This document shows positions 1-45,950 of a stretch of 45,950 nucleotides of DNA, piece by piece. The translations under genes were made by a program, and so were the position numbers. Each line of letters starts with the position of its first letter. The stretch's first letter is position 1. The stretch spans positions 1-45,950 of the forward strand of contig JAFGGO010000051.1 of assembly GCA_016930515.1 (NCBI GenBank). The letters are read 5' to 3'. The DNA comes from Promethearchaeota archaeon. GTDB taxonomy: Archaea > Asgardarchaeota > Lokiarchaeia > Sigyniarchaeales > SOKP01. The notes beneath the pieces were generated by a model. The model had not been told where the DNA came from. It did no database searches and was given only the letters and a program-made list of their open reading frames with translations.

Positions 1-1
1 A

Positions 2-289
2 ACAATTGCTCCATCTCATTTAGGAGGCTTTATGGATACATGGAGAGAAATAAAGCCTCTTTCTGCTGAGGGATTGTCGCTTCAAATGAAAAAAGTATGT
101 ATGGTTCAGAATCCATCCTGCGATTATTTAATTAATAATTTTTTAGAATGTAAGCATATATGCGAAGAAGTTGCATATTTCTTGTTAGATTCAATAAAAA
201 AAAAATTACTCGATTTCGTGAAAACTCAAGGTCTTGATGTAGAGGGGCATTATCCCTTGTATAAATTACTGGAATCTTGGAATAGATGA
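2..289 (+). CDS. 3' part of a hypothetical protein, truncated by the window edge
   Basis: The frame of ORF 32..289 is open back to base 2 (TIAPSHLGGF-MDTW...). No recognisable motif. Confidence 0.6.
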   Translation, partial: TIAPSHLGGFMDTWREIKPLSAEGLSLQMKKVCMVQNPSCDYLINNFLECKHICEEVAYFLLDSIKKKLLDFVKTQGLDVEGHYPLYKLLESWNR

Positions 290-507
290 GGATTAAGATT
301 AGAATGAGAAATCAATTATATAAATCCAAGATCAGAAAAAACTTGTTTAATTTGATTATCTAAAATAAATCCAACGAAATGATTAGATTTACAATGCATG
401 ATAAAAAACTTGTTTCATAAACCTACCAGATCAATTTATATATTAACATTGATAATAATAATTATATTTCAATCTAAAGACAAAATTTACTAAAACTAGG
501 CGAAATT

Positions 508-3500
508 ATGAAAAGAAATTCAATTAAAAAAATCAAACCAAAAACTTTAGCTCTAGGTTCATTTTTAATACTTTTTTTATTCATGAATACTGTGATAATG
601 TTTTTTCCACCATCAGTGATGGCTAAACCATTCAAAGGTGTTTATGAAGGGAATTTAAATGAAGTGGAAGATAAAACCGATCAAATTAATCTCTATTCGC
701 AAAGAACAAGAACCCTTGAATTTGAAGTCTCAAGTGAAAATATCGATATTTCCGAACTGATCGCACCAAATGGGGAACTTTGCAATCGAATTACGCTAAA
801 AGATGCTAATGGTTTGGGTCAAGCAGGAAAACCTCAATTGCCCTATAAGACGCTACAAGTCTTGGTACCATTTGGATACGAATTAAAAGATATAGAATTC
901 GATCTGCGTCAATCGAATATTGAATTTTTACAGCATAAATTGGAAGCCTCAAGCCAAAAAATGATTTTGGGTTCTGATGAAACACCCGAATATAAGTTTG
1001 ACTCATATATTTATGGCTCTAATAATCTTTTTCCTGGCAATTATTACTCCGTTGAGGGTGTTTATGGCTTAAGAGGATATCAAATTCTTGTGCTCAATTT
1101 GTTTCCCGTCCAATACATTCCAAGCGAAAACAAGCTTTTGATTGTTAAAGACATGAGAGTAAAAATTAACTTAGAAAAAGATGTTAATTTGGTCGTGGAA
1201 GACAGTCTCTTGAGAGGTTTTAACAAGGACGAAGAAATGGTCTTATTGATGGTACAAAATCCCGAAGATATTACTTCTTATCGTAACATTCTCAGTTCAA
1301 CTCTTGATTTGCCTCCGGCGTCGTACGATTACGTGATTATCACGAACGACGCCTTGAAGAATTCTGGTGGCGCCTATACCTTCCAAGATCTTGCTGACTA
1401 TAAGAACTCAATCGGAATAAGTACCACGATCGTCACGGTTGAAGATATATATGCGAATTATTCAGGTGTCGATAACCAGGAAAAGATACGTAATTTCATT
1501 ATTGATGCCTATAACGAATGGGGGATCGAATATGTGCTTCTTGGAGGAGATGGAGACGGTACACCAGGAGGAGATTCAATCATTCCTACAAGAGGTTTTT
1601 ATGATGGACAAGTAGGCGATACTAATGTCCCATCAGACTTGTATTACGCAGCACTCGATGGGAATTGGAACGACGATGGTGATTCGTATTGGGGTGAAAT
1701 AGGCGAGGAAGATCTTTACGCTGAAGTCTATGTCGGACGAGCTCCCGTAGATTCTGAACAAGAATTATCTAATTTTATCATGAAGACGCTCGCTCACGAA
1801 ACGACCTCCGATGCATACTTATCCGAAGCACTCATGTTAGGAGAGTATTTAGGATCCCATTTTGGAATCCCCTGGGGAGGGGCTTCTAAGGACGAGGTTA
1901 AGGACGGCTCAACCAACAACGGATACGAAACAGTAGGATTTCCGCCAGAATACAACATGTCCACCTTATACGATCGCGATTTGGATCCCTATGAATGGGA
2001 CAGCTCGGACCTCATTCCCATTTTAAATAGCGGCGTTCACGTCATAAATCACCTGGGACACGCAAATGTCAATACCGTCATGAAAATGACCATAAGCGAA
2101 GTAGATTCTCTCGTGAACGATAAATACTTTTTTGTATATAGTCAAGGGTGCTATTGTGGGGCCTTCGACAATAGGAGCGATTATGGTTACTACTATGATT
2201 TTGATTGTATCGTTGAACATTTTGTGACATCAGAACACGGCGCTTTTGCGTTCGTTGCCAATAGCCGTTATGGTGTTGGCGATGCATATGGGACCAACGG
2301 TCCTTCTCAATTTTTTGATCGCCAATTCTTTGATGCTATTTTTAACGAATCGATCGTAGAAATTGGAAGGGCAAATCAAGACTCGAAACACGACACCATT
2401 CCCTTTTTAAGCCAAGATTATGTGCGGTTTTGCTATTATGAATTGAATCTATTTGGAGATCCTACCGCGAATTTACTACCACAACCAAACGAAATCGCTC
2501 CGATCCTTACCAGCGAATCGGTAGCGCCCAAAAAGGGTTATCAAGACACTCAAATTACCTTCAGAGTGAATTATACGGACTCTGATAATAATGCCCCTTC
2601 TAAAATCCATGTAATCATTAATGGGACCAAATATAATATGGAGAAACAAGATCAAAGTGATAAAAATTATACGGACGGTTGCATGTATCAACTCACGACT
2701 TATCTACAATCGGCGAGCAATAATTACTCCTATTTTTTCCAATGCAGTGATGGAAAATTTATGGTGTCCACAGCTGAATATGATGATATTGAGATTTTAT
2801 ATTCAAATGCGATGGCGCCATCTTTAAGTAATAGTCAACTTAATCCTCCTCAAGGATACACAAACGCAACAACCTTCGAATATGCTATAACCTATACTGA
2901 TCCAGACAACAACGCTCCCTCGAGCGTGAATGTCACCATTGATTCCTCAAGTACATTTGAGATGATAAAACAGGATCCTCTGGATGATAACTACATAGAC
3001 GGATGCCTTTATAGATATTCAACGACTTTTGAAAACGCTGGTATACACGATTACTCCTTCTCTTGTTCCGATGGTGTTTATTATTATCAAACAGGGACCG
3101 AAAGTGGACCGGATGTGGAAGTCTTGATTTTACCTTTCGATGGGATGTATATTAATTATATGTTTACTTTAAGGGGTAACGAGGTGCTCAGTAGGTTTGA
3201 ATATAGTTATCAAGACGATTCGACATTCCTAGTCAATTGGATGATATATGATCCAATGATTTCTGGATGGTATCTTTCCTCCTCTTACGAAATCGATGTA
3301 GAAACGAGATTGATGAAAGTTGTTTACGATGGTGGTATTAATTTTGGTAACTATCACACGCCTATGTGGATCTATCCAAATGTTCTCGTTGGAGATCTCG
3401 TCCCGATCGCAGTGGATGGGGAGGGAGATCACGACTTTCTTGTTTCTGAGGAAAAATCGGTATATATCCAACAATTTGGAGATGTTGATATCTTTGAACT

Positions 3501-5367
3501 CGTCGATCTTGACTTGCCTGGGGGAATTGCGTGGTATGAAAAGACCTCCGGAATTCTTTTAAACGGTTCCTATCCCTTTTATAGTGGTACTTACGAATAT
3601 TCCTTCAATCTATTAAGCACGAACGTGGATGTAGATGTATCAGGAGGAGATGATCCTATCGCTGATTTCATCGCCGTTCCAAACCCCGTTGTATTGGGCA
3701 ATTCCGTTCAATTCATGTTCTCGGGAAATCCTGGTCATGGAACAACAAGGTATACTTGGGACTTCGGCGACACTAGTCCTCTATCGTACGAGCAGAATCC
3801 AATACATATTTATGCTACCCTTGGAACTTACCAGGTAACGCTAAGCATATCCGACTCGAACGGTGGTTTTGATTCAGAGTATAAATACATTCTAGTAGAA
3901 GGAAATTTAATACCCTGTGCTGATTTCTACGCAAACACTACAGTAGTTAGCGTTGGAGAGCCAATCCAATTTACATTCAGCGGAAGCCCGGGAAACGAAC
4001 CCTGTTATTATGTGTGGATTTTTGATGATGGTGGACTTTCTCAAGAAAAAGATCCCGTGTATCAATTCACCACTCCAGGTACTTATAGTGTAGAAGTGTA
4101 TGTATCTGATGTAAATGGTGATTCGGATAATATGTACAAGTCAAACTATATAACAGTATACGCTGGTACCGCATCTCCCGAAGCGGAATTCGAGGCAAAC
4201 TCAACGACCGTTAGATCAGGAGAATATGTGCAATTTACTTTCACTGGAAGCGAAGGGGACGCTCCTGCGACATTTTTCTGGGACTTTGGCGATGGTCTGT
4301 GGTCTGATGAGAAAAATCCCGTGCATCAATATATGAGTATTGGTAGTTATACGGTTTCTTTAGAAGTATATGATTCGGACGGCGACTTGGCCTACGAGGA
4401 AAAGAATCCATATATCATAGTTTATACTGGTACCAGTTATCCCATGGCAGACTTTATTGTAAACACAACGACTATAAATCCAGGAGAATACGTGCAATTT
4501 ATTTTCACGGGAAGCGAGGGAGACGCTCCTGCGACATTCTTCTGGGACTTTGGCGATGGTGGATGGTCTGATGAGAAAAATCCCGTGCATCAATACACGA
4601 GTACTGGTAGTTATATGATTTATCTAGAAGTATATGATTCGGACAATGATTACAATTATAAGATAGAATATGATTTCATAAGGGTAGTTGAAGAAATCTT
4701 ACCCATAGCTGATTTCTATGCCAATACAACCACAATCGTTGAAGATGAATATGTGAGGTTCATATTCAATGGCACCATGGGAAACGCTCCGGCAAGCTAT
4801 ACTTGGGATTTTGGTGATGAAACACCAGTTATCGCAACATCATCTCCAATAATAGACCACACATACACTTCAACTGGAACTTACACAATAACCTTATTAA
4901 TCACTGATGCGGACCTTGATAATGATATTAAAATCAGAATTGACTATATTACGGTTCTTGAAGATCACTTTCCCCTAGCGGATTTTCATGCAAATTCAAC
5001 AATGATCAATCCTGGAGAATTCGTTCAATTCACCTTTAATGGAAGCGAGGGTGATGGTCCAGCAATTTACATGTGGAATTTTGGAGATGGAATTACGATC
5101 TCATACGAACAAAATCCCATCCACCAATACACCTCAGAGGGCGTTTACAATGTGACTTTAACGGTTATTGACTCAGATGGTGATTCTGATCAAGAAGTAA
5201 AATATTTCTATATGATCGTTATTAACGAAGATCGCGATATTACCGTTCCAAGATTCGACTTGATCACCGTTTCAGGATTCGACTTGATCATCGTTCTGGG
5301 CGCTACATCGCTCATTGGATTAATTCTCGTCGTTATAAGGAGAAAATATGGATTCGATTTTCAATAA
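508..5367 (+). CDS. C25 (gingipain-like) cysteine peptidase with propeptide, about 6 PKD domains and a C-terminal membrane anchor
   Basis: N-terminal hydrophobic signal and propeptide-like GKPQLPYKTLQVLVP. C25 motifs YDYVIIT, YVLLGGD, SDLYYA, VGRAP, with catalytic-type NHLGH and SQGC. Six W(D/N/I)F(G/D)D PKD repeats, then a TM helix followed by RRK. Confidence 0.9.
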   Translation: MKRNSIKKIKPKTLALGSFLILFLFMNTVIMFFPPSVMAKPFKGVYEGNLNEVEDKTDQINLYSQRTRTLEFEVSSENIDISELIAPNGELCNRITLKDANGLGQAGKPQLPYKTLQVLVPFGYELKDIEFDLRQSNIEFLQHKLEASSQKMILGSDETPEYKFDSYIYGSNNLFPGNYYSVEGVYGLRGYQILVLNLFPVQYIPSENKLLIVKDMRVKINLEKDVNLVVEDSLLRGFNKDEEMVLLMVQNPEDITSYRNILSSTLDLPPASYDYVIITNDALKNSGGAYTFQDLADYKNSIGISTTIVTVEDIYANYSGVDNQEKIRNFIIDAYNEWGIEYVLLGGDGDGTPGGDSIIPTRGFYDGQVGDTNVPSDLYYAALDGNWNDDGDSYWGEIGEEDLYAEVYVGRAPVDSEQELSNFIMKTLAHETTSDAYLSEALMLGEYLGSHFGIPWGGASKDEVKDGSTNNGYETVGFPPEYNMSTLYDRDLDPYEWDSSDLIPILNSGVHVINHLGHANVNTVMKMTISEVDSLVNDKYFFVYSQGCYCGAFDNRSDYGYYYDFDCIVEHFVTSEHGAFAFVANSRYGVGDAYGTNGPSQFFDRQFFDAIFNESIVEIGRANQDSKHDTIPFLSQDYVRFCYYELNLFGDPTANLLPQPNEIAPILTSESVAPKKGYQDTQITFRVNYTDSDNNAPSKIHVIINGTKYNMEKQDQSDKNYTDGCMYQLTTYLQSASNNYSYFFQCSDGKFMVSTAEYDDIEILYSNAMAPSLSNSQLNPPQGYTNATTFEYAITYTDPDNNAPSSVNVTIDSSSTFEMIKQDPLDDNYIDGCLYRYSTTFENAGIHDYSFSCSDGVYYYQTGTESGPDVEVLILPFDGMYINYMFTLRGNEVLSRFEYSYQDDSTFLVNWMIYDPMISGWYLSSSYEIDVETRLMKVVYDGGINFGNYHTPMWIYPNVLVGDLVPIAVDGEGDHDFLVSEEKSVYIQQFGDVDIFELVDLDLPGGIAWYEKTSGILLNGSYPFYSGTYEYSFNLLSTNVDVDVSGGDDPIADFIAVPNPVVLGNSVQFMFSGNPGHGTTRYTWDFGDTSPLSYEQNPIHIYATLGTYQVTLSISDSNGGFDSEYKYILVEGNLIPCADFYANTTVVSVGEPIQFTFSGSPGNEPCYYVWIFDDGGLSQEKDPVYQFTTPGTYSVEVYVSDVNGDSDNMYKSNYITVYAGTASPEAEFEANSTTVRSGEYVQFTFTGSEGDAPATFFWDFGDGLWSDEKNPVHQYMSIGSYTVSLEVYDSDGDLAYEEKNPYIIVYTGTSYPMADFIVNTTTINPGEYVQFIFTGSEGDAPATFFWDFGDGGWSDEKNPVHQYTSTGSYMIYLEVYDSDNDYNYKIEYDFIRVVEEILPIADFYANTTTIVEDEYVRFIFNGTMGNAPASYTWDFGDETPVIATSSPIIDHTYTSTGTYTITLLITDADLDNDIKIRIDYITVLEDHFPLADFHANSTMINPGEFVQFTFNGSEGDGPAIYMWNFGDGITISYEQNPIHQYTSEGVYNVTLTVIDSDGDSDQEVKYFYMIVINEDRDITVPRFDLITVSGFDLIIVLGATSLIGLILVVIRRKYGFDFQ
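4241..4644 (+). repeat. Near-identical intragenic duplication of PKD modules 3 and 4
   Basis: About 4241-4380 versus about 4505-4644, 264 bp apart. Both encode FTGSEGDAPATFFWDFGDG.WSDEKNPVHQY with few nucleotide differences. Confidence 0.85.
5242..5289 (+). repeat. 24-bp tandem duplication in the sorting-signal region (TVPRFDLI / TVSGFDLI)
   Basis: accgttccaagattcgacttgatc followed by accgtttcaggattcgacttgatc (22 of 24 positions identical). Confidence 0.9.
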
Positions 5368-5377
5368 AATTAAAATC

Positions 5378-5401
5378 TTTTTTTTTTAATTCTTTTTTTT
5401 T
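5378..5401 (+). terminator. Oligo-T archaeal-type terminator
   Basis: Two T tracts (T10 and T9) immediately after the peptidase stop codon. Confidence 0.5.
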
Positions 5402-5780
5402 ATAATCTTGAACTATAACATCTATCTGATGAAATTCAGAACATTTTATCAAGATTTTTAGGAATGACGATACTAAAAAGATGTATTAACTATTATAGCT
5501 CCTGAAATAGACAAAAAATATGTTTTTACTCAGTTACCATTATTGAGAAGATAATTAAAATAAATTTGAAAGAGTTGGGAAAAGTATAATATAATCTTAA
5601 TCGGAATCCTCTTTATAGTTATAGAAATGAAACTCGTAAATAATAACATGCATTATTTTTCACGAATTTTCATAATACGACAATATTACATATCTTCAAG
5701 TAATACGCCAGTTATCATTAAGATAATATTTATATACTCAAAAAAGAGTATTAATAGTAATAAAACACATCCGCTTTTAC

Positions 5781-6152
5781 ATGACCTTTCAGGAAAAAAA
5801 TCTAGAAGAATTAACCAAGTTGGTCTTTTCTCAAAAATACGAGGTAATTGAAAATCCCTCCAAGCTAAGGGGAAAATCGGGTAAATATTGGTCGTTTGAT
5901 GCGCTCGTGAAGAACGGAGAAGCCTTATTTGGTATATTCATACGAGACTGGAAGAGAGAAATCTCCATCACGCAATTAAGGCAACTTCACAAGGCGTGCA
6001 TTGACACTCCCGAGATTCACGGTGGTATCATGGTTTGCAATATAATCACGGATTTTTCTCGGGATTATTCCGATCAATTTGGGATAAAAATATTGTCTAG
6101 AGGTTATTTAATCTCCAAGCTACGCTCCAAAAATTTCAGTTCAAGTTATTAA
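5781..6152 (+). CDS. Mrr-like restriction-endonuclease-fold protein, probably degenerate
   Basis: RGKSGKYWSFDALV and ISITQLRQL...GGIMV...FS pattern of Mrr_cat-like proteins. The expected ExK motif reads IRDW. Confidence 0.6.
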   Translation: MTFQEKNLEELTKLVFSQKYEVIENPSKLRGKSGKYWSFDALVKNGEALFGIFIRDWKREISITQLRQLHKACIDTPEIHGGIMVCNIITDFSRDYSDQFGIKILSRGYLISKLRSKNFSSSY

Positions 6153-6264
6153 CCGCGTGAAAAAATCCTTAAGTTCTACGAATCAAATTCACTCTTTCTC
6201 ATTCCGATAGAATGTTAATATATACTTTTTAGAACTATATAAAAACTAGCTAATGCATCTTAAC

Positions 6265-7365
6265 TTAAAAAGGAACACCAATTAAATAAAGATATATTAT
6301 CGCTACAATACCGCAAGCGAGTGGATTTAAATAATTGTCACTTGCGCGTATTTTTGTGCTGGTTGCTATATCAACCAAGAATACTACTACCGAAAGAATA
6401 GTTCCAAGCGATAACAGGATTTCTAACGACCAAACGGATGGATTTGAAAATCCAAATGTGTTGGAGAAAAATCCCCCGAATAACGTGCATAGGAATGCAA
6501 AGAAAGAACCTCCAATATATCCCTCTATTGTTTTAGTACTACCCTTTGGAAATTCGTGGCTAAAACCTATTTTCTTTGCGATGATCCCAAATATCGAAGC
6601 CATGCCGTCCGCAACAGACGCTATTAACAAAATTATGAAAAACAAGGGAAAGTCGAATAGAAGGAAGGGTGCAAATCCAAACACCATTATAGATGTACTA
6701 GAAAATGTGTCAAGTTCGGTGGGTGTTAAACCCCTTGCATAGAGTTCTCCTACGATTCTTGGCATGTAGGAATAATCAAATAACCTAATAAGATCACCAA
6801 TAAGAAAAGTTAATGCAAAATCCATTCCGAATATAACGACAAAAAATAAAGCATAGTGTTTCCACCTACCTTGATAAGAATATACTGGGTTGTTATTTAG
6901 GATCCAAAAAACCATGACTATTCCGCTAACAACTGCGAGTGGAAGTAAGTGAGTGAACTTTCTTTTTACAGAAGGCTTGTATTGCAACTTTAAACGTTCA
7001 CAAAAAAGCTCGTAATTATTTACATTCTGTAACAATTCGGGATTTTTTATAGTTTTAATTTTTTGAGAGAGCGCCCATATTGACATTACAAACATTACGC
7101 TTAGAATACCTACCATTCCATTCAGAGCAAGTTCTAATGTTAGAGACGATCGGGCTATTCCGGTTAAATTATTACCAAATTTTAACACGTATAAATGATA
7201 TAATATTCCCAAAAGCGCGCAAAATAGTCCATTAACGATTTCATTCAATTTTTTATAAGGATCCTTGTTCTTTTGGACCCAAGTTCTTTTCACGTGAATA
7301 AAAATTGCCGCACTTAATGTAAAACACACGATTGTAACAGGAAGATTCAAGAGGAAGAGTATCAT
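6265..7365 (-). CDS. CTP-dependent lipid kinase, dolichol/phytol/DGK1-type (cytidylyltransferase superfamily), multi-TM
   Basis: Motifs RKFTHL, ADGMASIFG, KTIEG and a C-terminal DN. Many TM segments. Confidence 0.8.
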   Translation of the reverse strand: MILFLLNLPVTIVCFTLSAAIFIHVKRTWVQKNKDPYKKLNEIVNGLFCALLGILYHLYVLKFGNNLTGIARSSLTLELALNGMVGILSVMFVMSIWALSQKIKTIKNPELLQNVNNYELFCERLKLQYKPSVKRKFTHLLPLAVVSGIVMVFWILNNNPVYSYQGRWKHYALFFVVIFGMDFALTFLIGDLIRLFDYSYMPRIVGELYARGLTPTELDTFSSTSIMVFGFAPFLLFDFPLFFIILLIASVADGMASIFGIIAKKIGFSHEFPKGSTKTIEGYIGGSFFAFLCTLFGGFFSNTFGFSNPSVWSLEILLSLGTILSVVVFLVDIATSTKIRASDNYLNPLACGIVAIIYLYLIGVPF

Positions 7366-7469
7366 TTCTTTGCGTCTATTTGAGTAATTTAAAGATTTTT
7401 CGTACGATTTAGAATTTAGAAATGATTGAGGTCTTTAAAGTGTTTGTCTTGAAAGCGAGAAAGATTGTT

Positions 7470-10307
7470 TTAAAGCGCTTCTGGCACGATAATGACAAAA
7501 TTAGCACCTTCCACGGTAAATTCACCGCTTAAACTTGTCATAATCTGGTCTATAAAGGTTAATCCCAACAAAGTCCCGCGTGGTCTTTCTTTCTCTTGTT
7601 CTCTATATACGCTTTCATATTGTAAAGTAGTATCTATAAATTCCATTTTCAGACATCTAACATCGTTCCTGTTTATCTTTGAAATGAGAATTTCTAGTCT
7701 GATGTTAGGATTCGTGTTATATTCAATGATGTTAATCAAGATATTATCGAACACGTCACTTAATATCTCGTTGGCCATTATAAAGAAATTTTTATTCTGA
7801 GGGTAAATGCTAGCAGTAATAGTTTTTTCTTTAAATCCTTGTTTGATGTGTCCTATAGATTCCTCCAAAAAAGAATTGAGAAAAAGTTTCTTGATGGGCA
7901 GTTTTGAATCCTCGAGCAATGCGAGTTTTCTAACGTTCGAAATTAATTTGGCTCCTGTAACTCCTTGATCTTTGATATTTTCTAACATGTCAATAAAATT
8001 TTTGTTTTTTTGTACGATTTTCGTTTCTTTATACGATTCTATTGAGGATTCAATTTTTTTGAATAAATTGTTTACATCTTGGGCGAATAATTCTTTGTAA
8101 AAATTTGCTCTATCGTAAAGCTTGTGGTATCGTTCTTGGCTTTCTCTTAGCATTTCTTCGGCAATTTTCTGCTTGGTCACATCGCTAATGATGATCTGTA
8201 CGAATTCTTCCCTGTTTATCATTACTTGAGAAGATTGAATGTTAGCGATGATGGTATTTTGGTTTTTTTTGGTTAAAATAGCGTCCAAAACCGTTATAGA
8301 TTCTCCTTCTCCTTTTTTAAGGTTCTTTAGGTCTTCAAGTAGTTTTAGTAAAAAATTGGGGCGTATTATGTTTAATCTATCAAACCTTTTATCAAGGAGC
8401 TCTTCTCTTCGATAATCGAGTAATGATTCTACCGCCGGGTTTACGTCGACTACTATTCCCTTGGAATCGATGAGTATGATTGAAAATGGCGTGTTCTTAA
8501 ATAAGTGACGATATTTATTTTCGGAATTCTTTAACTTGAGTTCGGACAACTTGCGTTCAGTGATATCCCTTATGATACATTGAATGATGTTTTGACCACC
8601 CATTTGAATTTCACTGGCATTAATTTCCACGGGAATTGATTTATCTCCAAATATTTTTATTTTCAATTCTATTGGAACTGCATCTTCTGATTCAAGCTGG
8701 GTAAGAATTTTTTGTTTAAAACCTTCTCTTTGGTTTTCGAGCTGCAATTGAGTGAGGTGCATGCCTACAATGTCTTCGAGTGGTCTCTGTACAATTTTTT
8801 CTGCTTGCTGGTTTGCATCAACAATGATTCCTGATTTGCGATCAATGATGAGTATGGCGTCTCGAGCGCTCATGAATAGTGATTGGTATCGCATTTCCGC
8901 AATTCTCAAGGCCTTAACCGTTGGTTCTAATGAAATTAATTTCTTTAATATTTCGTCGTAAATCGTTTTTAGCTCTTCGTTTATATGCTTTTCATCTAAA
9001 TAATTCGCTTTTAAGCTCGTGAATTTTTCGAATACTAATGTTGTGTATTGGTCGATAATTGCTCGTGGAATTCTCTCGTGGAAGAATATTACTAAAGATA
9101 ATGGAAGCAATCCTCCTCTTATGTTCTGATCTTCTATTACATCAAAATAAATCGCTGCCTTCGCTTTTAAATGCGTGAATGGTAGGATTACCGAAATTCT
9201 CTTGAAATATTCCCCACCGAATAAGAATTGGGAGATGGAAAAACAACGCGTTGCAACTAGTTCTGGATTATCTATTGCTCCGCCTGGATATGTGGATACG
9301 ATCAATGGTCCTTTATTCTCATCCCAATACGAAAAAATGAGTCCTAATTCTGATTTTGGTGCGGGATGTAATTTCTCGTTAAGCCGTTCAGAAAGCCAGT
9401 AGAATCCTTTTTCCACGTTCTCGTTTTTTAGAGCACAGGTGGAAAAATACTCTATTGACCTATTGAATTCGCCGTTTAATTCAAGTGTATTTTTTATTTC
9501 TTCTAAATTAGGATTAAGAAGATCTTTTTTATTCAAAAGGATGAGTAGTGGTAAATTCTTCATTTCATTTAAGTTTAAGATATCGTGAAGCACTTCTCCA
9601 GCAGCGCGATATTGTTTTTTATCTGCCACATCCAACACGAAGACAAGACCATCTTGGTTTTTTAAATAGGGTGCCCATAATTCCTTGAATTTCGATTGAC
9701 CCGGAGTGTCGTGAGCGTACATGGTGATATTATTAATTATTACTTTTGAAATATCAATATATGTGGTTGGAATTGTGTTTTTAGACATTGAGTTTCTCAA
9801 GCAATTTATTACGGTTGTTTTTCCTGCTTGAGACAACCCAAATACTAAGATTTTTGCGTTGGTTTGCTCGTATACAATACTCTCTTTTGGAAATGTATTG
9901 TAAAAAGTGGAAAACAAACTTTTTATCTCTTCTAATTTTTCTTGAGAGTGAGCGTATTCCTCGTTATCCTCATAAAATGCTTCAAATGCATCTTCAATCG
10001 TTTGGAACTCGCTTTCGAATCCTTCTAATAATTCCTTTGACAACTCAAAATTAATATGGCTGTTTATATCCACGACAAAAGATATGAGGAGCGTTTCGAC
10101 CTGTCCTCGACTGTGTTTGCTAGGGATGTTAAATATGCAATTTGCACTTTTATAACTACCAAAAATATGAATGAAAAATCCTTCATCGTAAAGATCCATT
10201 AATGCCGGTATTTGATCGAATTCTTGATCATTAATATCTCTAGGGGCTTTTAAATAGATTTTTGGCCCCATTTTTGGATCAAACCTGCTTAGAATTAAAA
10301 CTTTCAT
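7470..10307 (-). CDS. Fusion protein: longin/uDENN-like, Arf-like GTPase, longin/uDENN-like, 2x PAS, degenerate HisKA/HATPase
   Basis: GTPase boxes G1 GLSQAGKT, G2 PT, G3 DTPGQ, G4 NKKD, G5 TCAL. Two F/W-D-x3-GP...RG domains. PAS domains ending RDITERK and SDVTKQK. H-box FAQDVNN lacks His, N-box VFDNILIN, G2-like GTLLGL. Confidence 0.85.
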   Translation of the reverse strand: MKVLILSRFDPKMGPKIYLKAPRDINDQEFDQIPALMDLYDEGFFIHIFGSYKSANCIFNIPSKHSRGQVETLLISFVVDINSHINFELSKELLEGFESEFQTIEDAFEAFYEDNEEYAHSQEKLEEIKSLFSTFYNTFPKESIVYEQTNAKILVFGLSQAGKTTVINCLRNSMSKNTIPTTYIDISKVIINNITMYAHDTPGQSKFKELWAPYLKNQDGLVFVLDVADKKQYRAAGEVLHDILNLNEMKNLPLLILLNKKDLLNPNLEEIKNTLELNGEFNRSIEYFSTCALKNENVEKGFYWLSERLNEKLHPAPKSELGLIFSYWDENKGPLIVSTYPGGAIDNPELVATRCFSISQFLFGGEYFKRISVILPFTHLKAKAAIYFDVIEDQNIRGGLLPLSLVIFFHERIPRAIIDQYTTLVFEKFTSLKANYLDEKHINEELKTIYDEILKKLISLEPTVKALRIAEMRYQSLFMSARDAILIIDRKSGIIVDANQQAEKIVQRPLEDIVGMHLTQLQLENQREGFKQKILTQLESEDAVPIELKIKIFGDKSIPVEINASEIQMGGQNIIQCIIRDITERKLSELKLKNSENKYRHLFKNTPFSIILIDSKGIVVDVNPAVESLLDYRREELLDKRFDRLNIIRPNFLLKLLEDLKNLKKGEGESITVLDAILTKKNQNTIIANIQSSQVMINREEFVQIIISDVTKQKIAEEMLRESQERYHKLYDRANFYKELFAQDVNNLFKKIESSIESYKETKIVQKNKNFIDMLENIKDQGVTGAKLISNVRKLALLEDSKLPIKKLFLNSFLEESIGHIKQGFKEKTITASIYPQNKNFFIMANEILSDVFDNILINIIEYNTNPNIRLEILISKINRNDVRCLKMEFIDTTLQYESVYREQEKERPRGTLLGLTFIDQIMTSLSGEFTVEGANFVIIVPEAL

Positions 10308-10565
10308 TGATATTTTCTCGTATGAAGGGGTTATTTGAAATAGATATTGGTTTTTTCGAATCTCTAAAAGTTCTATTCGCTTTATTTTTTTAATGATGTT
10401 TTTTTTATTGTCGAATATTGATAAAAGTCGATTGTCGAATAAAAAGAAAAGAAATCAATATTTAAACTTATGTTTCAACATCGTAGGAGGCTTATAAAAA
10501 TTCATGGGAAAGAATTGATTTAAATAATCATATTATCATCATAAATTATATAGGTTTAAGTTTAA

Positions 10566-10826
10566 ATGACTCGTGAAATGAAGGAGAACAGTTACATCAC
10601 GTACAGAGGTATTTTTCGTGGAAAAAACTTACAGAAGATATCTATTGAACCAAAAAATATGACTAATGCAGAAGATTTAATCGATCTTTTTAAAACAAAA
10701 CTCCCAGAAGACGAAGAGGGCACGCTAGAAATTTATCAAAAAGACTTGGTATCTGGAAGATTGTCTTTTGTAAAGAAGGTCATGATTTATAAGAATTTAT
10801 TTCTTTCGGAGAAAGAATCTAATTAA
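10566..10826 (+). CDS. Hypothetical protein (86 aa)
   Basis: Stand-alone ATG ORF with normal composition, divergent from the GTPase fusion gene. Confidence 0.65.
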   Translation: MTREMKENSYITYRGIFRGKNLQKISIEPKNMTNAEDLIDLFKTKLPEDEEGTLEIYQKDLVSGRLSFVKKVMIYKNLFLSEKESN

Positions 10827-10910
10827 TTAATTTTGTTAGTTCCATTATTTTTTCCAAGAAAAGGTTATTAAGCAAGATTTCTTTTTAAATACAAGAAATT
10901 GGTGGTTTAA

Positions 10911-11483
10911 ACGAAAAAAAATAAAATCAAACCGGGATCTTATATTTTTCCATTACCTATAGTAGTTGTTGGTGCAGTAGTTGAGGGTAAACCAAATTTC
11001 ATGACTATCGCTTGGTGTAGCGTTGTTGAAAGACAACCCCCCATGCTGTCAGTTTCTTGTGCCGATACCCACCATACAAATATTGGGATAAAAAAACATC
11101 AGGCCTTTAGCGTGAACATTCCCTCAGAAGACATGGTTGAAAGAGTGGATTATATTGGCATGTATTCTGGGAAAAAGGTGGACAAATCCCAGGTGTTCGA
11201 AATTTTTTACGGAGATCTCGAAAACGCTCCAATGATTGAGGAAGCTCCTGTTAACATGGAATGCAAGCTGATAAATACCGTTGTTACAGGAAAGGGCCAC
11301 GAAATATTTATCGGAGAAGTCATTGCTGCGTACGCGGAAGAAATATACTTTACTGACGGAACGCTTGATATTACAAAAATCAAACCGCTTGCTTATTCTA
11401 CAGGTCAACAAAAATATTTAACAACGGGAGATATAATTGCTAGCGCTTGGAGCGTTGGAAAAAACCTAGTAAAAAAAAGATAA
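10911..11483 (+). CDS. Flavin reductase / flavoredoxin family protein; conserved N-terminus begins at an ACG codon
   Basis: An in-frame extension from ACG 10911 gives KKNKIKPGSYIFPLPIVVVGAVVEGKPNF before MTIAW. Family motifs FSVNIPS, APMIEEAPVNMEC, HEIFIGEV. SD-like GGTGGT at 10901. Confidence 0.85.
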   Translation, partial: TKKNKIKPGSYIFPLPIVVVGAVVEGKPNFMTIAWCSVVERQPPMLSVSCADTHHTNIGIKKHQAFSVNIPSEDMVERVDYIGMYSGKKVDKSQVFEIFYGDLENAPMIEEAPVNMECKLINTVVTGKGHEIFIGEVIAAYAEEIYFTDGTLDITKIKPLAYSTGQQKYLTTGDIIASAWSVGKNLVKKR

Positions 11484-11531
11484 GTTAATTCATGCATCGT
11501 TCCTACCTCAAAATAATTAGAGGTAATTTAT

Positions 11532-12359
11532 CTAAATAGAACTTCGCTTTTTTATATTCATCCTAAAGACAATACCATTAATAAATAAATTTAATCCAAT
11601 AATTAAAAATGCAATACCAATGTTTAATCCCATTGGATCGTTATCTATTGCTCCAATTATAGTAATTGGTGTTCCGAGAATTAACAATAATACACCAGAA
11701 ATTATCATGACTGCGAGATAGGTCGGATGCAATTCAAGTCGAAATCCTAAATTAGCGAAAATCCTATACATGTTATAGGAAACGGCTTTTTTTGATACCG
11801 TATCAAATGCTTTTTGAGGTATGTCCTCGTCGTCTTTTAGAGAATTTGCTGCAATATCAAATCCCTTTACATAAAACCTTCCGGGGCCGCTCTTTCTTTT
11901 AAGTGGAGCCCCATTAATTGCTCCCCCTCCACCAGCGGCAAATCCACCTTTCCATGTAAAACCACATTCTTCGGAGATGATCCTACAGATACGTAATGCT
12001 AGCTTGATCTGGGACGATTCTGGAAAGCCATTATTGCATATTGCAATGAAAAAAGGGGCATTTTTATTTTCCAGCTTATCCCGTTCTTCTTTGATTAATT
12101 CCATTGTTTTAATCACGGGAGCAGGCAAGCAATCTATGTAGAGTGGGAAGGATAAAACGATTATATCCGTGTTATTAATCAATTTAACGAGCTCTTTTAT
12201 TTTTTCTTCGTGATTATATATTCGATGGATATATCTTTTATCTATAGCCGATACATGTCCTTCTAACTTTGAGCATAAATAATTTCCAAGAGATGCCGAG
12301 GTACTCTTTTCAGATTTTGGACTACCAACTAAAAGTAGAGCTTTTTTATTGCCATTCAT
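11532..12359 (-). CDS. NAD(P)H-dependent FMN reductase / flavodoxin-like protein with an extra C-terminal 2-TM tail
   Basis: GSPK...STS, FPLYIDCLPA, NNGFPE. Hydrophobic tail after FANLGF. Confidence 0.8.
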   Translation of the reverse strand: MNGNKKALLLVGSPKSEKSTSASLGNYLCSKLEGHVSAIDKRYIHRIYNHEEKIKELVKLINNTDIIVLSFPLYIDCLPAPVIKTMELIKEERDKLENKNAPFFIAICNNGFPESSQIKLALRICRIISEECGFTWKGGFAAGGGGAINGAPLKRKSGPGRFYVKGFDIAANSLKDDEDIPQKAFDTVSKKAVSYNMYRIFANLGFRLELHPTYLAVMIISGVLLLILGTPITIIGAIDNDPMGLNIGIAFLIIGLNLFINGIVFRMNIKKRSSI

Positions 12360-12952
12360 AGATGTTCCTCCACCTTCTTTAAAATTTGAGCAAAATAATT
12401 TACCAATTCGTTTTGATTTTGGGTAATCGTGTAAATTATTGCTTCGTGAACTGGTCCTCCCATGTTCAGTGAATTACGATAGACTAATTCCTTGAATATT
12501 GATTCTTTTTCGTCATTTGATTCGTTCAAAATTCCTATTGTAATTATTGACGGTCTTTTTTCAAACCGAAATTTGTGATGAGTTTCCCCCTTTCTCCTCG
12601 TTAAAAAAGGTAATAATAGTGGTATGAACCTATCTAATACTTTCTTCAATTGGTAGGAATATCCACCGAATACAATCGGTGTAAAATGAACGATCAAATT
12701 AGTAAGTCCCATTTTTTCAATAATTTCGCGCCCATTATCTGCTATTCGGCATTGTCCAGGTGTTGTTAACCAACAATCAAAACAACCTTGGCAAGGGGCA
12801 ATAGAAACATCTTTTAAAGCTAGATGTTCTACTTCGTATTGATTTCTTTCAAGCTCTTCTATAATAAGAGATTTCATGTTTTCAGAATCTCCTTTATTGT
12901 CTGAAAACCCATTTAATACTAGTGCTTTCATTCCTTTGGTCTGTTTACTCAT
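12356..12952 (-). CDS. Flavodoxin / iron-sulfur flavoprotein family protein
   Basis: CQGCFDCW.TPGQC cysteine motif and TPIVFGGYS..LKKVLDR. ATGA overlap with the downstream gene. Confidence 0.85.
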   Translation of the reverse strand: MSKQTKGMKALVLNGFSDNKGDSENMKSLIIEELERNQYEVEHLALKDVSIAPCQGCFDCWLTTPGQCRIADNGREIIEKMGLTNLIVHFTPIVFGGYSYQLKKVLDRFIPLLLPFLTRRKGETHHKFRFEKRPSIITIGILNESNDEKESIFKELVYRNSLNMGGPVHEAIIYTITQNQNELVNYFAQILKKVEEHL

Positions 12953-13134
12953 TGAATTAATTTTATTTTTTATTCAATTATAATATGGACTGTATGGGTT
13001 TAAAAAATTAATGCACTTTTATCTCTATGACTATTAGGTTGGTGAGAGTGGAAAAATTGGCGTCTAATAACATATTATACCTTCCTATACTCTTTCGACT
13101 AAAAATATCACCTGGATCTTATCAGAAAATTTAA

Positions 13135-13677
13135 ATGATTTTGATGAGTATAAAAGTTATGGCATTTGTACCGTTAGAGGAGACCTTTAAATTTAGTGGT
13201 ACTACAAAAGCTCTCGGTGTTTTGATAGCAAGCACGGTAACAAGTGTGATTCTTTTACTTATTATTTATCCGTTCGTAAACGATTATGACTCGTTTTGGC
13301 TGGGAAGTGCATTTCTACTCCTGCCCCTTGCCTTAATAGGTGCCGTTTTTTTGATAAACTTTCTCTTTCAAGTTATTAAATGTACTTATAAAAAACCATC
13401 AAGTTCCTGCCATTCTGGTCAACCATCGGGAAAAAAATCGAGTAAGAAGATCAGTATTAAATTAAAAATAAAAATTTCGCTTGGAGGTACTAGTGTAACT
13501 GGTGGAACCATAAGTTTTTGGTTTTTTTCCGATATAACTGCAAATATAGGAGATGTATTGTCGTTTTGGGCTGGTGTGGGTTTCTGGGTATTATGTATTG
13601 TTATTGCAATTGGTTATTTCTGCGTTGTTTTCGAGGTTAGATGTTGGTTCGTAAAACCTTCAAGTAGTTGCCATTAA
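13135..13677 (+). CDS. Membrane protein with an internal repeat; each half ends in C-x3-KPSSSCH
   Basis: Several hydrophobic segments. DSFWLG...KCTYKKPSSSCH versus LSFWAG...RCWFVKPSSSCH. Confidence 0.7.
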   Translation: MILMSIKVMAFVPLEETFKFSGTTKALGVLIASTVTSVILLLIIYPFVNDYDSFWLGSAFLLLPLALIGAVFLINFLFQVIKCTYKKPSSSCHSGQPSGKKSSKKISIKLKIKISLGGTSVTGGTISFWFFSDITANIGDVLSFWAGVGFWVLCIVIAIGYFCVVFEVRCWFVKPSSSCH

Positions 13678-13781
13678 ACTTACCATATAAAAATTTAATA
13701 CTATCAAATGGTATTGAATTGATTTAATAACTATTAAAAATACGGAAAAAAGATGGGAATTATATAGATATTTATTCTAAC

Positions 13782-14993
13782 CTATATTATATTCAAATCC
13801 TTCCCAATTTTCGTGATAATATCAAGTGCTAAATCGACAAGCTCATCGTTCATGGTTGCCATACATGATGTTCTAAGCATTTCACGGCCTATTGGGACGG
13901 CTGGAGATCGAATTGGGTTGGTAAATACGCTAGTAGGCGTTTCTTTAAAGAGTTTATTGAAATATTCGAACATTTTCAGCTTATTACCAATAATAATCGG
14001 GATTATCGCTGATTGAGAACATCCTATGTGAAAACCTGCTTCTGAAAGTCCTTTCCTCATTCTTTCCGAGATCGATAGTAGCTTTTTTTGATATCCATCG
14101 TCCGATTCGATAATATCTAGCACGGCTAAAACCGTGGCGCAGACGGAGGGTGGTGGTGAGGCTGAAAAAATGAACGATCGAGCGTTGTGCTTTATCCAAT
14201 TGCAAATTTCCTCGCTTCCTGCAACGAATCCTCCAATACTCGCAAAACTCTTTGAGAAAGTCCCCATGATCATGTCTATATTTTTTTGACAACCTAAATG
14301 ATGACAAGTTCCCCTACCGTGGTTTCCTAAAACCCCCAATCCGTGAGCGTCGTCTAAATAAATCAGGGCATCGTAATCTCCTGCTAAATCCACAATATGA
14401 TCTAAAGGAGATACATCGCCCTCCATTGAAAATACGCCTTCGGTAATTATAATGCCCCTGCCTTTGGGGATCAGCTTAAGCTTAGCTTCGAGATCCTCCA
14501 TGTCACAATGTTCGTAAATTAATTTGTGTTTTTGACTTATACCCCCTAACTTAACCCCGTCGATGATCGAGGCGTGATTAGCCTTATCGGAAATTACCCA
14601 CTCGTCTTCTTCGGTTAGAATGGAAGAAATCGCTCCGAGATTTGCTTGCATGCCCGTTGAAAAAACAACGCTCTGCTCACACCCTAAGAATCTGGCTAAA
14701 CGCTTTTCTAATTCGAGATGTAATTCCATGGTCCCATTTAATAGGCGTGAACCCGTAGTTCCAACCCCATATTCCTCAATGGCGTGCATTGCCTTTCTTT
14801 TTACATCGGGATGAGATGTCATGCCAAGATAATTATTGCTACCAAGCATGAGAACGTCTCTGTTATCCATTACGACTCTTGGATTTTGTTCGCCTTCGAT
14901 CTTAAAGAAATAAGGATAATAATGGAGTTTTTTAGCAAGTGTCGGGAGGCCTTCCTTCCAAAAACTCTCAAATTTTCGTTTAATTTCGTTCAT
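13782..14993 (-). CDS. PLP-dependent alpha-oxoamine synthase, serine palmitoyltransferase-like (bacterial SPT type)
   Basis: YPYF, GSNNYLG, GSRLLNGT, NHASIIDG, GVFSMEGD, DDAHGLGVLG, GTFSKS (PLP lysine), RSFIFSAS. Confidence 0.85.
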   Translation of the reverse strand: MNEIKRKFESFWKEGLPTLAKKLHYYPYFFKIEGEQNPRVVMDNRDVLMLGSNNYLGMTSHPDVKRKAMHAIEEYGVGTTGSRLLNGTMELHLELEKRLARFLGCEQSVVFSTGMQANLGAISSILTEEDEWVISDKANHASIIDGVKLGGISQKHKLIYEHCDMEDLEAKLKLIPKGRGIIITEGVFSMEGDVSPLDHIVDLAGDYDALIYLDDAHGLGVLGNHGRGTCHHLGCQKNIDMIMGTFSKSFASIGGFVAGSEEICNWIKHNARSFIFSASPPPSVCATVLAVLDIIESDDGYQKKLLSISERMRKGLSEAGFHIGCSQSAIIPIIIGNKLKMFEYFNKLFKETPTSVFTNPIRSPAVPIGREMLRTSCMATMNDELVDLALDIITKIGKDLNII

Positions 14994-15191
14994 AGTTTTT
15001 TTTCGCTCGTTTCAATTATTGATTTGAATTTTTTTCAATTTCACATACTTTCCCGCTTTCTATTCGAAATAATATCGATTAATGAAATCAAATGAGCGTT
15101 GTTTTAAAAACATGTGTGGGAAATAAATGAACTTTTTCAAGAACATTCTTATATTTTTAAATCAATTATAATTTAACGTACGATTTATAGT

Positions 15192-16229
15192 TCAAGAGCG
15201 AAGGAAGCACTGAAGATCCTCTCCAAACTCGGAATTAGTAAGCGCCTTGGCAATAGCCCGACATCCTCCACAAGTCGTAATGTGCTTGCAATTCCCGCAT
15301 TTTCCCTCGTAGTCATCCCGGTTTCGAAAAGCGATCATGCATGGAGAATTCCATAGTGTTTCAAAAGTATCGGTTTTAATATTGCCAATTACCGAGTTTA
15401 ACCTGCGACACGGCATGACGTCTCCGTTTTCCACGACGCAAATGCCGCTGATTCCGGCGCTACACCCGTGGGTGACGTTCTCACCACAATAAGTAGTCCA
15501 AAGTGGATCGTGCAACGCAAAACGAATAAATTTTCCGTATTTTTTATTTATTTTTTTGATCTTCTTAAAAACCTGTTTAAGCTCGTCTTTCGACAATATT
15601 TGATCTTTTAACAATATCCCATTGCCCTCTGGAACCAATCTTCCGAACGAAAATTCATTAGCACCATGAAGGATAGCGTGTCGAACGATCCCCTCAATAT
15701 CTTTGGAGTTCCACCTTCCAAGCGTTGTCATGATAGTCGTGAATAATCCTGCTTTTGAGCATTCTTCGATACCCTTGGTTGCCTTTTTAAACGAACCAGG
15801 ACCGCGAATAAGATCGTGAGAGGATTCCAAACCGTCAATGCTTATTTGAGCGATATTTAATCCCGCACCAACTAACTTTCTTACCTTGTATTCGGTAATT
15901 AGCGTTCCATTTGAAAGTATCATTGTTACTAAACCAAGATTTCTTGCGCTTGAAATATAATCGTATAAATTTGGATCCAATAGGGGTTCTCCTCCCGTAA
16001 AATAAATTTTTCCCTTCCATCCAAAACCTTTAACAAAAGACTGAAATTTTTCAATTATTTCAAATATTTCGTTAGGTTTGAGAAGATTTATTACTTTATG
16101 CTCTAATCCTCTCTCGTAGCAATGCGCACATCTCAAATTGCACTTATTATTGATGTGTAATTGCAAGTAAAACAAGTTTCTTGACTTGATTGTTTTTTGA
16201 GAACAATTCTTTTCACTATATCCTATCAT
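15192..16229 (-). CDS. Radical SAM/SPASM domain protein (peptide/protein maturase type)
   Basis: CNLRCAHC, FTGGEP, QISIDG. SPASM cysteines CSAG...GDVMPC...CGNC-x5-CGGC...DLQC. Confidence 0.92.
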   Translation of the reverse strand: MIGYSEKNCSQKTIKSRNLFYLQLHINNKCNLRCAHCYERGLEHKVINLLKPNEIFEIIEKFQSFVKGFGWKGKIYFTGGEPLLDPNLYDYISSARNLGLVTMILSNGTLITEYKVRKLVGAGLNIAQISIDGLESSHDLIRGPGSFKKATKGIEECSKAGLFTTIMTTLGRWNSKDIEGIVRHAILHGANEFSFGRLVPEGNGILLKDQILSKDELKQVFKKIKKINKKYGKFIRFALHDPLWTTYCGENVTHGCSAGISGICVVENGDVMPCRRLNSVIGNIKTDTFETLWNSPCMIAFRNRDDYEGKCGNCKHITTCGGCRAIAKALTNSEFGEDLQCFLRS

Positions 16230-16260
16230 TCTTATCCATCTTTTCCTCTAATGTAATTAT

Positions 16261-16303
16261 TTGATTATGGATTTTTAAAAAAATCCAATTGAATAAAAAT
16301 CAA
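16261..16303. promoter_or_regulatory. Inverted repeat / hairpin between the Gly-Cys-tail gene and the rSAM gene
   Basis: TGGATTTTT-AA-AAAAATCCA at 16268-16287, with outer arms TTGATT (16261) and AATCAA (16298). Confidence 0.45.
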
Positions 16304-16304
16304 T

Positions 16305-17267
16305 TCATCCTCCACATCCTCCGCATCCCCCTCCACCTCCTCCACCTCCTCCACACCCTCCACATCCACTGAAATATCCCAAACTCCTTCTTCTCTCATC
16401 TTTTGCCTGCTCTTTTTCCTTCCATTCCTCAAGCGTTAGCCTGCTATTTCTTATGTGAAGTATCACTTTTACTATAACTACAATTCCAATAAAAGACACT
16501 CCGATGAGGACTAGTAATATGATATAGATACTTACCCAGGGTACCGTTTTCGTGAGGTTCGGCGTGATGTCGAAAGCAAGGCTACTTGAAATCGAATCAG
16601 TTTGAACAAGGGTATACACCCAATAATCACCTTCCTGCTCGAAGCTTGTTTGTCCTGGAGCGGATGTTCGAACTGTTCCAGCATCGTAAGAAGCTGGGAA
16701 ATTGATGGTATATTCTGCTCTACTCACGGGAATGGAAAACTTGCCGAAATTATTGAGAAATAGCTGTGAGCAAGAAAAAGTTTCGATTATCCAGTTTTTC
16801 ATGAGGAAAGACATTGTGATCGTTTTTACCCCTGTAAATTCGGTGTGATAAAACTTGATTTCTATGTAATATTTGTTGTCGCGACCTTCGAATTCGCTAT
16901 AATCCCAATTTAACTGGGATCCTGTATCGTCGTAAACGCGAATGGATGATTCCTGAATCGAAGGTGCATTTCCGAGTGGAAAGTATCCGGGTGGTCGAAA
17001 TCGTTTATAACCCTCGTATTTCGTTCCGCTCGTGACATTATAAGTAATACTCACTCGAGCCAGAACATCAAGATCGTAAATTTCTAAATACACCTCGTAA
17101 TTAGATATTGTATAAACCGAATCGGCCAAGCGAATCGCTTCCTCTTCTTCAATTATATCATGCTCTTGGGTAATTATTTGCGCTGCGACCAAACTTGGAG
17201 CAAGAAGCGGTATCAATAACAAGAAAAATCCACTAATTACTTTCTTTATTGAACTATTTCTTAACAA
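16305..17267 (-). CDS. Single-pass membrane protein (DUF2207-like ectodomain) with a cytoplasmic GCGGC-G9-CGGCGG tail
   Basis: TTG start with SD-like AGGTGG, signal peptide, beta-rich ectodomain, TM helix (WVSIYIILLVLIG...), charged linker, then a Gly/Cys tail resembling those of TIGR04222-type proteins. Confidence 0.8.
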   Translation of the reverse strand: MLRNSSIKKVISGFFLLLIPLLAPSLVAAQIITQEHDIIEEEEAIRLADSVYTISNYEVYLEIYDLDVLARVSITYNVTSGTKYEGYKRFRPPGYFPLGNAPSIQESSIRVYDDTGSQLNWDYSEFEGRDNKYYIEIKFYHTEFTGVKTITMSFLMKNWIIETFSCSQLFLNNFGKFSIPVSRAEYTINFPASYDAGTVRTSAPGQTSFEQEGDYWVYTLVQTDSISSSLAFDITPNLTKTVPWVSIYIILLVLIGVSFIGIVVIVKVILHIRNSRLTLEEWKEKEQAKDERRRSLGYFSGCGGCGGGGGGGGGCGGCGG

Positions 17268-17465
17268 TCTTTAACCACCTTGTCTTTTGGTTTCAATTTT
17301 TTTATTCTATATTTATTACTATCTTGGTCACCTATTTAAATGTTATGAACAGGAATACCAATCTCGATGGACACGATCACCCTAATAATGTACATATCGA
17401 TATATAGGAAAAGTTATAATTTCAATTTACTGGGATTTAGAAAGCCATAAGAACGAGAAAACCTT

Positions 17466-17926
17466 TTGTCAAATCCTATGCTTAATGTGGATCTGTCCCT
17501 TCTTAGTCCTGCTACTATCGAGGACCTTGATCTCCTTGCTCAAATGAACGAAGAATTTCGTAAAGCCGAACGAGCCGACGACGATATGACTATCGAAGAA
17601 ATAAAGTCCCGGATGCGATCGATTATGGAAGAAGATGCTTTTTGCGTGTATTTACTTGCCAAAGAGGATGATATTTACGGATATACCGTCATCGATCTCT
17701 CTCGAAAACGGGATTATCTTCGTCATCTCCTAATTCGTGAAGAATACCGAAAATGCGATACGGAAAGCGGCTAATCCAATTAATGATGCAAAATCACGGA
17801 ATATCTTCCTTGGAAATCGATGTTTTCGTTTGGAACGAGGAGGCCATCAAATTTTACGAGAAATTAGGCTTTACCAAGCGATGTTATCAAATGCGTTTAA
17901 GTTCCTCTTCAAAACGCCAAGATTAA
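17466..17926 (+). pseudogene. GNAT acetyltransferase with a 1-bp frameshift
   Basis: Inserting one G at about 17757 restores motif A (EYRKCGYGKRL) and continues EIDVFVWNEEAIKFYEKLGF to TAA 17924-17926. Confidence 0.85.
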
Positions 17927-18013
17927 CGCATCAAATCGTTATCCTTGGGTTATGTCTTGATCTAATTGAAGGTGATTAAATTAAATAATAACTAGAAAAA
18001 AAAAATATGTTAA

Positions 18014-18571
18014 TTATGTGGACCAATACAACTTGAATTGCGTCACATCGTCTCCTTCCCAGGATTTTTTAAGGAATGTAAAATTTACCTTTTTTTTTAA
18101 GCACAGTTCAAGTGCTCTTTGTGTCCATCCAATTGTCGTGTAATACCACAATTCAAACTTGGGATCGAAATCGCTTAAAGTGTAGATTAACTCGTTATCA
18201 GTTATCCACTCTAACGAGGTGCTTCCAAAATTAAAAAGCATCGTGTGAAATCGGGGGTACATTTGCACGAGTTTTCGAGCGTCACCGCCTGTAATGAGAT
18301 TCTTGTATATCGATGTCATCACAGTTTCACCAAAGTTCCGTCCCCATTTAATAACAAGCTCGCGATTGTTCTTGGCAACGACTTTAATTAAAGTGTTATA
18401 AAGTTCGAAATATACTTCGTACGAATACCAAATTGAGTCCATAATGCGTTGATTCAAGTAATCTTTTGCCTTGTCCGATAACAACTCGTTATATTCTTTC
18501 TCGTGGACCTTATCCGACTTAATTCCCTTCGTAATTACTTTTACCAATGTTCCTTTAACTTTTCGTTCCAC
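18014..18571 (-). CDS. V4R/DUF2378-like paralogue 1
   Basis: VKGT...IMDSIWY...WGRNFG...YPRFH...NFG...GW...KKSWEGDD.TQF.L.W pattern shared with three neighbours. GTG start. Confidence 0.75.
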   Translation of the reverse strand: MERKVKGTLVKVITKGIKSDKVHEKEYNELLSDKAKDYLNQRIMDSIWYSYEVYFELYNTLIKVVAKNNRELVIKWGRNFGETVMTSIYKNLITGGDARKLVQMYPRFHTMLFNFGSTSLEWITDNELIYTLSDFDPKFELWYYTTIGWTQRALELCLKKKVNFTFLKKSWEGDDVTQFKLYWST

Positions 18572-18849
18572 TAAATAACCCCTACATTAGATGAAGATTT
18601 TTAATTAACTTGTGACAATAATGAAAAAACACCTATTTATAAATTTGGTATGCAAAAATGATCGTTTTCGCGCGAATTATTGGCGAAAACAGATCTTCAC
18701 TTTTGTTCTTACCAATCAAATATCTTTTAATCTCTTATTTTTTACTTTATAAAGCAATATATCTTCTAATAGTAAATTGAATATTTCAATTAATTTTCAA
18801 AAGAACAAAATTAAAGTCATTTTATTAATTGTAATAAATTGAATTAATC

Positions 18850-19764
18850 ATGAATTATGTCGTTGGAAATTTGGTCGAACCTGTATTTAGGCCCCCCTCG
18901 GAGTGGGATGCTTTATTAATCGCTATTACGACAGGTTGTACTCGCAAGTGCACTTTCTGTTCAATGTATCGATCAAAAAAGTTTTCTATCAGAAAAAACA
19001 CTGAAGAAATAAAAGAAGACATTAGAAAAGCCCGTGCATTCTACGGGGATCGAGTTCAAAAGATCTTCTTCGAAGATGGAAACGCATTCGTCGTTAAAAC
19101 GGATATTCTAGCAGAATTAACAAGATTCAGCTATGAAATCCATCCTAATTTGAGAAAGGTTAGCGCATACGCCCATGCAAAGGATATCGTGAGTAAATCC
19201 GACGAAGAATTGAGAATGTTGGCAGAAAGCGGGTTTACCATGGTTTATGTTGGTATCGAAAGTGGGGACGACGATGTGTTAAAAGCCTGCAAGAAAGGAA
19301 CCACCCAAGACGAGATCGCGCTCGCGGCACAAAAATGTCACAAGGCAAGAATCGCTTGGTCTGGTATTTTTCTTTTAGGGCTTGCGGGAAACGACCCTGA
19401 AAAAAGTCGAAAACACGCAATCGAATCCGCAAAACTAATCAATCAAATGGCTCCGCCCACCCCAATTAAGTGGTATGTGTCTCCTTTAACGCTACAAGTT
19501 GTACCTAATACCGAGTTATGGGAACAAATATCCACGGGAGAATTCCAACCGTGTTCTAGCGAACAAATCTTAGAAGAATTGCATACGATGATAATGTACA
19601 CTTCTAACGACTTGCACAAGTGCGTGTTTAATACGAACCACGCCTCTAATTACATGGGACTAAAGGGAGAATTAGCTAGAGATAAAGAAAAGTTCCTTAG
19701 CATAATCGAGGCGGGTATTAAAAATCCCACCTTGCGTCGACCTGATTATCTTCGGGGTTTGTAA
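18850..19764 (+). CDS. Radical SAM protein (RPPSE family, COG1032-like), function unknown
   Basis: FRPPSE, CTRKCTFC, YVGIESG, NHASNY. Confidence 0.88.
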   Translation: MNYVVGNLVEPVFRPPSEWDALLIAITTGCTRKCTFCSMYRSKKFSIRKNTEEIKEDIRKARAFYGDRVQKIFFEDGNAFVVKTDILAELTRFSYEIHPNLRKVSAYAHAKDIVSKSDEELRMLAESGFTMVYVGIESGDDDVLKACKKGTTQDEIALAAQKCHKARIAWSGIFLLGLAGNDPEKSRKHAIESAKLINQMAPPTPIKWYVSPLTLQVVPNTELWEQISTGEFQPCSSEQILEELHTMIMYTSNDLHKCVFNTNHASNYMGLKGELARDKEKFLSIIEAGIKNPTLRRPDYLRGL

Positions 19765-19966
19765 TATTTTCTATATCGGTATTTATTAACTTTAAATAAG
19801 TAAAGTATTTTTCTTATGGATCTTATTTGAATTCAAAATCTTAACTTTTTCTTCATCATTACTTATTACAACAGGAGTTACATTTAAAATTGAACTCTTA
19901 AATGAAAAAAATCTCCAAATTCAAAAAATTAAAAATTTAAAAATAAGGATGTAATTAGCTATTAAA

Positions 19967-20542
19967 TCAAGGCGTCCAAAACAGCTTGAACTGCGTGTAA
20001 TCGTCTCCCTCCCACGATTTTTTCAAGAACTCATAATTAACCTTCCTTTTTAAGCACATTTCGATTGCTCCTTGTGTCCACCCCACGTTTGAGTAATACA
20101 ACATCTCAAAATTCTTATCGTATTCCTCATTGTATGTGAGAAGTACTTCGGAATCAGAAATCCATTTTACCGTCAAAGCTCCGAAATTATAAAGCATTTG
20201 ATGAAATCGTGGATAAATTTGCATTAATTTTTTAACATCGCCTCCGAGGATGAGATTTTTATATATAGATCCCATTATTTTTTCCCCGAAATTCCTTCCC
20301 CATTTAATCATTATCTCGCGATTGTTCTTGCCAACCACCTTCATTAACGCTTTATAAATCTCGGCATAAAGTTCATATGAATACCAAACGGAATTCATAA
20401 TGCGTTGGTTCAAGAAATTTTTTGCTTCGCCCGAAAGTATTTCTTCGTATTCTTTCTGATGAATTTTATCTGATCTAACACCAATCACGACGTCTTTTAC
20501 GGCCGTTCCTTTCACTTTACGCTCCAACATTATCACTCTCAC
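19967..20542 (-). CDS. V4R/DUF2378-like paralogue 2 (probable start at MLERK, about 20530)
   Basis: Same motif set as 18014-18571. Confidence 0.75.
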   Translation of the reverse strand: MRVIMLERKVKGTAVKDVVIGVRSDKIHQKEYEEILSGEAKNFLNQRIMNSVWYSYELYAEIYKALMKVVGKNNREIMIKWGRNFGEKIMGSIYKNLILGGDVKKLMQIYPRFHQMLYNFGALTVKWISDSEVLLTYNEEYDKNFEMLYYSNVGWTQGAIEMCLKRKVNYEFLKKSWEGDDYTQFKLFWTP

Positions 20543-20976
20543 ATATATAAATTAATATTACTCCTATAATGAAAATTAAACTTTATAAATCTATAATATG
20601 ACTTAGAGTTGTTCGCTGGAGGATCATTACAAAATTCTGAAAAAATCATACGCTTTGAGATTTTGCGAATTAAATTTAAAGATAAGAATGATAAACAAAA
20701 AATTGGTAGAATTCTCCCTATCCTTTCAAGAGTCCTCACCGGAAACACAAGATTCCCGTCGAAACTTTCAACCTTTTAAACGAAAAAGTTGGGGATCGGC
20801 GCCGATTCGACCTTGGAGGTGGTTTAAAAGATACCGAGAATAATTTTCAAATTACCGAAGACATCATAGAAAGATTAAATAATTTCAGTAAGATAACAAA
20901 CTTCACCTCATTGTCAGAAATTTGTATTATGCATGTAATTTGGCTCTAACGAGTTTTTTCCTTTCATGTGATTAAC

Positions 20977-21537
20977 TCAAGGTGCCCAAAACAGCTTGAA
21001 TTGACCCTCTTTATCCCCTTGGGAGGATTTTTTCAGGATTTCGAAATGTACTTCTTTTTTTAGGCACATCTCGAATACTCGTTGCGTCCATCCTATATTA
21101 CTATTGTAAAACAACTCGAAATTTGGATCGAAGTCTTTTAAAGTATAAAGCAATTCATGATCTGAAATCCATTCAAATGAAATGGTACCAAAATTATAAA
21201 ACATTGAATGAAATCGAGGATATTTTTCCGCAAGTTTTTTCACATTTCCCTCAGCAATGATGTTTTTATAAACCGCAGACATTACATTTTCACCAAAGTC
21301 TCGTCCCCACTTAGTCACGATTTTTGGATTGTTTTTAGCAACTACCTTGATTAACGCTTTATATAACTCACAATACACATCCCACGAATACCATATGGAA
21401 TCCAATATGCGTTGATTCAAGAATTTTTTAGCTCTATCCGAAAGGATCACATCGTATTCTTTCTCGTGAGTCCTATCCGATTTAATTCCTTTCACGATAT
21501 CTTTCAATAGAGATCCTTTTATCTTACCCTCCATCAA
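20977..21537 (-). CDS. V4R/DUF2378-like paralogue 3
   Basis: Same motif set. Its 3' end tcaaggtgcccaaaacagcttgaa is identical to that of paralogue 4. Confidence 0.75.
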   Translation of the reverse strand: MMEGKIKGSLLKDIVKGIKSDRTHEKEYDVILSDRAKKFLNQRILDSIWYSWDVYCELYKALIKVVAKNNPKIVTKWGRDFGENVMSAVYKNIIAEGNVKKLAEKYPRFHSMFYNFGTISFEWISDHELLYTLKDFDPNFELFYNSNIGWTQRVFEMCLKKEVHFEILKKSSQGDKEGQFKLFWAP

Positions 21538-21641
21538 TAATACCTCAAAAAGAAAGCTTATTCAAGATAAAACTACTACAATAATAAAAATGTATTCATA
21601 TAAATTTATGTGATATGTTTTGATATACGCTCTCGGTTAAA

Positions 21642-22199
21642 TCAAGGTGCCCAAAACAGCTTGAACTGCGTTACATCGTCTCCTTCCCACGATTTTTTCA
21701 AGAACTGGTATTCAACCTTCTTTCTAATGCACATTTCTATGGCTCTCTCGGTCCAACCTACATTTGAGTAATAAATCTTGTCGAATTTCGATTCAAAGTT
21801 CTTATAGGTAAAAAGCACCTCGTTTTCTGAGATCCACTCCAACGATAAAGTACCAAAATTGAATAAGATTTTGTGAAATCGTGGGTACATTTCTAAAAGT
21901 CTTTTTACATTTCCTTCAACGATGAGGTTTTTGTAAACGGTGCCCATGACTTTTTCACCAAACTCGCGTCCCCATTTAATTACATATTCGGGATTATCCT
22001 TGGCAAAAACCTTGATTAAGGCGGCGTATAGCTCGATATAATTCTCATAGGAGTACCACACGGAATTCATGATGCGTTCGTTCAAGTACTCTTTTGCTGC
22101 GCTTGAAAGCATTTGTTCGTATATGCTTTCGTGAGGCTTGTCCGATCTAATTCCTATTACGAGATCTTTAAGGGCCGTTCCTTTTACCATACGTTCCAT
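21642..22199 (-). CDS. V4R/DUF2378-like paralogue 4
   Basis: Same motif set as the other three. Confidence 0.75.
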   Translation of the reverse strand: MERMVKGTALKDLVIGIRSDKPHESIYEQMLSSAAKEYLNERIMNSVWYSYENYIELYAALIKVFAKDNPEYVIKWGREFGEKVMGTVYKNLIVEGNVKRLLEMYPRFHKILFNFGTLSLEWISENEVLFTYKNFESKFDKIYYSNVGWTERAIEMCIRKKVEYQFLKKSWEGDDVTQFKLFWAP

Positions 22200-22555
22200 C
22201 TCTCATCTCTCAAGTTTAATTAATTAAATATCTATCGATTCACTATTAAATTTCAAGCAAATTCGTCTATAAATAATTATAGATTATTATCAATTAATCA
22301 CCTGCTTATCACGAACAAAGGATATCATCAACAGTGAAATTTCGTTTTCAAGCAAGCACATGAGATCATGGATAATTGAATGTTCTATAAAAGCTATCAC
22401 ATACGACAATGACAAATCAGAGAATTACAGAATATTGATTTTATGTAACAATTATAATTACAATCCTATATTGTATAAACAAAAAAATAAATAATGAGCC
22501 TAACCAATGCTTTCGTAGGAACTTAGGATTATTTACTTAAGAAGGTAACTCTTTC

Positions 22556-23263
22556 ATGGACTTTCAGAACGAAAAAAAAAACCTGTTCTTGTTTTTCCTC
22601 CTAACATTTACAATTTCTTGGTTTTTTTGGCTTCCAAGCGTGCTAGTATCCTTTGGTATCTTGCCTTCTGGACCAATTCAGATTTTAGGAAATTTAGCGA
22701 TTTTTGGACCTTTCTTGGCTGCTTTTTTTCTCACTAGCGTTAAAGAAGGGAAGGGCGAAGCAAAAAAGCTTTTTCTCCGTGGATGGAGCATCAAGGTCAA
22801 TAAGAAATGGGTTGCTGCATTGTTTTTACCGCTAGTAACTGCAGGGATTGCATTCTTGATCATCGAAATTATCGAACCCATGAATCGAATTCAATACATT
22901 CCGCCCGTTGCAATGTGGGTTCCGAACTTTATCTTGTATTACTTTATTGGAGGGCCTTTCACGGAAGAATATGGTTGGAGGGGTTACACTCTAGATCGAA
23001 TTCAATCCAAGTACGATGCTCTCATTTCGAGCTTGATTCTCGGTTTGATCTGGGGCGCTTGGCACCTACCGCTATTTTTTATCGCGGGAACCACGCAATC
23101 GTACATCCCACTCTACGAATTTATCCTGATACAAGGGCTTACTTCAATCTTTTACACCTGGATCGTAAATAATAATAGAGATGAAGAAGGGGACGTAAAT
23201 GTGTTTTTAGCCATCATGTTCCACGCAATAGCAAACTTTTCCACCATGATCTTTCCGTATTGA
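22556..23263 (+). CDS. CPBP (type II CAAX / Abi) intramembrane metalloprotease, last TM helix possibly lost
   Basis: EEYGWRG, WGAWHLP and HAIAN motifs are intact. Two in-frame TGA codons (23261, 23282) precede a hydrophobic stretch. Confidence 0.85.
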   Translation: MDFQNEKKNLFLFFLLTFTISWFFWLPSVLVSFGILPSGPIQILGNLAIFGPFLAAFFLTSVKEGKGEAKKLFLRGWSIKVNKKWVAALFLPLVTAGIAFLIIEIIEPMNRIQYIPPVAMWVPNFILYYFIGGPFTEEYGWRGYTLDRIQSKYDALISSLILGLIWGAWHLPLFFIAGTTQSYIPLYEFILIQGLTSIFYTWIVNNNRDEEGDVNVFLAIMFHAIANFSTMIFPY

Positions 23264-23361
23264 GTACCTGAATTGAGTAGATGATTTTTTTTTGAAATCA
23301 ATGTTATCCTCGCCGTGGTTCAGAATCTTCTTGTATCATCGTTATAGCTTTTTTACACTTC

Positions 23362-24177
23362 TTATAATCTCATGTTAATTCCGTTTTTAACGCAGTATTG
23401 CTTGCAATCCTTGATGGTTATTTCTCTGAAATGAAAGATTGAAGCAGCCAAGGCAGCAGATGCCTTGCCCTTGGTGAAAGCGTCTAAAATGTGCTGGATC
23501 GAACCTGCGCCCCCAGATGCGGTGACAGGAAGCCCTGTCGCTTCAGCAATACCTCTCGTCATTTCTATATCGTATCCTTTCTTGGTTCCGTCGTAGGTTT
23601 TTGAAGTAGGTAATATTTCCCCTACGCCGAGCTCTTTTGTTTTTTTTGCCCATTGAATAGCGTCCATTCCCGTTGATTTTCTACCTCCGTGCGTCATGAC
23701 ATCGAACCAGCAGTATTTATTTTCCACTTCGAATAAAGTTTTATCTTCCGCGTCTTTTTTATCTTCCACATATACTCTATTACCATCGATAGCACATACC
23801 AGCCTTTCAGGCCCATATTCCTTGGAAATCTTGGCTAAAAGATCGGGATTATTAACTGCTGCTGTGTTCAAGGATATTTTATCCGCTCCAGCATCGAGGA
23901 TGGCTTGAACGTCTTCCAAAGAGCCAATACCTCCACCCACCGTAAAAGGGATGGAAATTCCGTTGGCGACTTTTTTTACCAATTCCACGACGGTTTTTCT
24001 CTTTTCCACCGTGGCCGTGATATCTAAAAAAACTAGCTCGTCTGCGCCTTCTTCTTCGTAATATCTTCCGAATTCTACGGGGTCTCCCGCGTCTTTCAAA
24101 TTTACAAACTGAATCCCCTTCACGACTCTCCCTTCTTTCACATCAAGGCAGGGTATTATTTTTTTATAATTAAGCAT
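23362..24177 (-). CDS. hisF: Imidazole glycerol phosphate synthase subunit HisF
   Basis: IIPCLDV...VVKG..F, GADELVFLDITA, PFTVGGGI, GADKISLN, DGTKKGYD, ASGGAG, ALAASIFH. True start is ATG 24177 (MLNYKK). Carries an archaeal-type insertion (RVYVED...YCWF). Confidence 0.96.
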   Translation of the reverse strand: MLNYKKIIPCLDVKEGRVVKGIQFVNLKDAGDPVEFGRYYEEEGADELVFLDITATVEKRKTVVELVKKVANGISIPFTVGGGIGSLEDVQAILDAGADKISLNTAAVNNPDLLAKISKEYGPERLVCAIDGNRVYVEDKKDAEDKTLFEVENKYCWFDVMTHGGRKSTGMDAIQWAKKTKELGVGEILPTSKTYDGTKKGYDIEMTRGIAEATGLPVTASGGAGSIQHILDAFTKGKASAALAASIFHFREITIKDCKQYCVKNGINMRL

Positions 24178-24244
24178 CTTGATTTCAATTTTTATTGTTT
24201 TATAATATGTTCTATTTATTAATCGTTCTTTTTTAGATTTATGA

Positions 24245-24751
24245 CCTAAAACTGTCCTCCTTGGAGCTGTCCTATTGGGAATTTGCGCTTTTAAACACGG
24301 GTTCATATTCTGACTTTCGTTCGAAACGAATCTTGGATCGCCCCTTCTCATAAACGCTCTTACGCTTGGTATTTGTGAGGAAATCACTTTTCGAGGCGTC
24401 TTCATCACGATGCTTCTGAAAAAAAAAACCAAAAAAAACAATAATCATCAGTAACATCCTATTTTCCCTGATGCATAGCACTTGTGCCATAGGACTCGTG
24501 TATCCCTTGTTTTTTACCTCGTTATTTTTTTCTACACATTTCTACTCAGAATGAGTTTTGCGTATATGTACTTGAAAACCAAAAGTCTCCTTCCAAGCGT
24601 CATCATACACTCAGTTGGTTTGCTATTTATGACTTTCAATACAACCGATTTCGTATTGATAGAGCTGTTGCCTGTCGTATTTGTTGCCACGATTCCTTCC
24701 GCGCTCATCATCCTGTTGATACGCTTTCTCGTAAACGAAAACAAGGAATAA
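24245..24751 (+). pseudogene. Fragmented second CPBP/CAAX protease
   Basis: GICEEITFRG (EE at 24377), frameshift at the A-runs 24419-24438, then ILFSLMH (FSLMH 24462-24476), then a shift back to YLKTKSLLPSVIIH. No 5' part. Confidence 0.8.
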
Positions 24752-24918
24752 AGCCAGTATCGATAAAGCTAAATAATATGAAACAAAAACGAATGAAATT
24801 GCGATGCAATAACCCCATCTAAGAATAGTAATTTGCATACAATATTACCTTTATTCCCTTTTTTTTGTTTTATACTCCTTAACACAATCAATTCTTGAAT
24901 AATAAATTAAAATCACAT

Positions 24919-25464
24919 TTAAGAAACATAATCATGTCTTTGATATAATTCGGCGATTATGGCTTGAAACCCTTCATTAACGCCTTTTCCTGTTTTAGCA
25001 GATGTTAAATAATACGCAAGAACATTCATGTTATTGATAATGTCGTGGAGTTCGGAAAGATCAAGCTCGTCCTCCCTCACGAGATCAACTTTATTAGCAA
25101 ACACGACCACTGGAACTCCATTGCAGTATTTTTCGAGTTCTCCGTGCCACGACTTCAAGTGGAAAAGGCTTTCTTCTCCTAGGTTGTTTTCTTCCAGGCT
25201 ATATACAATAATACACGCTTTAGTTTCCTTGTAAAAAATTGGTTTTAAAAAATCGAAATCGTTTTGACCTGCGATGTCCCAAAACAAAAGTTCTATCGTG
25301 TTTCCTTCTACATTTTCTGTAAATCTCGAAAATTGGGCTCCAATCGTTTTAATATAATCTTTCTCAAAAGCACCTTTCGTAAATTTCTTAATTAAGGATG
25401 TTTTTCCGACTGCGCCATCTCCTATAACAACAATCTTGAATTTAAATATCAGGTTAGCATTCAT
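24919..25464 (-). CDS. Rab-like small GTPase
   Basis: GDGAVGKT, YIKTIG, WDIAGQ, NKVD, SAKTG. No C-terminal prenylation motif. Confidence 0.93.
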   Translation of the reverse strand: MNANLIFKFKIVVIGDGAVGKTSLIKKFTKGAFEKDYIKTIGAQFSRFTENVEGNTIELLFWDIAGQNDFDFLKPIFYKETKACIIVYSLEENNLGEESLFHLKSWHGELEKYCNGVPVVVFANKVDLVREDELDLSELHDIINNMNVLAYYLTSAKTGKGVNEGFQAIIAELYQRHDYVS

Positions 25465-25592
25465 TTGGAATCACTCCTTGTTATCGATTTGATTAATCGT
25501 AAAGCCTGACCCTAAATAGTTTTTCTCTCTTGTATAATAATTGTTTTCTCTGTTTAAATAAATGTTATATTTTTACAAAATTAGATGATTTC

Positions 25593-27554
25593 TTATTCAA
25601 CAAAAATATTCTTGATTATCGATTCAAGTTTGGGAAAGTTTTCGATGTTTATTGCTTGATTGGTCTTGTAATAATTATTAAACTCGTTTACTAACTTTTC
25701 GTCGTTCTTTAAAGAATCAAGAAAATTGTGTATTTTTTGTTGAGCGCAATAGGAATGTCCTTTGAAAATATAACAAAATAGAAAGGATAAAAACGGTTTT
25801 ACTAGTAGAGTATATTGACCAAAATTGGCTCGATCGAGCCCTTCTGAAAAAGTCTCTACGATAAATGTGTTAAATACCGATAAGAAGCTACTCACGATGT
25901 TATCCTTAATATCGAGTGTATCTGAAAATATTTTTGAGAACGCAGGAACTCCACCTTCCGAAACGATTAAAATCATAAGAGGAATATCCTTGATTATCTT
26001 GGGGGGATCAACCCTTCGTTTTTGGATCAATCGCTTCATTTGTTCATCTAATTGTGTTAACTCAATTCGCTTTTGAAGAGTCGATTGTTGATCCGATTCC
26101 ATTTTGGATTCTTTTAACTGTTCCCAAATATTTAATTTTTGGAGCAACTCGTCGTGTTCGCTTGAAATTTTTACTGCTAACCGTTTCATTCCGTGTTTTT
26201 CGGCTAATTCTTGTGCCTTGGTTAAATAAAGTCTTGCGTCAATTAAATTAAATGTTAATAAAGCGAGTTTGGCCTGTAGAACATGGGTTTCGGCCAAATA
26301 CCAATAGGATCGAAGTTTTGTTGTAGTTTCAAGTAAATCTTTTATGAAGACTTGTATCTCATCGATTATTTCAAGGTCTCTTGTCAGGCGCAATTCGTCT
26401 ATCAAAAGTTCGGCTTGATTTAATAACGCAATGATGGTGTGCTCGTTTGTTGTAGTTTTAACCTGTAATACCTTATTTAAGATTTCTCTAGCATTTACGC
26501 GATCGTGGATTCGAGAGCTTGTTTTTAATACTAACGCCATGGATATCATATAAGACTGTTCAACTTGCTTGTTATCAGGATCTTCCTTGTTAATATTTTC
26601 CAACAACTCCAAATGCTTTTTAGCCCGGTCGATCTCCCCCTTCACGACTAATACTTCGATTAAATTAGATATTGCTTCGCTTAATGCCCAATTATTCTTT
26701 GTTTGCATTGCAACTTTTAAACCACGCTCTAAATATTTCAAGCATAAATCCAAATCCCCCATTTCCCTGTAAATATTTCCCATTTCGCTTATAGTGGTAA
26801 TGGCTGGAAATATATTTCCCTGATTTTCAAAATATGCTAATGCACATTTATAACATTCCAGTGCTTTTTCCAGGTTTCCTTTCATATAATAAATAACTGC
26901 AAAATTTTTAGGATTAAAGGAATAAGCCCAAGGGTGTTTATTTTCAAGTGCTGATGATTGACATTGCTCAAGTACCGATAATGCCTTGTCAAGATCCTTT
27001 TGAAAATAAGTAAGATAACCGCTCATCAAGCTTAGAGATTCAACAATTTCGTGGGATATTCCCAGTTTTTGACGAATTTCAAGGCTTTTTTCTACACACT
27101 TTTGTCCTTCCTCTACATTAGCAAGAAACCAATGTGCTGTTGCTTTAACAAATAAAAGACTCGCTTCCCTCCTTTTTAAAGCCTGTTCTGCAAGTTGCGT
27201 GAGAGTTTTTAAAAGTTCTTCGCTTTTCGAAATTAGTTCCAAGCCTTTTTGAAAATCACCTAGCCAAAACAAGCCCCACGCCATATTTAAAAGAGCATCA
27301 AAGGAATAGTGGGGCATTTTTAACCTTTCGCTTGCTTGATAAGCCAGTTCAGCGTGTTTAAAACACTCCAGGTCCTTTCTTAACCTGAAATAAATGTCGC
27401 TTTTTAGAAGATCTGCTTTAAGCCTGTCTAAATATGTAACATTGCTTTTCACATTAATAGAATCCAATGCTGAAAGAGCACCTTCGAATTCACCTCTTTC
27501 AAATGACTGATGTGCTTTTTCTATCTCAGTTGGAAGGTTCTTTTTTATATTCAT
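25593..27554 (-). CDS. TPR-repeat protein with a C-terminal longin-like domain
   Basis: TPR helices (IYYMKGNLEKALECY, MGNIYREMGDLD). C-terminal ILIVSEGGVPAFSK...SSFLSVFNTF...LFCYIFKG. Confidence 0.8.
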   Translation of the reverse strand: MNIKKNLPTEIEKAHQSFERGEFEGALSALDSINVKSNVTYLDRLKADLLKSDIYFRLRKDLECFKHAELAYQASERLKMPHYSFDALLNMAWGLFWLGDFQKGLELISKSEELLKTLTQLAEQALKRREASLLFVKATAHWFLANVEEGQKCVEKSLEIRQKLGISHEIVESLSLMSGYLTYFQKDLDKALSVLEQCQSSALENKHPWAYSFNPKNFAVIYYMKGNLEKALECYKCALAYFENQGNIFPAITTISEMGNIYREMGDLDLCLKYLERGLKVAMQTKNNWALSEAISNLIEVLVVKGEIDRAKKHLELLENINKEDPDNKQVEQSYMISMALVLKTSSRIHDRVNAREILNKVLQVKTTTNEHTIIALLNQAELLIDELRLTRDLEIIDEIQVFIKDLLETTTKLRSYWYLAETHVLQAKLALLTFNLIDARLYLTKAQELAEKHGMKRLAVKISSEHDELLQKLNIWEQLKESKMESDQQSTLQKRIELTQLDEQMKRLIQKRRVDPPKIIKDIPLMILIVSEGGVPAFSKIFSDTLDIKDNIVSSFLSVFNTFIVETFSEGLDRANFGQYTLLVKPFLSFLFCYIFKGHSYCAQQKIHNFLDSLKNDEKLVNEFNNYYKTNQAINIENFPKLESIIKNIFVE

Positions 27555-27782
27555 AGAAATGATTTTTTTAAATCCCTTAGAATTAATTTACTTATTTTAC
27601 TAAAAAGTATATCGTTAGTAAAATACTAACAATAATAAAACTTTTCATCATCATTTCAAGCGTTTTTAAACATAAAAATCAATGTTTTAGACTTGAGAGT
27701 AACAAAACGATAAAAAAAAATAGGATTTGCCATATTGTTTTTATTCCTAAAAGTAAAAGTAAAAAAAAAGTATTAGATCTTG

Positions 27783-30700
27783 CTATAAAGATTGATATGA
27801 TGAAGGTTTTCTAATCTTATAAATCACGATTGAAGTTAAACTAATAAAGAAAACTAGAAAGTACCAATTTCCGAAAGAAATTGTGTTTCCTCCCGTTTTT
27901 TGATTAACCGTTAAGAGAATTGAATCAGAAACGCTATTGCCAAAATCGTCGTAGATAGTAATCGTATAATTATAAGTTCCTACCGTTAATCCTTCAGGCA
28001 CGGTGTAAGTAATTGGTTCACCGCTTACCCATGATGTTGGTCCTGCCACGATTCCTGTTCCTTCAAGCTCGATGGTATAGTTACACGGGTGCTCGTCGGT
28101 TGCCGTCCACGAGATACTTTTTCCAGTATATCCAAGATTAATGGTTAAATCGCTTGGAATGATCGTTAATTCTGGATTGATTGATTCTGATATTGTTAAT
28201 GTAGCGGAATCTGTTATAAAATTACCAAAATCGTCCGTGAAATTAACGATATATATGTGTGTGCCCGTAGGAAGCCCCTCGGGTATATTGTAAATTATTG
28301 GATTTCCGCTCGTCCACGGAGATGGTCCTGCCACGATTCCTGTTCCTTCAAGTTCGATGGTGTAGTTACAAGGGTACTCGTCGGTTGCTGTCCACGAAAT
28401 GCTTTCTCCAGAGTAACTCACATCCAAGGAGAAATCGGGTTGAGTATTTGTAATGACGGGCTCATCTGATTCCTTGACAGTAAAGATAAAAGTATCTGTT
28501 GTATAGTGTCCATGATCGTCGGTTAAATTTAGTGTATATACATACACGCCTATAGGTAAACTACTCGTAATGTTATACTCAATGGGAACACCACTGCCCC
28601 ACGGGCTAGGTCCTGCAACAATTCCAGTTCCTTCACGTGAAATGGTGTAATTCAAGGGATTCGTATCGGTTGCCGTCCACGAAATGCTTGCATTGGTATA
28701 CCCCACATCAAGAGAGAGATCAGATGGTGAACTAGTTATCACTGGAAACACATTATATTCAACCAACATAGATACATCATCTATAATAGAATTACCGTAA
28801 AAATCCGTGATATTAATCTGATAGTTATAAATACCGATAGGAAGTCCATCTGGTATATCATATACGATTGGATTCGTAGCAAACCATGGGGTTGGGCCCT
28901 CAACCACACCTGTTCCTTCGAGAAAGATTGTATAATTTACCACATTTTCATTAGACACCGTCCAAGACAAGTTTATTCCCGTGTAATCCCAATTAACGCT
29001 GAAATCCGAAGGTTTGTCTAATAATATCGGATCATTCATGTCCCATCTCTGTCTTACCTGAAGAATGAATAATCCATTAGATCCTGCGAAAAAGGCATAA
29101 TCTCCATTAACAAGGACTCTATTTATACCCGTAGAAATTGAATGTTCGTACCATGTGATAGGATTTGTCGGATCAGAAATTTCAAATATAAAAAAATCTG
29201 AACCTCCTCCATCTGTCACATATGCAAAATCTCCACTGATGTAAACTGATTTTGCTAAGGGACCAAATCCCATTGATGCGTATGTAATTAATTCAGGATT
29301 CGAAAGATCGGTTATATTGATTATGGCTAAACCAGAATCGTCTGCTGTAACATAAGCGTAATCTCCATCAACATGTATGTCTCTTGCTCTTCCAGTTAAA
29401 TTTTCATACACGGGTATTCCTGGATTTTCAGGGTCAGATATATCTATTATGGCTAGACCCTCGTCTCCATCTGCGATAAAGGCACAATCTCCGCTAATAT
29501 AGATTGCCTGGGAGCTACCGTTTGTATATCTATAGCTAATTAACTCGGGATTTGTAGGATCTGAAATGTTCATGATGTTCAGTCCCAATGTACCAATAAT
29601 ATACGCTAAATCCCCTTCTATAAATATATCTCGGGCAGCTCCAAAATAAAAACTTTCCGTCGTGATGTATTGAGGGTTTGTAGGATCCGAGACATTTAAT
29701 GTGGATAAACTAGTACCACCATCTACAGTATAGGCTATATCTCCATCTACATATAAGTTTAGCACGCCCGTTGTGTTTTCGCTTCCAATGAATTTAGGCG
29801 CTTTGGGATTTGAGATATCAAATACTGCCAAACCTAATGAACCTAATCCGCCTGCGTAAGCAATATCACCATCAATAAAAATACTCGTTAATCTGCTTGT
29901 ATCTTGTACAGGATCTCCAGGAGTAATGTGTTCTGAAATATCGAGTACAGCCAATCCTGGATTATCTCCTAAACAAATATATGCATGATTTCCATTAATA
30001 TCAAACCCAAAAGGATAATTAAGTTCTTCTTCGTAAGCAATAATTACTGGGTTTAGGGGATTTGAGATATTAAACACTGCTAAACCCGAGCTTGCCGTTG
30101 TTAAATAAGCGTAATCCCCATCTAAACGCACATTGACTGCATTACTAGTAGTATTTCTATATATTGGTGATCTAGGATTAGTAGGATCTGTAATATTTAT
30201 TACTGCTAATCCAGAATGTACGGCTAGAAATGCATAATTTCCACTTACGCAAACATCCCACGCATTTGAAAATATATTCCTATATTCAGGGGTTCCTGGA
30301 TGTGTTGGATCAGAGATATCTATAATCGCTAATCCAGTAGTCACATCGGCGATATATGCGTAATTTCCACTGACATAAACACTTACCGTGGCTCCATCTG
30401 TATTAACTGTTTCAAGCGTTATGGGATCAGAGGGATTAGAAATATTTACAATTGTCAATCCACTAGAGCCTTCTGCGATATATGCGTAATTTCCTCTCAC
30501 GCATAATTCCTGTGCGTTACTGGTTGTAGGTTCATAAATAGGTGTTCCAGGATTCTTAGGATCTGTAATATCGATTACAGCTAACCCCGAGGTTCCTGCA
30601 GCAATATATGCGTAATTTCCACTTACAACAACCCCCGTATCGACACTAGCTCCAGTAATATATGCTGAAGTTGCAATATTCTCCGGTTTTGTTGGATCAG

Positions 30701-30926
30701 ATATGTCAACAACCTGTAGATATCCACCAACAACATACGCATAATTACCACTAACATCCACATCGTATGCATAAACTCCATCTTCATAATACACAAAAGA
30801 TGGTTTTGAAGAAATCGATTCAATCCATCCCGAATTATTATAACAACTAATTGAAGTAACTGATAAAGCCACTAAGATACAAGATATTAAAATTAGATTA
30901 GTTTTTTTTTTATTCATAAGATTCAC
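27783..30926 (-). CDS. Surface protein with LVIVD beta-propeller repeats, Ig-like repeats and a C-terminal anchor
   Basis: About 13 V(S/D)GxYAY...GLAII(D/N)I(S/T)DP repeats, four (I/L)SWT...NYTI...GTG(I/V)V.GP repeats, then ISFG + TM + KIRK. Confidence 0.88.
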   Translation of the reverse strand: MNLMNKKKTNLILISCILVALSVTSISCYNNSGWIESISSKPSFVYYEDGVYAYDVDVSGNYAYVVGGYLQVVDISDPTKPENIATSAYITGASVDTGVVVSGNYAYIAAGTSGLAVIDITDPKNPGTPIYEPTTSNAQELCVRGNYAYIAEGSSGLTIVNISNPSDPITLETVNTDGATVSVYVSGNYAYIADVTTGLAIIDISDPTHPGTPEYRNIFSNAWDVCVSGNYAFLAVHSGLAVINITDPTNPRSPIYRNTTSNAVNVRLDGDYAYLTTASSGLAVFNISNPLNPVIIAYEEELNYPFGFDINGNHAYICLGDNPGLAVLDISEHITPGDPVQDTSRLTSIFIDGDIAYAGGLGSLGLAVFDISNPKAPKFIGSENTTGVLNLYVDGDIAYTVDGGTSLSTLNVSDPTNPQYITTESFYFGAARDIFIEGDLAYIIGTLGLNIMNISDPTNPELISYRYTNGSSQAIYISGDCAFIADGDEGLAIIDISDPENPGIPVYENLTGRARDIHVDGDYAYVTADDSGLAIINITDLSNPELITYASMGFGPLAKSVYISGDFAYVTDGGGSDFFIFEISDPTNPITWYEHSISTGINRVLVNGDYAFFAGSNGLFILQVRQRWDMNDPILLDKPSDFSVNWDYTGINLSWTVSNENVVNYTIFLEGTGVVEGPTPWFATNPIVYDIPDGLPIGIYNYQINITDFYGNSIIDDVSMLVEYNVFPVITSSPSDLSLDVGYTNASISWTATDTNPLNYTISREGTGIVAGPSPWGSGVPIEYNITSSLPIGVYVYTLNLTDDHGHYTTDTFIFTVKESDEPVITNTQPDFSLDVSYSGESISWTATDEYPCNYTIELEGTGIVAGPSPWTSGNPIIYNIPEGLPTGTHIYIVNFTDDFGNFITDSATLTISESINPELTIIPSDLTINLGYTGKSISWTATDEHPCNYTIELEGTGIVAGPTSWVSGEPITYTVPEGLTVGTYNYTITIYDDFGNSVSDSILLTVNQKTGGNTISFGNWYFLVFFISLTSIVIYKIRKPSSYQSL

Positions 30927-31048
30927 TTTTATTCTTTATTTTGTTTTAATAGGTTTATTTTAGAGTAAAATCTGTCTACTCTTGTTTTTGATCTAAATTT
31001 TTTTATATTTTAGATAAAACGAATCTATGTGTTGATGAACATATAATA

Positions 31049-31128
31049 TTCCATTTATAGTCCTCAATCTAAAACATCCATAAAAGCTTGTAACTTTAAT
31101 GGAATATTTTCCTTTAATTGGAAAGTGA
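31049..31128. promoter_or_regulatory. Duplicated upstream region, copy 1 (contains AAGCTT-N9-ATGGAA)
   Basis: Colinear with 32109-32190 at offset 1060: tatagtcctca...tccat..aagcttgta...aatggaa. Confidence 0.65.
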
Positions 31129-31527
31129 TCATACATGTGAATTTATAAGATATTCCTCTCTCTCGCCTTTCATAACTATTTTCTGATGATTAAATTGGAT
31201 TAAATAAAATTAAAAAAGAGAATTGATATCAAATTGAGTCTATTTTTGATTCTCTGTAATTGATGGAGATTTAAAAATCTTTTATAAAAAGCCGACAAAA
31301 AGCGGCTTTATGCCATCTCAAATTAAGTCGGAATCATCAACAGAAATTTTAACCGATAAAAATGATTTTTTTTATCCCTTTTTTGTACAAGAATGCTATT
31401 ACTCCTCGTATGAGGGGATTATTCGTTTTTCGACAAAAATCAAGGAAGGATAGGTGCGATTTTCGTCGGAATCTCATTAAAGACTTTCAAGTTTCAGTTA
31501 AAAATAAAGAATTAAAAATACACTCAA

Positions 31528-32020
31528 TTAGAATTTATTTTTTTTTGCCAAGATAACTAAAATTATAGTTAAAATTCCTATTAATAAAAGCAGGTTGAAT
31601 CCGGGAATTAATGCAGATGCAACATAAGAGGGAAAAGGAAAGATCTAAAAATATGCTTCGCTTATATCGTAATTAGAACAGTTATACGCGTCTTCTATGC
31701 GTATTTGGTACGCATCTCCATAACTCGTATAATTTTCGTCTATTGTCCAGGAATAAGAACCGTTGTTTAGAGTATTCGGCGTAATAGTTCTATAATAGCT
31801 TCCCATATAATACAAGGAAATATTCACATAAGAAATAAATCCTGTCGAAGTCTAGACTATCTCATGCGTGGTACCTGCCTGTCAGGACCTCGAACTCGTG
31901 GGGCTCGTAATTATGATAGAATTAGGAAGTGGTTTGATTTTAAGACATTCTCCACTCGTATCTGGAAGGCGTCCCTGTAATATGAGTACTCCTCGTCGAG
32001 AGTCCAATTAAAAATACCCC
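31528..32020 (-). pseudogene. Decayed surface protein (Ser/Thr-rich Ig-like repeats plus an IPGF sorting signal)
   Basis: Reads SIIITSPTSSRS*QAGTTHEIV*TSTG...GSYSWTI...YQIRIED...SEAYF*IF...LIPGFNLLLLIGIL...AKKNKF*. Stops at 31882, 31852 and 31645. A fragment of a second repeat (NWTLDEEY...FQIRVE) lies upstream in another frame. Confidence 0.85.
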
Positions 32021-32108
32021 GATTTTTTTTTTCTTGTTTTTCAAACCTAAAACCTTGGATATTAATATAAATACTAATATACTTTTACAAATATGTGATT
32101 ATTCTTTA

Positions 32109-32307
32109 TTTCAATTATAGTCCTCATTTCAATAGTTCCATGGAAGCTTGTATTAATAATGGAAAAACTTTTTTTTTGCTATGGAGAGTGCTAAAATGAA
32201 CAAAAAAGAGGAGAATTTTTTCTAAAAATATATATTTAAAATCAATGTTAAGTTCCATAATAATAAAAGCTTTCACAAATATATTGGAACCATAATATTA
32301 ATGGAAC
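32109..32307. promoter_or_regulatory. Duplicated upstream region, copy 2, plus an inverted motif copy in front of the wHTH regulator
   Basis: AAGCTT-N9-ATGGAA at 32144-32164 and TTCCAT-N8-AAGCTT at 32253-32272. Further TGGAAC half-sites at about 32285 and 32302. Confidence 0.55.
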
Positions 32308-32368
32308 TATATATTAAAAGGATAATATAATATTAGATGTAAGTGAAAAAGAGCAAAAACAATTTACT

Positions 32369-34306
32369 ATGAAAAATACGAGTTATCCTCCCGAAAATAT
32401 ATGCAATCCCACCAAATTCGATAAGCGAGATTATGATCACATCATTCTTTGGATGCTGTATAATAATGATTCGTGTCAATGGTCTGATTTCATTCAAGAT
32501 CCAATAGGAATTCCAATTGGTACATTATCTAGACACTTGACTTTGTTAAAACAGAGTGGTTTTGTTAATAACTTCGAGAGGGGAAAATATCAGATTACAA
32601 CTGATGGGAAAAAAGAATTTCACAAATTGTCCAATCCAAACAAGAAAGGACGGCAAGTTAATTATCCACCAAAAATAATATTGAATACGGGAAGAAATTA
32701 CTCGGATTGGATACTTTGGATGGTATATAACAATAATTTCTGTAAAAGAACTGACTTTCTTGAAGAGCCATTGTCTATTAACCATGCATCCTTATCAAAG
32801 AACTTGAATCAATTAATGAATAATGGATTGATTATTAAAACGGATGGAAAATACGAAATTACAGTTATGGGGAAATCAGCGTATTCGAAGTTGCTGCAAC
32901 AATATGATTTGGATCGTCAAACGATTTTAGAAGCGGAAATGAAAACAATTGAATTTCTTACAAACAAAACAAATAATTTTTTTACTAAATACGAGATCAA
33001 TAATTTTGATATTCAATTCAAATTTTTAATTATCCTCCTTAAACTAGACTATGAAAAAGTTAAATCATTACTTAAAAACGAGGAGGAATATTTCAAGATC
33101 GTGCTCTTTTTTGCGATAAATCATCCAGATCATTATCCCAATTATATGTCTCCTAAAGAATTCTCCATAAAATATCAGGTCAAAAGAATAACTCTTGATT
33201 ATTATGTCGAAGAAATTTTCGAAGGAATGATATATCCTGTACGGTTCTTTAAATTAATTGCTCCCTCTGGCGGGGAATTCTACTTTCACTCGGGGGAAAA
33301 AATCGAACGAATGCTTCAAGTACTTACGGAGCACGAAATTAACAAGTTCGCTTATATGAATGTCTTTTATCAAAAATCACAATATCTTTCCAACAAAAAC
33401 TTAAATTTGATTCTAGATCGTATATCAGAGAATTTATGCGCGTCAATATTAAGTCCTGAACTCAAATCATCCCTTAAAGGGCTTTTACCCGAATATATTA
33501 ATTTTTTGGCTTATAAAATAGAGTTTAAAAAGGAACTTAAAGACAAATACGATAAGTTAGAAGGAATGATATGGCAAAAAATGGTTAAATTCTTTGATTT
33601 AGAGGCTTCCGAGGGATTAAACACGCAATTTAAAGAAAACATCGAGGATATTAACGAGAAGATAGCATCAACGCGTCGCGATATCGATTTATATTATTCT
33701 AAATTAGAGATATTGATCTATTTTAATCAATATAAAGATGTATTGAACCTCTTAGATGAAATGTTAGTTATTTTTCCCGAGAAAGAAGTGGATTTATTGA
33801 TGAAAAAAGCATCTATTTTTAAAAAAAGAAGAAATTTAAGCGCAGGAATGGACATAATCGATAACCTAATTGAAAAATACAAGGACAATAGCGAACTTCT
33901 CAGTTATAAGGCATTTTGGTACCAATATATGAACAAAAAAGACGACGCCATAAAGGTGATTCAAACGCTTATCAAAAAGTATCCAGAAAAGGGAATTTAT
34001 TTTGATAACTATGGTGAGATATTGATGTATTTTGAAGATTACGAGCAAGCAGCTGATAAATTTCTCAAAGCGCTTATAAAGGGAGAAAAAGAATGGTACA
34101 CATATCAAACATACATAAAACTTGGAGTATGTTATAAAACACTCGGAAACTTCGAATTAGCCATAAAAAATCTCAAAAGGGGAAAAGAACTCTTAACCGA
34201 AGTAAACATCGATCCCGACGATAAGCAAAAATGGACAGTAATTGCAGATCTATTTATCGCAGAAACAAGCGATCCAAAATTTATACAATTTCAAACTCGT
34301 AGGTGA
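32369..34306 (+). CDS. Tandem winged-HTH plus TPR protein (putative transcription regulator)
   Basis: Two repeats (R.Y...ILWM.YNN..C...DF...P..I...LS..L..L...GKY.IT..GK) and C-terminal TPRs (YGEILM, YIKLGVCY). Confidence 0.8.
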   Translation: MKNTSYPPENICNPTKFDKRDYDHIILWMLYNNDSCQWSDFIQDPIGIPIGTLSRHLTLLKQSGFVNNFERGKYQITTDGKKEFHKLSNPNKKGRQVNYPPKIILNTGRNYSDWILWMVYNNNFCKRTDFLEEPLSINHASLSKNLNQLMNNGLIIKTDGKYEITVMGKSAYSKLLQQYDLDRQTILEAEMKTIEFLTNKTNNFFTKYEINNFDIQFKFLIILLKLDYEKVKSLLKNEEEYFKIVLFFAINHPDHYPNYMSPKEFSIKYQVKRITLDYYVEEIFEGMIYPVRFFKLIAPSGGEFYFHSGEKIERMLQVLTEHEINKFAYMNVFYQKSQYLSNKNLNLILDRISENLCASILSPELKSSLKGLLPEYINFLAYKIEFKKELKDKYDKLEGMIWQKMVKFFDLEASEGLNTQFKENIEDINEKIASTRRDIDLYYSKLEILIYFNQYKDVLNLLDEMLVIFPEKEVDLLMKKASIFKKRRNLSAGMDIIDNLIEKYKDNSELLSYKAFWYQYMNKKDDAIKVIQTLIKKYPEKGIYFDNYGEILMYFEDYEQAADKFLKALIKGEKEWYTYQTYIKLGVCYKTLGNFELAIKNLKRGKELLTEVNIDPDDKQKWTVIADLFIAETSDPKFIQFQTRR

Positions 34307-34678
34307 GTACAGTTGAGGGGTTCCTAAAGGATCTCTTACTATCGCATACAACACAAAAGAAAAACTCACTATTCTCATGTGCGTTCCCTCCATTATTCTC
34401 GCTTTCTGATATCACATATTTTTCTAACCATCCACATCACGACTATAGTCTGTTAAAACAAGATACAATCAGAAAGAATAGCTTAATACAGTTAGACGCT
34501 TCATAAAATGATTTTAGGTCGTGCTTGAAGTAAATTTTAAATTTTTATGATTTTAATTAGCTTTACTCAATTTTACATTTCTGGAAAAGATTTTATGTCA
34601 TTATCGGGACTCATCGTTCTTTGTAAAATAAGAAATGTTAATTAATATCAAAGATTAGAAAAAAAATAGGTAATTAAA

Positions 34679-35254
34679 ATGAAAGCTCTAATTTTAAACG
34701 GTTGCAAATCTGATCACGACGAATCTGCTTTGGTTCTTGATTTAATTCTTAAAGAACTCGAGATTTTAAAGTGGGACATAACATCGATTTCTCTTGAAGA
34801 TAAAGACATTAATTTTTGCGTTGGTTGTTATGGATGCCTGGTTCAAACACCTGGTAAATGTCTAATTAAAGACGACGAAGAAATTATCATGAAACACTAT
34901 GTTCAAAGCGATCTACTAATTTATCTCAGCCCCATAATATTTGGAGGATATTCGTCAATTCTAAAAAAGGCTATTGATCGAAAAATCTCCATTCTTTTAA
35001 CCAAAATGGTGAAAAGAAACGGAGAAACTCGTCATCCAAGGAGATACAAAAAAAAACAATATCTATTAGGTATAGGTCTTTTAGATACGCACGATTCAAA
35101 GAAAGAAGACATATTTAAATCTTTAGTTGCTCGGAACGCTCTAAACATGTGGGCTGTTTTTCAGCGAGCTATCATACATTCAAAAGGTGAAAATCTGTTA
35201 GAATTTCGTGATAATTTAAATAAAGCGTTAAGGGAGGTAGAAACGATACAATGA
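34679..35254 (+). CDS. Flavodoxin / iron-sulfur flavoprotein family (paralogue of 12356-12952)
   Basis: MKALILNG, CVGCYGC..TPGKC, SPIIFGGYS..LKKAIDR, GETRH. Confidence 0.85.
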   Translation: MKALILNGCKSDHDESALVLDLILKELEILKWDITSISLEDKDINFCVGCYGCLVQTPGKCLIKDDEEIIMKHYVQSDLLIYLSPIIFGGYSSILKKAIDRKISILLTKMVKRNGETRHPRRYKKKQYLLGIGLLDTHDSKKEDIFKSLVARNALNMWAVFQRAIIHSKGENLLEFRDNLNKALREVETIQ

Positions 35255-35928
35255 ATAAAATCAATAATGTTTTATCTTTAGTTGGAAGCCCTAAGGGCTC
35301 AAGGAGCACGTCCGATTCTCTTAGTTCATATTTAATTTCCTCCTTGGAACAATTGGGCGTGAAAGTTGAAAAAGAATTTATCTACAACCTCGTCAATAAA
35401 GAAGAGGGTCAGAAAAAATTACTTGATAGCGTGGAAGAAGCTGATGTGATCGTTTTAGCTTTTCCACTTTACGTCGATTGTTTACCTGCTGGAGTTATAA
35501 AAACATTAGAGCTCATTGCAGATCTCAGAAAATCTAAAAAAGAATGGAAAAAGCAAGGATTTGCAGTCATCGTCAACTGTGGTTTTGCAGAAGCTCACCA
35601 TAATAACACTGCCGTAGCTATTTGCGAGAATTTTGCAGAAGAAACGGGTTTTGACTGGAAAGGCGCATTATCGCTTGGAATGGGGGGTTTTTTTAACGGT
35701 AGATCCTTGGAAGAATGCGGAAGCATCGTGAAAAAATTAAAAAAAGGCTTGGATCTCGCTGCGCGAGCTTTAGCCAAGGGAGAACTAATATCAGACGAAA
35801 TCATCGATCTCGTTGGAAAAAAATTCATGCCTATTTCTATTTATAAAAAAGTAGCGAGTATAAGTTTTAAAAAACAAGCGAAGAATAATGGAGTAAAAAA
35901 AAGAATCAAAGACCAACCTTATCTTTAA
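35251..35928 (+). CDS. NAD(P)H-dependent FMN reductase-like protein (paralogue of 11532-12359)
   Basis: LVGSPKG..STS, FPLYVDCLPA, NCGF.E. ATGA overlap with the upstream gene. Confidence 0.85.
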   Translation: MNKINNVLSLVGSPKGSRSTSDSLSSYLISSLEQLGVKVEKEFIYNLVNKEEGQKKLLDSVEEADVIVLAFPLYVDCLPAGVIKTLELIADLRKSKKEWKKQGFAVIVNCGFAEAHHNNTAVAICENFAEETGFDWKGALSLGMGGFFNGRSLEECGSIVKKLKKGLDLAARALAKGELISDEIIDLVGKKFMPISIYKKVASISFKKQAKNNGVKKRIKDQPYL

Positions 35929-36308
35929 TTTTTGACGATTAAGTATTTGAAGTTGGGATCATGCAATTTTTCACGCACGGGACAATTAAAATTAATTAAT
36001 TGAAATAATTCAATCGTTTCAGAAATAATCTTTTCTCACATATCGATTTGAATGGCTTTTCTCATTGCAATAATAATATAGTCCCTTAGAGATAAAAGTA
36101 TAAATTAAAAGTTCGTTTTCTAATAATAAAATAATATAAAAACTGGTTTTCGCTGAGAATATAAATTTCGTTATTTTATCTTATCGCTTTCCTTGCCTTA
36201 GGTGTTTTTGGAAGTTGATTACACCCCTTGAAAAAATGGGCGACTTACAAAAGGTAAGCGATTCATTTTAAATACTCAAATTATATTGATTAAATTGGAG
36301 TGAATAAA

Positions 36309-36545
36309 ATGGTGGAATATAAATTAATCCCAGTTAAAAGGCCATTATCACATAAAATCATCAATGAAAAAGGGCCATCCGAAAAATTATTTAAAACATC
36401 AGCTAATTTGGGAATGATTTCGAAAGAGGAACTCGAAACGATACTAAAAATAAAAAACGGAATTCAACTGGCTGAATCAGACGAAAAGACCCAAATCGTC
36501 TTAAAAAAGCTATTAAAAAAGAGAATCGTCGAAAAAATAACATGA
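36309..36545 (+). CDS. Small hypothetical protein, possibly winged-helix
   Basis: ATG at 36309. ISKEELETILKI..G...LKKLLKKRIVE pattern. Confidence 0.55.
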   Translation: MVEYKLIPVKRPLSHKIINEKGPSEKLFKTSANLGMISKEELETILKIKNGIQLAESDEKTQIVLKKLLKKRIVEKIT

Positions 36546-36953
36546 TTTTTTCTATAACAAATTTAAATTAATATAACATTAGCTAAGGGATGAACCGATA
36601 TCCCCCTTATATTAATTCCACTCGTTTACTTGCTTTACGACTTCGCCCAATTTACACAAATTTCTTATTAAATATCAAGGCGTTATTTTGATTAGTATGC
36701 AGAATTATCCTCATTGTAAATGGAGACTTTAGTTTAGTAGAAAATAGAAATATGATAAATCGATCATAAAATCTTAGCGGTTTTGAAGTTTTTATAATAA
36801 CCCAACAGAGTATAAAAATATCTCTGAAGAATCCCTAGGAAGAGAATTTCGTGGGGATCACTCGAGGGCGAAAATTTCTTACAAATAGAACCGGCTAGGT
36901 TTGATATAAATTTCATAACACTATTATTATAATTGAAGGAGCACGATCTAACA

Positions 36954-37967
36954 ATGAAAGAGAAATTCTTGGTCATTTCCTATTTTGACATGAAAATAGG
37001 ACCTAACACCCTGTACACTCGATCCGACATTAGTACTATTTACGGATTTCCCGATTTATCGAAAATCTTGGATTTTAGCAACAAGGACGGCACTTTTTTG
37101 TTTTCCTTTCGCAAGTTCCAAACAATCAACACCGTTTTTAACATGCGCTCTGACATTGCCCGGGGGGGAACTGACTTGCTCATGATTTCTTGCATCGTCC
37201 GAGCGTCGTATTTTAAGAACGAGCTCACCGACATATTTAAATACTTGGAATCGAAAAAGGTTTACTTGGATAAGTTCGCCTCCGAGCTAAAAGCACTTCC
37301 CAATTTTAACTCGATCTTGTACAAATACAAACAAAATCCGTCAGTTGCGCAATTCACGCGGTATTGCAAGGAAGAGAATGTGAATTTTTTTTCGGTCTAC
37401 GATCGATACCACGATCTCATCTTTCCCGAATCCGAGATCAAGCTCATAACGCAAGACATCAACCTTAAAAAAAAGATCTTCCTCATAGGTCCAAAAGGTT
37501 CCGGCAAGGACACCTATTTGCGAAACATTGAAACCCTCCAATTTTTTAGCGAAAATAATTTAGACATTCCCACGCGTATCATGGGGATAATGCTTGACAA
37601 CATCGTCGCCTCTGACGCAATCGATTTTTTTAAAGGCAAGACGAGACTCGATAAGGCTCAAGCCGTGATATTCATTGTTAAAGACACAGACGGGAAAACT
37701 TCCATCGTTGTCAAGTCGTTTATAGAGAAATTCATGTCTTCCTATTCTGGCCAGCTCTTCGGCAAAATTCCTCTCCTGATCATTAACAACGAGGTTGAAG
37801 GCATGGGCAAGGCGCCCTTGCGGGAGGAAGAAATCAAAGAGATTTTCAGGAAACAAGAATTCAATGAGCAAGAAATTCCCTTTAAATACTATTCACTAAA
37901 TGTGATCAAAGAAGATCCACTATTATTAGAGCCATTAAAATGGATCATCAAGGAGATTTTTACTTAG
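36954..37967 (+). CDS. Longin/uDENN-like domain fused to a degenerate small-GTPase domain
   Basis: ISYFDMKIGP...SDIARGG..LLMISC is homologous to the N-terminus of 7470-10307. P-loop GPKGSGKD, no DxxG, G4 reads NNE. SD-like AAGGAG precedes ATG 36954. Confidence 0.75.
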   Translation: MKEKFLVISYFDMKIGPNTLYTRSDISTIYGFPDLSKILDFSNKDGTFLFSFRKFQTINTVFNMRSDIARGGTDLLMISCIVRASYFKNELTDIFKYLESKKVYLDKFASELKALPNFNSILYKYKQNPSVAQFTRYCKEENVNFFSVYDRYHDLIFPESEIKLITQDINLKKKIFLIGPKGSGKDTYLRNIETLQFFSENNLDIPTRIMGIMLDNIVASDAIDFFKGKTRLDKAQAVIFIVKDTDGKTSIVVKSFIEKFMSSYSGQLFGKIPLLIINNEVEGMGKAPLREEEIKEIFRKQEFNEQEIPFKYYSLNVIKEDPLLLEPLKWIIKEIFT

Positions 37968-38021
37968 AGCGGTAAGTCAATATTATTTCCAGTAAAAACA
38001 AGCGAATGCGCTTGCGAGTAG

Positions 38022-38684
38022 AAAAGGCTAAGAGTAATCGTTAATCCCCACTTTCACGCCATTGATTTTGGCTTCTTAACACACTCGAAGGAATTTCAAA
38101 AAAAACATCCCGGTTGGGTGTACGTAAACCACGGCAGGAGAAAATCGCTCAATCAAACCCTATTTTGCTGCCTGAGCCACTGCGCTCCGTGGAGAAAGCC
38201 AGACGGAAAGCCCTATCCCGCGCACGCCTACTTCGGGTGGCTTTCCTCCCGCAAGTGCCGCGTTTCGGACGTGAAAACCTTGTGGAGAACGGCAAGGTGC
38301 GCTCACTGCAAGAAGGAACTCAGGGAAGTCAGAGAGGGCGCGAACGTCACTGGCGATAAACCGCGCTTTCCGTCAAGCTTGCCCGTGAAAGTCCGCGCCA
38401 AGACGCTCGGCGTTCCAACGGAAGGACGGTCGCTTCGAGCCATAAAAAAGGACCTGCAAGCGCGCGTGGTCAACAACGAACATTTCTCGTGCGAGCTGGA
38501 CGAAAAAACGCTAAAACTTGGAGAGGCCCTTCGATTCAAGGTGGAAACGATCGCGTACGAGATCTGCGGCGTCGAACGACTGAGGACGAGCGTGAACCGC
38601 CTCAAGGAGCAAGGGGGGTGGAAAAGAATAAACGAGATCGTGAGGGCAAAAATCGCCCTAAAATCCACTGGCAAATACGGCTAG
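38022..38684 (+). mobile_element. Truncated rolling-circle (HUH) replication initiator, pseudogene
   Basis: The frame is open from 38022: NPHFHAIDFG (HUH motif II), GWVYVNHGRRKSLNQTLFCCLSH (motif III-like, Tyr replaced by Cys), AYFGWLS, CAHC. GC-rich (37/60 G+C in 38221-38280). No start codon before the HUH motif and no motif I. Confidence 0.7.
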
Positions 38685-38810
38685 CCCTAACTATCGTATA
38701 TCCATGCAATAAAACACGCAGAAATCGAACTCACTCGTCCCGCTTTCTCACGTCGTTTCCTTTTCGAAACGTCGACCGAGCGATAACTCTCGCATACTAG
38801 TACGGGATAC
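38648..38810 (+). repeat. Direct repeat copy 1 (Rep 3' end plus about 125 bp downstream)
   Basis: Shares aaaaat.gccct, aatacgg.tag, taactatcgtatat, tcgaaacgtcga, gcgataactctcg.atacta.tac.ggatac with 39584-39746. Confidence 0.9.
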
Positions 38811-38818
38811 TATCCTCA

Positions 38819-39487
38819 TTAATAAGAACGATCTGCATGACCACAATCTAGTACCCTATCTTTAGACATCTTAAATCCCAAACCATGCTCAATTTCCCAT
38901 TCGCAGTCGAATTCATAACCCACATGTGCTATGTTTTCTTCAAATTTATTGTGGATATAAATATTTCTCAATGTAATTAGCTTTTCTAATTGATCAATAG
39001 TATTAATATCAGGCAAATCTTCGTACCTTTTTTGTTGTATTCTATATTCAACTAACAGGAAATCCAACATGTTTTTTTTAATAATTTCTGAATTTTCAAT
39101 TATATAATTATAAGCATTAATGTGCCCTTGTTTTATTTCTTCTCCGAAAATCTTTAATGTAGCTCTTCCCGTTTTAAACGGGTCTTCAGGATTCGAAGAA
39201 TCAAATCTCCAGACATCTAATTGAATCAACCCTTCCCATCCAAAAGGAGATAATACCATATCTGGAATGCTGTTTTTCTCTTTTATCGTTGATTTGATAA
39301 ATGTCAATCCTTTTTGGTGATATTCTTCTTTTATTTCAAGCTCTTCTATTTCATCCTCGAGCTCTTCAATTCTATGGAATGCCTCGCAGTTTTTACACTC
39401 AATCTTCTTGCATTTTTCTAATGTATCGCATTTTTTTACAAGCGATGCTCTTTCTTTTTCAAGCTTTTTTATTTCTTCTTTATACAT
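38819..39487 (-). CDS. Coiled-coil/Cys-cluster N-terminus fused to a DUF6985-like domain
   Basis: C-x5-C-x4-C-x2-C N-terminus. C-terminal GYEFDCEWEIEHGLGF. Confidence 0.6.
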   Translation of the reverse strand: MYKEEIKKLEKERASLVKKCDTLEKCKKIECKNCEAFHRIEELEDEIEELEIKEEYHQKGLTFIKSTIKEKNSIPDMVLSPFGWEGLIQLDVWRFDSSNPEDPFKTGRATLKIFGEEIKQGHINAYNYIIENSEIIKKNMLDFLLVEYRIQQKRYEDLPDINTIDQLEKLITLRNIYIHNKFEENIAHVGYEFDCEWEIEHGLGFKMSKDRVLDCGHADRSY

Positions 39488-39583
39488 GTTCTTTTCACCA
39501 TTCTTTACATCACAATTTAAGATTAAACTTGAGTAATGCTATTATATATTTTTGGATTTAACACCAATTTTACTCTAGCGAGA

Positions 39584-39746
39584 AAAAATTGCCCTCAAGG
39601 CATCTGGGGAATACGGTTAGTTTCATAACTATCGTATATTTGCATTACTAAAAACAGAACTCGAATTTAATCTTCTCGTTTTCTAACATCCTTTCCTTGT
39701 CGAAACGTCGATCGCGCGATAACTCTCGTATACTAATACAGGATAC
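39584..39746 (+). repeat. Direct repeat copy 2 (diverged Rep 3' end plus downstream region)
   Basis: Encodes KIALKASGEYG* versus KIALKSTGKYG* in copy 1. Followed by the hairpin TATCGT-AAT-ACGATA at 39760-39774. Confidence 0.9.
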
Positions 39747-39780
39747 GAAGGCTGATGGATATCGTAATACGATAAGGAGT

Positions 39781-42700
39781 TTAATTCTTTATTTTAGAGT
39801 TTTCGATAAAAACAGTGAACTGATTCTCTTGTACCATTTTAAACCTATTCCAGATTTCCTCGACTTCTTTTAACTCAATTTTTGAAATCTGAGGATATAT
39901 AAAATCTGAAAAGTCCAAATCTCTTAAATTTTGGATAATAACACCCATCTTTCTATCTTTTAGATTTGTGTTAATTTCAATTAGGTGTTGAACTATTTTT
40001 TTTAATACAAGAGTCCTAGGCGATATTTTAAACGCTTGAAATAGACAATTCAGTGTTGATAAGGATCCGAATGTGAGATAAAAGGGGAGGTCTTCGAGAA
40101 ATTTTCCAACATTATAATCCATATAATCCTTTAAAATGACATTAATTGCGTAAGTTATCCAATTAGCATAATTCTTTATAAATTGCTCGCAAAAAATAAC
40201 CGCATCTGCAATGTTGTCTTGATCGTTTGTGAAATAACTAGTGTAAAGATCTTTGTACGGTTCGTCCTTTAACCACGAAAGAATAATCAATGAAAAGTTA
40301 CTCCTCAAGTAATTTTTCGAATTTGACGATAATTTAATTTCGTCAGCTACAGAAAAAAGGGTGAAAACATTCAATAACTCATTATTTAACGATTCTGAGT
40401 ATTCTTCAGACTCTATTAATTTTTTCGAAATCAGCTCCTTTTGCATTAATTTTTGAAGTTGCAGCGTAATACTATTCATCGTGGTTGGGAGGAGTCCAAC
40501 ATTATTGCATAAATATCCAAATTTAGTAGGTTTATAAGGACTATGTCTTTCAACAACAGGATTTTCTAAGACCTCTAGCGTTGAAAGAGAATTAGTTATT
40601 AAATTTTTGACATTATTAAAGAGCGAATAAAACTTGTGTTTTTCTTTTCGAAACCCAAAAAAGGTGTTATTGAGGAATTTATTTATAGAATAACCATCAA
40701 AACTTCGTTGAACTAATGCAGAAAGTATTTCCCTGTTAAGGGAAAGCATGTCTAAAGTAGCTTTTCTTTGTTTATTTTCTTCGTAACTATTCTTTGGGTG
40801 CATCCTGCTAACTTTTTCGCTTTCTAATATCGTTTCAAAGAAACTTTGTACATTTTCAATAGACTCCGTATTGCTATAAATGTATTCTTCTGCCTTCTCG
40901 TGCTCAAAATTATCTGTTTCTATGAGAATGATAAATCCTTCTGTAGATTCAAGAGCTCTTCCCGCTCTTCCAGCAATGTTCCTGAATAACATTTTTGACA
41001 GATATTCATATCTCATCCACAACGAAGGGATTATAATGCTAGAAACAGGCGTGTTCATACCTTCTGCTAAAGTTGTTGTAGCAGAGACAATCTTTAATCT
41101 ATTGGTTTTGATCAATTTTTCTATCAAATCTCTTATATTAGGAGGCAATCCTGCGTGATGATATGCTATCCCTTTTTCAACATAATTCGCGAGCTTTACA
41201 TCGTTGCCCATCGTAAATCTTATCAAATTTGCTGCGTTTTTATTTATACTTTTATTGTTTCTAAATAATTCATAGAGTTCTTGAGCGTATTCTTCTGCTT
41301 TAGGTCGAGATATAGAAAATATCATACTTAAACCATAATTTCTTTGAAATTGTCTCGCTAGATAGATCGCTTTTTCTTTTGTTCTGAATTTTTTAAGATG
41401 AGTCATATTTGGTTTAAATCCCTTTAGATCTCCGTAAAAAACTAGAAAACCTTCTTTAGTCAATAGAGAATGAACTGCGCGAGTAGGGCTCCAGCTCGAT
41501 TTTTGAAACCTACCTTTTTCAACATTCAACCAATTGGCGATTTCGTCTGGATTTGGAGTAACAGCAGACAACATCACGATTTTTTCAGGTTTATTTTTGC
41601 GTTTTTTAAGATTAGTAATTAGAATTTCCAAGTTTAAACCACGAATATTACTTCCTAAATTATGAGCTTCATCAATGATAATAAGTTCAAGATTTTCCAA
41701 ATTTTTATTATTCTGGTTGAGGAGGATTTCGAATTTTTCAAGAGTAAATATTAGGACACTAGATGTTTCCAAAATAAACTCATCTAATTCAGGCATTGAG
41801 ATTCCCCCAACAAGAATTCCAACATTAAATCCTAAAGGATTAAGAGATTCAGCGAGATTATCGTATACTTGAGAAGCCAAGGCTCTGGAAGGGACGATAT
41901 ATATTATCTTGGAACGAATGTTACTCGCTAACGAAGCAATAATACATATTTCAGCAATTAAAGACTTTCCTGCGCTTGTAGGAGCAGAAACAACGAAATC
42001 ATTTTTTTCTAGAATTCCAGAATTTATTGCTTCAATTTGGGAAGGCCAAAGTTCAATAATTCCGCGTTTTATTAATTGTTTTTTGTACTTCTTCCATAGG
42101 ATTGAATCATGAGGCAAATTATAAACGATTCTTTTAAATTCTCTTTTAAAGCTAACTTCTAGTAATTCGGTGATGAAGAATAAATTTACATCTTGGTTAA
42201 TATCGAAATTTTTCTTTGCTTTCTTTAATATGTCCAGAGCCTCTTCTAAATATGTAAATCGCCCCTCTTTCCAAAATATTTCTAGTCGTTCGAACGATGT
42301 GATCATTTGAAATAATCCCAATATCGTCCTAAATTTGCTAGGATCTTTATTTACTAAATCTTCGAAACTAGACCTTATATTAGAACTTAATCTCAGATTT
42401 TTTGTTAAATCTTTAATATCTCTAGAAATATATGCAATAATCACATCCGTGTAAATAAATTGCAAATTATTCCATGTTTCTAATGGTTCAATTTCATTCC
42501 TTCTGAATTCCTTGACTTTTTCTATGATCACTTTCGCGTTTGCTATTTTATCTGCTAGATCATAACATATACTTGTTAAAAGATATAAATCAGCGCTTTT
42601 TTCAAAATTTCTTTTGTATTTTTCAGAATACCTGAGCAACAGTTCTAAATATCGTGCAACTTCTTCAAAATGGGTTTCTTGTAGTATTTGGCTTTTTGAA

Positions 42701-42918
42701 AATTGAAAAAGTGTGGCTTGGATGAATATATATGCACCAATTATCAATTTCTCTTCATTTAAGGTTCCAGAATCATTGCTTGAATTAATAAATGCAAAGA
42801 TGTCTTTTATTCCAAATTGATCATATAGATTTTTACTTGCTAATTCTATGAAATCTTTTCTTAAATCAATTGATTTTAATAATTCTATAATTTTATTTAT
42901 TTCAACATCATCAGACAT
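39781..42918 (-). CDS. Ski2-like DEAH helicase, Hachiman HamB-like
   Basis: LWPSQ, APTSAGKS, DEAH, LSAV, GIAYHHAGL, TTTLAEGMN, NIAGRAGR, with a long helical N-terminus. ATG 42918 overlaps the upstream stop codon. Confidence 0.85.
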   Translation of the reverse strand: MSDDVEINKIIELLKSIDLRKDFIELASKNLYDQFGIKDIFAFINSSNDSGTLNEEKLIIGAYIFIQATLFQFSKSQILQETHFEEVARYLELLLRYSEKYKRNFEKSADLYLLTSICYDLADKIANAKVIIEKVKEFRRNEIEPLETWNNLQFIYTDVIIAYISRDIKDLTKNLRLSSNIRSSFEDLVNKDPSKFRTILGLFQMITSFERLEIFWKEGRFTYLEEALDILKKAKKNFDINQDVNLFFITELLEVSFKREFKRIVYNLPHDSILWKKYKKQLIKRGIIELWPSQIEAINSGILEKNDFVVSAPTSAGKSLIAEICIIASLASNIRSKIIYIVPSRALASQVYDNLAESLNPLGFNVGILVGGISMPELDEFILETSSVLIFTLEKFEILLNQNNKNLENLELIIIDEAHNLGSNIRGLNLEILITNLKKRKNKPEKIVMLSAVTPNPDEIANWLNVEKGRFQKSSWSPTRAVHSLLTKEGFLVFYGDLKGFKPNMTHLKKFRTKEKAIYLARQFQRNYGLSMIFSISRPKAEEYAQELYELFRNNKSINKNAANLIRFTMGNDVKLANYVEKGIAYHHAGLPPNIRDLIEKLIKTNRLKIVSATTTLAEGMNTPVSSIIIPSLWMRYEYLSKMLFRNIAGRAGRALESTEGFIILIETDNFEHEKAEEYIYSNTESIENVQSFFETILESEKVSRMHPKNSYEENKQRKATLDMLSLNREILSALVQRSFDGYSINKFLNNTFFGFRKEKHKFYSLFNNVKNLITNSLSTLEVLENPVVERHSPYKPTKFGYLCNNVGLLPTTMNSITLQLQKLMQKELISKKLIESEEYSESLNNELLNVFTLFSVADEIKLSSNSKNYLRSNFSLIILSWLKDEPYKDLYTSYFTNDQDNIADAVIFCEQFIKNYANWITYAINVILKDYMDYNVGKFLEDLPFYLTFGSLSTLNCLFQAFKISPRTLVLKKIVQHLIEINTNLKDRKMGVIIQNLRDLDFSDFIYPQISKIELKEVEEIWNRFKMVQENQFTVFIENSKIKN

Positions 42919-43543
42919 CTTTAGCAACTCTTTCATATATTCTTTCTGAGCTTGAAATGATATTATTATATTCTACATTTCTTCTAAATGCAGAACCAAA
43001 ATCGTTTAACTCTGTTTCAAAACGCTTTCCAATATTTCTAGTTACATTTGGAGATATAAAAAATCCAATTATGTTCATTTTATCGTATTTTCCATTATAA
43101 ATTTCTTTTAAAACGCTTAACACGGGAAATAACTTTATTTTATTCTCATAGTGTTTTTGATACCAAAATGCTTTCTGAACAAAATATTTTATTCCCTCAT
43201 TTTTTATTTCAGAAACTAGTTCTGAGATTTGAGTGGACATACTTTTTTTAGTTTGGCTTGTCTTAGCTTCTAAGATCCATAAATTTTTACATTGATCAAA
43301 GCATAACGCATCATAATTAGGCAAGTCTTGATCTAATGCAAGCGGAATTGCCCAGGGTAATATTGGAATATCCAAATCAAAATACTTTTCTGATAAAAAT
43401 GTAGACATTGCATGTCCTACTCTAGAAAATACTGTTTTTTCAAGCTTAGGCAATACAGATATGGTTAATCCCACTTCTCTACATTCCTGAAGTAAATCCT
43501 CATCTTCTGGAGTTTCTGCTTTTAGTGACATATTCTTAATCAT
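42911..43543 (-). CDS. PD-(D/E)xK nuclease, Hachiman HamA (DUF1837)-like
   Basis: YDAL...LWILEAK motif, translationally coupled to the helicase. The frame is open about 33 codons further upstream without a standard start. Confidence 0.65.
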   Translation of the reverse strand: MIKNMSLKAETPEDEDLLQECREVGLTISVLPKLEKTVFSRVGHAMSTFLSEKYFDLDIPILPWAIPLALDQDLPNYDALCFDQCKNLWILEAKTSQTKKSMSTQISELVSEIKNEGIKYFVQKAFWYQKHYENKIKLFPVLSVLKEIYNGKYDKMNIIGFFISPNVTRNIGKRFETELNDFGSAFRRNVEYNNIISSSERIYERVAKDV

Positions 43544-44013
43544 ATATTCAACAAGTTCATCTTCTAATTTGTTAATATCACTTATTTCAATTAATCCCCC
43601 TTTAGGATTTCTGATATCAACAATGTCACCTCTGCAAGGAATTTAAAACACCTATAGAATTTTCATATTATTTTTTTTATGATTTCTACAAAATAGAAAT
43701 ATCGTAGATTTCTTGAACCGTAAAAGTCATAAACTCAACATTTCTTGATTTTTTTCCAGATTTTTAAAAGAAAAATCAGTTGAATTCATATTCAACCTGC
43801 CCAAATGTGTCAATATAAAAAACAATACACCCAATCATAATAAGCTTTTGCATATTTCTGGCAAATTTCTTTATCTAGGGTTTTAATTATTTTTTGAAAA
43901 TCTCTTTCCTTTTTAGTATTTATGTTATTGTTATTCCTAATTTTTATAAGAAAGTGTTACTTTTTACTTAGACAAGGATTTGAATAAATACACTTTTTTC
44001 TGAATAATTGAAT

Positions 44014-45615
44014 ATGCAAATCAATTACCCCATATATGGACACTGTCCTAAGTGTAATGAACCTTTAGGATAGATAGAAGGAGAATCGGAAAATATAATC
44101 TGCTATAAATGCAACAGTTTCAAGATAATAGAAAAAAAAATAGCTCTCCTGCAATACAAAGATAAACTAAAAAAAATTCGAGACGATTTTAGAAAGGGCA
44201 TTAAAAATAGTCATATCGATCGATATTTTGCTAATTATTTAACTTTAAGCGAAGCGATTTGTTGCAGTAAGGACGAGGAATATTTAACATTAAGCTCTAC
44301 AGAATTTGAGTCTGGAGGATTAATTGATTTTAAAAATTTTGTTATAGGATCTATAGGAATAAAGTGGATTTTAGAAGATCTAAATTTTATCTATAGCACT
44401 AGTAAAAATTATGATAATATTGTTTTTGGATTACCACAAGAATGGATAATTAACTTCCAAAAATATATTTATTTGGATAATAACCTCGGGTATATTGTTA
44501 AGGATAATATGGATAATGAGAGATTCTATTATTTCGAAAAATTAGAATTTTATTTTAATTCTTTGAATCAGTTTGGTATGTTTGACCCAACAAAATTGGA
44601 TAAAAAAGAAAATATTGAGATTATAAAGGAATTATTGAAAAAAGAAAAAAATTCTGAATATGCTAAACAAATGGCATTTATTCATATTCCTCTTTTTTTT
44701 GTTTGTATGGCTTATCAACAATATCCAAATGCTGAAGATAGGATTTTTTCATTTGAAGATATATTATATGATCCAATAGTAATAGATTATTTAGGTTATA
44801 TATATAATCAATATAAAGATAAAAGAGCACGAAGTCCGAAAGAATGGAGTCATGATAATCCTTGTTTTCTCTACATTGATTTTAATAATCTTAAAAAAGA
44901 TATACCTAAAATTGAATGGAATCAAATGTTAAAAACACATATAATTTCGTCTCAATATAATTCTATGAGTTTTCCATTATTGATAGAATACAAAGGAAAA
45001 ATACTGATTGCACCAACGAGATTAAAAATAGCTAGAGAAATGATATACGAAAGACTTCTTCATAACTTTATTCATAGTCATTTATCCATTGTTTCTGAGA
45101 ATGACTTTCAAAAAAAAATATTAGATATTTTAGAAAAGAATAATTGTATGGTGAGAGATCCTTTAACAAATAAATATTGGATATATATTAGCGATAAAAA
45201 AAAAGCTACATTCGAATTTGATATACTTGCCGTGTTTAATAACTATATTCTTGTTATTGAATGTAAGGCGTTTCATCCAACTGCTTTTTACCATTTACTT
45301 CCTACAGTTGAGGGAAGGAGAAAAAAAGTCCAATATTATAGCGAACAGTTCAAAAAAAAAATTCATCCTTGGTTTTGTGAAAACTTAAAGAAATCTAGAT
45401 TGGGCCATATAAATATTGTATGTCGATCAAGAGATATTGGTGCTACAAAAACAAAACAATTTACTCTAAATCTTGAAGATCGTATTAAATATATCGACCA
45501 TAAACAAATTATTGGACTATTTATAACACAACATAAAGAGTATTTCAAGGGGTATTCAAATATATTTCAAATCCACTATAAAGATATTGAAGATTTTCTT
45601 GACCATTTAAAGTGA
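44014..45615 (+). pseudogene. Zn-ribbon plus PD-(D/E)xK (NERD-like) nuclease interrupted by one in-frame TAG
   Basis: ATG 44014 gives MQINYPIYGHCPKCNEPLG*IEGESENIICYKC... with TAG at 44071-44073. Otherwise open into ORF 44473..45615, which carries FEFDILA...VIECK. Confidence 0.8.
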
Positions 45616-45794
45616 GAGATTCTAACTATTTTTACTCAACTTAATTTATTAATTTTCCTCAGAACACATCAATTGAACGCAATAATTCTTAGTAATTCCT
45701 TATAGTTCAAAAAAGAACGATATTAATCCTAATACGATGAATTTTAATAATAAAAGAATATGTATTTTTAACAAGTAGTTACAAGCGAGTTAAC

Positions 45795-45947
45795 ATGGGA
45801 AAGCACCTTAAGTTCAAGGAAGAAAGCTCGGTGGAGTGCTTTCGAGTTCCAAAAAGCAAGAGAAAAAATTATCGAGAATGTATAAATAAAATTATAAATG
45901 AGAAATTCATAAAAGATAAAGAAAAATTAAAGGAAAGAAGCGATTAA
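45795..45947 (+). CDS. 50-aa ribbon-helix-helix / CopG-like protein
   Basis: MGKHLKFKEESSVECFRVPKSKRKNYRECINKII...: a beta-strand x-F-R-V-P followed by helices. Below the ORF-track length cutoff. Confidence 0.5.
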   Translation: MGKHLKFKEESSVECFRVPKSKRKNYRECINKIINEKFIKDKEKLKERSD

Positions 45948-45950
45948 ATT

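Follow-up and report, generated by a model that had tools for sequence, protein, structure and literature searches.

A gene encoding a multidomain signalling protein of 945 amino acids lies on the minus strand of a 45,950-nucleotide stretch of a Promethearchaeota archaeon contig (JAFGGO010000051.1), termed here the window. The domain order from the amino to the carboxyl terminus is longin, Arf GTPase, longin, PAS, PAS and a degenerate DHp/CA module. The gene and its features are listed by window coordinate.

7470..10307, minus strand: whole gene, an uninterrupted ATG-started open reading frame of 945 amino acids
9888..10307, minus strand: N-terminal longin-like domain, aa 1-140, with a GP motif and R67, assigned by homology and modelled topology
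10263..10268, minus strand: G14-P15, GP motif of the beta1-beta2 hairpin, modelled at the start of beta2; P15 in 69/69 sequences
10107..10109, minus strand: R67 codon, candidate arginine finger by conservation, in the (A/S)-R-G motif of the beta4-beta5 loop
9372..9869, minus strand: Arf-family GTPase domain, aa 147-312, with G1-G5 intact (Pfam, Foldseek, VIA-align)
9696..9698, minus strand: Q204 codon, the catalytic switch-II glutamine of DTPGQ; Lys in most 1123-aa paralogues
8928..9356, minus strand: middle longin domain, aa 318-460 (AF2, Foldseek, VIA-align)
9321..9326, minus strand: W328-D329 within W-D-x3-G-P, with the spacing of C9orf72 W33-D34...G38-P39
9117..9119, minus strand: R397 codon; I-R-G-G falls in the loop joining beta4 and beta5 of the middle longin, and 55/56 sequences, the Lys204 clade included, have R here
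8538..8900, minus strand: PAS domain 1, aa 470-590 (Pfam match 473-584)
8148..8525, minus strand: PAS domain 2, aa 595-720 (Pfam match 597-~720, and NCBIfam)
7803..8147, minus strand: DHp-like helical region, aa 721-835, from comparison with relatives
8124..8126, minus strand: H728 codon, a near-invariant His within the DHp-like region
8079..8081, minus strand: Q743 codon at the phospho-acceptor position; LFAHD of relatives is LFAQD here
7473..7802, minus strand: degenerate CA (HATPase_c-like) domain, aa 836-945; Asn855 kept, G1 lost, G2 degenerate

A preliminary description of the gene, made from the sequence, had given its motifs and residue numbers without naming a strand; checked on the translation of the minus strand, all are exact. 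They are LSRFDPKMGP (G14-P15), SKHSRG (R67), FSYWDENKGP (W328-D329 and G333-P334), DQNIRGG (R397) and LFAQD (Q743). The protein has no hydrophobic segment and is predicted to be soluble; it is probably a cytoplasmic, dimeric signalling protein. A chance open reading frame is ruled out by 177 full-length relatives, every one from Asgard metagenome-assembled genomes. The full architecture occurs mainly within one GTDB family and is therefore not pan-Asgard. Synteny around the gene is shared by close kin only.

The GTPase is of the Arf family. Pfam Arf matches aa 147-308 with an E value of 3.6e-36 (124.7 bits; cut-off 22.3), and the G boxes are GLSQAGKT at 157-164, T181, DTPGQ at 200-204, NKKD at 259-262 and TCA at 290-292. 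Foldseek matches are to Arl3, Arf1, Arf6 and HodArfR1 (E about 1e-14). VIA-align places Arf6 first (Z 22.9, rmsd 2.2, 157 aligned), followed by Arf1 (22.0), Sar1 (21.5) and HodArfR1 (20.2), with Rab and Rho lower at about 18. The N-terminal amphipathic (myristoylated) helix of Arf is absent; the longin and a short linker come before the G domain, which lies inside the chain from about aa 147.

The middle domain yields an AF2 model (pLDDT 86.8, pTM 0.85) with the longin order of elements, beta-beta-alpha-beta-beta-beta-alpha-alpha. Its best Foldseek match is the GATOR1 chain 9v0j_A (E 4.7e-6), a chain of 363 residues that from its length we take to be NPRL2. The top VIA-align match is a Lokiarchaeal longin, 8yqg_B (Z 16.1, rmsd 2.4, 134 aligned). 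GAP-type longins follow in a group at Z 11-13 that includes NPRL2/3, Lst4 (12.9), FLCN (11.7) and C9orf72-SMCR8 (7o2w_A, Z 11.2, rmsd 3.2, 140 residues). SNARE longins, TRAPP longins and roadblocks score lower, but the Z scores of GEF-type longins overlap those of the GAP type, with Fuzzy/Inturned (7q3d_B) at 11.1 and DENND1 at 8.2-8.6. From its modelled fold and these matches, the middle domain can be assigned with confidence to the longins of the FLCN/Lst4/NPRL2/C9orf72-SMCR8 class, as had been proposed. At its WD motif, W328 is W in 55/56 sequences and D329 is D in 53/56; of the GP pair at the start of beta2, G333 is G in 56/56 and P334 is P in just 4/56.

The N-terminal domain is supported as a homologue of the middle longin. 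Profile comparison by hhalign relates the two (82%, E 1e-5; E 7e-4 in another comparison), placing GP over GP and R67 over R397, and reciprocal hmmsearch agrees (E about 1e-5). The earlier suggestion that the flanking domains are homologous is thus borne out at the profile level; BLASTP between them did not detect it (E 0.4). The modelled topology of the N-terminal domain is beta-beta-(short alpha)-beta-beta-beta-alpha-alpha, in a tri-domain AF2 model of pTM 0.48. Fold searches with this model return matches for the GTPase and the middle longin but none for the N-terminal domain, whose fold therefore rests on homology and topology.

Sequence searches give little beyond this. The Pfam NPR2 and Folliculin models fall below threshold on the 945-aa protein, and when each flanking domain was compared with PDB sequences by phmmer and by profile hmmsearch, no meaningful match was returned, the link to FLCN/NPRL2 being undetected. 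Arf matches dominated the output of a profile built from full-length relatives of heterogeneous make-up. Pfam applied to all members of the two flanking-domain alignments gave sub-threshold matches only (Folliculin in two members, E 0.094; Afi1 in one, E 0.0086). The N-terminal domain of one relative matches Pfam Folliculin with an E value of 7e-4. ESM-Atlas offers a weak lead for this domain (score 0.84-0.86), with NPR2 in 19% of the members of one cluster. C-terminal to the longins no DENN domain is matched by Pfam, and Arf and PAS domains are found there instead; this excludes the protein from the FLCN, SMCR8 and C9orf72 families, with which it shares the longin class alone.

The arginine fingers of reference are FLCN R164, NPRL2 R78 and SMCR8 R147. 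R67 and R397 are candidate equivalents, and R67 is invariant in 24 orthologues. Among 126 diverse longin relatives, a third of which have a fused Arf domain, conservation of the (A/S)RG arginine and of the GP motif reaches 90% or more. Both are described as hallmarks of GAP-type longins (PMC12290439). Position 67 is R in 96 of the 99 fusions bearing Gln204 as against 14 of the 62 bearing Lys204, with three changes counted among the former (mean identity 46%) and 18 among the latter (mean identity 69%). Conservation of R67 thus tracks Gln204, and in the clade with Lys in place of Gln204 the residue is free to drift; this is a difference in substitution counts and not a claim of co-evolution. 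Essentially a single clade accounts for the signal of relaxation, and a phylogenetically independent-pairs test of R67 against Gln204, with few informative pairs, was not significant. R397 and W328-D329 are near-invariant throughout, including the Lys204 clade. Because R397 persists in sequences that have lost the catalytic Gln, one 'finger' at least serves a non-catalytic purpose. Of the two arginine fingers first proposed, both arginines are indeed conserved and sit in beta4-beta5 loops, but they behave differently, and only R67 tracks Gln204.

The C-terminal half was described as two PAS domains followed by a kinase core with His replaced by Gln and no DxGxG G1 box, and this is what is found. 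Two stretches match Pfam PAS models above threshold (PAS_9, 84.7 bits; PAS, 73.4 bits), as well as TIGR00229 (E 1e-32). The region equivalent to DHp matches Pfam HisKA in one relative (E 9e-4). Pfam HATPase_c is below threshold in the 945-aa protein, scoring 14.5 bits where 26.4 are needed. No G1 box is present, FIDTTLQY standing in place of the DNGIGI of active relatives, and G2 is also degenerate (RGTLLGL); the Asn855 of the N-box is kept. Relatives of ~830 amino acids, as well as P0018 and P0020, carry the His, DNGIGI and a good HATPase_c match (E 1e-14 to 1e-16), and their existence makes it probable that the ancestral protein worked as a kinase.

The kinase is degenerate family-wide and yet under purifying selection. 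In the C-terminal domains pN is 0.17-0.30 against a saturated pS of 0.7-0.99, a saturation that leaves the pN-versus-pS contrast, and not dN/dS per domain, as the usable measure. Among 24 close orthologues position 743 is His in 11, Gln in seven, Asn in five and Tyr in one. A normal H-box in orthologues had been named earlier as a sign that this copy is merely decayed; the result is mixed, as these 11 do have the His but only 26 of 148 members of the family do.

It is proposed, with about an even chance of being right, that the protein is an Arf GTPase with a built-in longin-pair GAP, biased by the PAS domains, in which the pseudokinase serves as a dimer or scaffold element. The core would be a self-contained GTP switch, an Arf-family GTPase between two longins of the class found in eukaryotic GAPs. 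The fused GTPase would be the joint client of both longins, as ARF1 is of SMCR8-C9orf72 and RagA of NPRL2-NPRL3. The N-terminal longin, with its GP motif and R67, would be the catalytic part, like that of SMCR8, FLCN or NPRL2, and would supply an arginine finger for Gln204-dependent hydrolysis. The middle longin, with W328-D329, G333 and R397, would be the holding part, as in C9orf72. Its W-D-x3-G-P spacing is counted in favour of this role because it is that of the C9orf72 motif, in which W33-D34 is needed for ARF1 GAP activity (PMC8213707). The two PAS domains may sense a cue and bias the GAP/GTPase cycle. The C-terminal module, a former histidine kinase that would have lost phosphotransfer with its His, its G1 box and an intact G2, may persist for dimerisation or as a scaffold. 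We infer GAP catalysis, pairing of the longins, engagement of the GTPase in cis or in trans within a dimer, the direction of signalling and an output partner. The tri-domain AF2 model, with its low pTM, has a geometry too uncertain to position either arginine relative to the nucleotide. The linkers between the longins and the GTPase are ~6-8 residues, so that the switch face may not reach the protein's own longins and engagement is perhaps in trans or absent. A more specific claim, held tentatively and with rather less than even confidence, is that R67 serves the fused Arf as a true arginine finger, either in cis or between the two chains of a homodimer, while the middle longin, which bears the WD motif, holds the GTPase.

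The flanking longins might instead form a platform, or a GEF- or effector-like reader of the nucleotide state, their arginines being structural or involved in binding. Most longin and roadblock pairs work in such ways, TRAPP, Mon1-Ccz1, DENN, Ragulator and CPLANE among them. The matches of the middle domain to Fuzzy/Inturned and DENND1 fit such a role, as does the persistence of R397 where the catalytic Gln has become Lys, and a GEF role is the commonest for dimers of longin and roadblock domains (PMC10933270). Against it, the GP motif is reported to mark GAP-type longins specifically and to be missing from those of DENND, TRAPP and adaptins (PMC12290439), the conservation of R67 is tied to the catalytic Gln, and the WD motif matches a pair of residues that C9orf72 requires for its GAP activity (PMC8213707). 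On balance this explanation is unlikely.

Equally improbable is a reversal of the signalling direction, whereby the longin-Arf-longin part is an input that informs the PAS-kinase chassis of GTP/GDP state or of a partner, and the pseudokinase still signals in the manner of DivL-type pseudokinases, for example through a heterodimer with a competent paralogue or through a bound response regulator. The longin-Arf-longin part does lie N-terminal to DHp, the usual place of a sensor domain, and the source genome encodes many PAS-kinases besides this protein, along with a second longin-Arf-longin paralogue. The relatives with His, DNGIGI and HATPase_c, and the selection on the C-terminal domains, are also in keeping with it. 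However, 122 of 148 members are without the His and most members are without G1, some dispense with the kinase module entirely (P0119 is longin-Arf-longin followed by three PAS domains), and near the locus neither a receiver-domain gene nor an obvious partner gene was found. Finally, that this is one decaying copy of a normal sensor kinase, its odd residues neutral damage, draws on the variable H-box of the closest relatives (Q, H, N or Y) and on DHp and CA being the least conserved parts of the protein, but it is rejected as highly improbable given the intact frame, a Q743 common to a whole clade down to 56% identity, a pN far below pS and the invariant NFYKELF around position 743.

The longin-pair GAPs of eukaryotes, GATOR1, folliculin and C9orf72-SMCR8, control mTORC1 and lysosomal traffic. 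If the favoured reading of a built-in GAP is right and R67 is a true finger, the protein would be a single-chain counterpart of these GAP:GTPase complexes, its hydrolysis rate set by PAS signals, and the FLCN/GATOR1/C9orf72 mechanism, with an Arf-family client, would already be present in Asgard archaea. A 2025 survey describes GP-motif, Arg-finger longins in Asgard archaea and asks whether their partners are Arf-like or Rag-like GTPases (PMC12290439). A natural, conserved fusion of two GP-type longins with an Arf-family GTPase acts as a 'Rosetta stone' that points to an Arf-like partner, and a true R67 finger would settle the question. A soluble construct of ~465 amino acids would make the arginine-finger mechanism testable by point mutation, without multi-subunit reconstitution, and one protein could thus test whether the eukaryotic longin off-switch predates eukaryotes. 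The gradient from working kinase to pseudokinase within one family also illustrates how a two-component sensor may come to be coupled to a GTPase as its output. Two points limit the value: the GAP function is putative, and the architecture had already been outlined by Liu et al.

The protein belongs to the same class as the Asgard NPRL2-like and FLCN/SMCR8-type longins and their fusions (10.1101/2020.10.19.343400; PMC12290439; PMC10933270; PDB 8yqg). NPRL2-like longin fusions with two-component domains are described by Liu et al. 2020 (10.1101/2020.10.19.343400), fusions of GTPases with longin or roadblock domains in MK-D1 by Tran et al. (PMC10933270), and Asgard longins with a conserved GP motif and Arg in the Traffic 2025 survey (PMC12290439). 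The architecture is therefore known in outline and is not new as a type. A double-longin clamp around Arf, R67/Gln204 coupling and a family-wide pseudokinase are absent from the accessible text of the three, Figure 5c of Liu et al. aside.

One of the closest eukaryotic likenesses is to C9orf72-SMCR8(-WDR41), in which two longins act with an Arf-family GTPase (PDB 7mge, 7o2w, 6lt0; PMC8213707). In both systems one longin has the GP motif and a loop arginine (SMCR8 R147, here R67) and the other has W-D-x3-G-P (C9orf72 W33-D34 and G38-P39, here W328-D329 and G333-P334). Here, however, all parts are on one polypeptide with very short linkers, DENN domains and WDR41 are absent, and the C9orf72-like longin also has an invariant arginine, R397. 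Sequence similarity is undetectable outside the motifs and the GAP role is putative. GATOR1 (NPRL2-NPRL3) and FLCN-FNIP2 or Lst7-Lst4 likewise share the GP motif and arginine loop (PDB 9v0j, 7t3b, 8dhb, 6nzd, 4zy8). Their client GTPases are Rag and not Arf-like as here, where the parts are fused in cis and neither a DENN domain nor the C-terminal domain of NPRL2 is present.

Two further comparisons concern the C-terminal half. Caulobacter DivL is a pseudo-histidine kinase, and Roco/LRRK2 proteins are GTPase-kinase fusions. The present protein differs from these systems in its GTPase family and regulators, in the additional loss of ATP-lid motifs and in having no COR domain. It resembles DivL as a kinase chassis without the phospho-acceptor His that is kept under selection as a scaffold or sensor, and it resembles Roco/LRRK2 in joining a small GTPase domain and a kinase-type module in one chain.

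The preliminary description placed a gene at 7470-10307, and a single unbroken 945-aa open reading frame lies there on the minus strand; the strings and residue numbers it quoted are all exact. Pfam detects an Arf domain (aa 147-308, E 3.6e-36) and two PAS domains (approximately aa 473-584 and 597-720), with a HATPase_c match at aa 849-943 that is sub-threshold (14.5 bits vs a cut-off of 26.4). The PAS and small-GTPase parts are also called by NCBIfam. The regions that flank the GTPase, aa 1-140 and aa 318-460, match no Pfam family. A hydrophobic segment is absent (maximum 19-residue hydropathy 1.33), and the protein is therefore predicted to be soluble.

Both flanking regions resemble longins. 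The fold predicted for the middle domain (aa 313-465) from a 56-sequence alignment has a pLDDT of 86.8, a pTM of 0.85 and the element order beta-beta-alpha-beta-beta-beta-alpha-alpha. Its top Foldseek match in the PDB is 9v0j_A (E 4.7e-6), a 363-residue GATOR1 chain that we take to be NPRL2 on its length; other leading matches are the Lokiarchaeal longin 8yqg, Lst4, DENND1B and FLCN. With VIA-align, Z is 16.1 for 8yqg_B (rmsd 2.4, 134 aligned), 12.9 for Lst4, 11.7 for FLCN, 11.2 for a C9orf72-SMCR8 chain and ∼11 for GATOR1 chains, and lower for SNARE longins (9-10), TRAPP (∼9) and roadblocks (∼8). The GEF-type Fuzzy/Inturned score 11.1, and thus the fold alone cannot tell GAP from GEF longins. 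This suits one main rival reading, in which the longins are a non-GAP platform or have a GEF-like role.

Profiles and models point to a longin for the N-terminal domain as well. Its strand and helix order in the three-domain model (pLDDT 81.9) is that of the middle domain. The two profiles align by hhalign at E 7e-4 and, with a more diverse profile, at 82% probability and E 1e-5 over 103 columns; reciprocal hmmsearch gives E ∼1e-5, and the N-domain of one relative matches Pfam Folliculin (E 7e-4). Every one of these alignments pairs G14-P15 with G333-P334 and R67 with R397. The predicted models place the two arginines in the beta4-beta5 loop and the two GP motifs at the beginning of beta2.

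The fused GTPase has a complete set of G boxes. The closest structure is Arf6 (Z 22.9, 32% identity), followed by Arf1, Arl13B, Sar1 and the Asgard HodArfR1 (Z 20.2), and Arf-type matches outrank Rab and Rho (∼18) and a Loki RagA-like protein (17.7). As the domain is internal, it has no N-terminal amphipathic helix.

The arginines behave differently across 178 longin-GTPase fusions. R67 accompanies the switch-II glutamine, Gln204, in 96 of 99 fusions but is found in only 14 of the 62 with Lys204, the residue that most 1123-aa paralogues carry. Position 67 has changed only three times within the deeply diverged Gln204 set (mean identity 46%) and 18 times within the shallow Lys204 set (mean identity 69%), so the constraint on R67 collapses where Gln-dependent hydrolysis would be lost, as expected of a catalytic partner. 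The association is not significant in an independent-pairs test on the tree, and therefore no co-evolution of R67 and Gln204 is claimed. R397 is near-invariant in both sets, and its role is therefore not tied to hydrolysis. With Gln204, R67 and the GP motif, the window's protein is in what its sequence marks as the 'competent' state.

The kinase module forms a gradient. The window's protein and its closest kin have Gln at position 743, the phospho-acceptor position of the H-box. Among 24 orthologues, 11 have His there, seven Gln, five Asn and one Tyr; of 148 distinct family members, 95 have Asn, 26 His and 16 Gln. Only an 830-aa group and a few members of 950-970 aa keep the F-box, G1 (DNGIGI) and a G2 close to canonical (HATPase_c E 1e-14 to 1e-16), and therefore the ancestor was probably a working kinase; most descendants are pseudokinases. 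In the second main rival reading, the GTPase module is an input to a residual kinase-type output. Simple decay is strongly disfavoured: identity to the closest relative is 84% in DHp and 77% in CA (82-95% in other domains), with 0.17-0.30 non-synonymous differences per site against saturated synonymous sites (0.7-0.99).

A further histidine, His728 (8124-8126, minus strand), precedes the canonical H-box position by 15 residues and lies within the motif S-E-x-x-[YF]-H-x-x-[YF]-D-R, which resembles a PAS N-cap or S-helix. Of 148 family members, 145 have this His. The relatives L042 and P0111, which do not differ from each other in this segment and are ∼834-aa proteins with canonical His and G1/G2 boxes, have Lys instead, and the relative P0059 has Arg.

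Asgard MAGs account for all 177 relatives recovered in a search of 5.8 billion proteins. Those of ∼945 aa share the architecture of the window's protein, those of ∼1103-1126 aa have an additional GAF domain ahead of the kinase module, and those of ∼830 aa combine a single PAS domain with a good kinase; a few others, such as P0119 (longin-Arf-longin-PAS x3), have no kinase. The full longin-Arf-longin module, looked for in 400 genomes of the phylum, is essentially limited to the window's own GTDB family, plus one genome from a neighbouring family; other genomes from the same order and class carry just ∼320-aa longin-GTPase proteins. The 945-aa and 1123-aa versions co-occur in several related genomes. 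Most of the 1123-aa paralogues (loci L016-L054 and others) have DIPGK for DTPGQ in switch II (Gln to Lys) and Asn at the kinase His position, and may be GTP-locked variants of the module. The window's own genome has a second longin-Arf-longin paralogue (contig C40, 17461-18840, plus strand; 48% identity over aa 1-453), whose 652-aa open frame is shorter than the 1123-aa paralogues. Within the window, a second longin-family gene (36933-37967, plus strand) encodes a 344-aa protein that matches aa 2-172 by BLASTP (E 6e-9). It retains FDMKIGP and SDIARGG, followed by a degenerate P-loop, GPKGSGKDT, has no GTPase match in Pfam and resembles a fusion of a longin with a pseudo-GTPase.

No receiver-domain gene is found near the 945-aa gene. 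Its neighbours include flavin reductases and two further genes:

6265-7365, minus strand: 366-aa protein just downstream, no Pfam match
508-5367, plus strand: 1619-aa protein, C25 (gingipain-type) peptidase domain with propeptide, six PKD repeats

The 1619-aa product is probably a protease that is secreted or displayed at the surface. The 366-aa product is probably a dolichol-kinase-like membrane protein, as a lead only: in a protein-language-model search it adjoins Asgard clusters named dolichol kinase / CTP_transf_1 (score 0.95), a family on ∼21% of cluster members. Synteny, including that of the 366-aa gene, reaches close relatives only.

The best-supported model, which we rate as about an even call, is that the longin pair would act as a built-in GAP on the fused Arf-like switch, that PAS sensing would tune this switch, and that the pseudokinase would be retained as a dimerisation or scaffold element. 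Engagement may be in cis or in trans; the longin-GTPase linkers are only 6-8 residues long, and the interdomain arrangement in the three-domain model is unreliable (pTM 0.48).

The GP motif has been described as a distinguishing feature of GAP-type longins (FLCN, NPRL2, SMCR8 and C9orf72), in which it lies close in space to the arginine finger; stand-alone Asgard longins carry both, and whether their partners are ArfR or Rag GTPases has been raised as a question (PMC12290439). Searched against 1.84 billion proteins, the N-domain profile matches 509 cluster representatives at E ≤ 1e-3, and in 126 diverse representatives G14, R67 and G68 are each at least 90% conserved. An Arf-family domain is present in 42 of the 126, PAS in 36 and HATPase_c in eight, so longins of this type are repeatedly fused to Arf-like GTPases. 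Fusions of NPRL2-like longins to two-component domains have already been reported by Liu et al. (bioRxiv 10.1101/2020.10.19.343400), and GTPase-longin/roadblock fusions are known in MK-D1 (Tran et al., PMC10933270). Added here are the R67/Gln204 constraint contrast and the distinction of R67 from R397, the gradient from kinases to pseudokinases together with evidence for selection, the narrow taxonomic spread of the full architecture, and a count of the C9orf72-like WD motif across relatives. In C9orf72-SMCR8, ARF1 rests on both longins, SMCR8 Arg147 is directed at BeF3, and C9orf72 W33G/D34K abolishes GAP activity (PMC8213707). The N-domain, with GP and (A/S)-R-G, is like SMCR8, FLCN and NPRL2. 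The middle domain, which also carries I-R-G-G (R397), has W328-D329-x3-G333-P334 with the spacing of C9orf72 W33-D34...G38-P39, and W328 is found in 55, D329 in 53, G333 in 56 and R397 in 55 of 56 relatives.

Follow-up and report, generated by a model that had tools for sequence, protein, structure and literature searches.

A serine palmitoyltransferase-like alpha-oxoamine synthase of an archaeal clade, encoded in the genome of an Asgard archaeon

Sphingolipids are attributed to eukaryotes and, more recently, also to bacteria, whereas archaeal membranes are thought to be built from isoprenoid ethers, and to our knowledge no archaea are established as sphingolipid producers. The best described relatives of the enzyme considered here are the Bacteroidota-type serine palmitoyltransferases (SPTs) of Sphingobacterium multivorum (PDB 3A2B/8GUH) and of Bacteroides and Parabacteroides (NF047600). 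Like that enzyme, they are soluble proteins of about 400 residues with the motifs YPYF, GSR(L/F)LNGT, GTFSKSFAS and (F/Y)IFSAS and a catalytic His/Asp/His/Lys/Arg set. The cysteate fatty acyltransferases (CFAT/SulA/CapB; PDB 7U7H, 28EH) of sulfonolipid synthesis belong to the same SPT-related superfamily; CFAT joins an amino acid and a fatty acyl thioester into a long-chain base, and its substrate site has Gly81-Ala82 (PMC13692747). Glycine C-acetyltransferase (Kbl) and 8-amino-7-oxononanoate synthase (BioF) have the same fold and PLP chemistry, but Kbl reads SVRFICGT and GTLGKA, BioF shows other variants, and YPYF is found in neither. The eukaryotic SPTs (LCB1/LCB2, SPTLC1/2) have the reaction class, the fold and a GTF(S/T)KS-type lysine motif in common with these proteins. 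A large survey of metagenomes and lipidomes reported Spt-like proteins for none of the archaeal MAGs (PMC11334938), and our literature search found no report of an Asgard or archaeal SPT.

The window, that is, the whole 45,950-nucleotide stretch of DNA that was analysed, encodes an intact PLP-dependent alpha-oxoamine synthase of fold-type I (AOS; Table 1). The gene is considered real because its product matches Aminotran_1_2 in Pfam (PF00155, residues 46-393, E 7.6e-55, 187 bits against a cut-off of 19.7), has full-length homologues, over 100 in number, that are 55-72% identical to it, and yields a confident AF2 model (pLDDT 93.9). The catalytic residues are K248 (PLP Schiff base, codon 14250-14252), H140, S189, D214, H217 and R374. 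An alignment of 38 rows shows no variation at K248, H140, D214, H217 and R374, which coincide with the corresponding residues of the anchor enzymes; the roles of PLP-lysine, stacking histidine, aspartate to pyridine N1, histidine to O3' and carboxylate-binding arginine follow PMC10196870. The motifs from which the original prediction of an SPT-like enzyme started, namely YPYF (in YYPYF, residues 25-29, in the N-terminal part), GSRLLNGT, HGLGVLGNHGRGTC, GTFSKS and RSFIFSAS, are all present in the translation.

Table 1. Features of the window discussed in the text
Feature	Coordinates	Strand	Remarks
Polytopic membrane protein	6265..7365	-	Previously read as a CTP-dependent lipid kinase
Small membrane protein, two C-x3-KPSSSCH ends	13135..13677	+	Convergent with AOS; 42% identity to a 173-aa gene of GCA_016839425.1
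Alpha-oxoamine synthase (AOS) gene	13782..14993	-	403 aa; ATG start; no internal stops
AT-rich spacer, radical SAM gene to AOS start	14994..15191	-	198 bp, sequence read
Radical SAM/SPASM protein, 345 aa	15192..16229	-	Directly upstream of AOS; Radical_SAM and SPASM domains
DUF2207-like membrane protein, 320 aa	16305..17267	-	63% identity to a 314-aa gene of the syntenic locus in GCA_016839425.1
Short ORF, 102 aa	17466..17774	+	Matches a GNAT acetyltransferase at the same position in the syntenic locus

Among the NCBIfam models, AOS scores best with Bacteroidota SPT (NF047600, 434.3 bits), followed by a BioF/Kbl-related model (381), Kbl (362) and BioF (358). In a PDB sequence search S. multivorum SPT leads with 328 bits, ahead of Thermus AOS with 280 and E. 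coli Kbl with 236; the cysteate acyltransferases reach 216. The NF047600 score stays below the cut-off of 640 bits, which the Parabacteroides distasonis SPT exceeds with 683.6. Identity is about 40-44% to Bacteroidota-type SPT, which ranks first by HMM, PDB sequence and fold, and 32-39% to Kbl and BioF. The model superposes on 8GUH with a TM of 0.93 and an rmsd of 1.8 Å, but TM values of 0.92-0.93 are also reached with Kbl and Thermus AOS; with 0.93 to both, the fold fails to discriminate between SPT and Kbl.

Compared by columns with P. distasonis, B. finegoldii and Prevotella, AOS carries the SPT-type motifs YPYF, G-S-R-x-L-N-G-T, T-F-S-K-S and I-F-S-A, and Kbl, BioF and 5-aminolevulinate synthase (ALAS) deviate at the YPYF and GSR.LNGT positions. 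Residues that in S. multivorum SPT line the acyl site or bind the substrate are kept, namely the Tyr of YPYF, the Gly-Ser of GSRLLNGT, the Thr, Ser and Lys of GTFSKS, and IFSA (roles in PMC10196870). In the motif argument of the original prediction, GTFSKS alone is non-diagnostic, since a Pseudalkalibacillus BioF within a bioA-bioF-bioD operon carries it too; the SPT-like group is tracked by YPYF, GSR(L/F)LNGT and IFSAS in combination. Amino-acid specificity is unreadable from the motifs, because serine recognition by SPT is mostly water- and phosphate-mediated (PMC10196870).

Could the protein be a housekeeping Kbl of threonine catabolism or a BioF of biotin synthesis that merely looks like SPT? 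Many members of its clade are named BioF ('8-amino-7-oxononanoate synthase') in database records, the Kbl and BioF models still give 358-362 bits, the second-best PDB match is the promiscuous Thermus BioF/Kbl enzyme, and the fold is equally near Kbl. Nevertheless, we hold this explanation to be improbable. AOS misses the curated cut-offs for Kbl (362 against 460 and 295.6 against 493; NF005394, TIGR01822) and BioF (357.7 against 426.45; TIGR00858); that for ALAS is missed as well (260.6 against 338.55; TIGR01821). The main tree (IQ-TREE, LG+C20 PMSF) comprises 68 rows; for CFAT, the alpha- and beta-proteobacterial SPTs and eukaryotic SPT (LCB2), the comparison used PDB scores in place of the tree. 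In this tree the archaeal AOS clade and the verified P. distasonis SPT share one strongly supported SPT-like group of 47 rows (support 100/99), the inside of which is a polytomy with many fused or uncharacterised members; FastTree gives the sister relation of the archaeal clade a support of 0.665. Kbl (100/96), BioF, ALAS and a third paralogue from the source genome itself fall outside the group, the groups of all three BioF anchors exclude AOS, and the ALAS anchors form the outgroup. Union of the archaeal clade with Kbl is rejected by the AU test (delta lnL 94.8, p 0.00017). The original prediction had proposed such a phylogeny and named clustering with BioF or Kbl as the outcome that would contradict it; AOS lies outside both. 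HMM scores, PDB search, maximum-likelihood tree and AU test thus agree with its claim that the protein is closer to SPT of the Bacteroides/Sphingobacterium type than to BioF or Kbl, and ALAS is likewise less close.

The genomic setting also argues against Kbl or BioF. The source genome, a 190-contig MAG of 94% completeness and 5.3% estimated contamination, has no match to BioB, a weak BioD-like match and no true Tdh, its generic Zn-ADHs reaching 196 and 187 bits against Tdh cut-offs of 380 and 458. No bio or tdh genes are adjacent to AOS in the window, as had been noticed before, and its orthologues share their operons with genes for a ketoreductase and a long-chain acyl-CoA ligase rather than with Tdh or bio genes. 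Moreover, of 301 sampled Asgard genomes about 25 carry the AOS gene, as does 1 of the 69 from its own family, a distribution ill-suited to a housekeeping enzyme.

The close relatives of AOS are all archaeal. They form a clade of Asgard and Thermoplasmatota proteins, separate from the Bacteroidota SPTs, that falls into a single cluster at 50% identity and is set off by a drop in score from 544 to 372 bits, where the nearest non-archaeal cluster appears. The patchy spread across two archaeal phyla implies horizontal transfer. Together with the fragmentation and estimated contamination of the MAG, and with a GC content of 0.413 in the gene against a window mean of 0.348, this could suggest that the contig is a bacterial contaminant, or that the gene arrived recently by transfer and has no function. 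We give that idea very little credence: genes of Asgard type, for an Arf-PAS GTPase and a Ras-family GTPase, lie on the 46-kb contig, the gene order is repeated in an independent assembly, the reading frame is intact with its catalytic residues complete, and the relatives are those just described.

The best functional clue comes from the operon context of the orthologues. The AOS proteins of Thermoplasmatota- and Heimdall-type operons are 55-65% identical to that of the window and have identical active-site motifs. In six of six Thermoplasmatota-type loci an AMP-binding ligase is followed by AOS and then by a short-chain reductase (SDR), the genes being some tens of bases apart. The ligase matches long-chain-fatty-acid-CoA ligases best (480 bits), and the top family of the SDR is the 3-ketodihydrosphingosine reductase KdsR (326.8 bits; next family 275.8), although the operon SDRs of orthologous loci, at 326.8 and 244.9 bits, lie below the KdsR cut-off of 400. 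One partner is retained in 8 of 20 Asgard loci; at Heimdall-type loci the SDR is directly upstream on the same strand in five cases and adjacent on the opposite strand in one, and the ligase stands beside AOS in two. The partners are homologous across the phyla (43% and 53% identity, the former for the SDR). An SDR-type threonine dehydrogenase was ruled out, as the SDR is of the classical adh_short kind with KdsR as its best or near-best family and is not a GalE-like Tdh. Neighbouring GNAT genes were considered as a ceramide-synthase analogue and rejected; they comprise three unrelated small kinds (the f29 type, an ArsN1-like type in Thermoplasmatota and that of the window lineage) with 26-31% identity over short stretches, and no N-acyltransferase is conserved.

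The window copy differs from these operons: no ligase, reductase or N-acyltransferase partner of AOS lies within the window, and AOS follows the radical SAM/SPASM gene instead. The best KdsR-like SDRs of the genome (217.6 and 170.5 bits) are on contigs other than that of AOS and are 36-43% identical to the operon SDRs, at most about the similarity that the latter show among themselves across phyla (43%). Likewise, a DAG-kinase-family gene neighbours SPT in Bacteroides and Parabacteroides, and none is found beside the window AOS; DAGK_cat matches in the genome, sought as a DAGK-type sphingoid kinase, are sub-threshold only. The genome has no match to the TLC ceramide synthase (PF03798), a result that is uninformative since the control genomes are silent too. 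The CTP-dependent lipid kinase that had been placed about 6.4 kb from AOS is not borne out, as that membrane protein has CTP_transf_1 as its sole family signal (E 0.58, 10.4 bits).

The radical SAM/SPASM protein is closest in NCBIfam to the ACGX-system type (190 bits, cut-off 400), and a 71% identical gene holds the same position by AOS in GCA_016839425.1. The small C-x3-KPSSSCH membrane protein and the DUF2207-like protein belong to the same syntenic block, and the SPASM enzyme might conceivably act on the former. The match of the short ORF to the GNAT of the syntenic locus is 55% over 91 residues with weak Pfam GNAT signals, and the ORF is probably truncated or its start mis-called. Synteny with GCA_016839425.1 extends further, to a Flavin_Reduct and the Arf-PAS gene.

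In another explanation, AOS would perform the same Claisen-type chemistry for another product, condensing glycine, alanine, threonine or cysteate and/or using a short, medium or unusual acyl thioester, to give a specialised metabolite that in this lineage possibly involves the radical SAM/SPASM and Cys-motif membrane proteins. Consistent with it are the conserved order of the flanking genes in GCA_016839425.1, the presence of one to two AOS paralogues in the genome and of two to three diverged ones in the lineage (about 70% identity), typical of neofunctionalisation, the many fused and uncharacterised members of the SPT-like group, and a serine specificity that the motifs do not reveal. Thermoplasmatota clusters, moreover, often add a sulfotransferase and hexapeptide acyltransferases, which points to a decorated product. 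However, the radical SAM gene accompanies AOS in a single, widely syntenic near relative, where plain shared ancestry explains it, and is absent from 20 other orthologous loci; it was therefore rejected as a general functional partner. The spacer separating it from AOS may have room enough for a promoter of AOS's own. In addition, the active-site and acyl-wall residues equal those of the operon-type orthologues, and AOS shares Gly-Ser at the substrate loop with SPT, where CFAT has Gly-Ala and a PDB score of 216 bits against 328 for SPT. Overall, a different product seems rather unlikely, though it is the most probable of the rival explanations.

We lean, with modest confidence, towards AOS being a long-chain-base synthase of the archaeal SPT-like clade, a soluble enzyme with the homodimeric AOS fold. 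An amino acid, with L-serine as the best guess, would combine with the K248-bound PLP into an external aldimine; decarboxylative condensation with a long-chain acyl-CoA would then yield a 3-keto long-chain base resembling 3-ketosphinganine, which a KdsR-like short-chain reductase would convert to a sphinganine-like amino alcohol. In favour of a long-chain base are the ranking with SPT first, the tree and AU test, the kept residues, the orthologue operons and the missing biotin pathway and true Tdh. Against it stand the score below the SPT cut-off (434 against 640), the polytomy shared with many uncharacterised enzymes, the partner-less window, the lack of a TLC or DAGK match (with the TLC control silent), the non-discriminating fold and the location of the KdsR-like SDRs on other contigs. 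The sphingoid-base function originally predicted is backed by the SPT resemblance and by the orthologue operons, which encode a KdsR-like reductase and a long-chain acyl-CoA ligase besides AOS, and held back by the missed cut-off. The chemistry may also differ from that of SPT, as cysteate acyltransferases are nearly as close in the PDB comparison (216 bits), and for Nostoc, SPT-like genes that yield no sphingolipid have been reported (PMC8895605). The catalytic apparatus is intact, the protein is placed outside Kbl, BioF and ALAS, and its orthologues have operon partners; we infer how long the acyl chain is, which amino acid serves as substrate and that the partner-less window copy keeps the ancestral activity. 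More tentatively, it is conceivable that Asgard archaea and Thermoplasmatota make sphingoid-type bases through a ligase-AOS-KdsR-like module, that some lineages N-acylate and sulfate them, and that this Asgard lineage expanded the synthase to two to three paralogues.

The suggested relevance to the origin of eukaryotic membranes gains no support from sequence similarity. Eukaryotic SPT is a distant match to AOS (158-174 bits in the PDB search), and AOS is without the membrane anchor, small subunits and heterodimer partner of the eukaryotic enzyme. With human SPTLC2, AOS scores 169 bits and bacterial SPT 219, and PDB sequence scores reveal no special affinity of the archaeal clade to eukaryotic SPT. 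The nearest relatives of the archaeal clade are bacterial. Together with the lower similarity to eukaryotic SPT and a patchy distribution that suggests horizontal transfer, this means that an archaeal source of eukaryotic sphingolipids is not supported by present data.

What the locus does suggest is that some Archaea may make sphingosine-like lipid bases, because related archaea combine AOS in one operon with genes for activating fatty acids and for a ketoreductase of sphingoid type. If true, Archaea would have their first sphingolipid-like class of lipids, and fatty-acid-derived amino-alcohol lipids in organisms thought to use isoprenoid ethers would matter for the debate about Asgard archaea and the 'lipid divide'. 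As the archaeal operon partners match the first two steps of the pathway plus fatty-acid activation, the question is testable with three genes.

The window encodes a PLP-dependent alpha-oxoamine synthase (AOS) of the Pfam family Aminotran_1_2 (E 7.6e-55), and all of the motifs quoted in the original prediction are present in its translated ORF. More than 100 proteins of 397-409 residues align with it end to end (55-72% identity). Residues K248, H140, D214, H217 and R374, invariant in a 38-row alignment, match in this order the PLP lysine, the stacking histidine, the pyridine-N1 aspartate, the O3' histidine and the carboxylate arginine described for these enzymes (PMC10196870). The AlphaFold2 model is confident (pLDDT 93.9, pTM 0.91); its top fold match is 8GUH (TM 0.93), and since Kbl lies equally near (TM 0.93) the fold does not discriminate between subfamilies.

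The scores place the protein closest to serine palmitoyltransferase (SPT), although under every curated NCBIfam cut-off. The top model is the Bacteroidota SPT (434 bits), followed by a BioF/Kbl-related subfamily (381), Kbl (362), BioF (358), the beta- and alpha-proteobacterial SPTs (338 and 282) and ALAS (261). Among PDB sequences, Sphingobacterium multivorum SPT comes first (328 bits) and a promiscuous Thermus BioF/Kbl enzyme second (280), ahead of the Sphingomonas SPTs (226-245), Escherichia coli Kbl (236), the cysteate acyltransferases (about 216), BioF (about 190) and the eukaryotic LCB2/SPTLC2 (158-174). The archaeal proteins share with verified SPTs the motifs YPYF, GSN.Y.G, G..GSR(L/F)LNGT, GTFSKSFAS, RS(F/Y)IFSAS and L(L/I)R.S.MAT, whereas Kbl lacks YPYF and reads SVRFICGT, GTLGKA and LFSNS. 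GTFSKS alone is not diagnostic, as it also occurs in a genuine, operon-encoded BioF.

For the trees, annotated records supplied the reference sequences: Kbl and BioF of E. coli, a Bacillus Kbl adjoining Tdh, BioF from the bio operons of a Bacillus relative and a haloarchaeon, two ALAS, and, as SPT-type anchors, the AOS genes of P. distasonis and B. finegoldii, each adjoining a DAG-kinase-family gene (the P. distasonis protein clears the SPT cut-off with 683.6 bits). An exhaustive HMMER search, clustered at 50% identity, supplied a further 139 sequences out of its 150 nearest representatives; in it the whole archaeal clade (the Asgard and Thermoplasmatota orthologues, window protein included) collapses into one representative at 544 bits; the next cluster scores 372, a drop that delimits the clade sharply. 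The SPT model is the best for all representatives near the clade, yet at 451-625 bits they too remain under its cut-off. In the FastTree analysis (184 rows) the archaeal clade is pure (support 0.999), and its weakly supported sister (0.665) is the SPT-containing group. The clade is found again by IQ-TREE under LG+C20+F+G4 (PMSF, 68 rows; 96/73), within a 47-row group (100/99) that branches as a polytomy inside and to which the verified SPTs belong, along with 28 representatives of uncharacterised enzymes. Kbl (100/96), the BioF anchors, ALAS and the third paralogue of the genome fall outside. Clustering with Kbl or BioF, which would have spoken against an SPT-like enzyme, was thus not found, and the best tree in which Kbl joins the clade is rejected by the AU test (delta lnL 94.8, p 0.00017).

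The genome offers no partners for a BioF or Kbl role: E. coli BioB finds no match among its ORFs, BioA and BioD find weak generic matches only, and the two best Tdh-like ORFs (196 and 187 bits) are under the cut-offs of 380 and 458. The proposed reading of the protein as SPT-like rather than BioF or Kbl is supported, but its naming as SPT proper goes further than the cut-offs and the group order allow.

The residues around the substrate in S. multivorum SPT are Gly80-Ser81, Thr241, Ser243, Lys244 and Met271-Ala274, and the acyl-site wall is formed by the Tyr of YPYF and by Phe83, the residue after GSR (PMC10196870), a position held by Leu in the window protein. Cysteate fatty acyltransferase has Gly-Ala (PMC13692747) where SPT and the window protein have Gly-Ser. 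As recognition of the serine hydroxyl relies mostly on the PLP phosphate and water molecules (PMC10196870), the amino-acid specificity cannot be read from the sequence. The main alternative, in which the chemistry is kept but the substrate or the product differs, is a minority reading, if a serious one.

The strongest evidence for the function of the family comes from the operon context of the orthologues. In all six Thermoplasmatota-type contigs an AMP-binding ligase, the AOS and a short-chain dehydrogenase/reductase (SDR) follow one another with short gaps, and the best family of the SDR is clearly 3-ketodihydrosphingosine reductase (KdsR; 326.8 bits versus 275.8 for the next). Among 20 Asgard loci, fetched and clustered by neighbours, a classical SDR lies directly upstream of the AOS on the same strand in five, and in a sixth it adjoins the AOS but is encoded on the opposite strand; among NCBIfam models this SDR scores highest with a generic oxidoreductase (250.9 bits), KdsR coming next (244.9, cut-off 400). 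A 600-residue AMP-binding enzyme matching long-chain-fatty-acid-CoA ligases is directly upstream in two, and in another family a divergent GNAT and a downstream MFS transporter recur. In two Heimdall-type loci an ATC_hydrolase-family gene (PF14196) recurs beside the clade member. Ligases and SDRs alike are homologous between the two phyla, at 53% and 43% identity, so the module has travelled together; the phyla also interleave inside the clade, pointing to transfer between them.

What would such an operon make? The ligase would activate a fatty acid, the AOS would condense it with an amino acid and the SDR would reduce the resulting 3-keto compound, the series of reactions with which sphingoid-base synthesis begins. 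A divergent sulfotransferase in four of the six Thermoplasmatota-type contigs and hexapeptide-repeat acyltransferases in several suggest a decorated product, which in the four clusters listed in the table looks like a long-chain amino alcohol carrying sulfate and/or acyl groups. One of these four is also flanked by an arylsulfotransferase. The most likely reading of the window enzyme, favoured by a modest margin over doubt, is a predicted long-chain-base synthase.

None of these operon partners lies within the window. On other contigs the genome carries its best KdsR-like SDRs (217.6 and 170.5 bits) and its top-scoring ligase, which share only 36-43% identity with their operon counterparts. 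No DAGK-type kinase exceeds the cut-off in the genome, and a search for a TLC ceramide synthase gave no match, its control being silent too. The nearby CTP-dependent lipid kinase of the original prediction was not confirmed: CTP_transf_1 is the sole signal of this polytopic membrane protein and, with E 0.58, is insignificant, although the protein may act like a dolichol or polyprenol kinase. The near relative GCA_016839425.1 keeps the gene order around the AOS (radical SAM/SPASM 71%, DUF2207-like 63%, small membrane protein 42% identity). This synteny extends to a Flavin_Reduct and the Arf-PAS gene, which points more to common descent of the region than to a proven coupling of its genes. The Cys-motif membrane protein, encoded two genes from the radical SAM/SPASM gene and separated from it by the AOS gene, may be the substrate and the radical SAM/SPASM enzyme its maturase.

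Features of the window and of related loci
Feature	Contig or locus	Position	Strand	Description
AOS gene	window	13782-14993	-	sole ORF there; 403 aa, ATG start, intact
Radical SAM/SPASM gene	window	15192-16229	-	upstream of AOS, same strand; best NCBIfam ACGX system (190 bits), peptide-maturase type
DUF2207-like membrane protein	window		-	upstream of AOS, same strand
Small membrane protein	window	13135-13677	+	downstream of AOS, convergent; two units ending C-x3-KPSSSCH
Polytopic membrane protein	window	6265-7365	-	
Three tandem paralogues	window	19967-22199	-	~186 aa each, about half of residues identical by eye; no Pfam or NCBIfam match
Gene adjoining tandem paralogues	window	18014-18571		weak haem-NO-binding (HNOB) signal
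1619-aa protein	window	508-5367	+	gingipain-type C25 peptidase domain, its propeptide, six PKD domains
Arf-family GTPase domain fused to PAS domains	window	7470-10307	-	945 aa; also kept in GCA_016839425.1
Ras-family small GTPase	window	24919-25464	-	separate gene
AOS paralogue	C4 (L004), same genome	653-1873		contig start; 70% identical to window AOS
Distant AOS	C129 (L005), same genome	3042-4280		BioF-best (362 bits, under cut-off); adjoins thiolase (acetyl-CoA C-acyltransferase)
Ligase-AOS-SDR operon flanks	L080, L084, L086, L087 (Thermoplasmatota-type)			divergent sulfotransferase (PF13469), hexapeptide-repeat acyltransferases, saccharopine-dehydrogenase-like gene
ATC_hydrolase-family gene (PF14196)	L088 (GCA_016839425.1)	76-906		adjoins C4-type paralogue

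The genome (4.0 Mb, 190 contigs, 94% complete, 5.3% contamination) carries three AOS genes, and GCA_016839425.1 has three paralogues of the archaeal clade. The window contig is Asgard-like in bearing Arf-PAS and Ras-family GTPases, genes typical of the Asgard "eukaryotic signature". Some AOS is present in 215 of 301 sampled genomes of the phylum, the widespread type being that of the distant C129 paralogue (matches of about 39-43% identity); the archaeal-clade AOS occurs in about 25 (55-63% identity), mostly from two other families, and other genomes of the window's own family, a same-genus one included, have only the type with about 39% identity. Named relatives come from Heimdall-, Thor- and "Asgard group" MAGs and from many Thermoplasmata/Thermoplasmatota MAGs. 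Uncharacterised SPT-like AOS, 45-46% identical to the window protein, are also found on plasmids of Priestia megaterium (flanked by an acyltransferase and a methyltransferase) and Aureispira (flanked by an NAD(P)-dependent oxidoreductase).

The proposed link to the origin of eukaryotic membranes found no backing: against human SPTLC2 the archaeal protein reaches 169 bits and P. distasonis SPT 219, and the data give no sign that eukaryotic SPT descends from the clade. Full-text searches gave no paper tying SPT or sphingolipids to Asgard archaea or to other archaeal AOS, and according to Ding et al. (2024; PMC11334938) the archaeal MAGs of the Black Sea all lack Spt-like proteins. The window enzyme adds a new archaeal member to a known family, and it draws its interest from the possibility, open to testing, that Archaea have sphingoid-type lipids.

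Follow-up and report, generated by a model that had tools for sequence, protein, structure and literature searches.

Two adjacent genes of an Asgard archaeon raise the question of whether a radical SAM enzyme may act directly on the tail of a full-size membrane protein. They lie on the reverse strand of the window, as we call the whole stretch of 45,950 nucleotides analysed here, and encode a membrane protein with a C-terminal Cys/Gly tail (the carrier) followed by a radical SAM/SPASM enzyme. The preliminary description had taken the tail to be a membrane-tethered substrate of the enzyme, and the charged linker in front of it to be a leader. From the sequence comparisons presented below, we consider it probable that the pair is a cassette of enzyme and substrate in which the cytoplasmic tail is modified, thioethers from Cys-S to Gly-C-alpha being the most likely product.

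The gene pair and its products

The ORF list, the Pfam matches and the DNA itself confirmed the arrangement first described, with a signal, ectodomain and transmembrane protein ending in GCGGC-G9-CGGC-GG and a complete radical SAM/SPASM gene 75 bp downstream (Table 1). As had also been stated, no small precursor ORF is evident nearby; the ORF list of the window contained no small Cys-rich ORF near the pair. The spacer, with its T-runs and AT-rich palindrome, is a point against an enzyme-substrate cassette, and co-transcription of the two genes is putative. The spacing is likewise 75 bp in a related genome (G025), and in relatives the gap ranges from overlapping genes to 74 bp. A scan for sigma-70 promoters and terminators, a model not applicable to an archaeal host, gave background levels. 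We also considered a conserved third gene in the cassette, and this idea was weakened: an SPT-like gene follows the radical SAM gene only in the window and in the relative at 71% identity, and nitroreductase and AF_0136_C-type genes are each present in only some loci.

Table 1. Features of the gene pair, with positions in the window and the evidence for each.
Feature	Position	Strand	Evidence or remark
Carrier gene, 320 aa, type-I membrane protein with Cys/Gly tail	16305..17267	-	ORF list; Pfam DUF2207
N-terminal hydrophobic segment, residues 10-28, signal peptide or anchor	17184..17240	-	hydropathy; AF2
Extracytoplasmic all-beta DUF2207-N domain, residues 54-219	16611..17108	-	Pfam; genome search; AF2
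Single transmembrane helix, residues 247-265	16473..16529	-	hydropathy 3.14; AF2 helix 244-264
Basic/charged cytoplasmic linker, residues 266-300, includes EEWKEKEQAKDERRR	16368..16472	-	sequence
Tail GCGGC-G9-CGGC-GG, residues 301-320, proposed substrate	16308..16367	-	stop codon 16305-16307
Intergenic spacer	16230..16304	-	75 bp, AT-rich, palindrome GGATTTTTTTAAAAATCC; DNA read directly
Radical SAM/SPASM enzyme, 345 aa, without RRE domain	15192..16229	-	Pfam, NCBIfam; AF2 pLDDT 84
CX3CX2C radical SAM cluster motif, C30/C34/C37	16119..16142	-	sequence
SPASM region	15207..15464	-	invariant Cys columns of alignment A1; Pfam

The carrier belongs to the DUF2207 N-domain family (PF09972; 32.7 bits, gathering cut-off 24.4), with a transmembrane segment after the domain, and a genome search identified it as the only DUF2207 gene of this genome. 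It had no match to TIGR04222 (cut-off 43 bits) or to DUF2207_C (PF20990; cut-off 33 bits), a multi-TM domain. In the AF2 model, a helix at residues 7-17 is followed by a disordered stretch, and the beta domain, in which the motifs GxKxxGFKRF and AEYxIxFP are conserved (alignment A2), has a pLDDT above 90. Topology was read from a rough hydropathy scan and the positive-inside rule, in place of a dedicated predictor. The scan revealed two hydrophobic segments and, since three K/R residues come right after the second, the 55-residue C-terminus is predicted to be cytoplasmic, in line with the side of the membrane originally proposed for the tail. The ORF ends in ...RRRSLGYFSGCGGCGGGGGGGGGCGGCGG. 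Of the 17,734 ORFs that are 40 aa or longer in the 4.0-Mb genome, it is the sole one with a Gly/Cys/Ser-rich, Cys-bearing C-terminus, and it adjoins the only radical SAM gene of the window-enzyme clade in that genome.

The enzyme exceeded the cut-offs of both Radical_SAM (PF04055; 85.7 bits against 29.5) and the Pfam SPASM domain (PF13186; 39.8 bits against 21.5). In an alignment of 19 sequences (A1), C37 of the cluster motif is invariant and C30 and C34 are at least 90% conserved. The seven-Cys motif of SPASM domains, CX9-15GX4C ... CX2CX5CX3C ... C, provides the ligands of two auxiliary clusters. The corresponding residues of the window enzyme (C256, C274, C311, C314, C320, C323 and C341) are invariant in the alignment and C264 is near-invariant; the spacing reads C256...G269-x4-C274, C311-x2-C314-x5-C320-x2-C323 and C341, so that the last central spacing is CX2C instead of the canonical CX3C.

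Radical SAM proteins have their cluster motif in a partial TIM barrel; the AF2 model of the window enzyme consists of alternating strands and helices, and the nearest folds are SkfB, PqqE, SuiB, CteB and anSME. The full-length fold matches are peptide- or protein-modifying SPASM enzymes, which we count in favour of the tail as substrate. RRE-dependent RiPP maturases of the SkfB, CteB and CrpC type carry an N-terminal RRE of ~80-110 aa before the radical SAM core. No such N-terminal domain is present in the window enzyme, in which the core begins at about residue 20 and residues 1-16 are disordered before the first strand of the model; its alignments with SkfB and CteB begin at residues 21-23 of the window enzyme, opposite residue 112 of SkfB and residue 98 of CteB. 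A complex prediction of the enzyme with carrier residues 262-320 scored 0.01 and was counted neither way.

Conservation of the pairing

We tested the pairing in both directions. In the forward test, with loci found via the radical SAM gene alone, a (CGG)n-tailed gene was directly upstream in 11 of the 12 relatives (45-71% identity) with upstream DNA, and the flanking genes of these loci differ; loci L133-L146 had been fetched via the tail pattern and were therefore left out. At the exception, L017, a small GGGCGCGCG peptide ORF (55 aa, starting MTSGGGCGCGCGE) occupies the position directly upstream. In the reverse test, CGGCGG-stop occurred 14 times in 400 Asgard genomes, compared with twice for the control, and all nine long ORFs with this ending were followed within ~100 bp by a homologue of the enzyme (31-100% identity). 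Adjacency of this clade to GCGG-tailed genes, a check suggested in the preliminary description, holds across genomes, and the pairing of tail and radical SAM gene is not due to chance.

The phyletic pattern also speaks for the pairing: of the 61 genomes of the family in the first sample, G000 and G025 alone have the close radical SAM gene, in both cases together with the carrier, and the larger phylum sample added G227 as a third such genome of the family. On one metagenome contig (L100), carrier, tail and radical SAM enzyme are encoded in a single 870-aa ORF. The tree of the enzyme contains four well-supported tail-linked clades, which include Nitrospirota and five cultured Clostridium species (C. 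carboxidivorans P7, C. puniceum DSM 2619, C. cavendishii DSM 21758, C. chromiireducens DSM 23318 and C. muellerianum P21), and adjacency to the tail is retained at identities of 27-71% and in more than one domain of life. In a sister clade, the upstream slot is filled by Cys-rich peptides of 57-79 aa. Some relatives of similar identity (L014, L022, L023, L102/L112 and L131) had neither a tail nor a peptide neighbour. Finally, behind a distant carrier homologue with a similar tail, P0165, the radical SAM gene is replaced by that of an MNIO enzyme, in keeping with the links between MNIO and TIGR04222 proteins in the literature (PMC12452194).

Carrier homologues were sought by profile search instead of direct homology search; the latter gave five matches, swamped by low-complexity words, and only the query itself when restricted to the region. 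Close relatives come in a short form (289-323 aa) and a long form (570-630 aa). One related carrier, L136, is a true TIGR04222 member (108 bits), and several other tail carriers, including long-form and Clostridium proteins, have matches to TIGR04222 or DUF2207_C below the cut-off. The architecture varies between DUF2207-N only, DUF2207 N and C, and TIGR04222 only, and the constant part is the tail. The number of cysteines in it varies as well, from 3 to about 10, so that no fixed product can be drawn. In the case of the charged linker, its role as a leader was weakened because it is not conserved: some of the short-form relatives share it, but L016, L123 and every long form lack it, and the enzyme is without an RRE.

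Placement of the enzyme and readings of the tail

The preliminary description had considered that close homologues might lack tailed neighbours or group with Ahb, NirJ or PqqE cofactor enzymes. Tails are present beside them, and the enzyme reached no curated NCBIfam cut-off, including those of AhbD, NirJ and PqqE. The best curated model was ACGX (TIGR04340), but a score of 190 bits, where the cut-off is 400, leaves the enzyme outside that family. The same model scored 141-203 bits for the tail-linked homologues and was the best one for almost every homologue tested; SbtM and TIGR04053 narrowly outscored it for two of them. The adjacent small ACGX-repeat peptide of TIGR04340 was not found at the locus, where the upstream gene encodes the 320-aa CGG-tailed membrane protein. 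Since no true TIGR04340 members were found in the relatives or in 14 control genomes for inclusion in the tree, the relation to ACGX enzymes rests on HMM scores only. We found no usable paper on ACGX with radical SAM or on SbtM. By its scores, the enzyme would represent an unnamed, ACGX-like, RRE-less family.

In the mechanism that we favour, the first gene encodes a protein with a signal segment, an extracytoplasmic DUF2207-N-type beta domain of ~200 aa and one transmembrane helix, whose C-terminus is a flexible, cytoplasmic (Cys-Gly-Gly)-type tail with the last residues CGGCGG-COOH. The second encodes a radical SAM enzyme of the cytoplasm, which has no RRE but a complete SPASM domain and, judging by motif, three [4Fe-4S] sites. 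The enzyme would bind the low-complexity tail itself and not a leader peptide, and the 5'-deoxyadenosyl radical would abstract a hydrogen atom, after which cysteines would be cross-linked or oxidised. As almost every non-Cys residue of the tail is glycine, the favoured chemistry is the formation of sactionine-type thioethers from Cys-S to Gly-C-alpha, to which only this composition points. Each of these would cost 2 Da, and together they may tie up the flexible tail as a compact knot at the inner face of the membrane, which could bind metal.

The proposal of a membrane-tethered substrate was partly upheld. A functional coupling of tail and enzyme is strongly supported by the adjacency, the nine out of nine in the reverse test, the fusion, the sister-clade peptides and the exchange for an MNIO, and the role of the tail as a substrate is probable. 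An alternative, which we consider unlikely, is that the tail is a partner and not a substrate, binding a metal or Fe-S cluster or tethering the enzyme to the membrane, with the true substrate of the enzyme elsewhere, for example a membrane lipid or a small compound. CxxC pairs in a Gly-rich tail would also fit a plain metal or Fe-S site, CGGC...CGGC resembles the ligand set of a rubredoxin or zinc knuckle, and the tail of L100 could simply be a linker between membrane protein and enzyme. The lack of both an RRE and a leader is compatible with a partner role, as is the second-best sequence match in the PDB, the lipid-modifying GDGT-MAS (49.7 bits), which covers the radical SAM core only. Several observations argue against it: the small, soluble Cys-rich peptides that occupy the same gene slot in sister clades could not serve as anchors, the tail alone is constant while the carrier architecture varies, its number of cysteines is not fixed, an unrelated Cys-modifying MNIO replaces the radical SAM enzyme behind the distant carrier, and the full-length fold matches are peptide modifiers.

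It is likewise improbable, in our judgement, that the tail is a substrate for chemistry other than thioether formation, such as an anSME-like conversion of Cys to formylglycine, or a Cys-derived heterocycle or thioamide paralleling the thiooxazole of MNIO enzymes. Like anSME, the window enzyme is RRE-less and ~350 aa long, and it has eight conserved cysteines in the SPASM region, presumably matching the anSME ligand pattern; anSME is also among the top folds. In addition, the model of the thio(seleno)oxazole-modification maturase SbtM (TIGR04082) scored 154-170 bits and was the top match for the Nitrospirota homologue, and an MNIO takes the radical SAM slot behind the distant carrier. These scores are all far below the cut-offs, though, and the sulfatase motif of anSME substrates (C/S-x-P/A-x-R) is absent from the window tail. 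For characterised SPASM enzymes with Cys-rich peptides as substrates, thioether formation is the outcome met most often (PMC13692751).

An AhbD/NirJ-type enzyme of alternative haem or haem d1 synthesis, beside the tail without functional meaning, is very improbable: scores for NirJ2 (TIGR04055; 185 bits) and AhbD (TIGR04545; 173 bits) come near that of ACGX, and some database entries name homologues 'AdoMet-dependent heme synthase', but both scores are far below the 500-bit cut-offs, the 94%-complete genome contains no AhbC or AhbD over the cut-off and no siroheme decarboxylase (PF17805), all of which were detected in control genomes, and the Clostridium tail-linked homologues had no NirJ2 match at E<=1e-40. 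Together with the absent pathway, the adjacency conserved across phyla argues strongly against such an enzyme.

Comparison with known systems

The occurrence of the same pairing in other archaea, Nitrospirota and Clostridium points to a putative modification for which the tail of the whole membrane protein is the direct target. If so, it would be a novel instance of radical chemistry in the style of RiPPs, carried out on a full-size membrane protein and unusual in that glycine is the sole available acceptor, that there is neither leader nor RRE and that the substrate is sometimes fused to the enzyme. It would also offer a first mechanistic handle on the DUF2207/TIGR04222 proteins, which are widespread, have no assigned function and typically possess Gly/Ser-rich intracellular C-termini (PMC10457818). 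The related pairs in cultured Clostridium species make the question of enzyme and tail directly testable.

By score, the closest known family is ACGX, a computational family for which we found no published experiment. Its enzymes share with ours the size of ~340 aa and the lack of an RRE, and are adjacent to what we take to be low-complexity, Cys-rich repeat peptides of ~60 aa, known here by description. The window enzyme differs in that its score is less than half of the 400-bit cut-off, and the repeat is C-G-G instead of A-C-G-x and ends a 320-aa membrane protein, not a ~60-aa peptide. anSME (PDB 4K36-4K39; TM 0.72) is likewise a SPASM enzyme without an RRE, comparable in size, and its target is a Cys within a whole protein; the two are only ~18% identical in sequence, and the product of anSME is formylglycine.

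Two further SPASM enzymes, QhpD with QhpC and CrpC with CrpA, install thioethers on Cys residues of a full-size neighbour protein, and CrpC serves as a precedent for the reading proposed here. In the latter case the host, Methanococcus voltae, is also an archaeon, and the whole protein CrpA is cross-linked (PMC13692751). However, CrpC, a TIGR04463 member, possesses an RRE and binds its substrate through an N-terminal region, and CrpA is a soluble protein whose 17-residue CxxQ/D repeats are cross-linked as ranthionines (PMC13692751), whereas the window carrier is a membrane protein in whose tail glycine is essentially the only acceptor available.

The nearest published counterpart on the carrier side consists of TIGR04222 membrane proteins with Gly/Ser/Cys tails, which have been linked to MNIO (DUF692) enzymes, with the whole protein as the proposed substrate (PMC12452194). 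The remark on TIGR04222 tails in the preliminary description has a parallel in print here, although the paper ties them to MNIO and not to radical SAM enzymes. In both systems, an unstructured, Cys-bearing tail on a membrane carrier is directly followed by the gene of a Cys-modifying enzyme, and further common ground is given by P0165, a distant homologue of the window ectodomain followed by an MNIO, and by L136. The window differs in several respects: its enzyme is a radical SAM/SPASM protein, its carrier lacks the TIGR04222/DUF2207_C part, its tail is predicted to be cytoplasmic instead of periplasmic, and the hosts of the radical SAM pairs are anaerobes (Asgard archaea, Clostridium, Nitrospirota) instead of mainly Actinomycetota (PMC12452194). 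We rejected an MNIO acting on the window tail, as no MNIO gene was found in the genome. If the tail is indeed modified, the comparison suggests that one class of tail has two alternative kinds of maturase, radical SAM proteins in anaerobes and MNIO proteins in other bacteria. More tentatively, it is possible that the unnamed ACGX-like, RRE-less radical SAM/SPASM family cross-links Cys to the C-alpha of glycine in the cytoplasmic (Cys-Gly-Gly)n tails of DUF2207/TIGR04222-type membrane proteins and recognises the repeat itself. In anaerobes, from Asgard archaea to Clostridium, the pair would then correspond to MNIO with TIGR04222, two unrelated classes of enzyme having converged on one kind of protein tail, and its product would be a new covalently knotted, possibly metal-binding module on whole membrane proteins.

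A membrane protein with a Cys/Gly tail and its neighbouring enzyme

In the 4.0-Mb Asgard MAG that holds the window (94% complete), the ORFs, Pfam matches and sequence confirmed the preliminary description of a membrane protein with a Gly/Cys tail (the carrier) 75 bp from a radical SAM/SPASM gene. In an AF2 model of residues 1-265, the carrier ectodomain is a confident all-beta domain (pLDDT >90) flanked by two helices. Of the solved structures, M1 aminopeptidases/LTA4H, ITIH1 and ribophorin I (an OST subunit) come closest to it through their N-terminal beta domains, at TM-scores of 0.4-0.5; this likeness is that of a generic sandwich and carries no functional information. The 55-residue C-terminus is predicted to be cytoplasmic from hydropathy and because K/R residues lie on the C-terminal side of the transmembrane (TM) helix. 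The Gly/Ser-rich C-termini of DUF2207 proteins are intracellular by published topology analysis (PMC10457818).

Features of the carrier and the radical SAM enzyme in the window
Feature	Position	Strand	Size or basis
Carrier ORF	16305-17267	-	320 aa
N-terminal hydrophobic segment	carrier residues 10-28	-	hydropathy
DUF2207 N-domain	carrier residues 54-219; 16611-17108	-	Pfam 32.7 bits, cut-off 24.4
Single strong TM segment	carrier residues 247-265	-	hydropathy
Basic and charged linker	carrier, after TM segment	-	sequence
Tail GCGGC-G9-CGGC-GG	carrier C-terminal end	-	sequence
Radical SAM enzyme ORF	15192-16229	-	345 aa, 75 bases downstream of carrier

The enzyme has the cluster motif C30-x3-C34-x2-C37 and a complete SPASM motif, in which seven Cys are invariant and the eighth nearly so. 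Since the radical SAM core starts at about residue 20, there is no space for a RiPP recognition element (RRE), and SkfB and CteB align to the enzyme only from their own residues 112 and 98. The closest folds of the AF2 model (pLDDT 84) are SkfB, PqqE, SuiB, CteB, anSME, TigE and ChlB, SPASM enzymes that modify peptides or proteins. The best NCBIfam score was for TIGR04340 (ACGX; 190 bits, cut-off 400), followed by NirJ2 (185), AhbD (173) and SbtM (154), none of which reached its cut-off. ACGX was also the top match (141-203 bits) for nearly all scanned tail-linked homologues, except for one from Nitrospirota, with SbtM and AhbD slightly above ACGX, and one from Clostridium (L019), with TIGR04053 ahead by half a bit.

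Recurrence of the pair from the enzyme side and the tail side

The core reading, that the enzyme is coupled to the tail, was supported by recurrence of the adjacency in searches from either side. Within the genome, the carrier is the only one of 17,734 ORFs (at least 40 aa) with a Gly/Cys/Ser-rich, Cys-bearing C-terminus, as well as the sole DUF2207 gene, and it adjoins the sole radical SAM gene of the window enzyme's clade. Among the 61 family genomes first sampled, a close radical SAM enzyme and a carrier occurred together in G000 and G025 only; the G025 pair (57% identity for the enzyme, 41% for the carrier, whose tail is ...SSGGCGGGCGGCGG) has the same gene order and 75-bp gap.

A database search delimited an enzyme clade with about 21 members (45-71% identity), nearly all Asgard-labelled, beyond which identity falls to 41% or less; the labels of the relatives are Promethearchaeota, Hodarchaeota, Sigynarchaeota, Lokiarchaeota and Odinarchaeota. 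A tail-bearing gene lies directly upstream of the radical SAM gene in 11 of the 12 members with upstream DNA (the window, L122, L125, L015, L126, L016, L128, L095, L123, L096 and L124), with two such genes each in L095 and L123. Gaps range from overlap to 75 bp, and the neighbouring genes vary by locus. In the twelfth (L017, labelled Tiddalikarchaeum), a 55-aa ORF (4692-4859; N-terminus MTSGGGCGCGCGE) lies immediately upstream, preceded by an ABC transporter gene; its Gly/Cys motif is N-terminal, not C-terminal.

Carriers occur in a short (289-323 aa) or a long form (570-630 aa), the latter with a DUF2207_C/TIGR04222 region scoring below cut-off. The two ectodomains are clearly homologous, sharing GxKxxGFKRF and AEYxIxFP. 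The pre-tail stretches have nothing in common except Gly/Ser richness, and as the charged linker is missing in L016, L123 and the long forms, its proposed role as a leader found no support. The sole universal element is the tail, typically ending CGGCGG-COOH.

For the reverse direction, a DNA pattern for C-G-G-C-G-G-stop was searched in 400 genomes of the phylum, yielding 14 occurrences versus 2 for the reversed control pattern. Nine were ends of long ORFs, and in all nine a homologue of the window enzyme (31-100% identity) starts within about 100 bp downstream; as these loci were chosen by their tail, they were counted in this direction only. The other five are frames of 17-49 codons with no radical SAM gene within 1.5 kb. 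In two genomes of one genus (G056, locus L141; G029, locus L142), the frame is 17 codons long and ends KAHNY(L/V)HKCGGCGG-stop in both, which may represent chance or an unrecognised micro-ORF.

Several other genes were seen near the cassette. An alpha-oxoamine synthase (13782-14993, -; best match serine palmitoyltransferase, 434 bits, cut-off 640) follows the enzyme only in the window and in L122 (71% identical), and is outside the conserved cassette. Divergently upstream of the tail gene, L015 (3324-3893), L016 (3246-3881), L125 (2246-2815) and L126 (2175-2750) carry a gene of 189-211 aa, missing from the window, that is annotated PF27313 (AF_0136_C) in L125 and L126 and was equated in L015 and L016 only from its size, its position and the look of its sequence; the N-terminus resembles a ribbon-helix-helix, which suggests a possible local regulator. 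In two clade members (L124, 5127-5900; the contig of P0004), the gene directly 3' of the enzyme belongs to the nitroreductase family (PF00881) and could encode an accessory redox enzyme. Consecutive short ORFs of 102 and 57 aa in the window (17466-17926, +) resemble a frameshift-split GNAT acetyltransferase; L122 and L124 have intact acetyltransferase genes close to the cassette. A 180-aa membrane protein (13135-13677, +) consists of two units, each ending KPSSSCH; it matched no family and showed no link to the cassette.

Distribution beyond the window's clade

A maximum-likelihood tree of 45 radical SAM sequences from all loci contained four well-supported tail-linked clades: that of the window (11 tail loci plus L017; 12 rows, support 100/99), a second Asgard clade that contains a fusion (6 rows, 99/98), a Nitrospirota and metagenome pair (2 rows, 97/93), and five cultured Clostridium species grouped with a further isolate of that genus and an Asgard genome (10 rows, 100/100). 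In a separate clade (7 rows, 100/100), Cys-rich peptides of 57-79 aa occupy the same upstream slot, and L014, L022, L023, L102/L112 and L131 have neither tail nor peptide neighbour. Good support in this tree does not extend to the deep branches, and the tail link may have arisen once or more than once.

The Clostridium pairs comprise a TIGR04222-like membrane protein of about 300 aa, with tails ...CSSCSSCGGCGGD, and a radical SAM/SPASM enzyme 27-33% identical to that of the window, translationally coupled (gaps -88 to +2 nt). They occur in C. carboxidivorans P7, C. puniceum, C. cavendishii, C. chromiireducens, C. muellerianum and others (L019-L028, L111, L113), and these cultured species provide an experimental handle.

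On metagenome contig Ga0190313_1000976 (L100, 2444-5056), a DUF2207-like carrier, a Cys-rich Gly/Ser tail (…GGGICFGCTGCSACGGCGSCGGCSSCG) and the radical SAM/SPASM enzyme form one 870-aa ORF. A natural fusion is one explanation, a one-base assembly or sequencing frameshift the other, since two genes overlap in different frames in L099, a close relative; a protein library representative (P0149, 851 aa) has the same C-terminus as the L100 ORF.

An ectodomain profile search retrieved 82 representatives among 1.84 billion proteins, and most of the full-length proteins have a C-terminal Cys/Gly(/Ser) tail. We looked up two distant members, P0165 and P0142 (the latter with a partial downstream gene). 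In P0165 (Logan SRR33118839; tail ...CGGGGCGGGCGG), a gene for MNIO (PF05114), a Cys-modifying enzyme of another class, followed by an SCO6045_C gene, lies downstream in place of the radical SAM gene. Two unrelated enzyme classes are thus seen behind one kind of tail.

Candidate chemistry and comparison with known systems

Together, these data suggest that the radical SAM enzyme probably modifies the carrier tail: the cytoplasmic enzyme would bind the flexible tail directly and cross-link it. As nearly all non-Cys residues of the tail are Gly, C-alpha is the sole carbon acceptor, and Cys-S to Gly-C-alpha thioethers are therefore our preferred, if tentative, product. A glycyl C-alpha radical is chemically favourable, as in glycyl radical enzymes. 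It is unlikely that the tail receives a different chemistry, such as formylglycine or a heterocycle, and equally so that it is not a substrate and has a metal-binding or anchoring role. A haem-type enzyme placed beside the tail gene by chance, as the NirJ2 and AhbD scores might suggest, is highly improbable and was set aside, since those scores are below cut-off, the window genome contains neither a siroheme decarboxylase domain nor an AhbC or AhbD above cut-off, and the tail-linked enzymes of Clostridium fall outside the NirJ2 family. MNIO action on the window tail was also set aside, since the genome has no MNIO gene; AhbC, AhbD, the decarboxylase domain and MNIO were all seen in control genomes.

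MNIO enzymes have been proposed to act on TIGR04222 membrane proteins with Gly/Ser/Cys tails, in a study that reports no radical SAM link (PMC12452194). For CrpC, a methanogen SPASM enzyme, thioether installation on a neighbouring 28.8-kDa protein was demonstrated in 2026 (PMC13692751); CrpC differs from the window enzyme in its RRE, its family and its use of CxxQ/D motifs. The concept of tail or protein modification thus has close published precedents. In the literature searched we found no description of the pairing of a (CGG)n tail with a radical SAM enzyme, a system that is so far without a name, phylogenetically broad and open to experiment.

Follow-up and report, generated by a model that had tools for sequence, protein, structure and literature searches.

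The closest described counterpart of the replication gene considered here is RepA of the haloarchaeal virus SNJ1 (Simuloviridae; AY048850.2 gp11-12), which its record annotates as a rolling-circle replication initiation protein. As that work is quoted in a later paper, RepA has been reported to initiate rolling-circle replication as an HUH protein related to IS91, and to have homologues in euryarchaeal plasmids as well as in an integrated thaumarchaeal element (J Gen Virol 2018;99:416, cited in PMC6563490). Among viruses with Asgard hosts, the rolling-circle endonucleases of WyrdV4 and WyrdV5 (contig JABUBK010000290) have been called HUH (bioRxiv 10.1101/2021.07.29.453957). Two further points of comparison are Rep-Arvir (DUF7845/PF25227), the initiator of betapleolipoviruses (PMC13107129), and the IS91/ISCR elements (PF04986 and PF14319).

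The window analyzed here is a stretch of 45,950 nucleotides from a Promethearchaeota archaeon (contig JAFGGO010000051.1). It contains decayed remains that probably stem from two neighbouring copies of one small Asgard rolling-circle mobile module (Table 1). The locus itself is molecular debris and, in that it derives from a replication gene of a known archaeal virus and plasmid family, an ordinary one. Its interest lies in the two intact relatives of the module in the same genome and in a short sequence motif that accompanies them.

Table 1. Features of the probable two-copy remnant and its defence flank (positions in the window)
Feature	Position	Strand	Remarks
Rep pseudogene	37995..38684	+	C-terminal 229 codons of a 403-aa SNJ1-RepA-like HUH rolling-circle initiator
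Tail A	38685..38812	+	Non-coding 3' rep-module element; alignable to tail B and to the tails at C5 and C66
Tail A, motif 1	38688-38701		TAACTATCGTATAT
Tail A, mini-hairpin	38764-38775		TCGA-N4-TCGA
Tail A, motif 2	38784-38797		TAACTCTCGCATAC
Tail A, end of homology	38812		At GGGATACTA
DUF6985 gene	38819..39487	-	222 aa; N-terminal coiled coil with CxxC pair, C-terminal DUF6985 (PF22481, E 3.9e-21)
Second rep fragment	39584..39620	+	Last ~12 codons (..EKIALKASGEYG), stop TAG 39618-39620; aligns to 38648-38684
Tail B	39621..39774	+	80% identical to tail A, 72% to C5 tail; repeat families D1, D3, D4
Tail B, motif 1	39626-39639		TAACTATCGTATAT
Tail B, hairpin	39700-39711		TCGA-N4-TCGA
Tail B, motif 2	39720-39733		TAACTCTCGTATAC
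Tail B, palindrome	39760-39774		TATCGTAATACGATA; half GTAATACGATA common to C5 tail
HamB	39781-42936	-	1051 aa, Hachiman-type defence; PADLOC HamB E 1e-82; Pfam DEAD, Helicase_C
HamB upstream partner	42911-43543	-	210 aa; weak REase-like matches only

Judged by profile comparison, the Rep is a remote homologue of SNJ1 RepA. The two match at 98.8% in hhalign (family profile, E 1.3e-16, 209 columns; L084:4144-5589), and the alignment brings together the Zn Cys cluster, motif I (H-x-h-h-S-P-P), the F/Y-H-x-W/R strand and the P-H-h-H-h-I-G and h-h-Y-x-L-S/T-H-C motifs. SNJ1 and the Asgard rep genes also have in common a long non-coding region 3' of the gene; in SNJ1, AACTATCCAATAT lies 175 nt past repA and matches the Asgard motif described below at 11 of 13 positions, a match that may be due to chance. 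However, pairwise identity is only ~21%, BLAST detects no similarity between the Asgard Reps and any record of a phage or plasmid, and the Asgard Reps are shorter (~400 versus 481 aa), with a C-terminal Zn-ribbon and helical part of their own. Moreover, the copies in this genome are chromosomal, and that in the window is dead.

Members of the same family were found on JABUBK010000290 and JABUBK010000395, the latter a circular contig (95-nt terminal repeat) that is not named in the wyrdvirus preprint. The wyrdvirus Reps belong to the same family (tblastn E 4e-6 and 3e-10) and tree and come from circular genomes with Asgard hosts, but they are only ~20-21% identical, form a separate deep clade and reside in virus genomes of 10-12 kb; the exact ACTWTCGTATA core present in the modules described here was not found on their contigs. 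Rep-Arvir is another rolling-circle initiator of archaeal origin whose gene is followed by a conserved origin element, but it has an unrelated TBP-like, Rep_trans-type fold. Identity with Rep-Arvir was rejected on account of this different fold and the lack of any DUF7845 match in the remnant, the intact copies or 83 relatives. IS91/ISCR elements, to which the preliminary description had likened the locus, resemble it in their N-terminal zinc domain before the HUH/Tyr core, a cis site 3' of the gene and several chromosomal copies per genome. The likeness did not extend to the transposase model itself: Y2_Tnp (PF04986) has no match anywhere in the genome at E<=10, and Y2_Tnp identity was rejected on that basis. 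In addition, Zn_Tnp_IS91 scores fall below cut-off, the Asgard family has one invariant Tyr, and no ori/ter end pair or target tetranucleotide is recognizable among the three copies available for comparison.

Turning to the remnant itself, homology to the intact genes reaches upstream of 38022, where the preliminary description had placed its start, to ~37995, and spans an in-frame TAG at 38019-38021. Over residues 175-403 of the intact copies the remnant is 58-60% identical to them; ~174 N-terminal codons are gone, and with them the N-terminal Cys-cluster zinc domain. The PHFH codons noted earlier are present at 38046-38057, in frame with ORF 38118, and preserve the HUH motif (H-F-H, 38049-38057). 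The reading of TLFCCLSH as a motif lacking its catalytic residue was equally upheld: the Cys codon TGC at 38166-38168 occupies a column that is Tyr (Y232) throughout the 83-sequence family alignment. Asp replaces the near-invariant Gly200 (G200D), and the terminal branch of the remnant in the tree is 0.40, compared with 0.15-0.18 for the intact copies, with which it forms one clade (support 100/100). GC content rises to 0.53-0.57 over 38100-38700, against ~0.30 in the flanks and 0.35 genome-wide, as had been noticed. With the N-terminal loss, the in-frame TAG, the Tyr-to-Cys change and a branch roughly double the length seen in the intact copies, the window Rep is dead. Having Cys at the catalytic position, it is a dead derivative of the family and no active HUH member. 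The homology, the truncation and the inactivating changes are observed directly in the alignment. Assignment to the HUH-type rolling-circle Reps was supported, in that the HUH and Y-x-LSH residues are those invariant in the family and the SNJ1 RepA profile matches. Of the profile searches proposed to establish it, the Pfam search gave nothing and profile–profile comparison gave the strong match to SNJ1 RepA; neither the remnant nor an intact Rep has a significant match in Pfam, PHROGs, NCBIfam or PADLOC.

Two intact Reps, Cys/His-rich proteins of 403 aa, are encoded on other contigs of the same genome (C66:9005-10216 and C5:917-2128), each with a divergent ORFan partner gene and a 3' tail. The intact module is thus ~2.2 kb in size and comprises a small divergent partner gene, the 403-aa Rep and a ~130-165 bp non-coding tail. 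Homology between the modules extends over C5 765-2990 and C66 8139-10290, beginning on the left at the stop codon of the partner gene and ending on the right at ..GGATACTA or ..GTAATACGATA. The Rep begins with a Cys-cluster zinc domain, present in both the C5 and C66 copies (C54, C63, C78, C83 and C86 conserved). An HUH core follows that has a single catalytic Tyr, and the C-terminal part, a Zn-ribbon and helices, ends in ..LALKATGEYG (C66) or ..ELKLAGEYG (C5). The partner protein, P0004, is an ORFan without family or PDB match; by eye only, a PD-(D/E)xK-like D...E-x-K pattern was noticed in it. No integrase was seen inside the 2.2-kb module, there are no tRNA genes near any Rep copy, and the three copies share neither left-end sequence nor a common target site at their right ends. 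The own-genome copies lie on linear contigs of chromosome-like depth (12.1 versus 9.2 for the chromosome). The C66 copy lies within a larger mobile-element gene set that includes a HerA/FtsK ATPase and is syntenic with another Asgard-clade locus (L038).

The wider family comprises 335 relatives among 1.84 billion representative proteins. Invariant positions in the 83-sequence alignment are C78, C83, H193, H195 and Y232, the last being the single invariant Tyr. An AF2 model of the Rep (pLDDT 91.9) places the HUH residues on strand 186-200 and Y232 on helix 226-235. In VIA-align, most top rows are HUH Rep nuclease domains at Z 4.2-5.6, although S6 and RRM-like folds score equally; the Rep rows (vientovirus, SIRV1 ORF119, geminivirus, RepB, Helitron and parvovirus NS1) are weak, with Z < 6. 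Among 11 BFVD matches at E<=1e-3, mostly unnamed, and extending the cut-off to E <= 2e-3, the three named rows are all microvirus replication initiators (E 6e-4 to 2e-3). Foldseek returned nothing from the PDB at E<=1e-3, the family profile drew nothing but chance matches from PDB sequences (coronavirus PLpro, E 0.3), tblastn against phage and plasmid collections found no real match, and IMG/VR scans with three queries found none. Distant members occur on circular contigs of 1734, 1898 and 2337 nt. Reps of the type found in this genome are patchily distributed, occurring in 10 of 400 Asgard species genomes, all within one family. Weak Zn_Tnp_IS91 matches, all below cut-off, were obtained for 4 of the 83 family members and for two wyrdvirus Reps.

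The repeat that had drawn attention to the locus was confirmed: the last ~12 rep codons and ~130 bp beyond them (38648-38810) recur at 39584-39746, offset by 936 bp, with 77% identity by BLAST and 80% over aligned columns. This repeat structure is read directly from the DNA. It is neither unique to the locus nor a decayed antisense gene, the two outcomes that would have spoken against its proposed role: the tail also lies 3' of both intact paralogues, and its indels of 1, 2 and 9 nt are incompatible with antisense coding. Of the sequence statements in the preliminary description, only that on the palindromes needed correction: TTTCGAAA, GTCGAC, GCGA-N6-TCGC and TACTAGTA are present in copy A and absent from copy B, which retains just the small TCGA-N4-TCGA hairpin. 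In the C5 tail this hairpin reads TCAA-N4-TTGA, a paired change that preserves the stem, and the C5 tail carries the same motif 1 14-mer (TAACTATCGTATAT) as tails A and B. Folding of the tail was no better than that of shuffled sequence (z -0.03 to -1.1), Rfam gave no match, and a promoter and terminator scan stayed at chance level.

The tail core ACTWTCGTATA recurs downstream of rep and on the rep strand at 10 further Asgard loci, whose Reps are 37-52% identical. Related loci totalling 259 kb contain 11 exact occurrences of the core, every one on the rep strand and 10 of the 11 downstream of rep; with one mismatch allowed, 13 occurrences are same-strand and downstream, 2 lie on the opposite strand and 3 upstream. 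The 4-Mb genome, counting both strands, holds only three unrelated exact occurrences (contigs C28, C64 and C106), which have no flanking similarity and are taken as chance. Roughly half of the Asgard-clade reps have no exact copy of the motif nearby (for example, those at loci L024, L036-L038 and L085-L097). Conservation and orientation of the motif are thus matters of observation. The downstream repeat, earlier suggested to be the origin, is indeed a conserved non-coding element tied to rep, and its retention in distant relatives fits that role. Because the core is kept beside Reps that are only 37-52% identical, ACTWTCGTATA may well be the nick site or the origin.

The gene enclosed by the two tails is AT-rich and host-like. 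It sits where the intact modules have their divergent partner gene, and in the same orientation, with its stop codon 7 nt from the end of tail A. It is present as a single copy in the genome, is absent from all 42 loci of other genomes and metagenomes (L023-L064), and has no PADLOC match. The second rep fragment beyond it also aligns to the C66 and C5 Rep C-termini. The region 39488-39583 has no homology to the rep 5' or upstream regions, so that position alone points to an internal deletion of the second rep. Two adjacent decayed elements are the simplest reading of this arrangement. In an intact element, Rep would bind the tail and nick one strand at or next to the ACTWTCGTATA core, the catalytic Tyr becoming covalently joined to the 5' end; the freed 3'-OH would prime rolling-circle synthesis, and a second cleavage and joining at the regenerated site would close the circle. 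In the window, copy 1 would have been stripped of its partner gene and of ~174 codons at the start of rep while keeping tail A, and afterwards acquired the stop codon and the Tyr-to-Cys change. Copy 2 would have kept the divergent DUF6985 gene, the last 12 rep codons and tail B, with the remaining rep deleted. As predicted from what is left of them, neither copy could replicate or move alone.

Successive insertions, as originally proposed, appear to be the best reading of the tandem layout, and we infer two insertions rather than one duplication; the mode of integration is likewise a matter of inference. A single insertion, followed by tandem duplication of the rep end and tail, with DUF6985 arriving between them later, would account for tails A and B being mutually closest (80% identity, against 70-72% to C5). 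It is nevertheless improbable, as their 20% divergence is near that from an independent copy, the DUF6985 gene sits exactly as the divergent partner of the intact modules does, its stop codon next to tail A, and an extra insertion event is required. Still less likely is that the 936-bp DUF6985 unit between the motif copies was captured by rolling-circle read-through, or that it is a Rep-less cassette excised and copied in trans, motif to motif, by the C5 and C66 Reps. In favor of this, the gene is flanked by two identical direct copies of TAACTATCGTATAT, a 14-mer shared with the C5 tail, the genome encodes intact family Reps, and Rep proteins of the pC194, M13 and IS91 systems are able to begin at one copy of an origin and stop at another. 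Capture, which the preliminary description had raised as a possibility, nonetheless found no support in the data, and nor did the analogy with IS91/ISCR: the genome has one DUF6985 gene and none of the related loci has any, no second cassette of like build was found, the only run with this DNA contains no circular joint, and the left junction of copy B lies within rep, off the motif. The tails, being 20% diverged, were also not made by a recent copying event. An extended form of the cassette proposal, which we consider equally unlikely, takes the ~130-bp tail, including the ACTWTCGTATA core, as the double-strand origin in a previously unrecognized group of minimal Asgard rolling-circle replicons (Rep and origin, ~2 kb). 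The motif-flanked DUF6985 unit would then be a Rep-less cassette still open to excision and copying in trans by the intact C5 and C66 Reps. If true, Reps and unit would be helper and satellite in nature, and Asgard genetics would have a minimal replicon ready for use.

The nature of the intact modules and the fate of the remnant admit alternatives as well. The modules could be IS91-like rolling-circle transposons rather than integrated plasmids or virus modules, with the window holding two dead copies; three copies at unrelated, chromosomal-looking sites of one genome, at a contig depth similar to that of the chromosome, the lack of an integrase in the module, and the weak Zn_Tnp_IS91 matches fit this proposal, and homology between SNJ1 RepA itself and the transposases of IS91 has been reported (J Gen Virol 2018, cited in PMC6563490). 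We consider it unlikely, in view of the empty Y2_Tnp search, the single invariant Tyr, the lack of a shared left end or of a common target site at the three right ends, the occurrence of relatives on small circles and virus genomes, and the mobile-element gene set, syntenic with L038, in which the C66 copy is embedded. It is very unlikely that the truncated Rep has been domesticated. In that case ORF 38118-38684, which encodes 188 aa without the catalytic Tyr, would be expressed, and its product would bind the origin motif of related plasmids or wyrdviruses entering the cell, serving this defence island as a dominant-negative factor. In favor of this, the frame stays open over 220 codons without a frameshift, pairwise dN/dS against the intact copies is 0.14-0.24 (0.17 between the intact copies), and the site adjoins Hachiman. 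However, dS is saturated, so that the low dN/dS mostly reflects history before the truncation, chance stop codons are rare at high GC, the long terminal branch together with G200D and Y232C suggests relaxed constraint, and no promoter or expression evidence was found.

SNJ1-RepA-like initiators are thus not confined to the Asgard wyrdviruses from which they had been reported: one Asgard family has them in small chromosomal modules as well, three of them in this genome. Just 3' of rep, the modules bear a short, directional motif that is strongly conserved and offers a concrete candidate for a nick site or origin. Few candidate replicons connected with Asgard archaea are as small as the intact 2.2-kb C5 and C66 modules. 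As Asgard archaea are still without genetic tools, a working pair of Rep and origin would be of practical interest.

The remnant pair is flanked by a longin-GTPase gene on one side and a Hachiman system on the other, and synteny in this island-like region is poor. Orthologues of the longin-GTPase were found in five relatives; none of the other ten tested window genes was matched there, and an empty site therefore cannot be defined. The source sample is the sole run with this DNA stretch, and its contigs contain no circle or deletion joint, the single apparent joint being the C5 paralogue; the circular or empty-site forms anticipated earlier were thus not seen among them. On the other side, 39781..43543 (-) encodes a Hachiman-type defence pair, and the locus illustrates the piling up of mobile-element wrecks beside defence systems.

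The raised GC content seen in the preliminary description is borne out, at 0.53-0.57 over 38100-38700 against ~0.30 elsewhere in the window and a genome mean of 0.35 (assembly of 4.0 Mb in 190 contigs). The ORF at 38118-38684, whose protein relatives are labelled Promethearchaeota (Asgard), lies in a frame open upstream to 38022; as described earlier, this frame encodes PHFH (38046-38057) and TLFCCLSH, with TGC (38166-38168) in place of the expected catalytic Tyr codon. Two other contigs of the same genome, C5 and C66, each encode an intact 403-aa paralogue, which the window frame matches at 58-60% identity over residues 175-403. DNA and protein alignments place the true start of homology at ~37995, directly after the point where the longin-GTPase gene upstream ends. 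Because homology continues from there through an in-frame TAG (38019-38021; Gln in the intact copies), the window copy is, judged by its sequence, a 5'-truncated pseudogene; ~174 codons are missing, including the entire N-terminal Cys cluster, and Cys and Asp occupy the positions of Y232 and G200. The three own-genome copies group as one clade (support 100/100) in a maximum-likelihood tree, where the end branch of the remnant measures 0.40 and those of the intact copies 0.15 and 0.18. Pairwise dN/dS values of 0.14-0.24, with saturated dS, suggest that inactivation came later than most of the divergence, although it cannot be dated. A contig end in a same-genus genome (G003:C126 12-119) holds another decayed Rep copy, a 36-codon fragment with two stop codons and 78% identity over residues 213-248.

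An exhaustive HMMER search recovered 335 relatives of the Rep. In an 83-sequence alignment, C78, C83, H193, H195 and Y232 are invariant, and the near-invariant columns include C54, C63, C86, H121, H163, G200, T229, L234 and H236. The AlphaFold model built from this alignment is confident (pLDDT 91.9, pTM 0.88) and places the two invariant His on a central strand and Y232 on the next helix. Foldseek against the PDB returned no matches for this model; in an exhaustive VIA-align comparison, HUH Rep nuclease domains made up most of the top rows (vientovirus, SIRV1 ORF119, geminivirus, RepB of pMV158, Helitron and parvovirus NS1), with weak Z values of 4.2-5.6 and other RRM-like folds intermixed. 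BFVD gave 11 matches at E<=1e-3, mostly unnamed; among the rows at E <= 2e-3, the three with names are all microvirus replication initiators. The Rep-Arvir family (PMC13107129) was rejected as having a different fold. The profile search proposed for the remnant had a divided outcome: Pfam, PHROGs, NCBIfam and PADLOC models did not match the Rep, but hhalign aligned the family profile to RepA of the haloarchaeal virus SNJ1 (probability 98.8%, E 1.3e-16), in an alignment that covers the Cys cluster, motif I and the HUH strand and sets VVYALSHCAI against TLFYCLSHCAL. We take this profile-profile comparison as the decisive link to known Reps. The reading of a Rep remnant is supported.

The AY048850.2 record labels SNJ1 RepA a rolling-circle replication initiation protein. 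PMC6563490 describes its family as HUH initiators, remote kin of IS91 transposases, with homologues on euryarchaeal plasmids and one thaumarchaeal integrated element; sub-threshold Zn_Tnp_IS91 matches in four of the 83 relatives and in both wyrdvirus Reps are consistent with that relationship. Family members also occur on JABUBK010000290 and JABUBK010000395. The first is the contig given for the Asgard wyrdviruses WyrdV4/V5, which are circular, in a preprint that assigns their replication endonucleases to rolling-circle replication and the HUH superfamily (bioRxiv 10.1101/2021.07.29.453957) and does not name the second. The window Rep is a dead SNJ1-RepA-like HUH rolling-circle initiator, of a group already reported in Asgard wyrdviruses.

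The intact modules on C5 and C66 consist of a divergent ORFan partner gene, rep and a non-coding tail, with their left homology limit at the partner gene's stop codon. The partner gene, split by a frame break on C66, has no relatives among 5.8 billion clustered proteins; by eye, it shows a D...E-V-K pattern resembling PD-(D/E)xK nucleases.

Coordinates and properties of the modules, genes and circular contigs
Feature	Location	Strand	Size	Remarks
Intact module	C5 765-2990
Intact module	C66 8139-10290
Partner gene	C5 2166-2990; C66 8139-8810	divergent from rep	217-274 aa
Intact Rep paralogue 1	C66:9005-10216		403 aa	same genome
Intact Rep paralogue 2	C5:917-2128		403 aa	same genome
Enclosed DUF6985 gene	window 38819-39487	minus	222 aa	PF22481, E 3.9e-21
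Circular metagenome contig	L046		2337 nt
Circular metagenome contig	L049		1898 nt
Circular metagenome contig	L054		1734 nt

As the preliminary description had observed, the Rep 3' end recurs 936 bp further on: the final ~12 rep codons and ~130 bp 3' of them (38648-38810) are repeated at 39584-39746 with 77-80% identity. Along the window, the truncated rep is followed by tail A, 7 nt, the DUF6985 gene, an AT-rich region of ~96 bp upstream of that gene (39488-39583, with no leftover rep homology), the 12 terminal codons of a rep, tail B and the Hachiman genes. The DUF6985 gene occupies the exact place of the divergent partner gene, and its stop codon forms the boundary with tail A, as on C5 and C66; two adjacent modules are therefore the simplest model of the layout. 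The first module would have lost its 5' half, and an internal deletion would have removed nearly all of rep from the second. Identity is 80% between tails A and B and 70-72% between these and the C5 tail; two insertions of related elements and an old local duplication would both fit such values. We favour the two insertions, although this cannot be proved.

The preliminary description had also raised possible HUH-driven capture of the enclosed gene, which is not supported. The genome has one copy of the DUF6985 gene, and none of the 42 related loci from other genomes and metagenomes (L023-L064) carries it. Copy B has its left edge inside rep rather than at the motif described below, and the Pfam Y2_Tnp model finds no match. 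The DNA occurs in its source sample only, and that sample's contigs contain no circular or empty-site joints. The relatives lack flanking synteny, so no empty site can be defined after 37967. A motif-flanked cassette mobilisable in trans is mechanistically possible, but we regard it as improbable. Orthologues of the longin-GTPase-like gene (36933-37967) occur in five related genomes at 60-70% identity; ten other window genes tested (27783 to 45615) have no matches at those loci, so 27783-45615 is a variable region.

The tail also follows the intact rep genes on C5 and C66. All four own-genome copies carry TAACTATCGTATAT (TGAC... in C66) 3-25 nt past the rep stop, followed by a small TCGA-N4-TCGA hairpin that becomes TCAA-N4-TTGA in C5, a paired change keeping the stem. 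The motif recurs in direct orientation as TAACTCTCGTATAC ~94 nt further on, and the tail end is conserved as ..GGATAC(T/G)A, with GTAATACGATA also present in tail B and C5. The palindromes noted earlier (TTTCGAAA, GTCGAC, GCGA-N6-TCGC and TACTAGTA) are confined to copy A and not conserved. Rfam does not match the tail, whose overall folding is no better than that of shuffled sequences. Indels of 1, 2 and 9 nt, as aligned, exclude a coding origin, and with it the decayed antisense gene considered at the outset.

The most striking part of the tail is its core, ACTWTCGTATA. Exact copies occur 11 times in 259 kb of related loci taken from other genomes and metagenomes, on the rep strand in 11/11 and 3' of rep in 10/11. 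The Reps of these loci share no more than 37-52% identity with the C66 protein. The core lies 16-33 nt past the rep stop in L023, L029 and L030, 239 nt past it in L031, right after one conserved accessory gene 3' of rep in L026, L032, L034, L039 and L041, and beyond two genes in L033; the whole 4-Mb genome, both strands, holds just three unrelated matches. With one mismatch, 13 occurrences are same-strand and 3' of rep, two are on the opposite strand and three upstream. The exact motif is absent from about half of the Asgard-clade loci, so other Asgard subclades probably use variants. This pattern would fit a cis-acting site recognised by Rep; by inference, ACTWTCGTATA is a candidate for the Rep nick site, and the conserved element 3' of rep is, as first suggested, a probable origin. 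The intact 2.2-kb modules with this motif merit follow-up as candidate minimal Asgard replicons. SNJ1 carries AACTATCCAATAT at 5762-5774, 175 nt 3' of repA, where the intergenic region is otherwise GC-rich; this sequence equals the Asgard motif AACTATCGTATAT at 11/13 positions, which may be chance.

The family profile matches 10 of 400 Asgard species genomes, all from one taxonomic family, and this genome has the highest number of copies. Defence-like and mobile-element genes are abundant around Rep relatives; beyond tail B, the Hachiman locus includes HamB (PADLOC E 1e-82). The C66 rep is preceded by a 797-aa ORF and a membrane-anchored HerA/FtsK-type ATPase (PF01935, PF01580), an order shared by C66 2739-10290 and the unrelated contig L038 (3423-9353); in some cases, then, the small module belongs to a larger element. 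This ATPase family lies within a few kb upstream of rep at six loci, which suggests a larger Asgard mobile element in which an FtsK-like DNA translocase accompanies a rolling-circle Rep. By eye, Rep neighbours include a reverse-transcriptase-like ORF (IDLKDFFPTI), an AAA/OLD-like ATPase and a DNA methyltransferase (SPPYP) (L038 9759-10427 and 1612-2604; L032 7108-8205), and Rep copies therefore tend towards defence/mobile islands. Past the Hachiman pair, a 380-aa ORF (window 44473-45615) weakly matches PADLOC CARF_PDDEXK models (E 6e-4). Three metagenome contigs with terminal direct repeats of 123-127 nt, that is, assembled as circles, each carry essentially one distant Rep-family gene (24-27% identity), which makes them candidates for minimal rolling-circle replicons.
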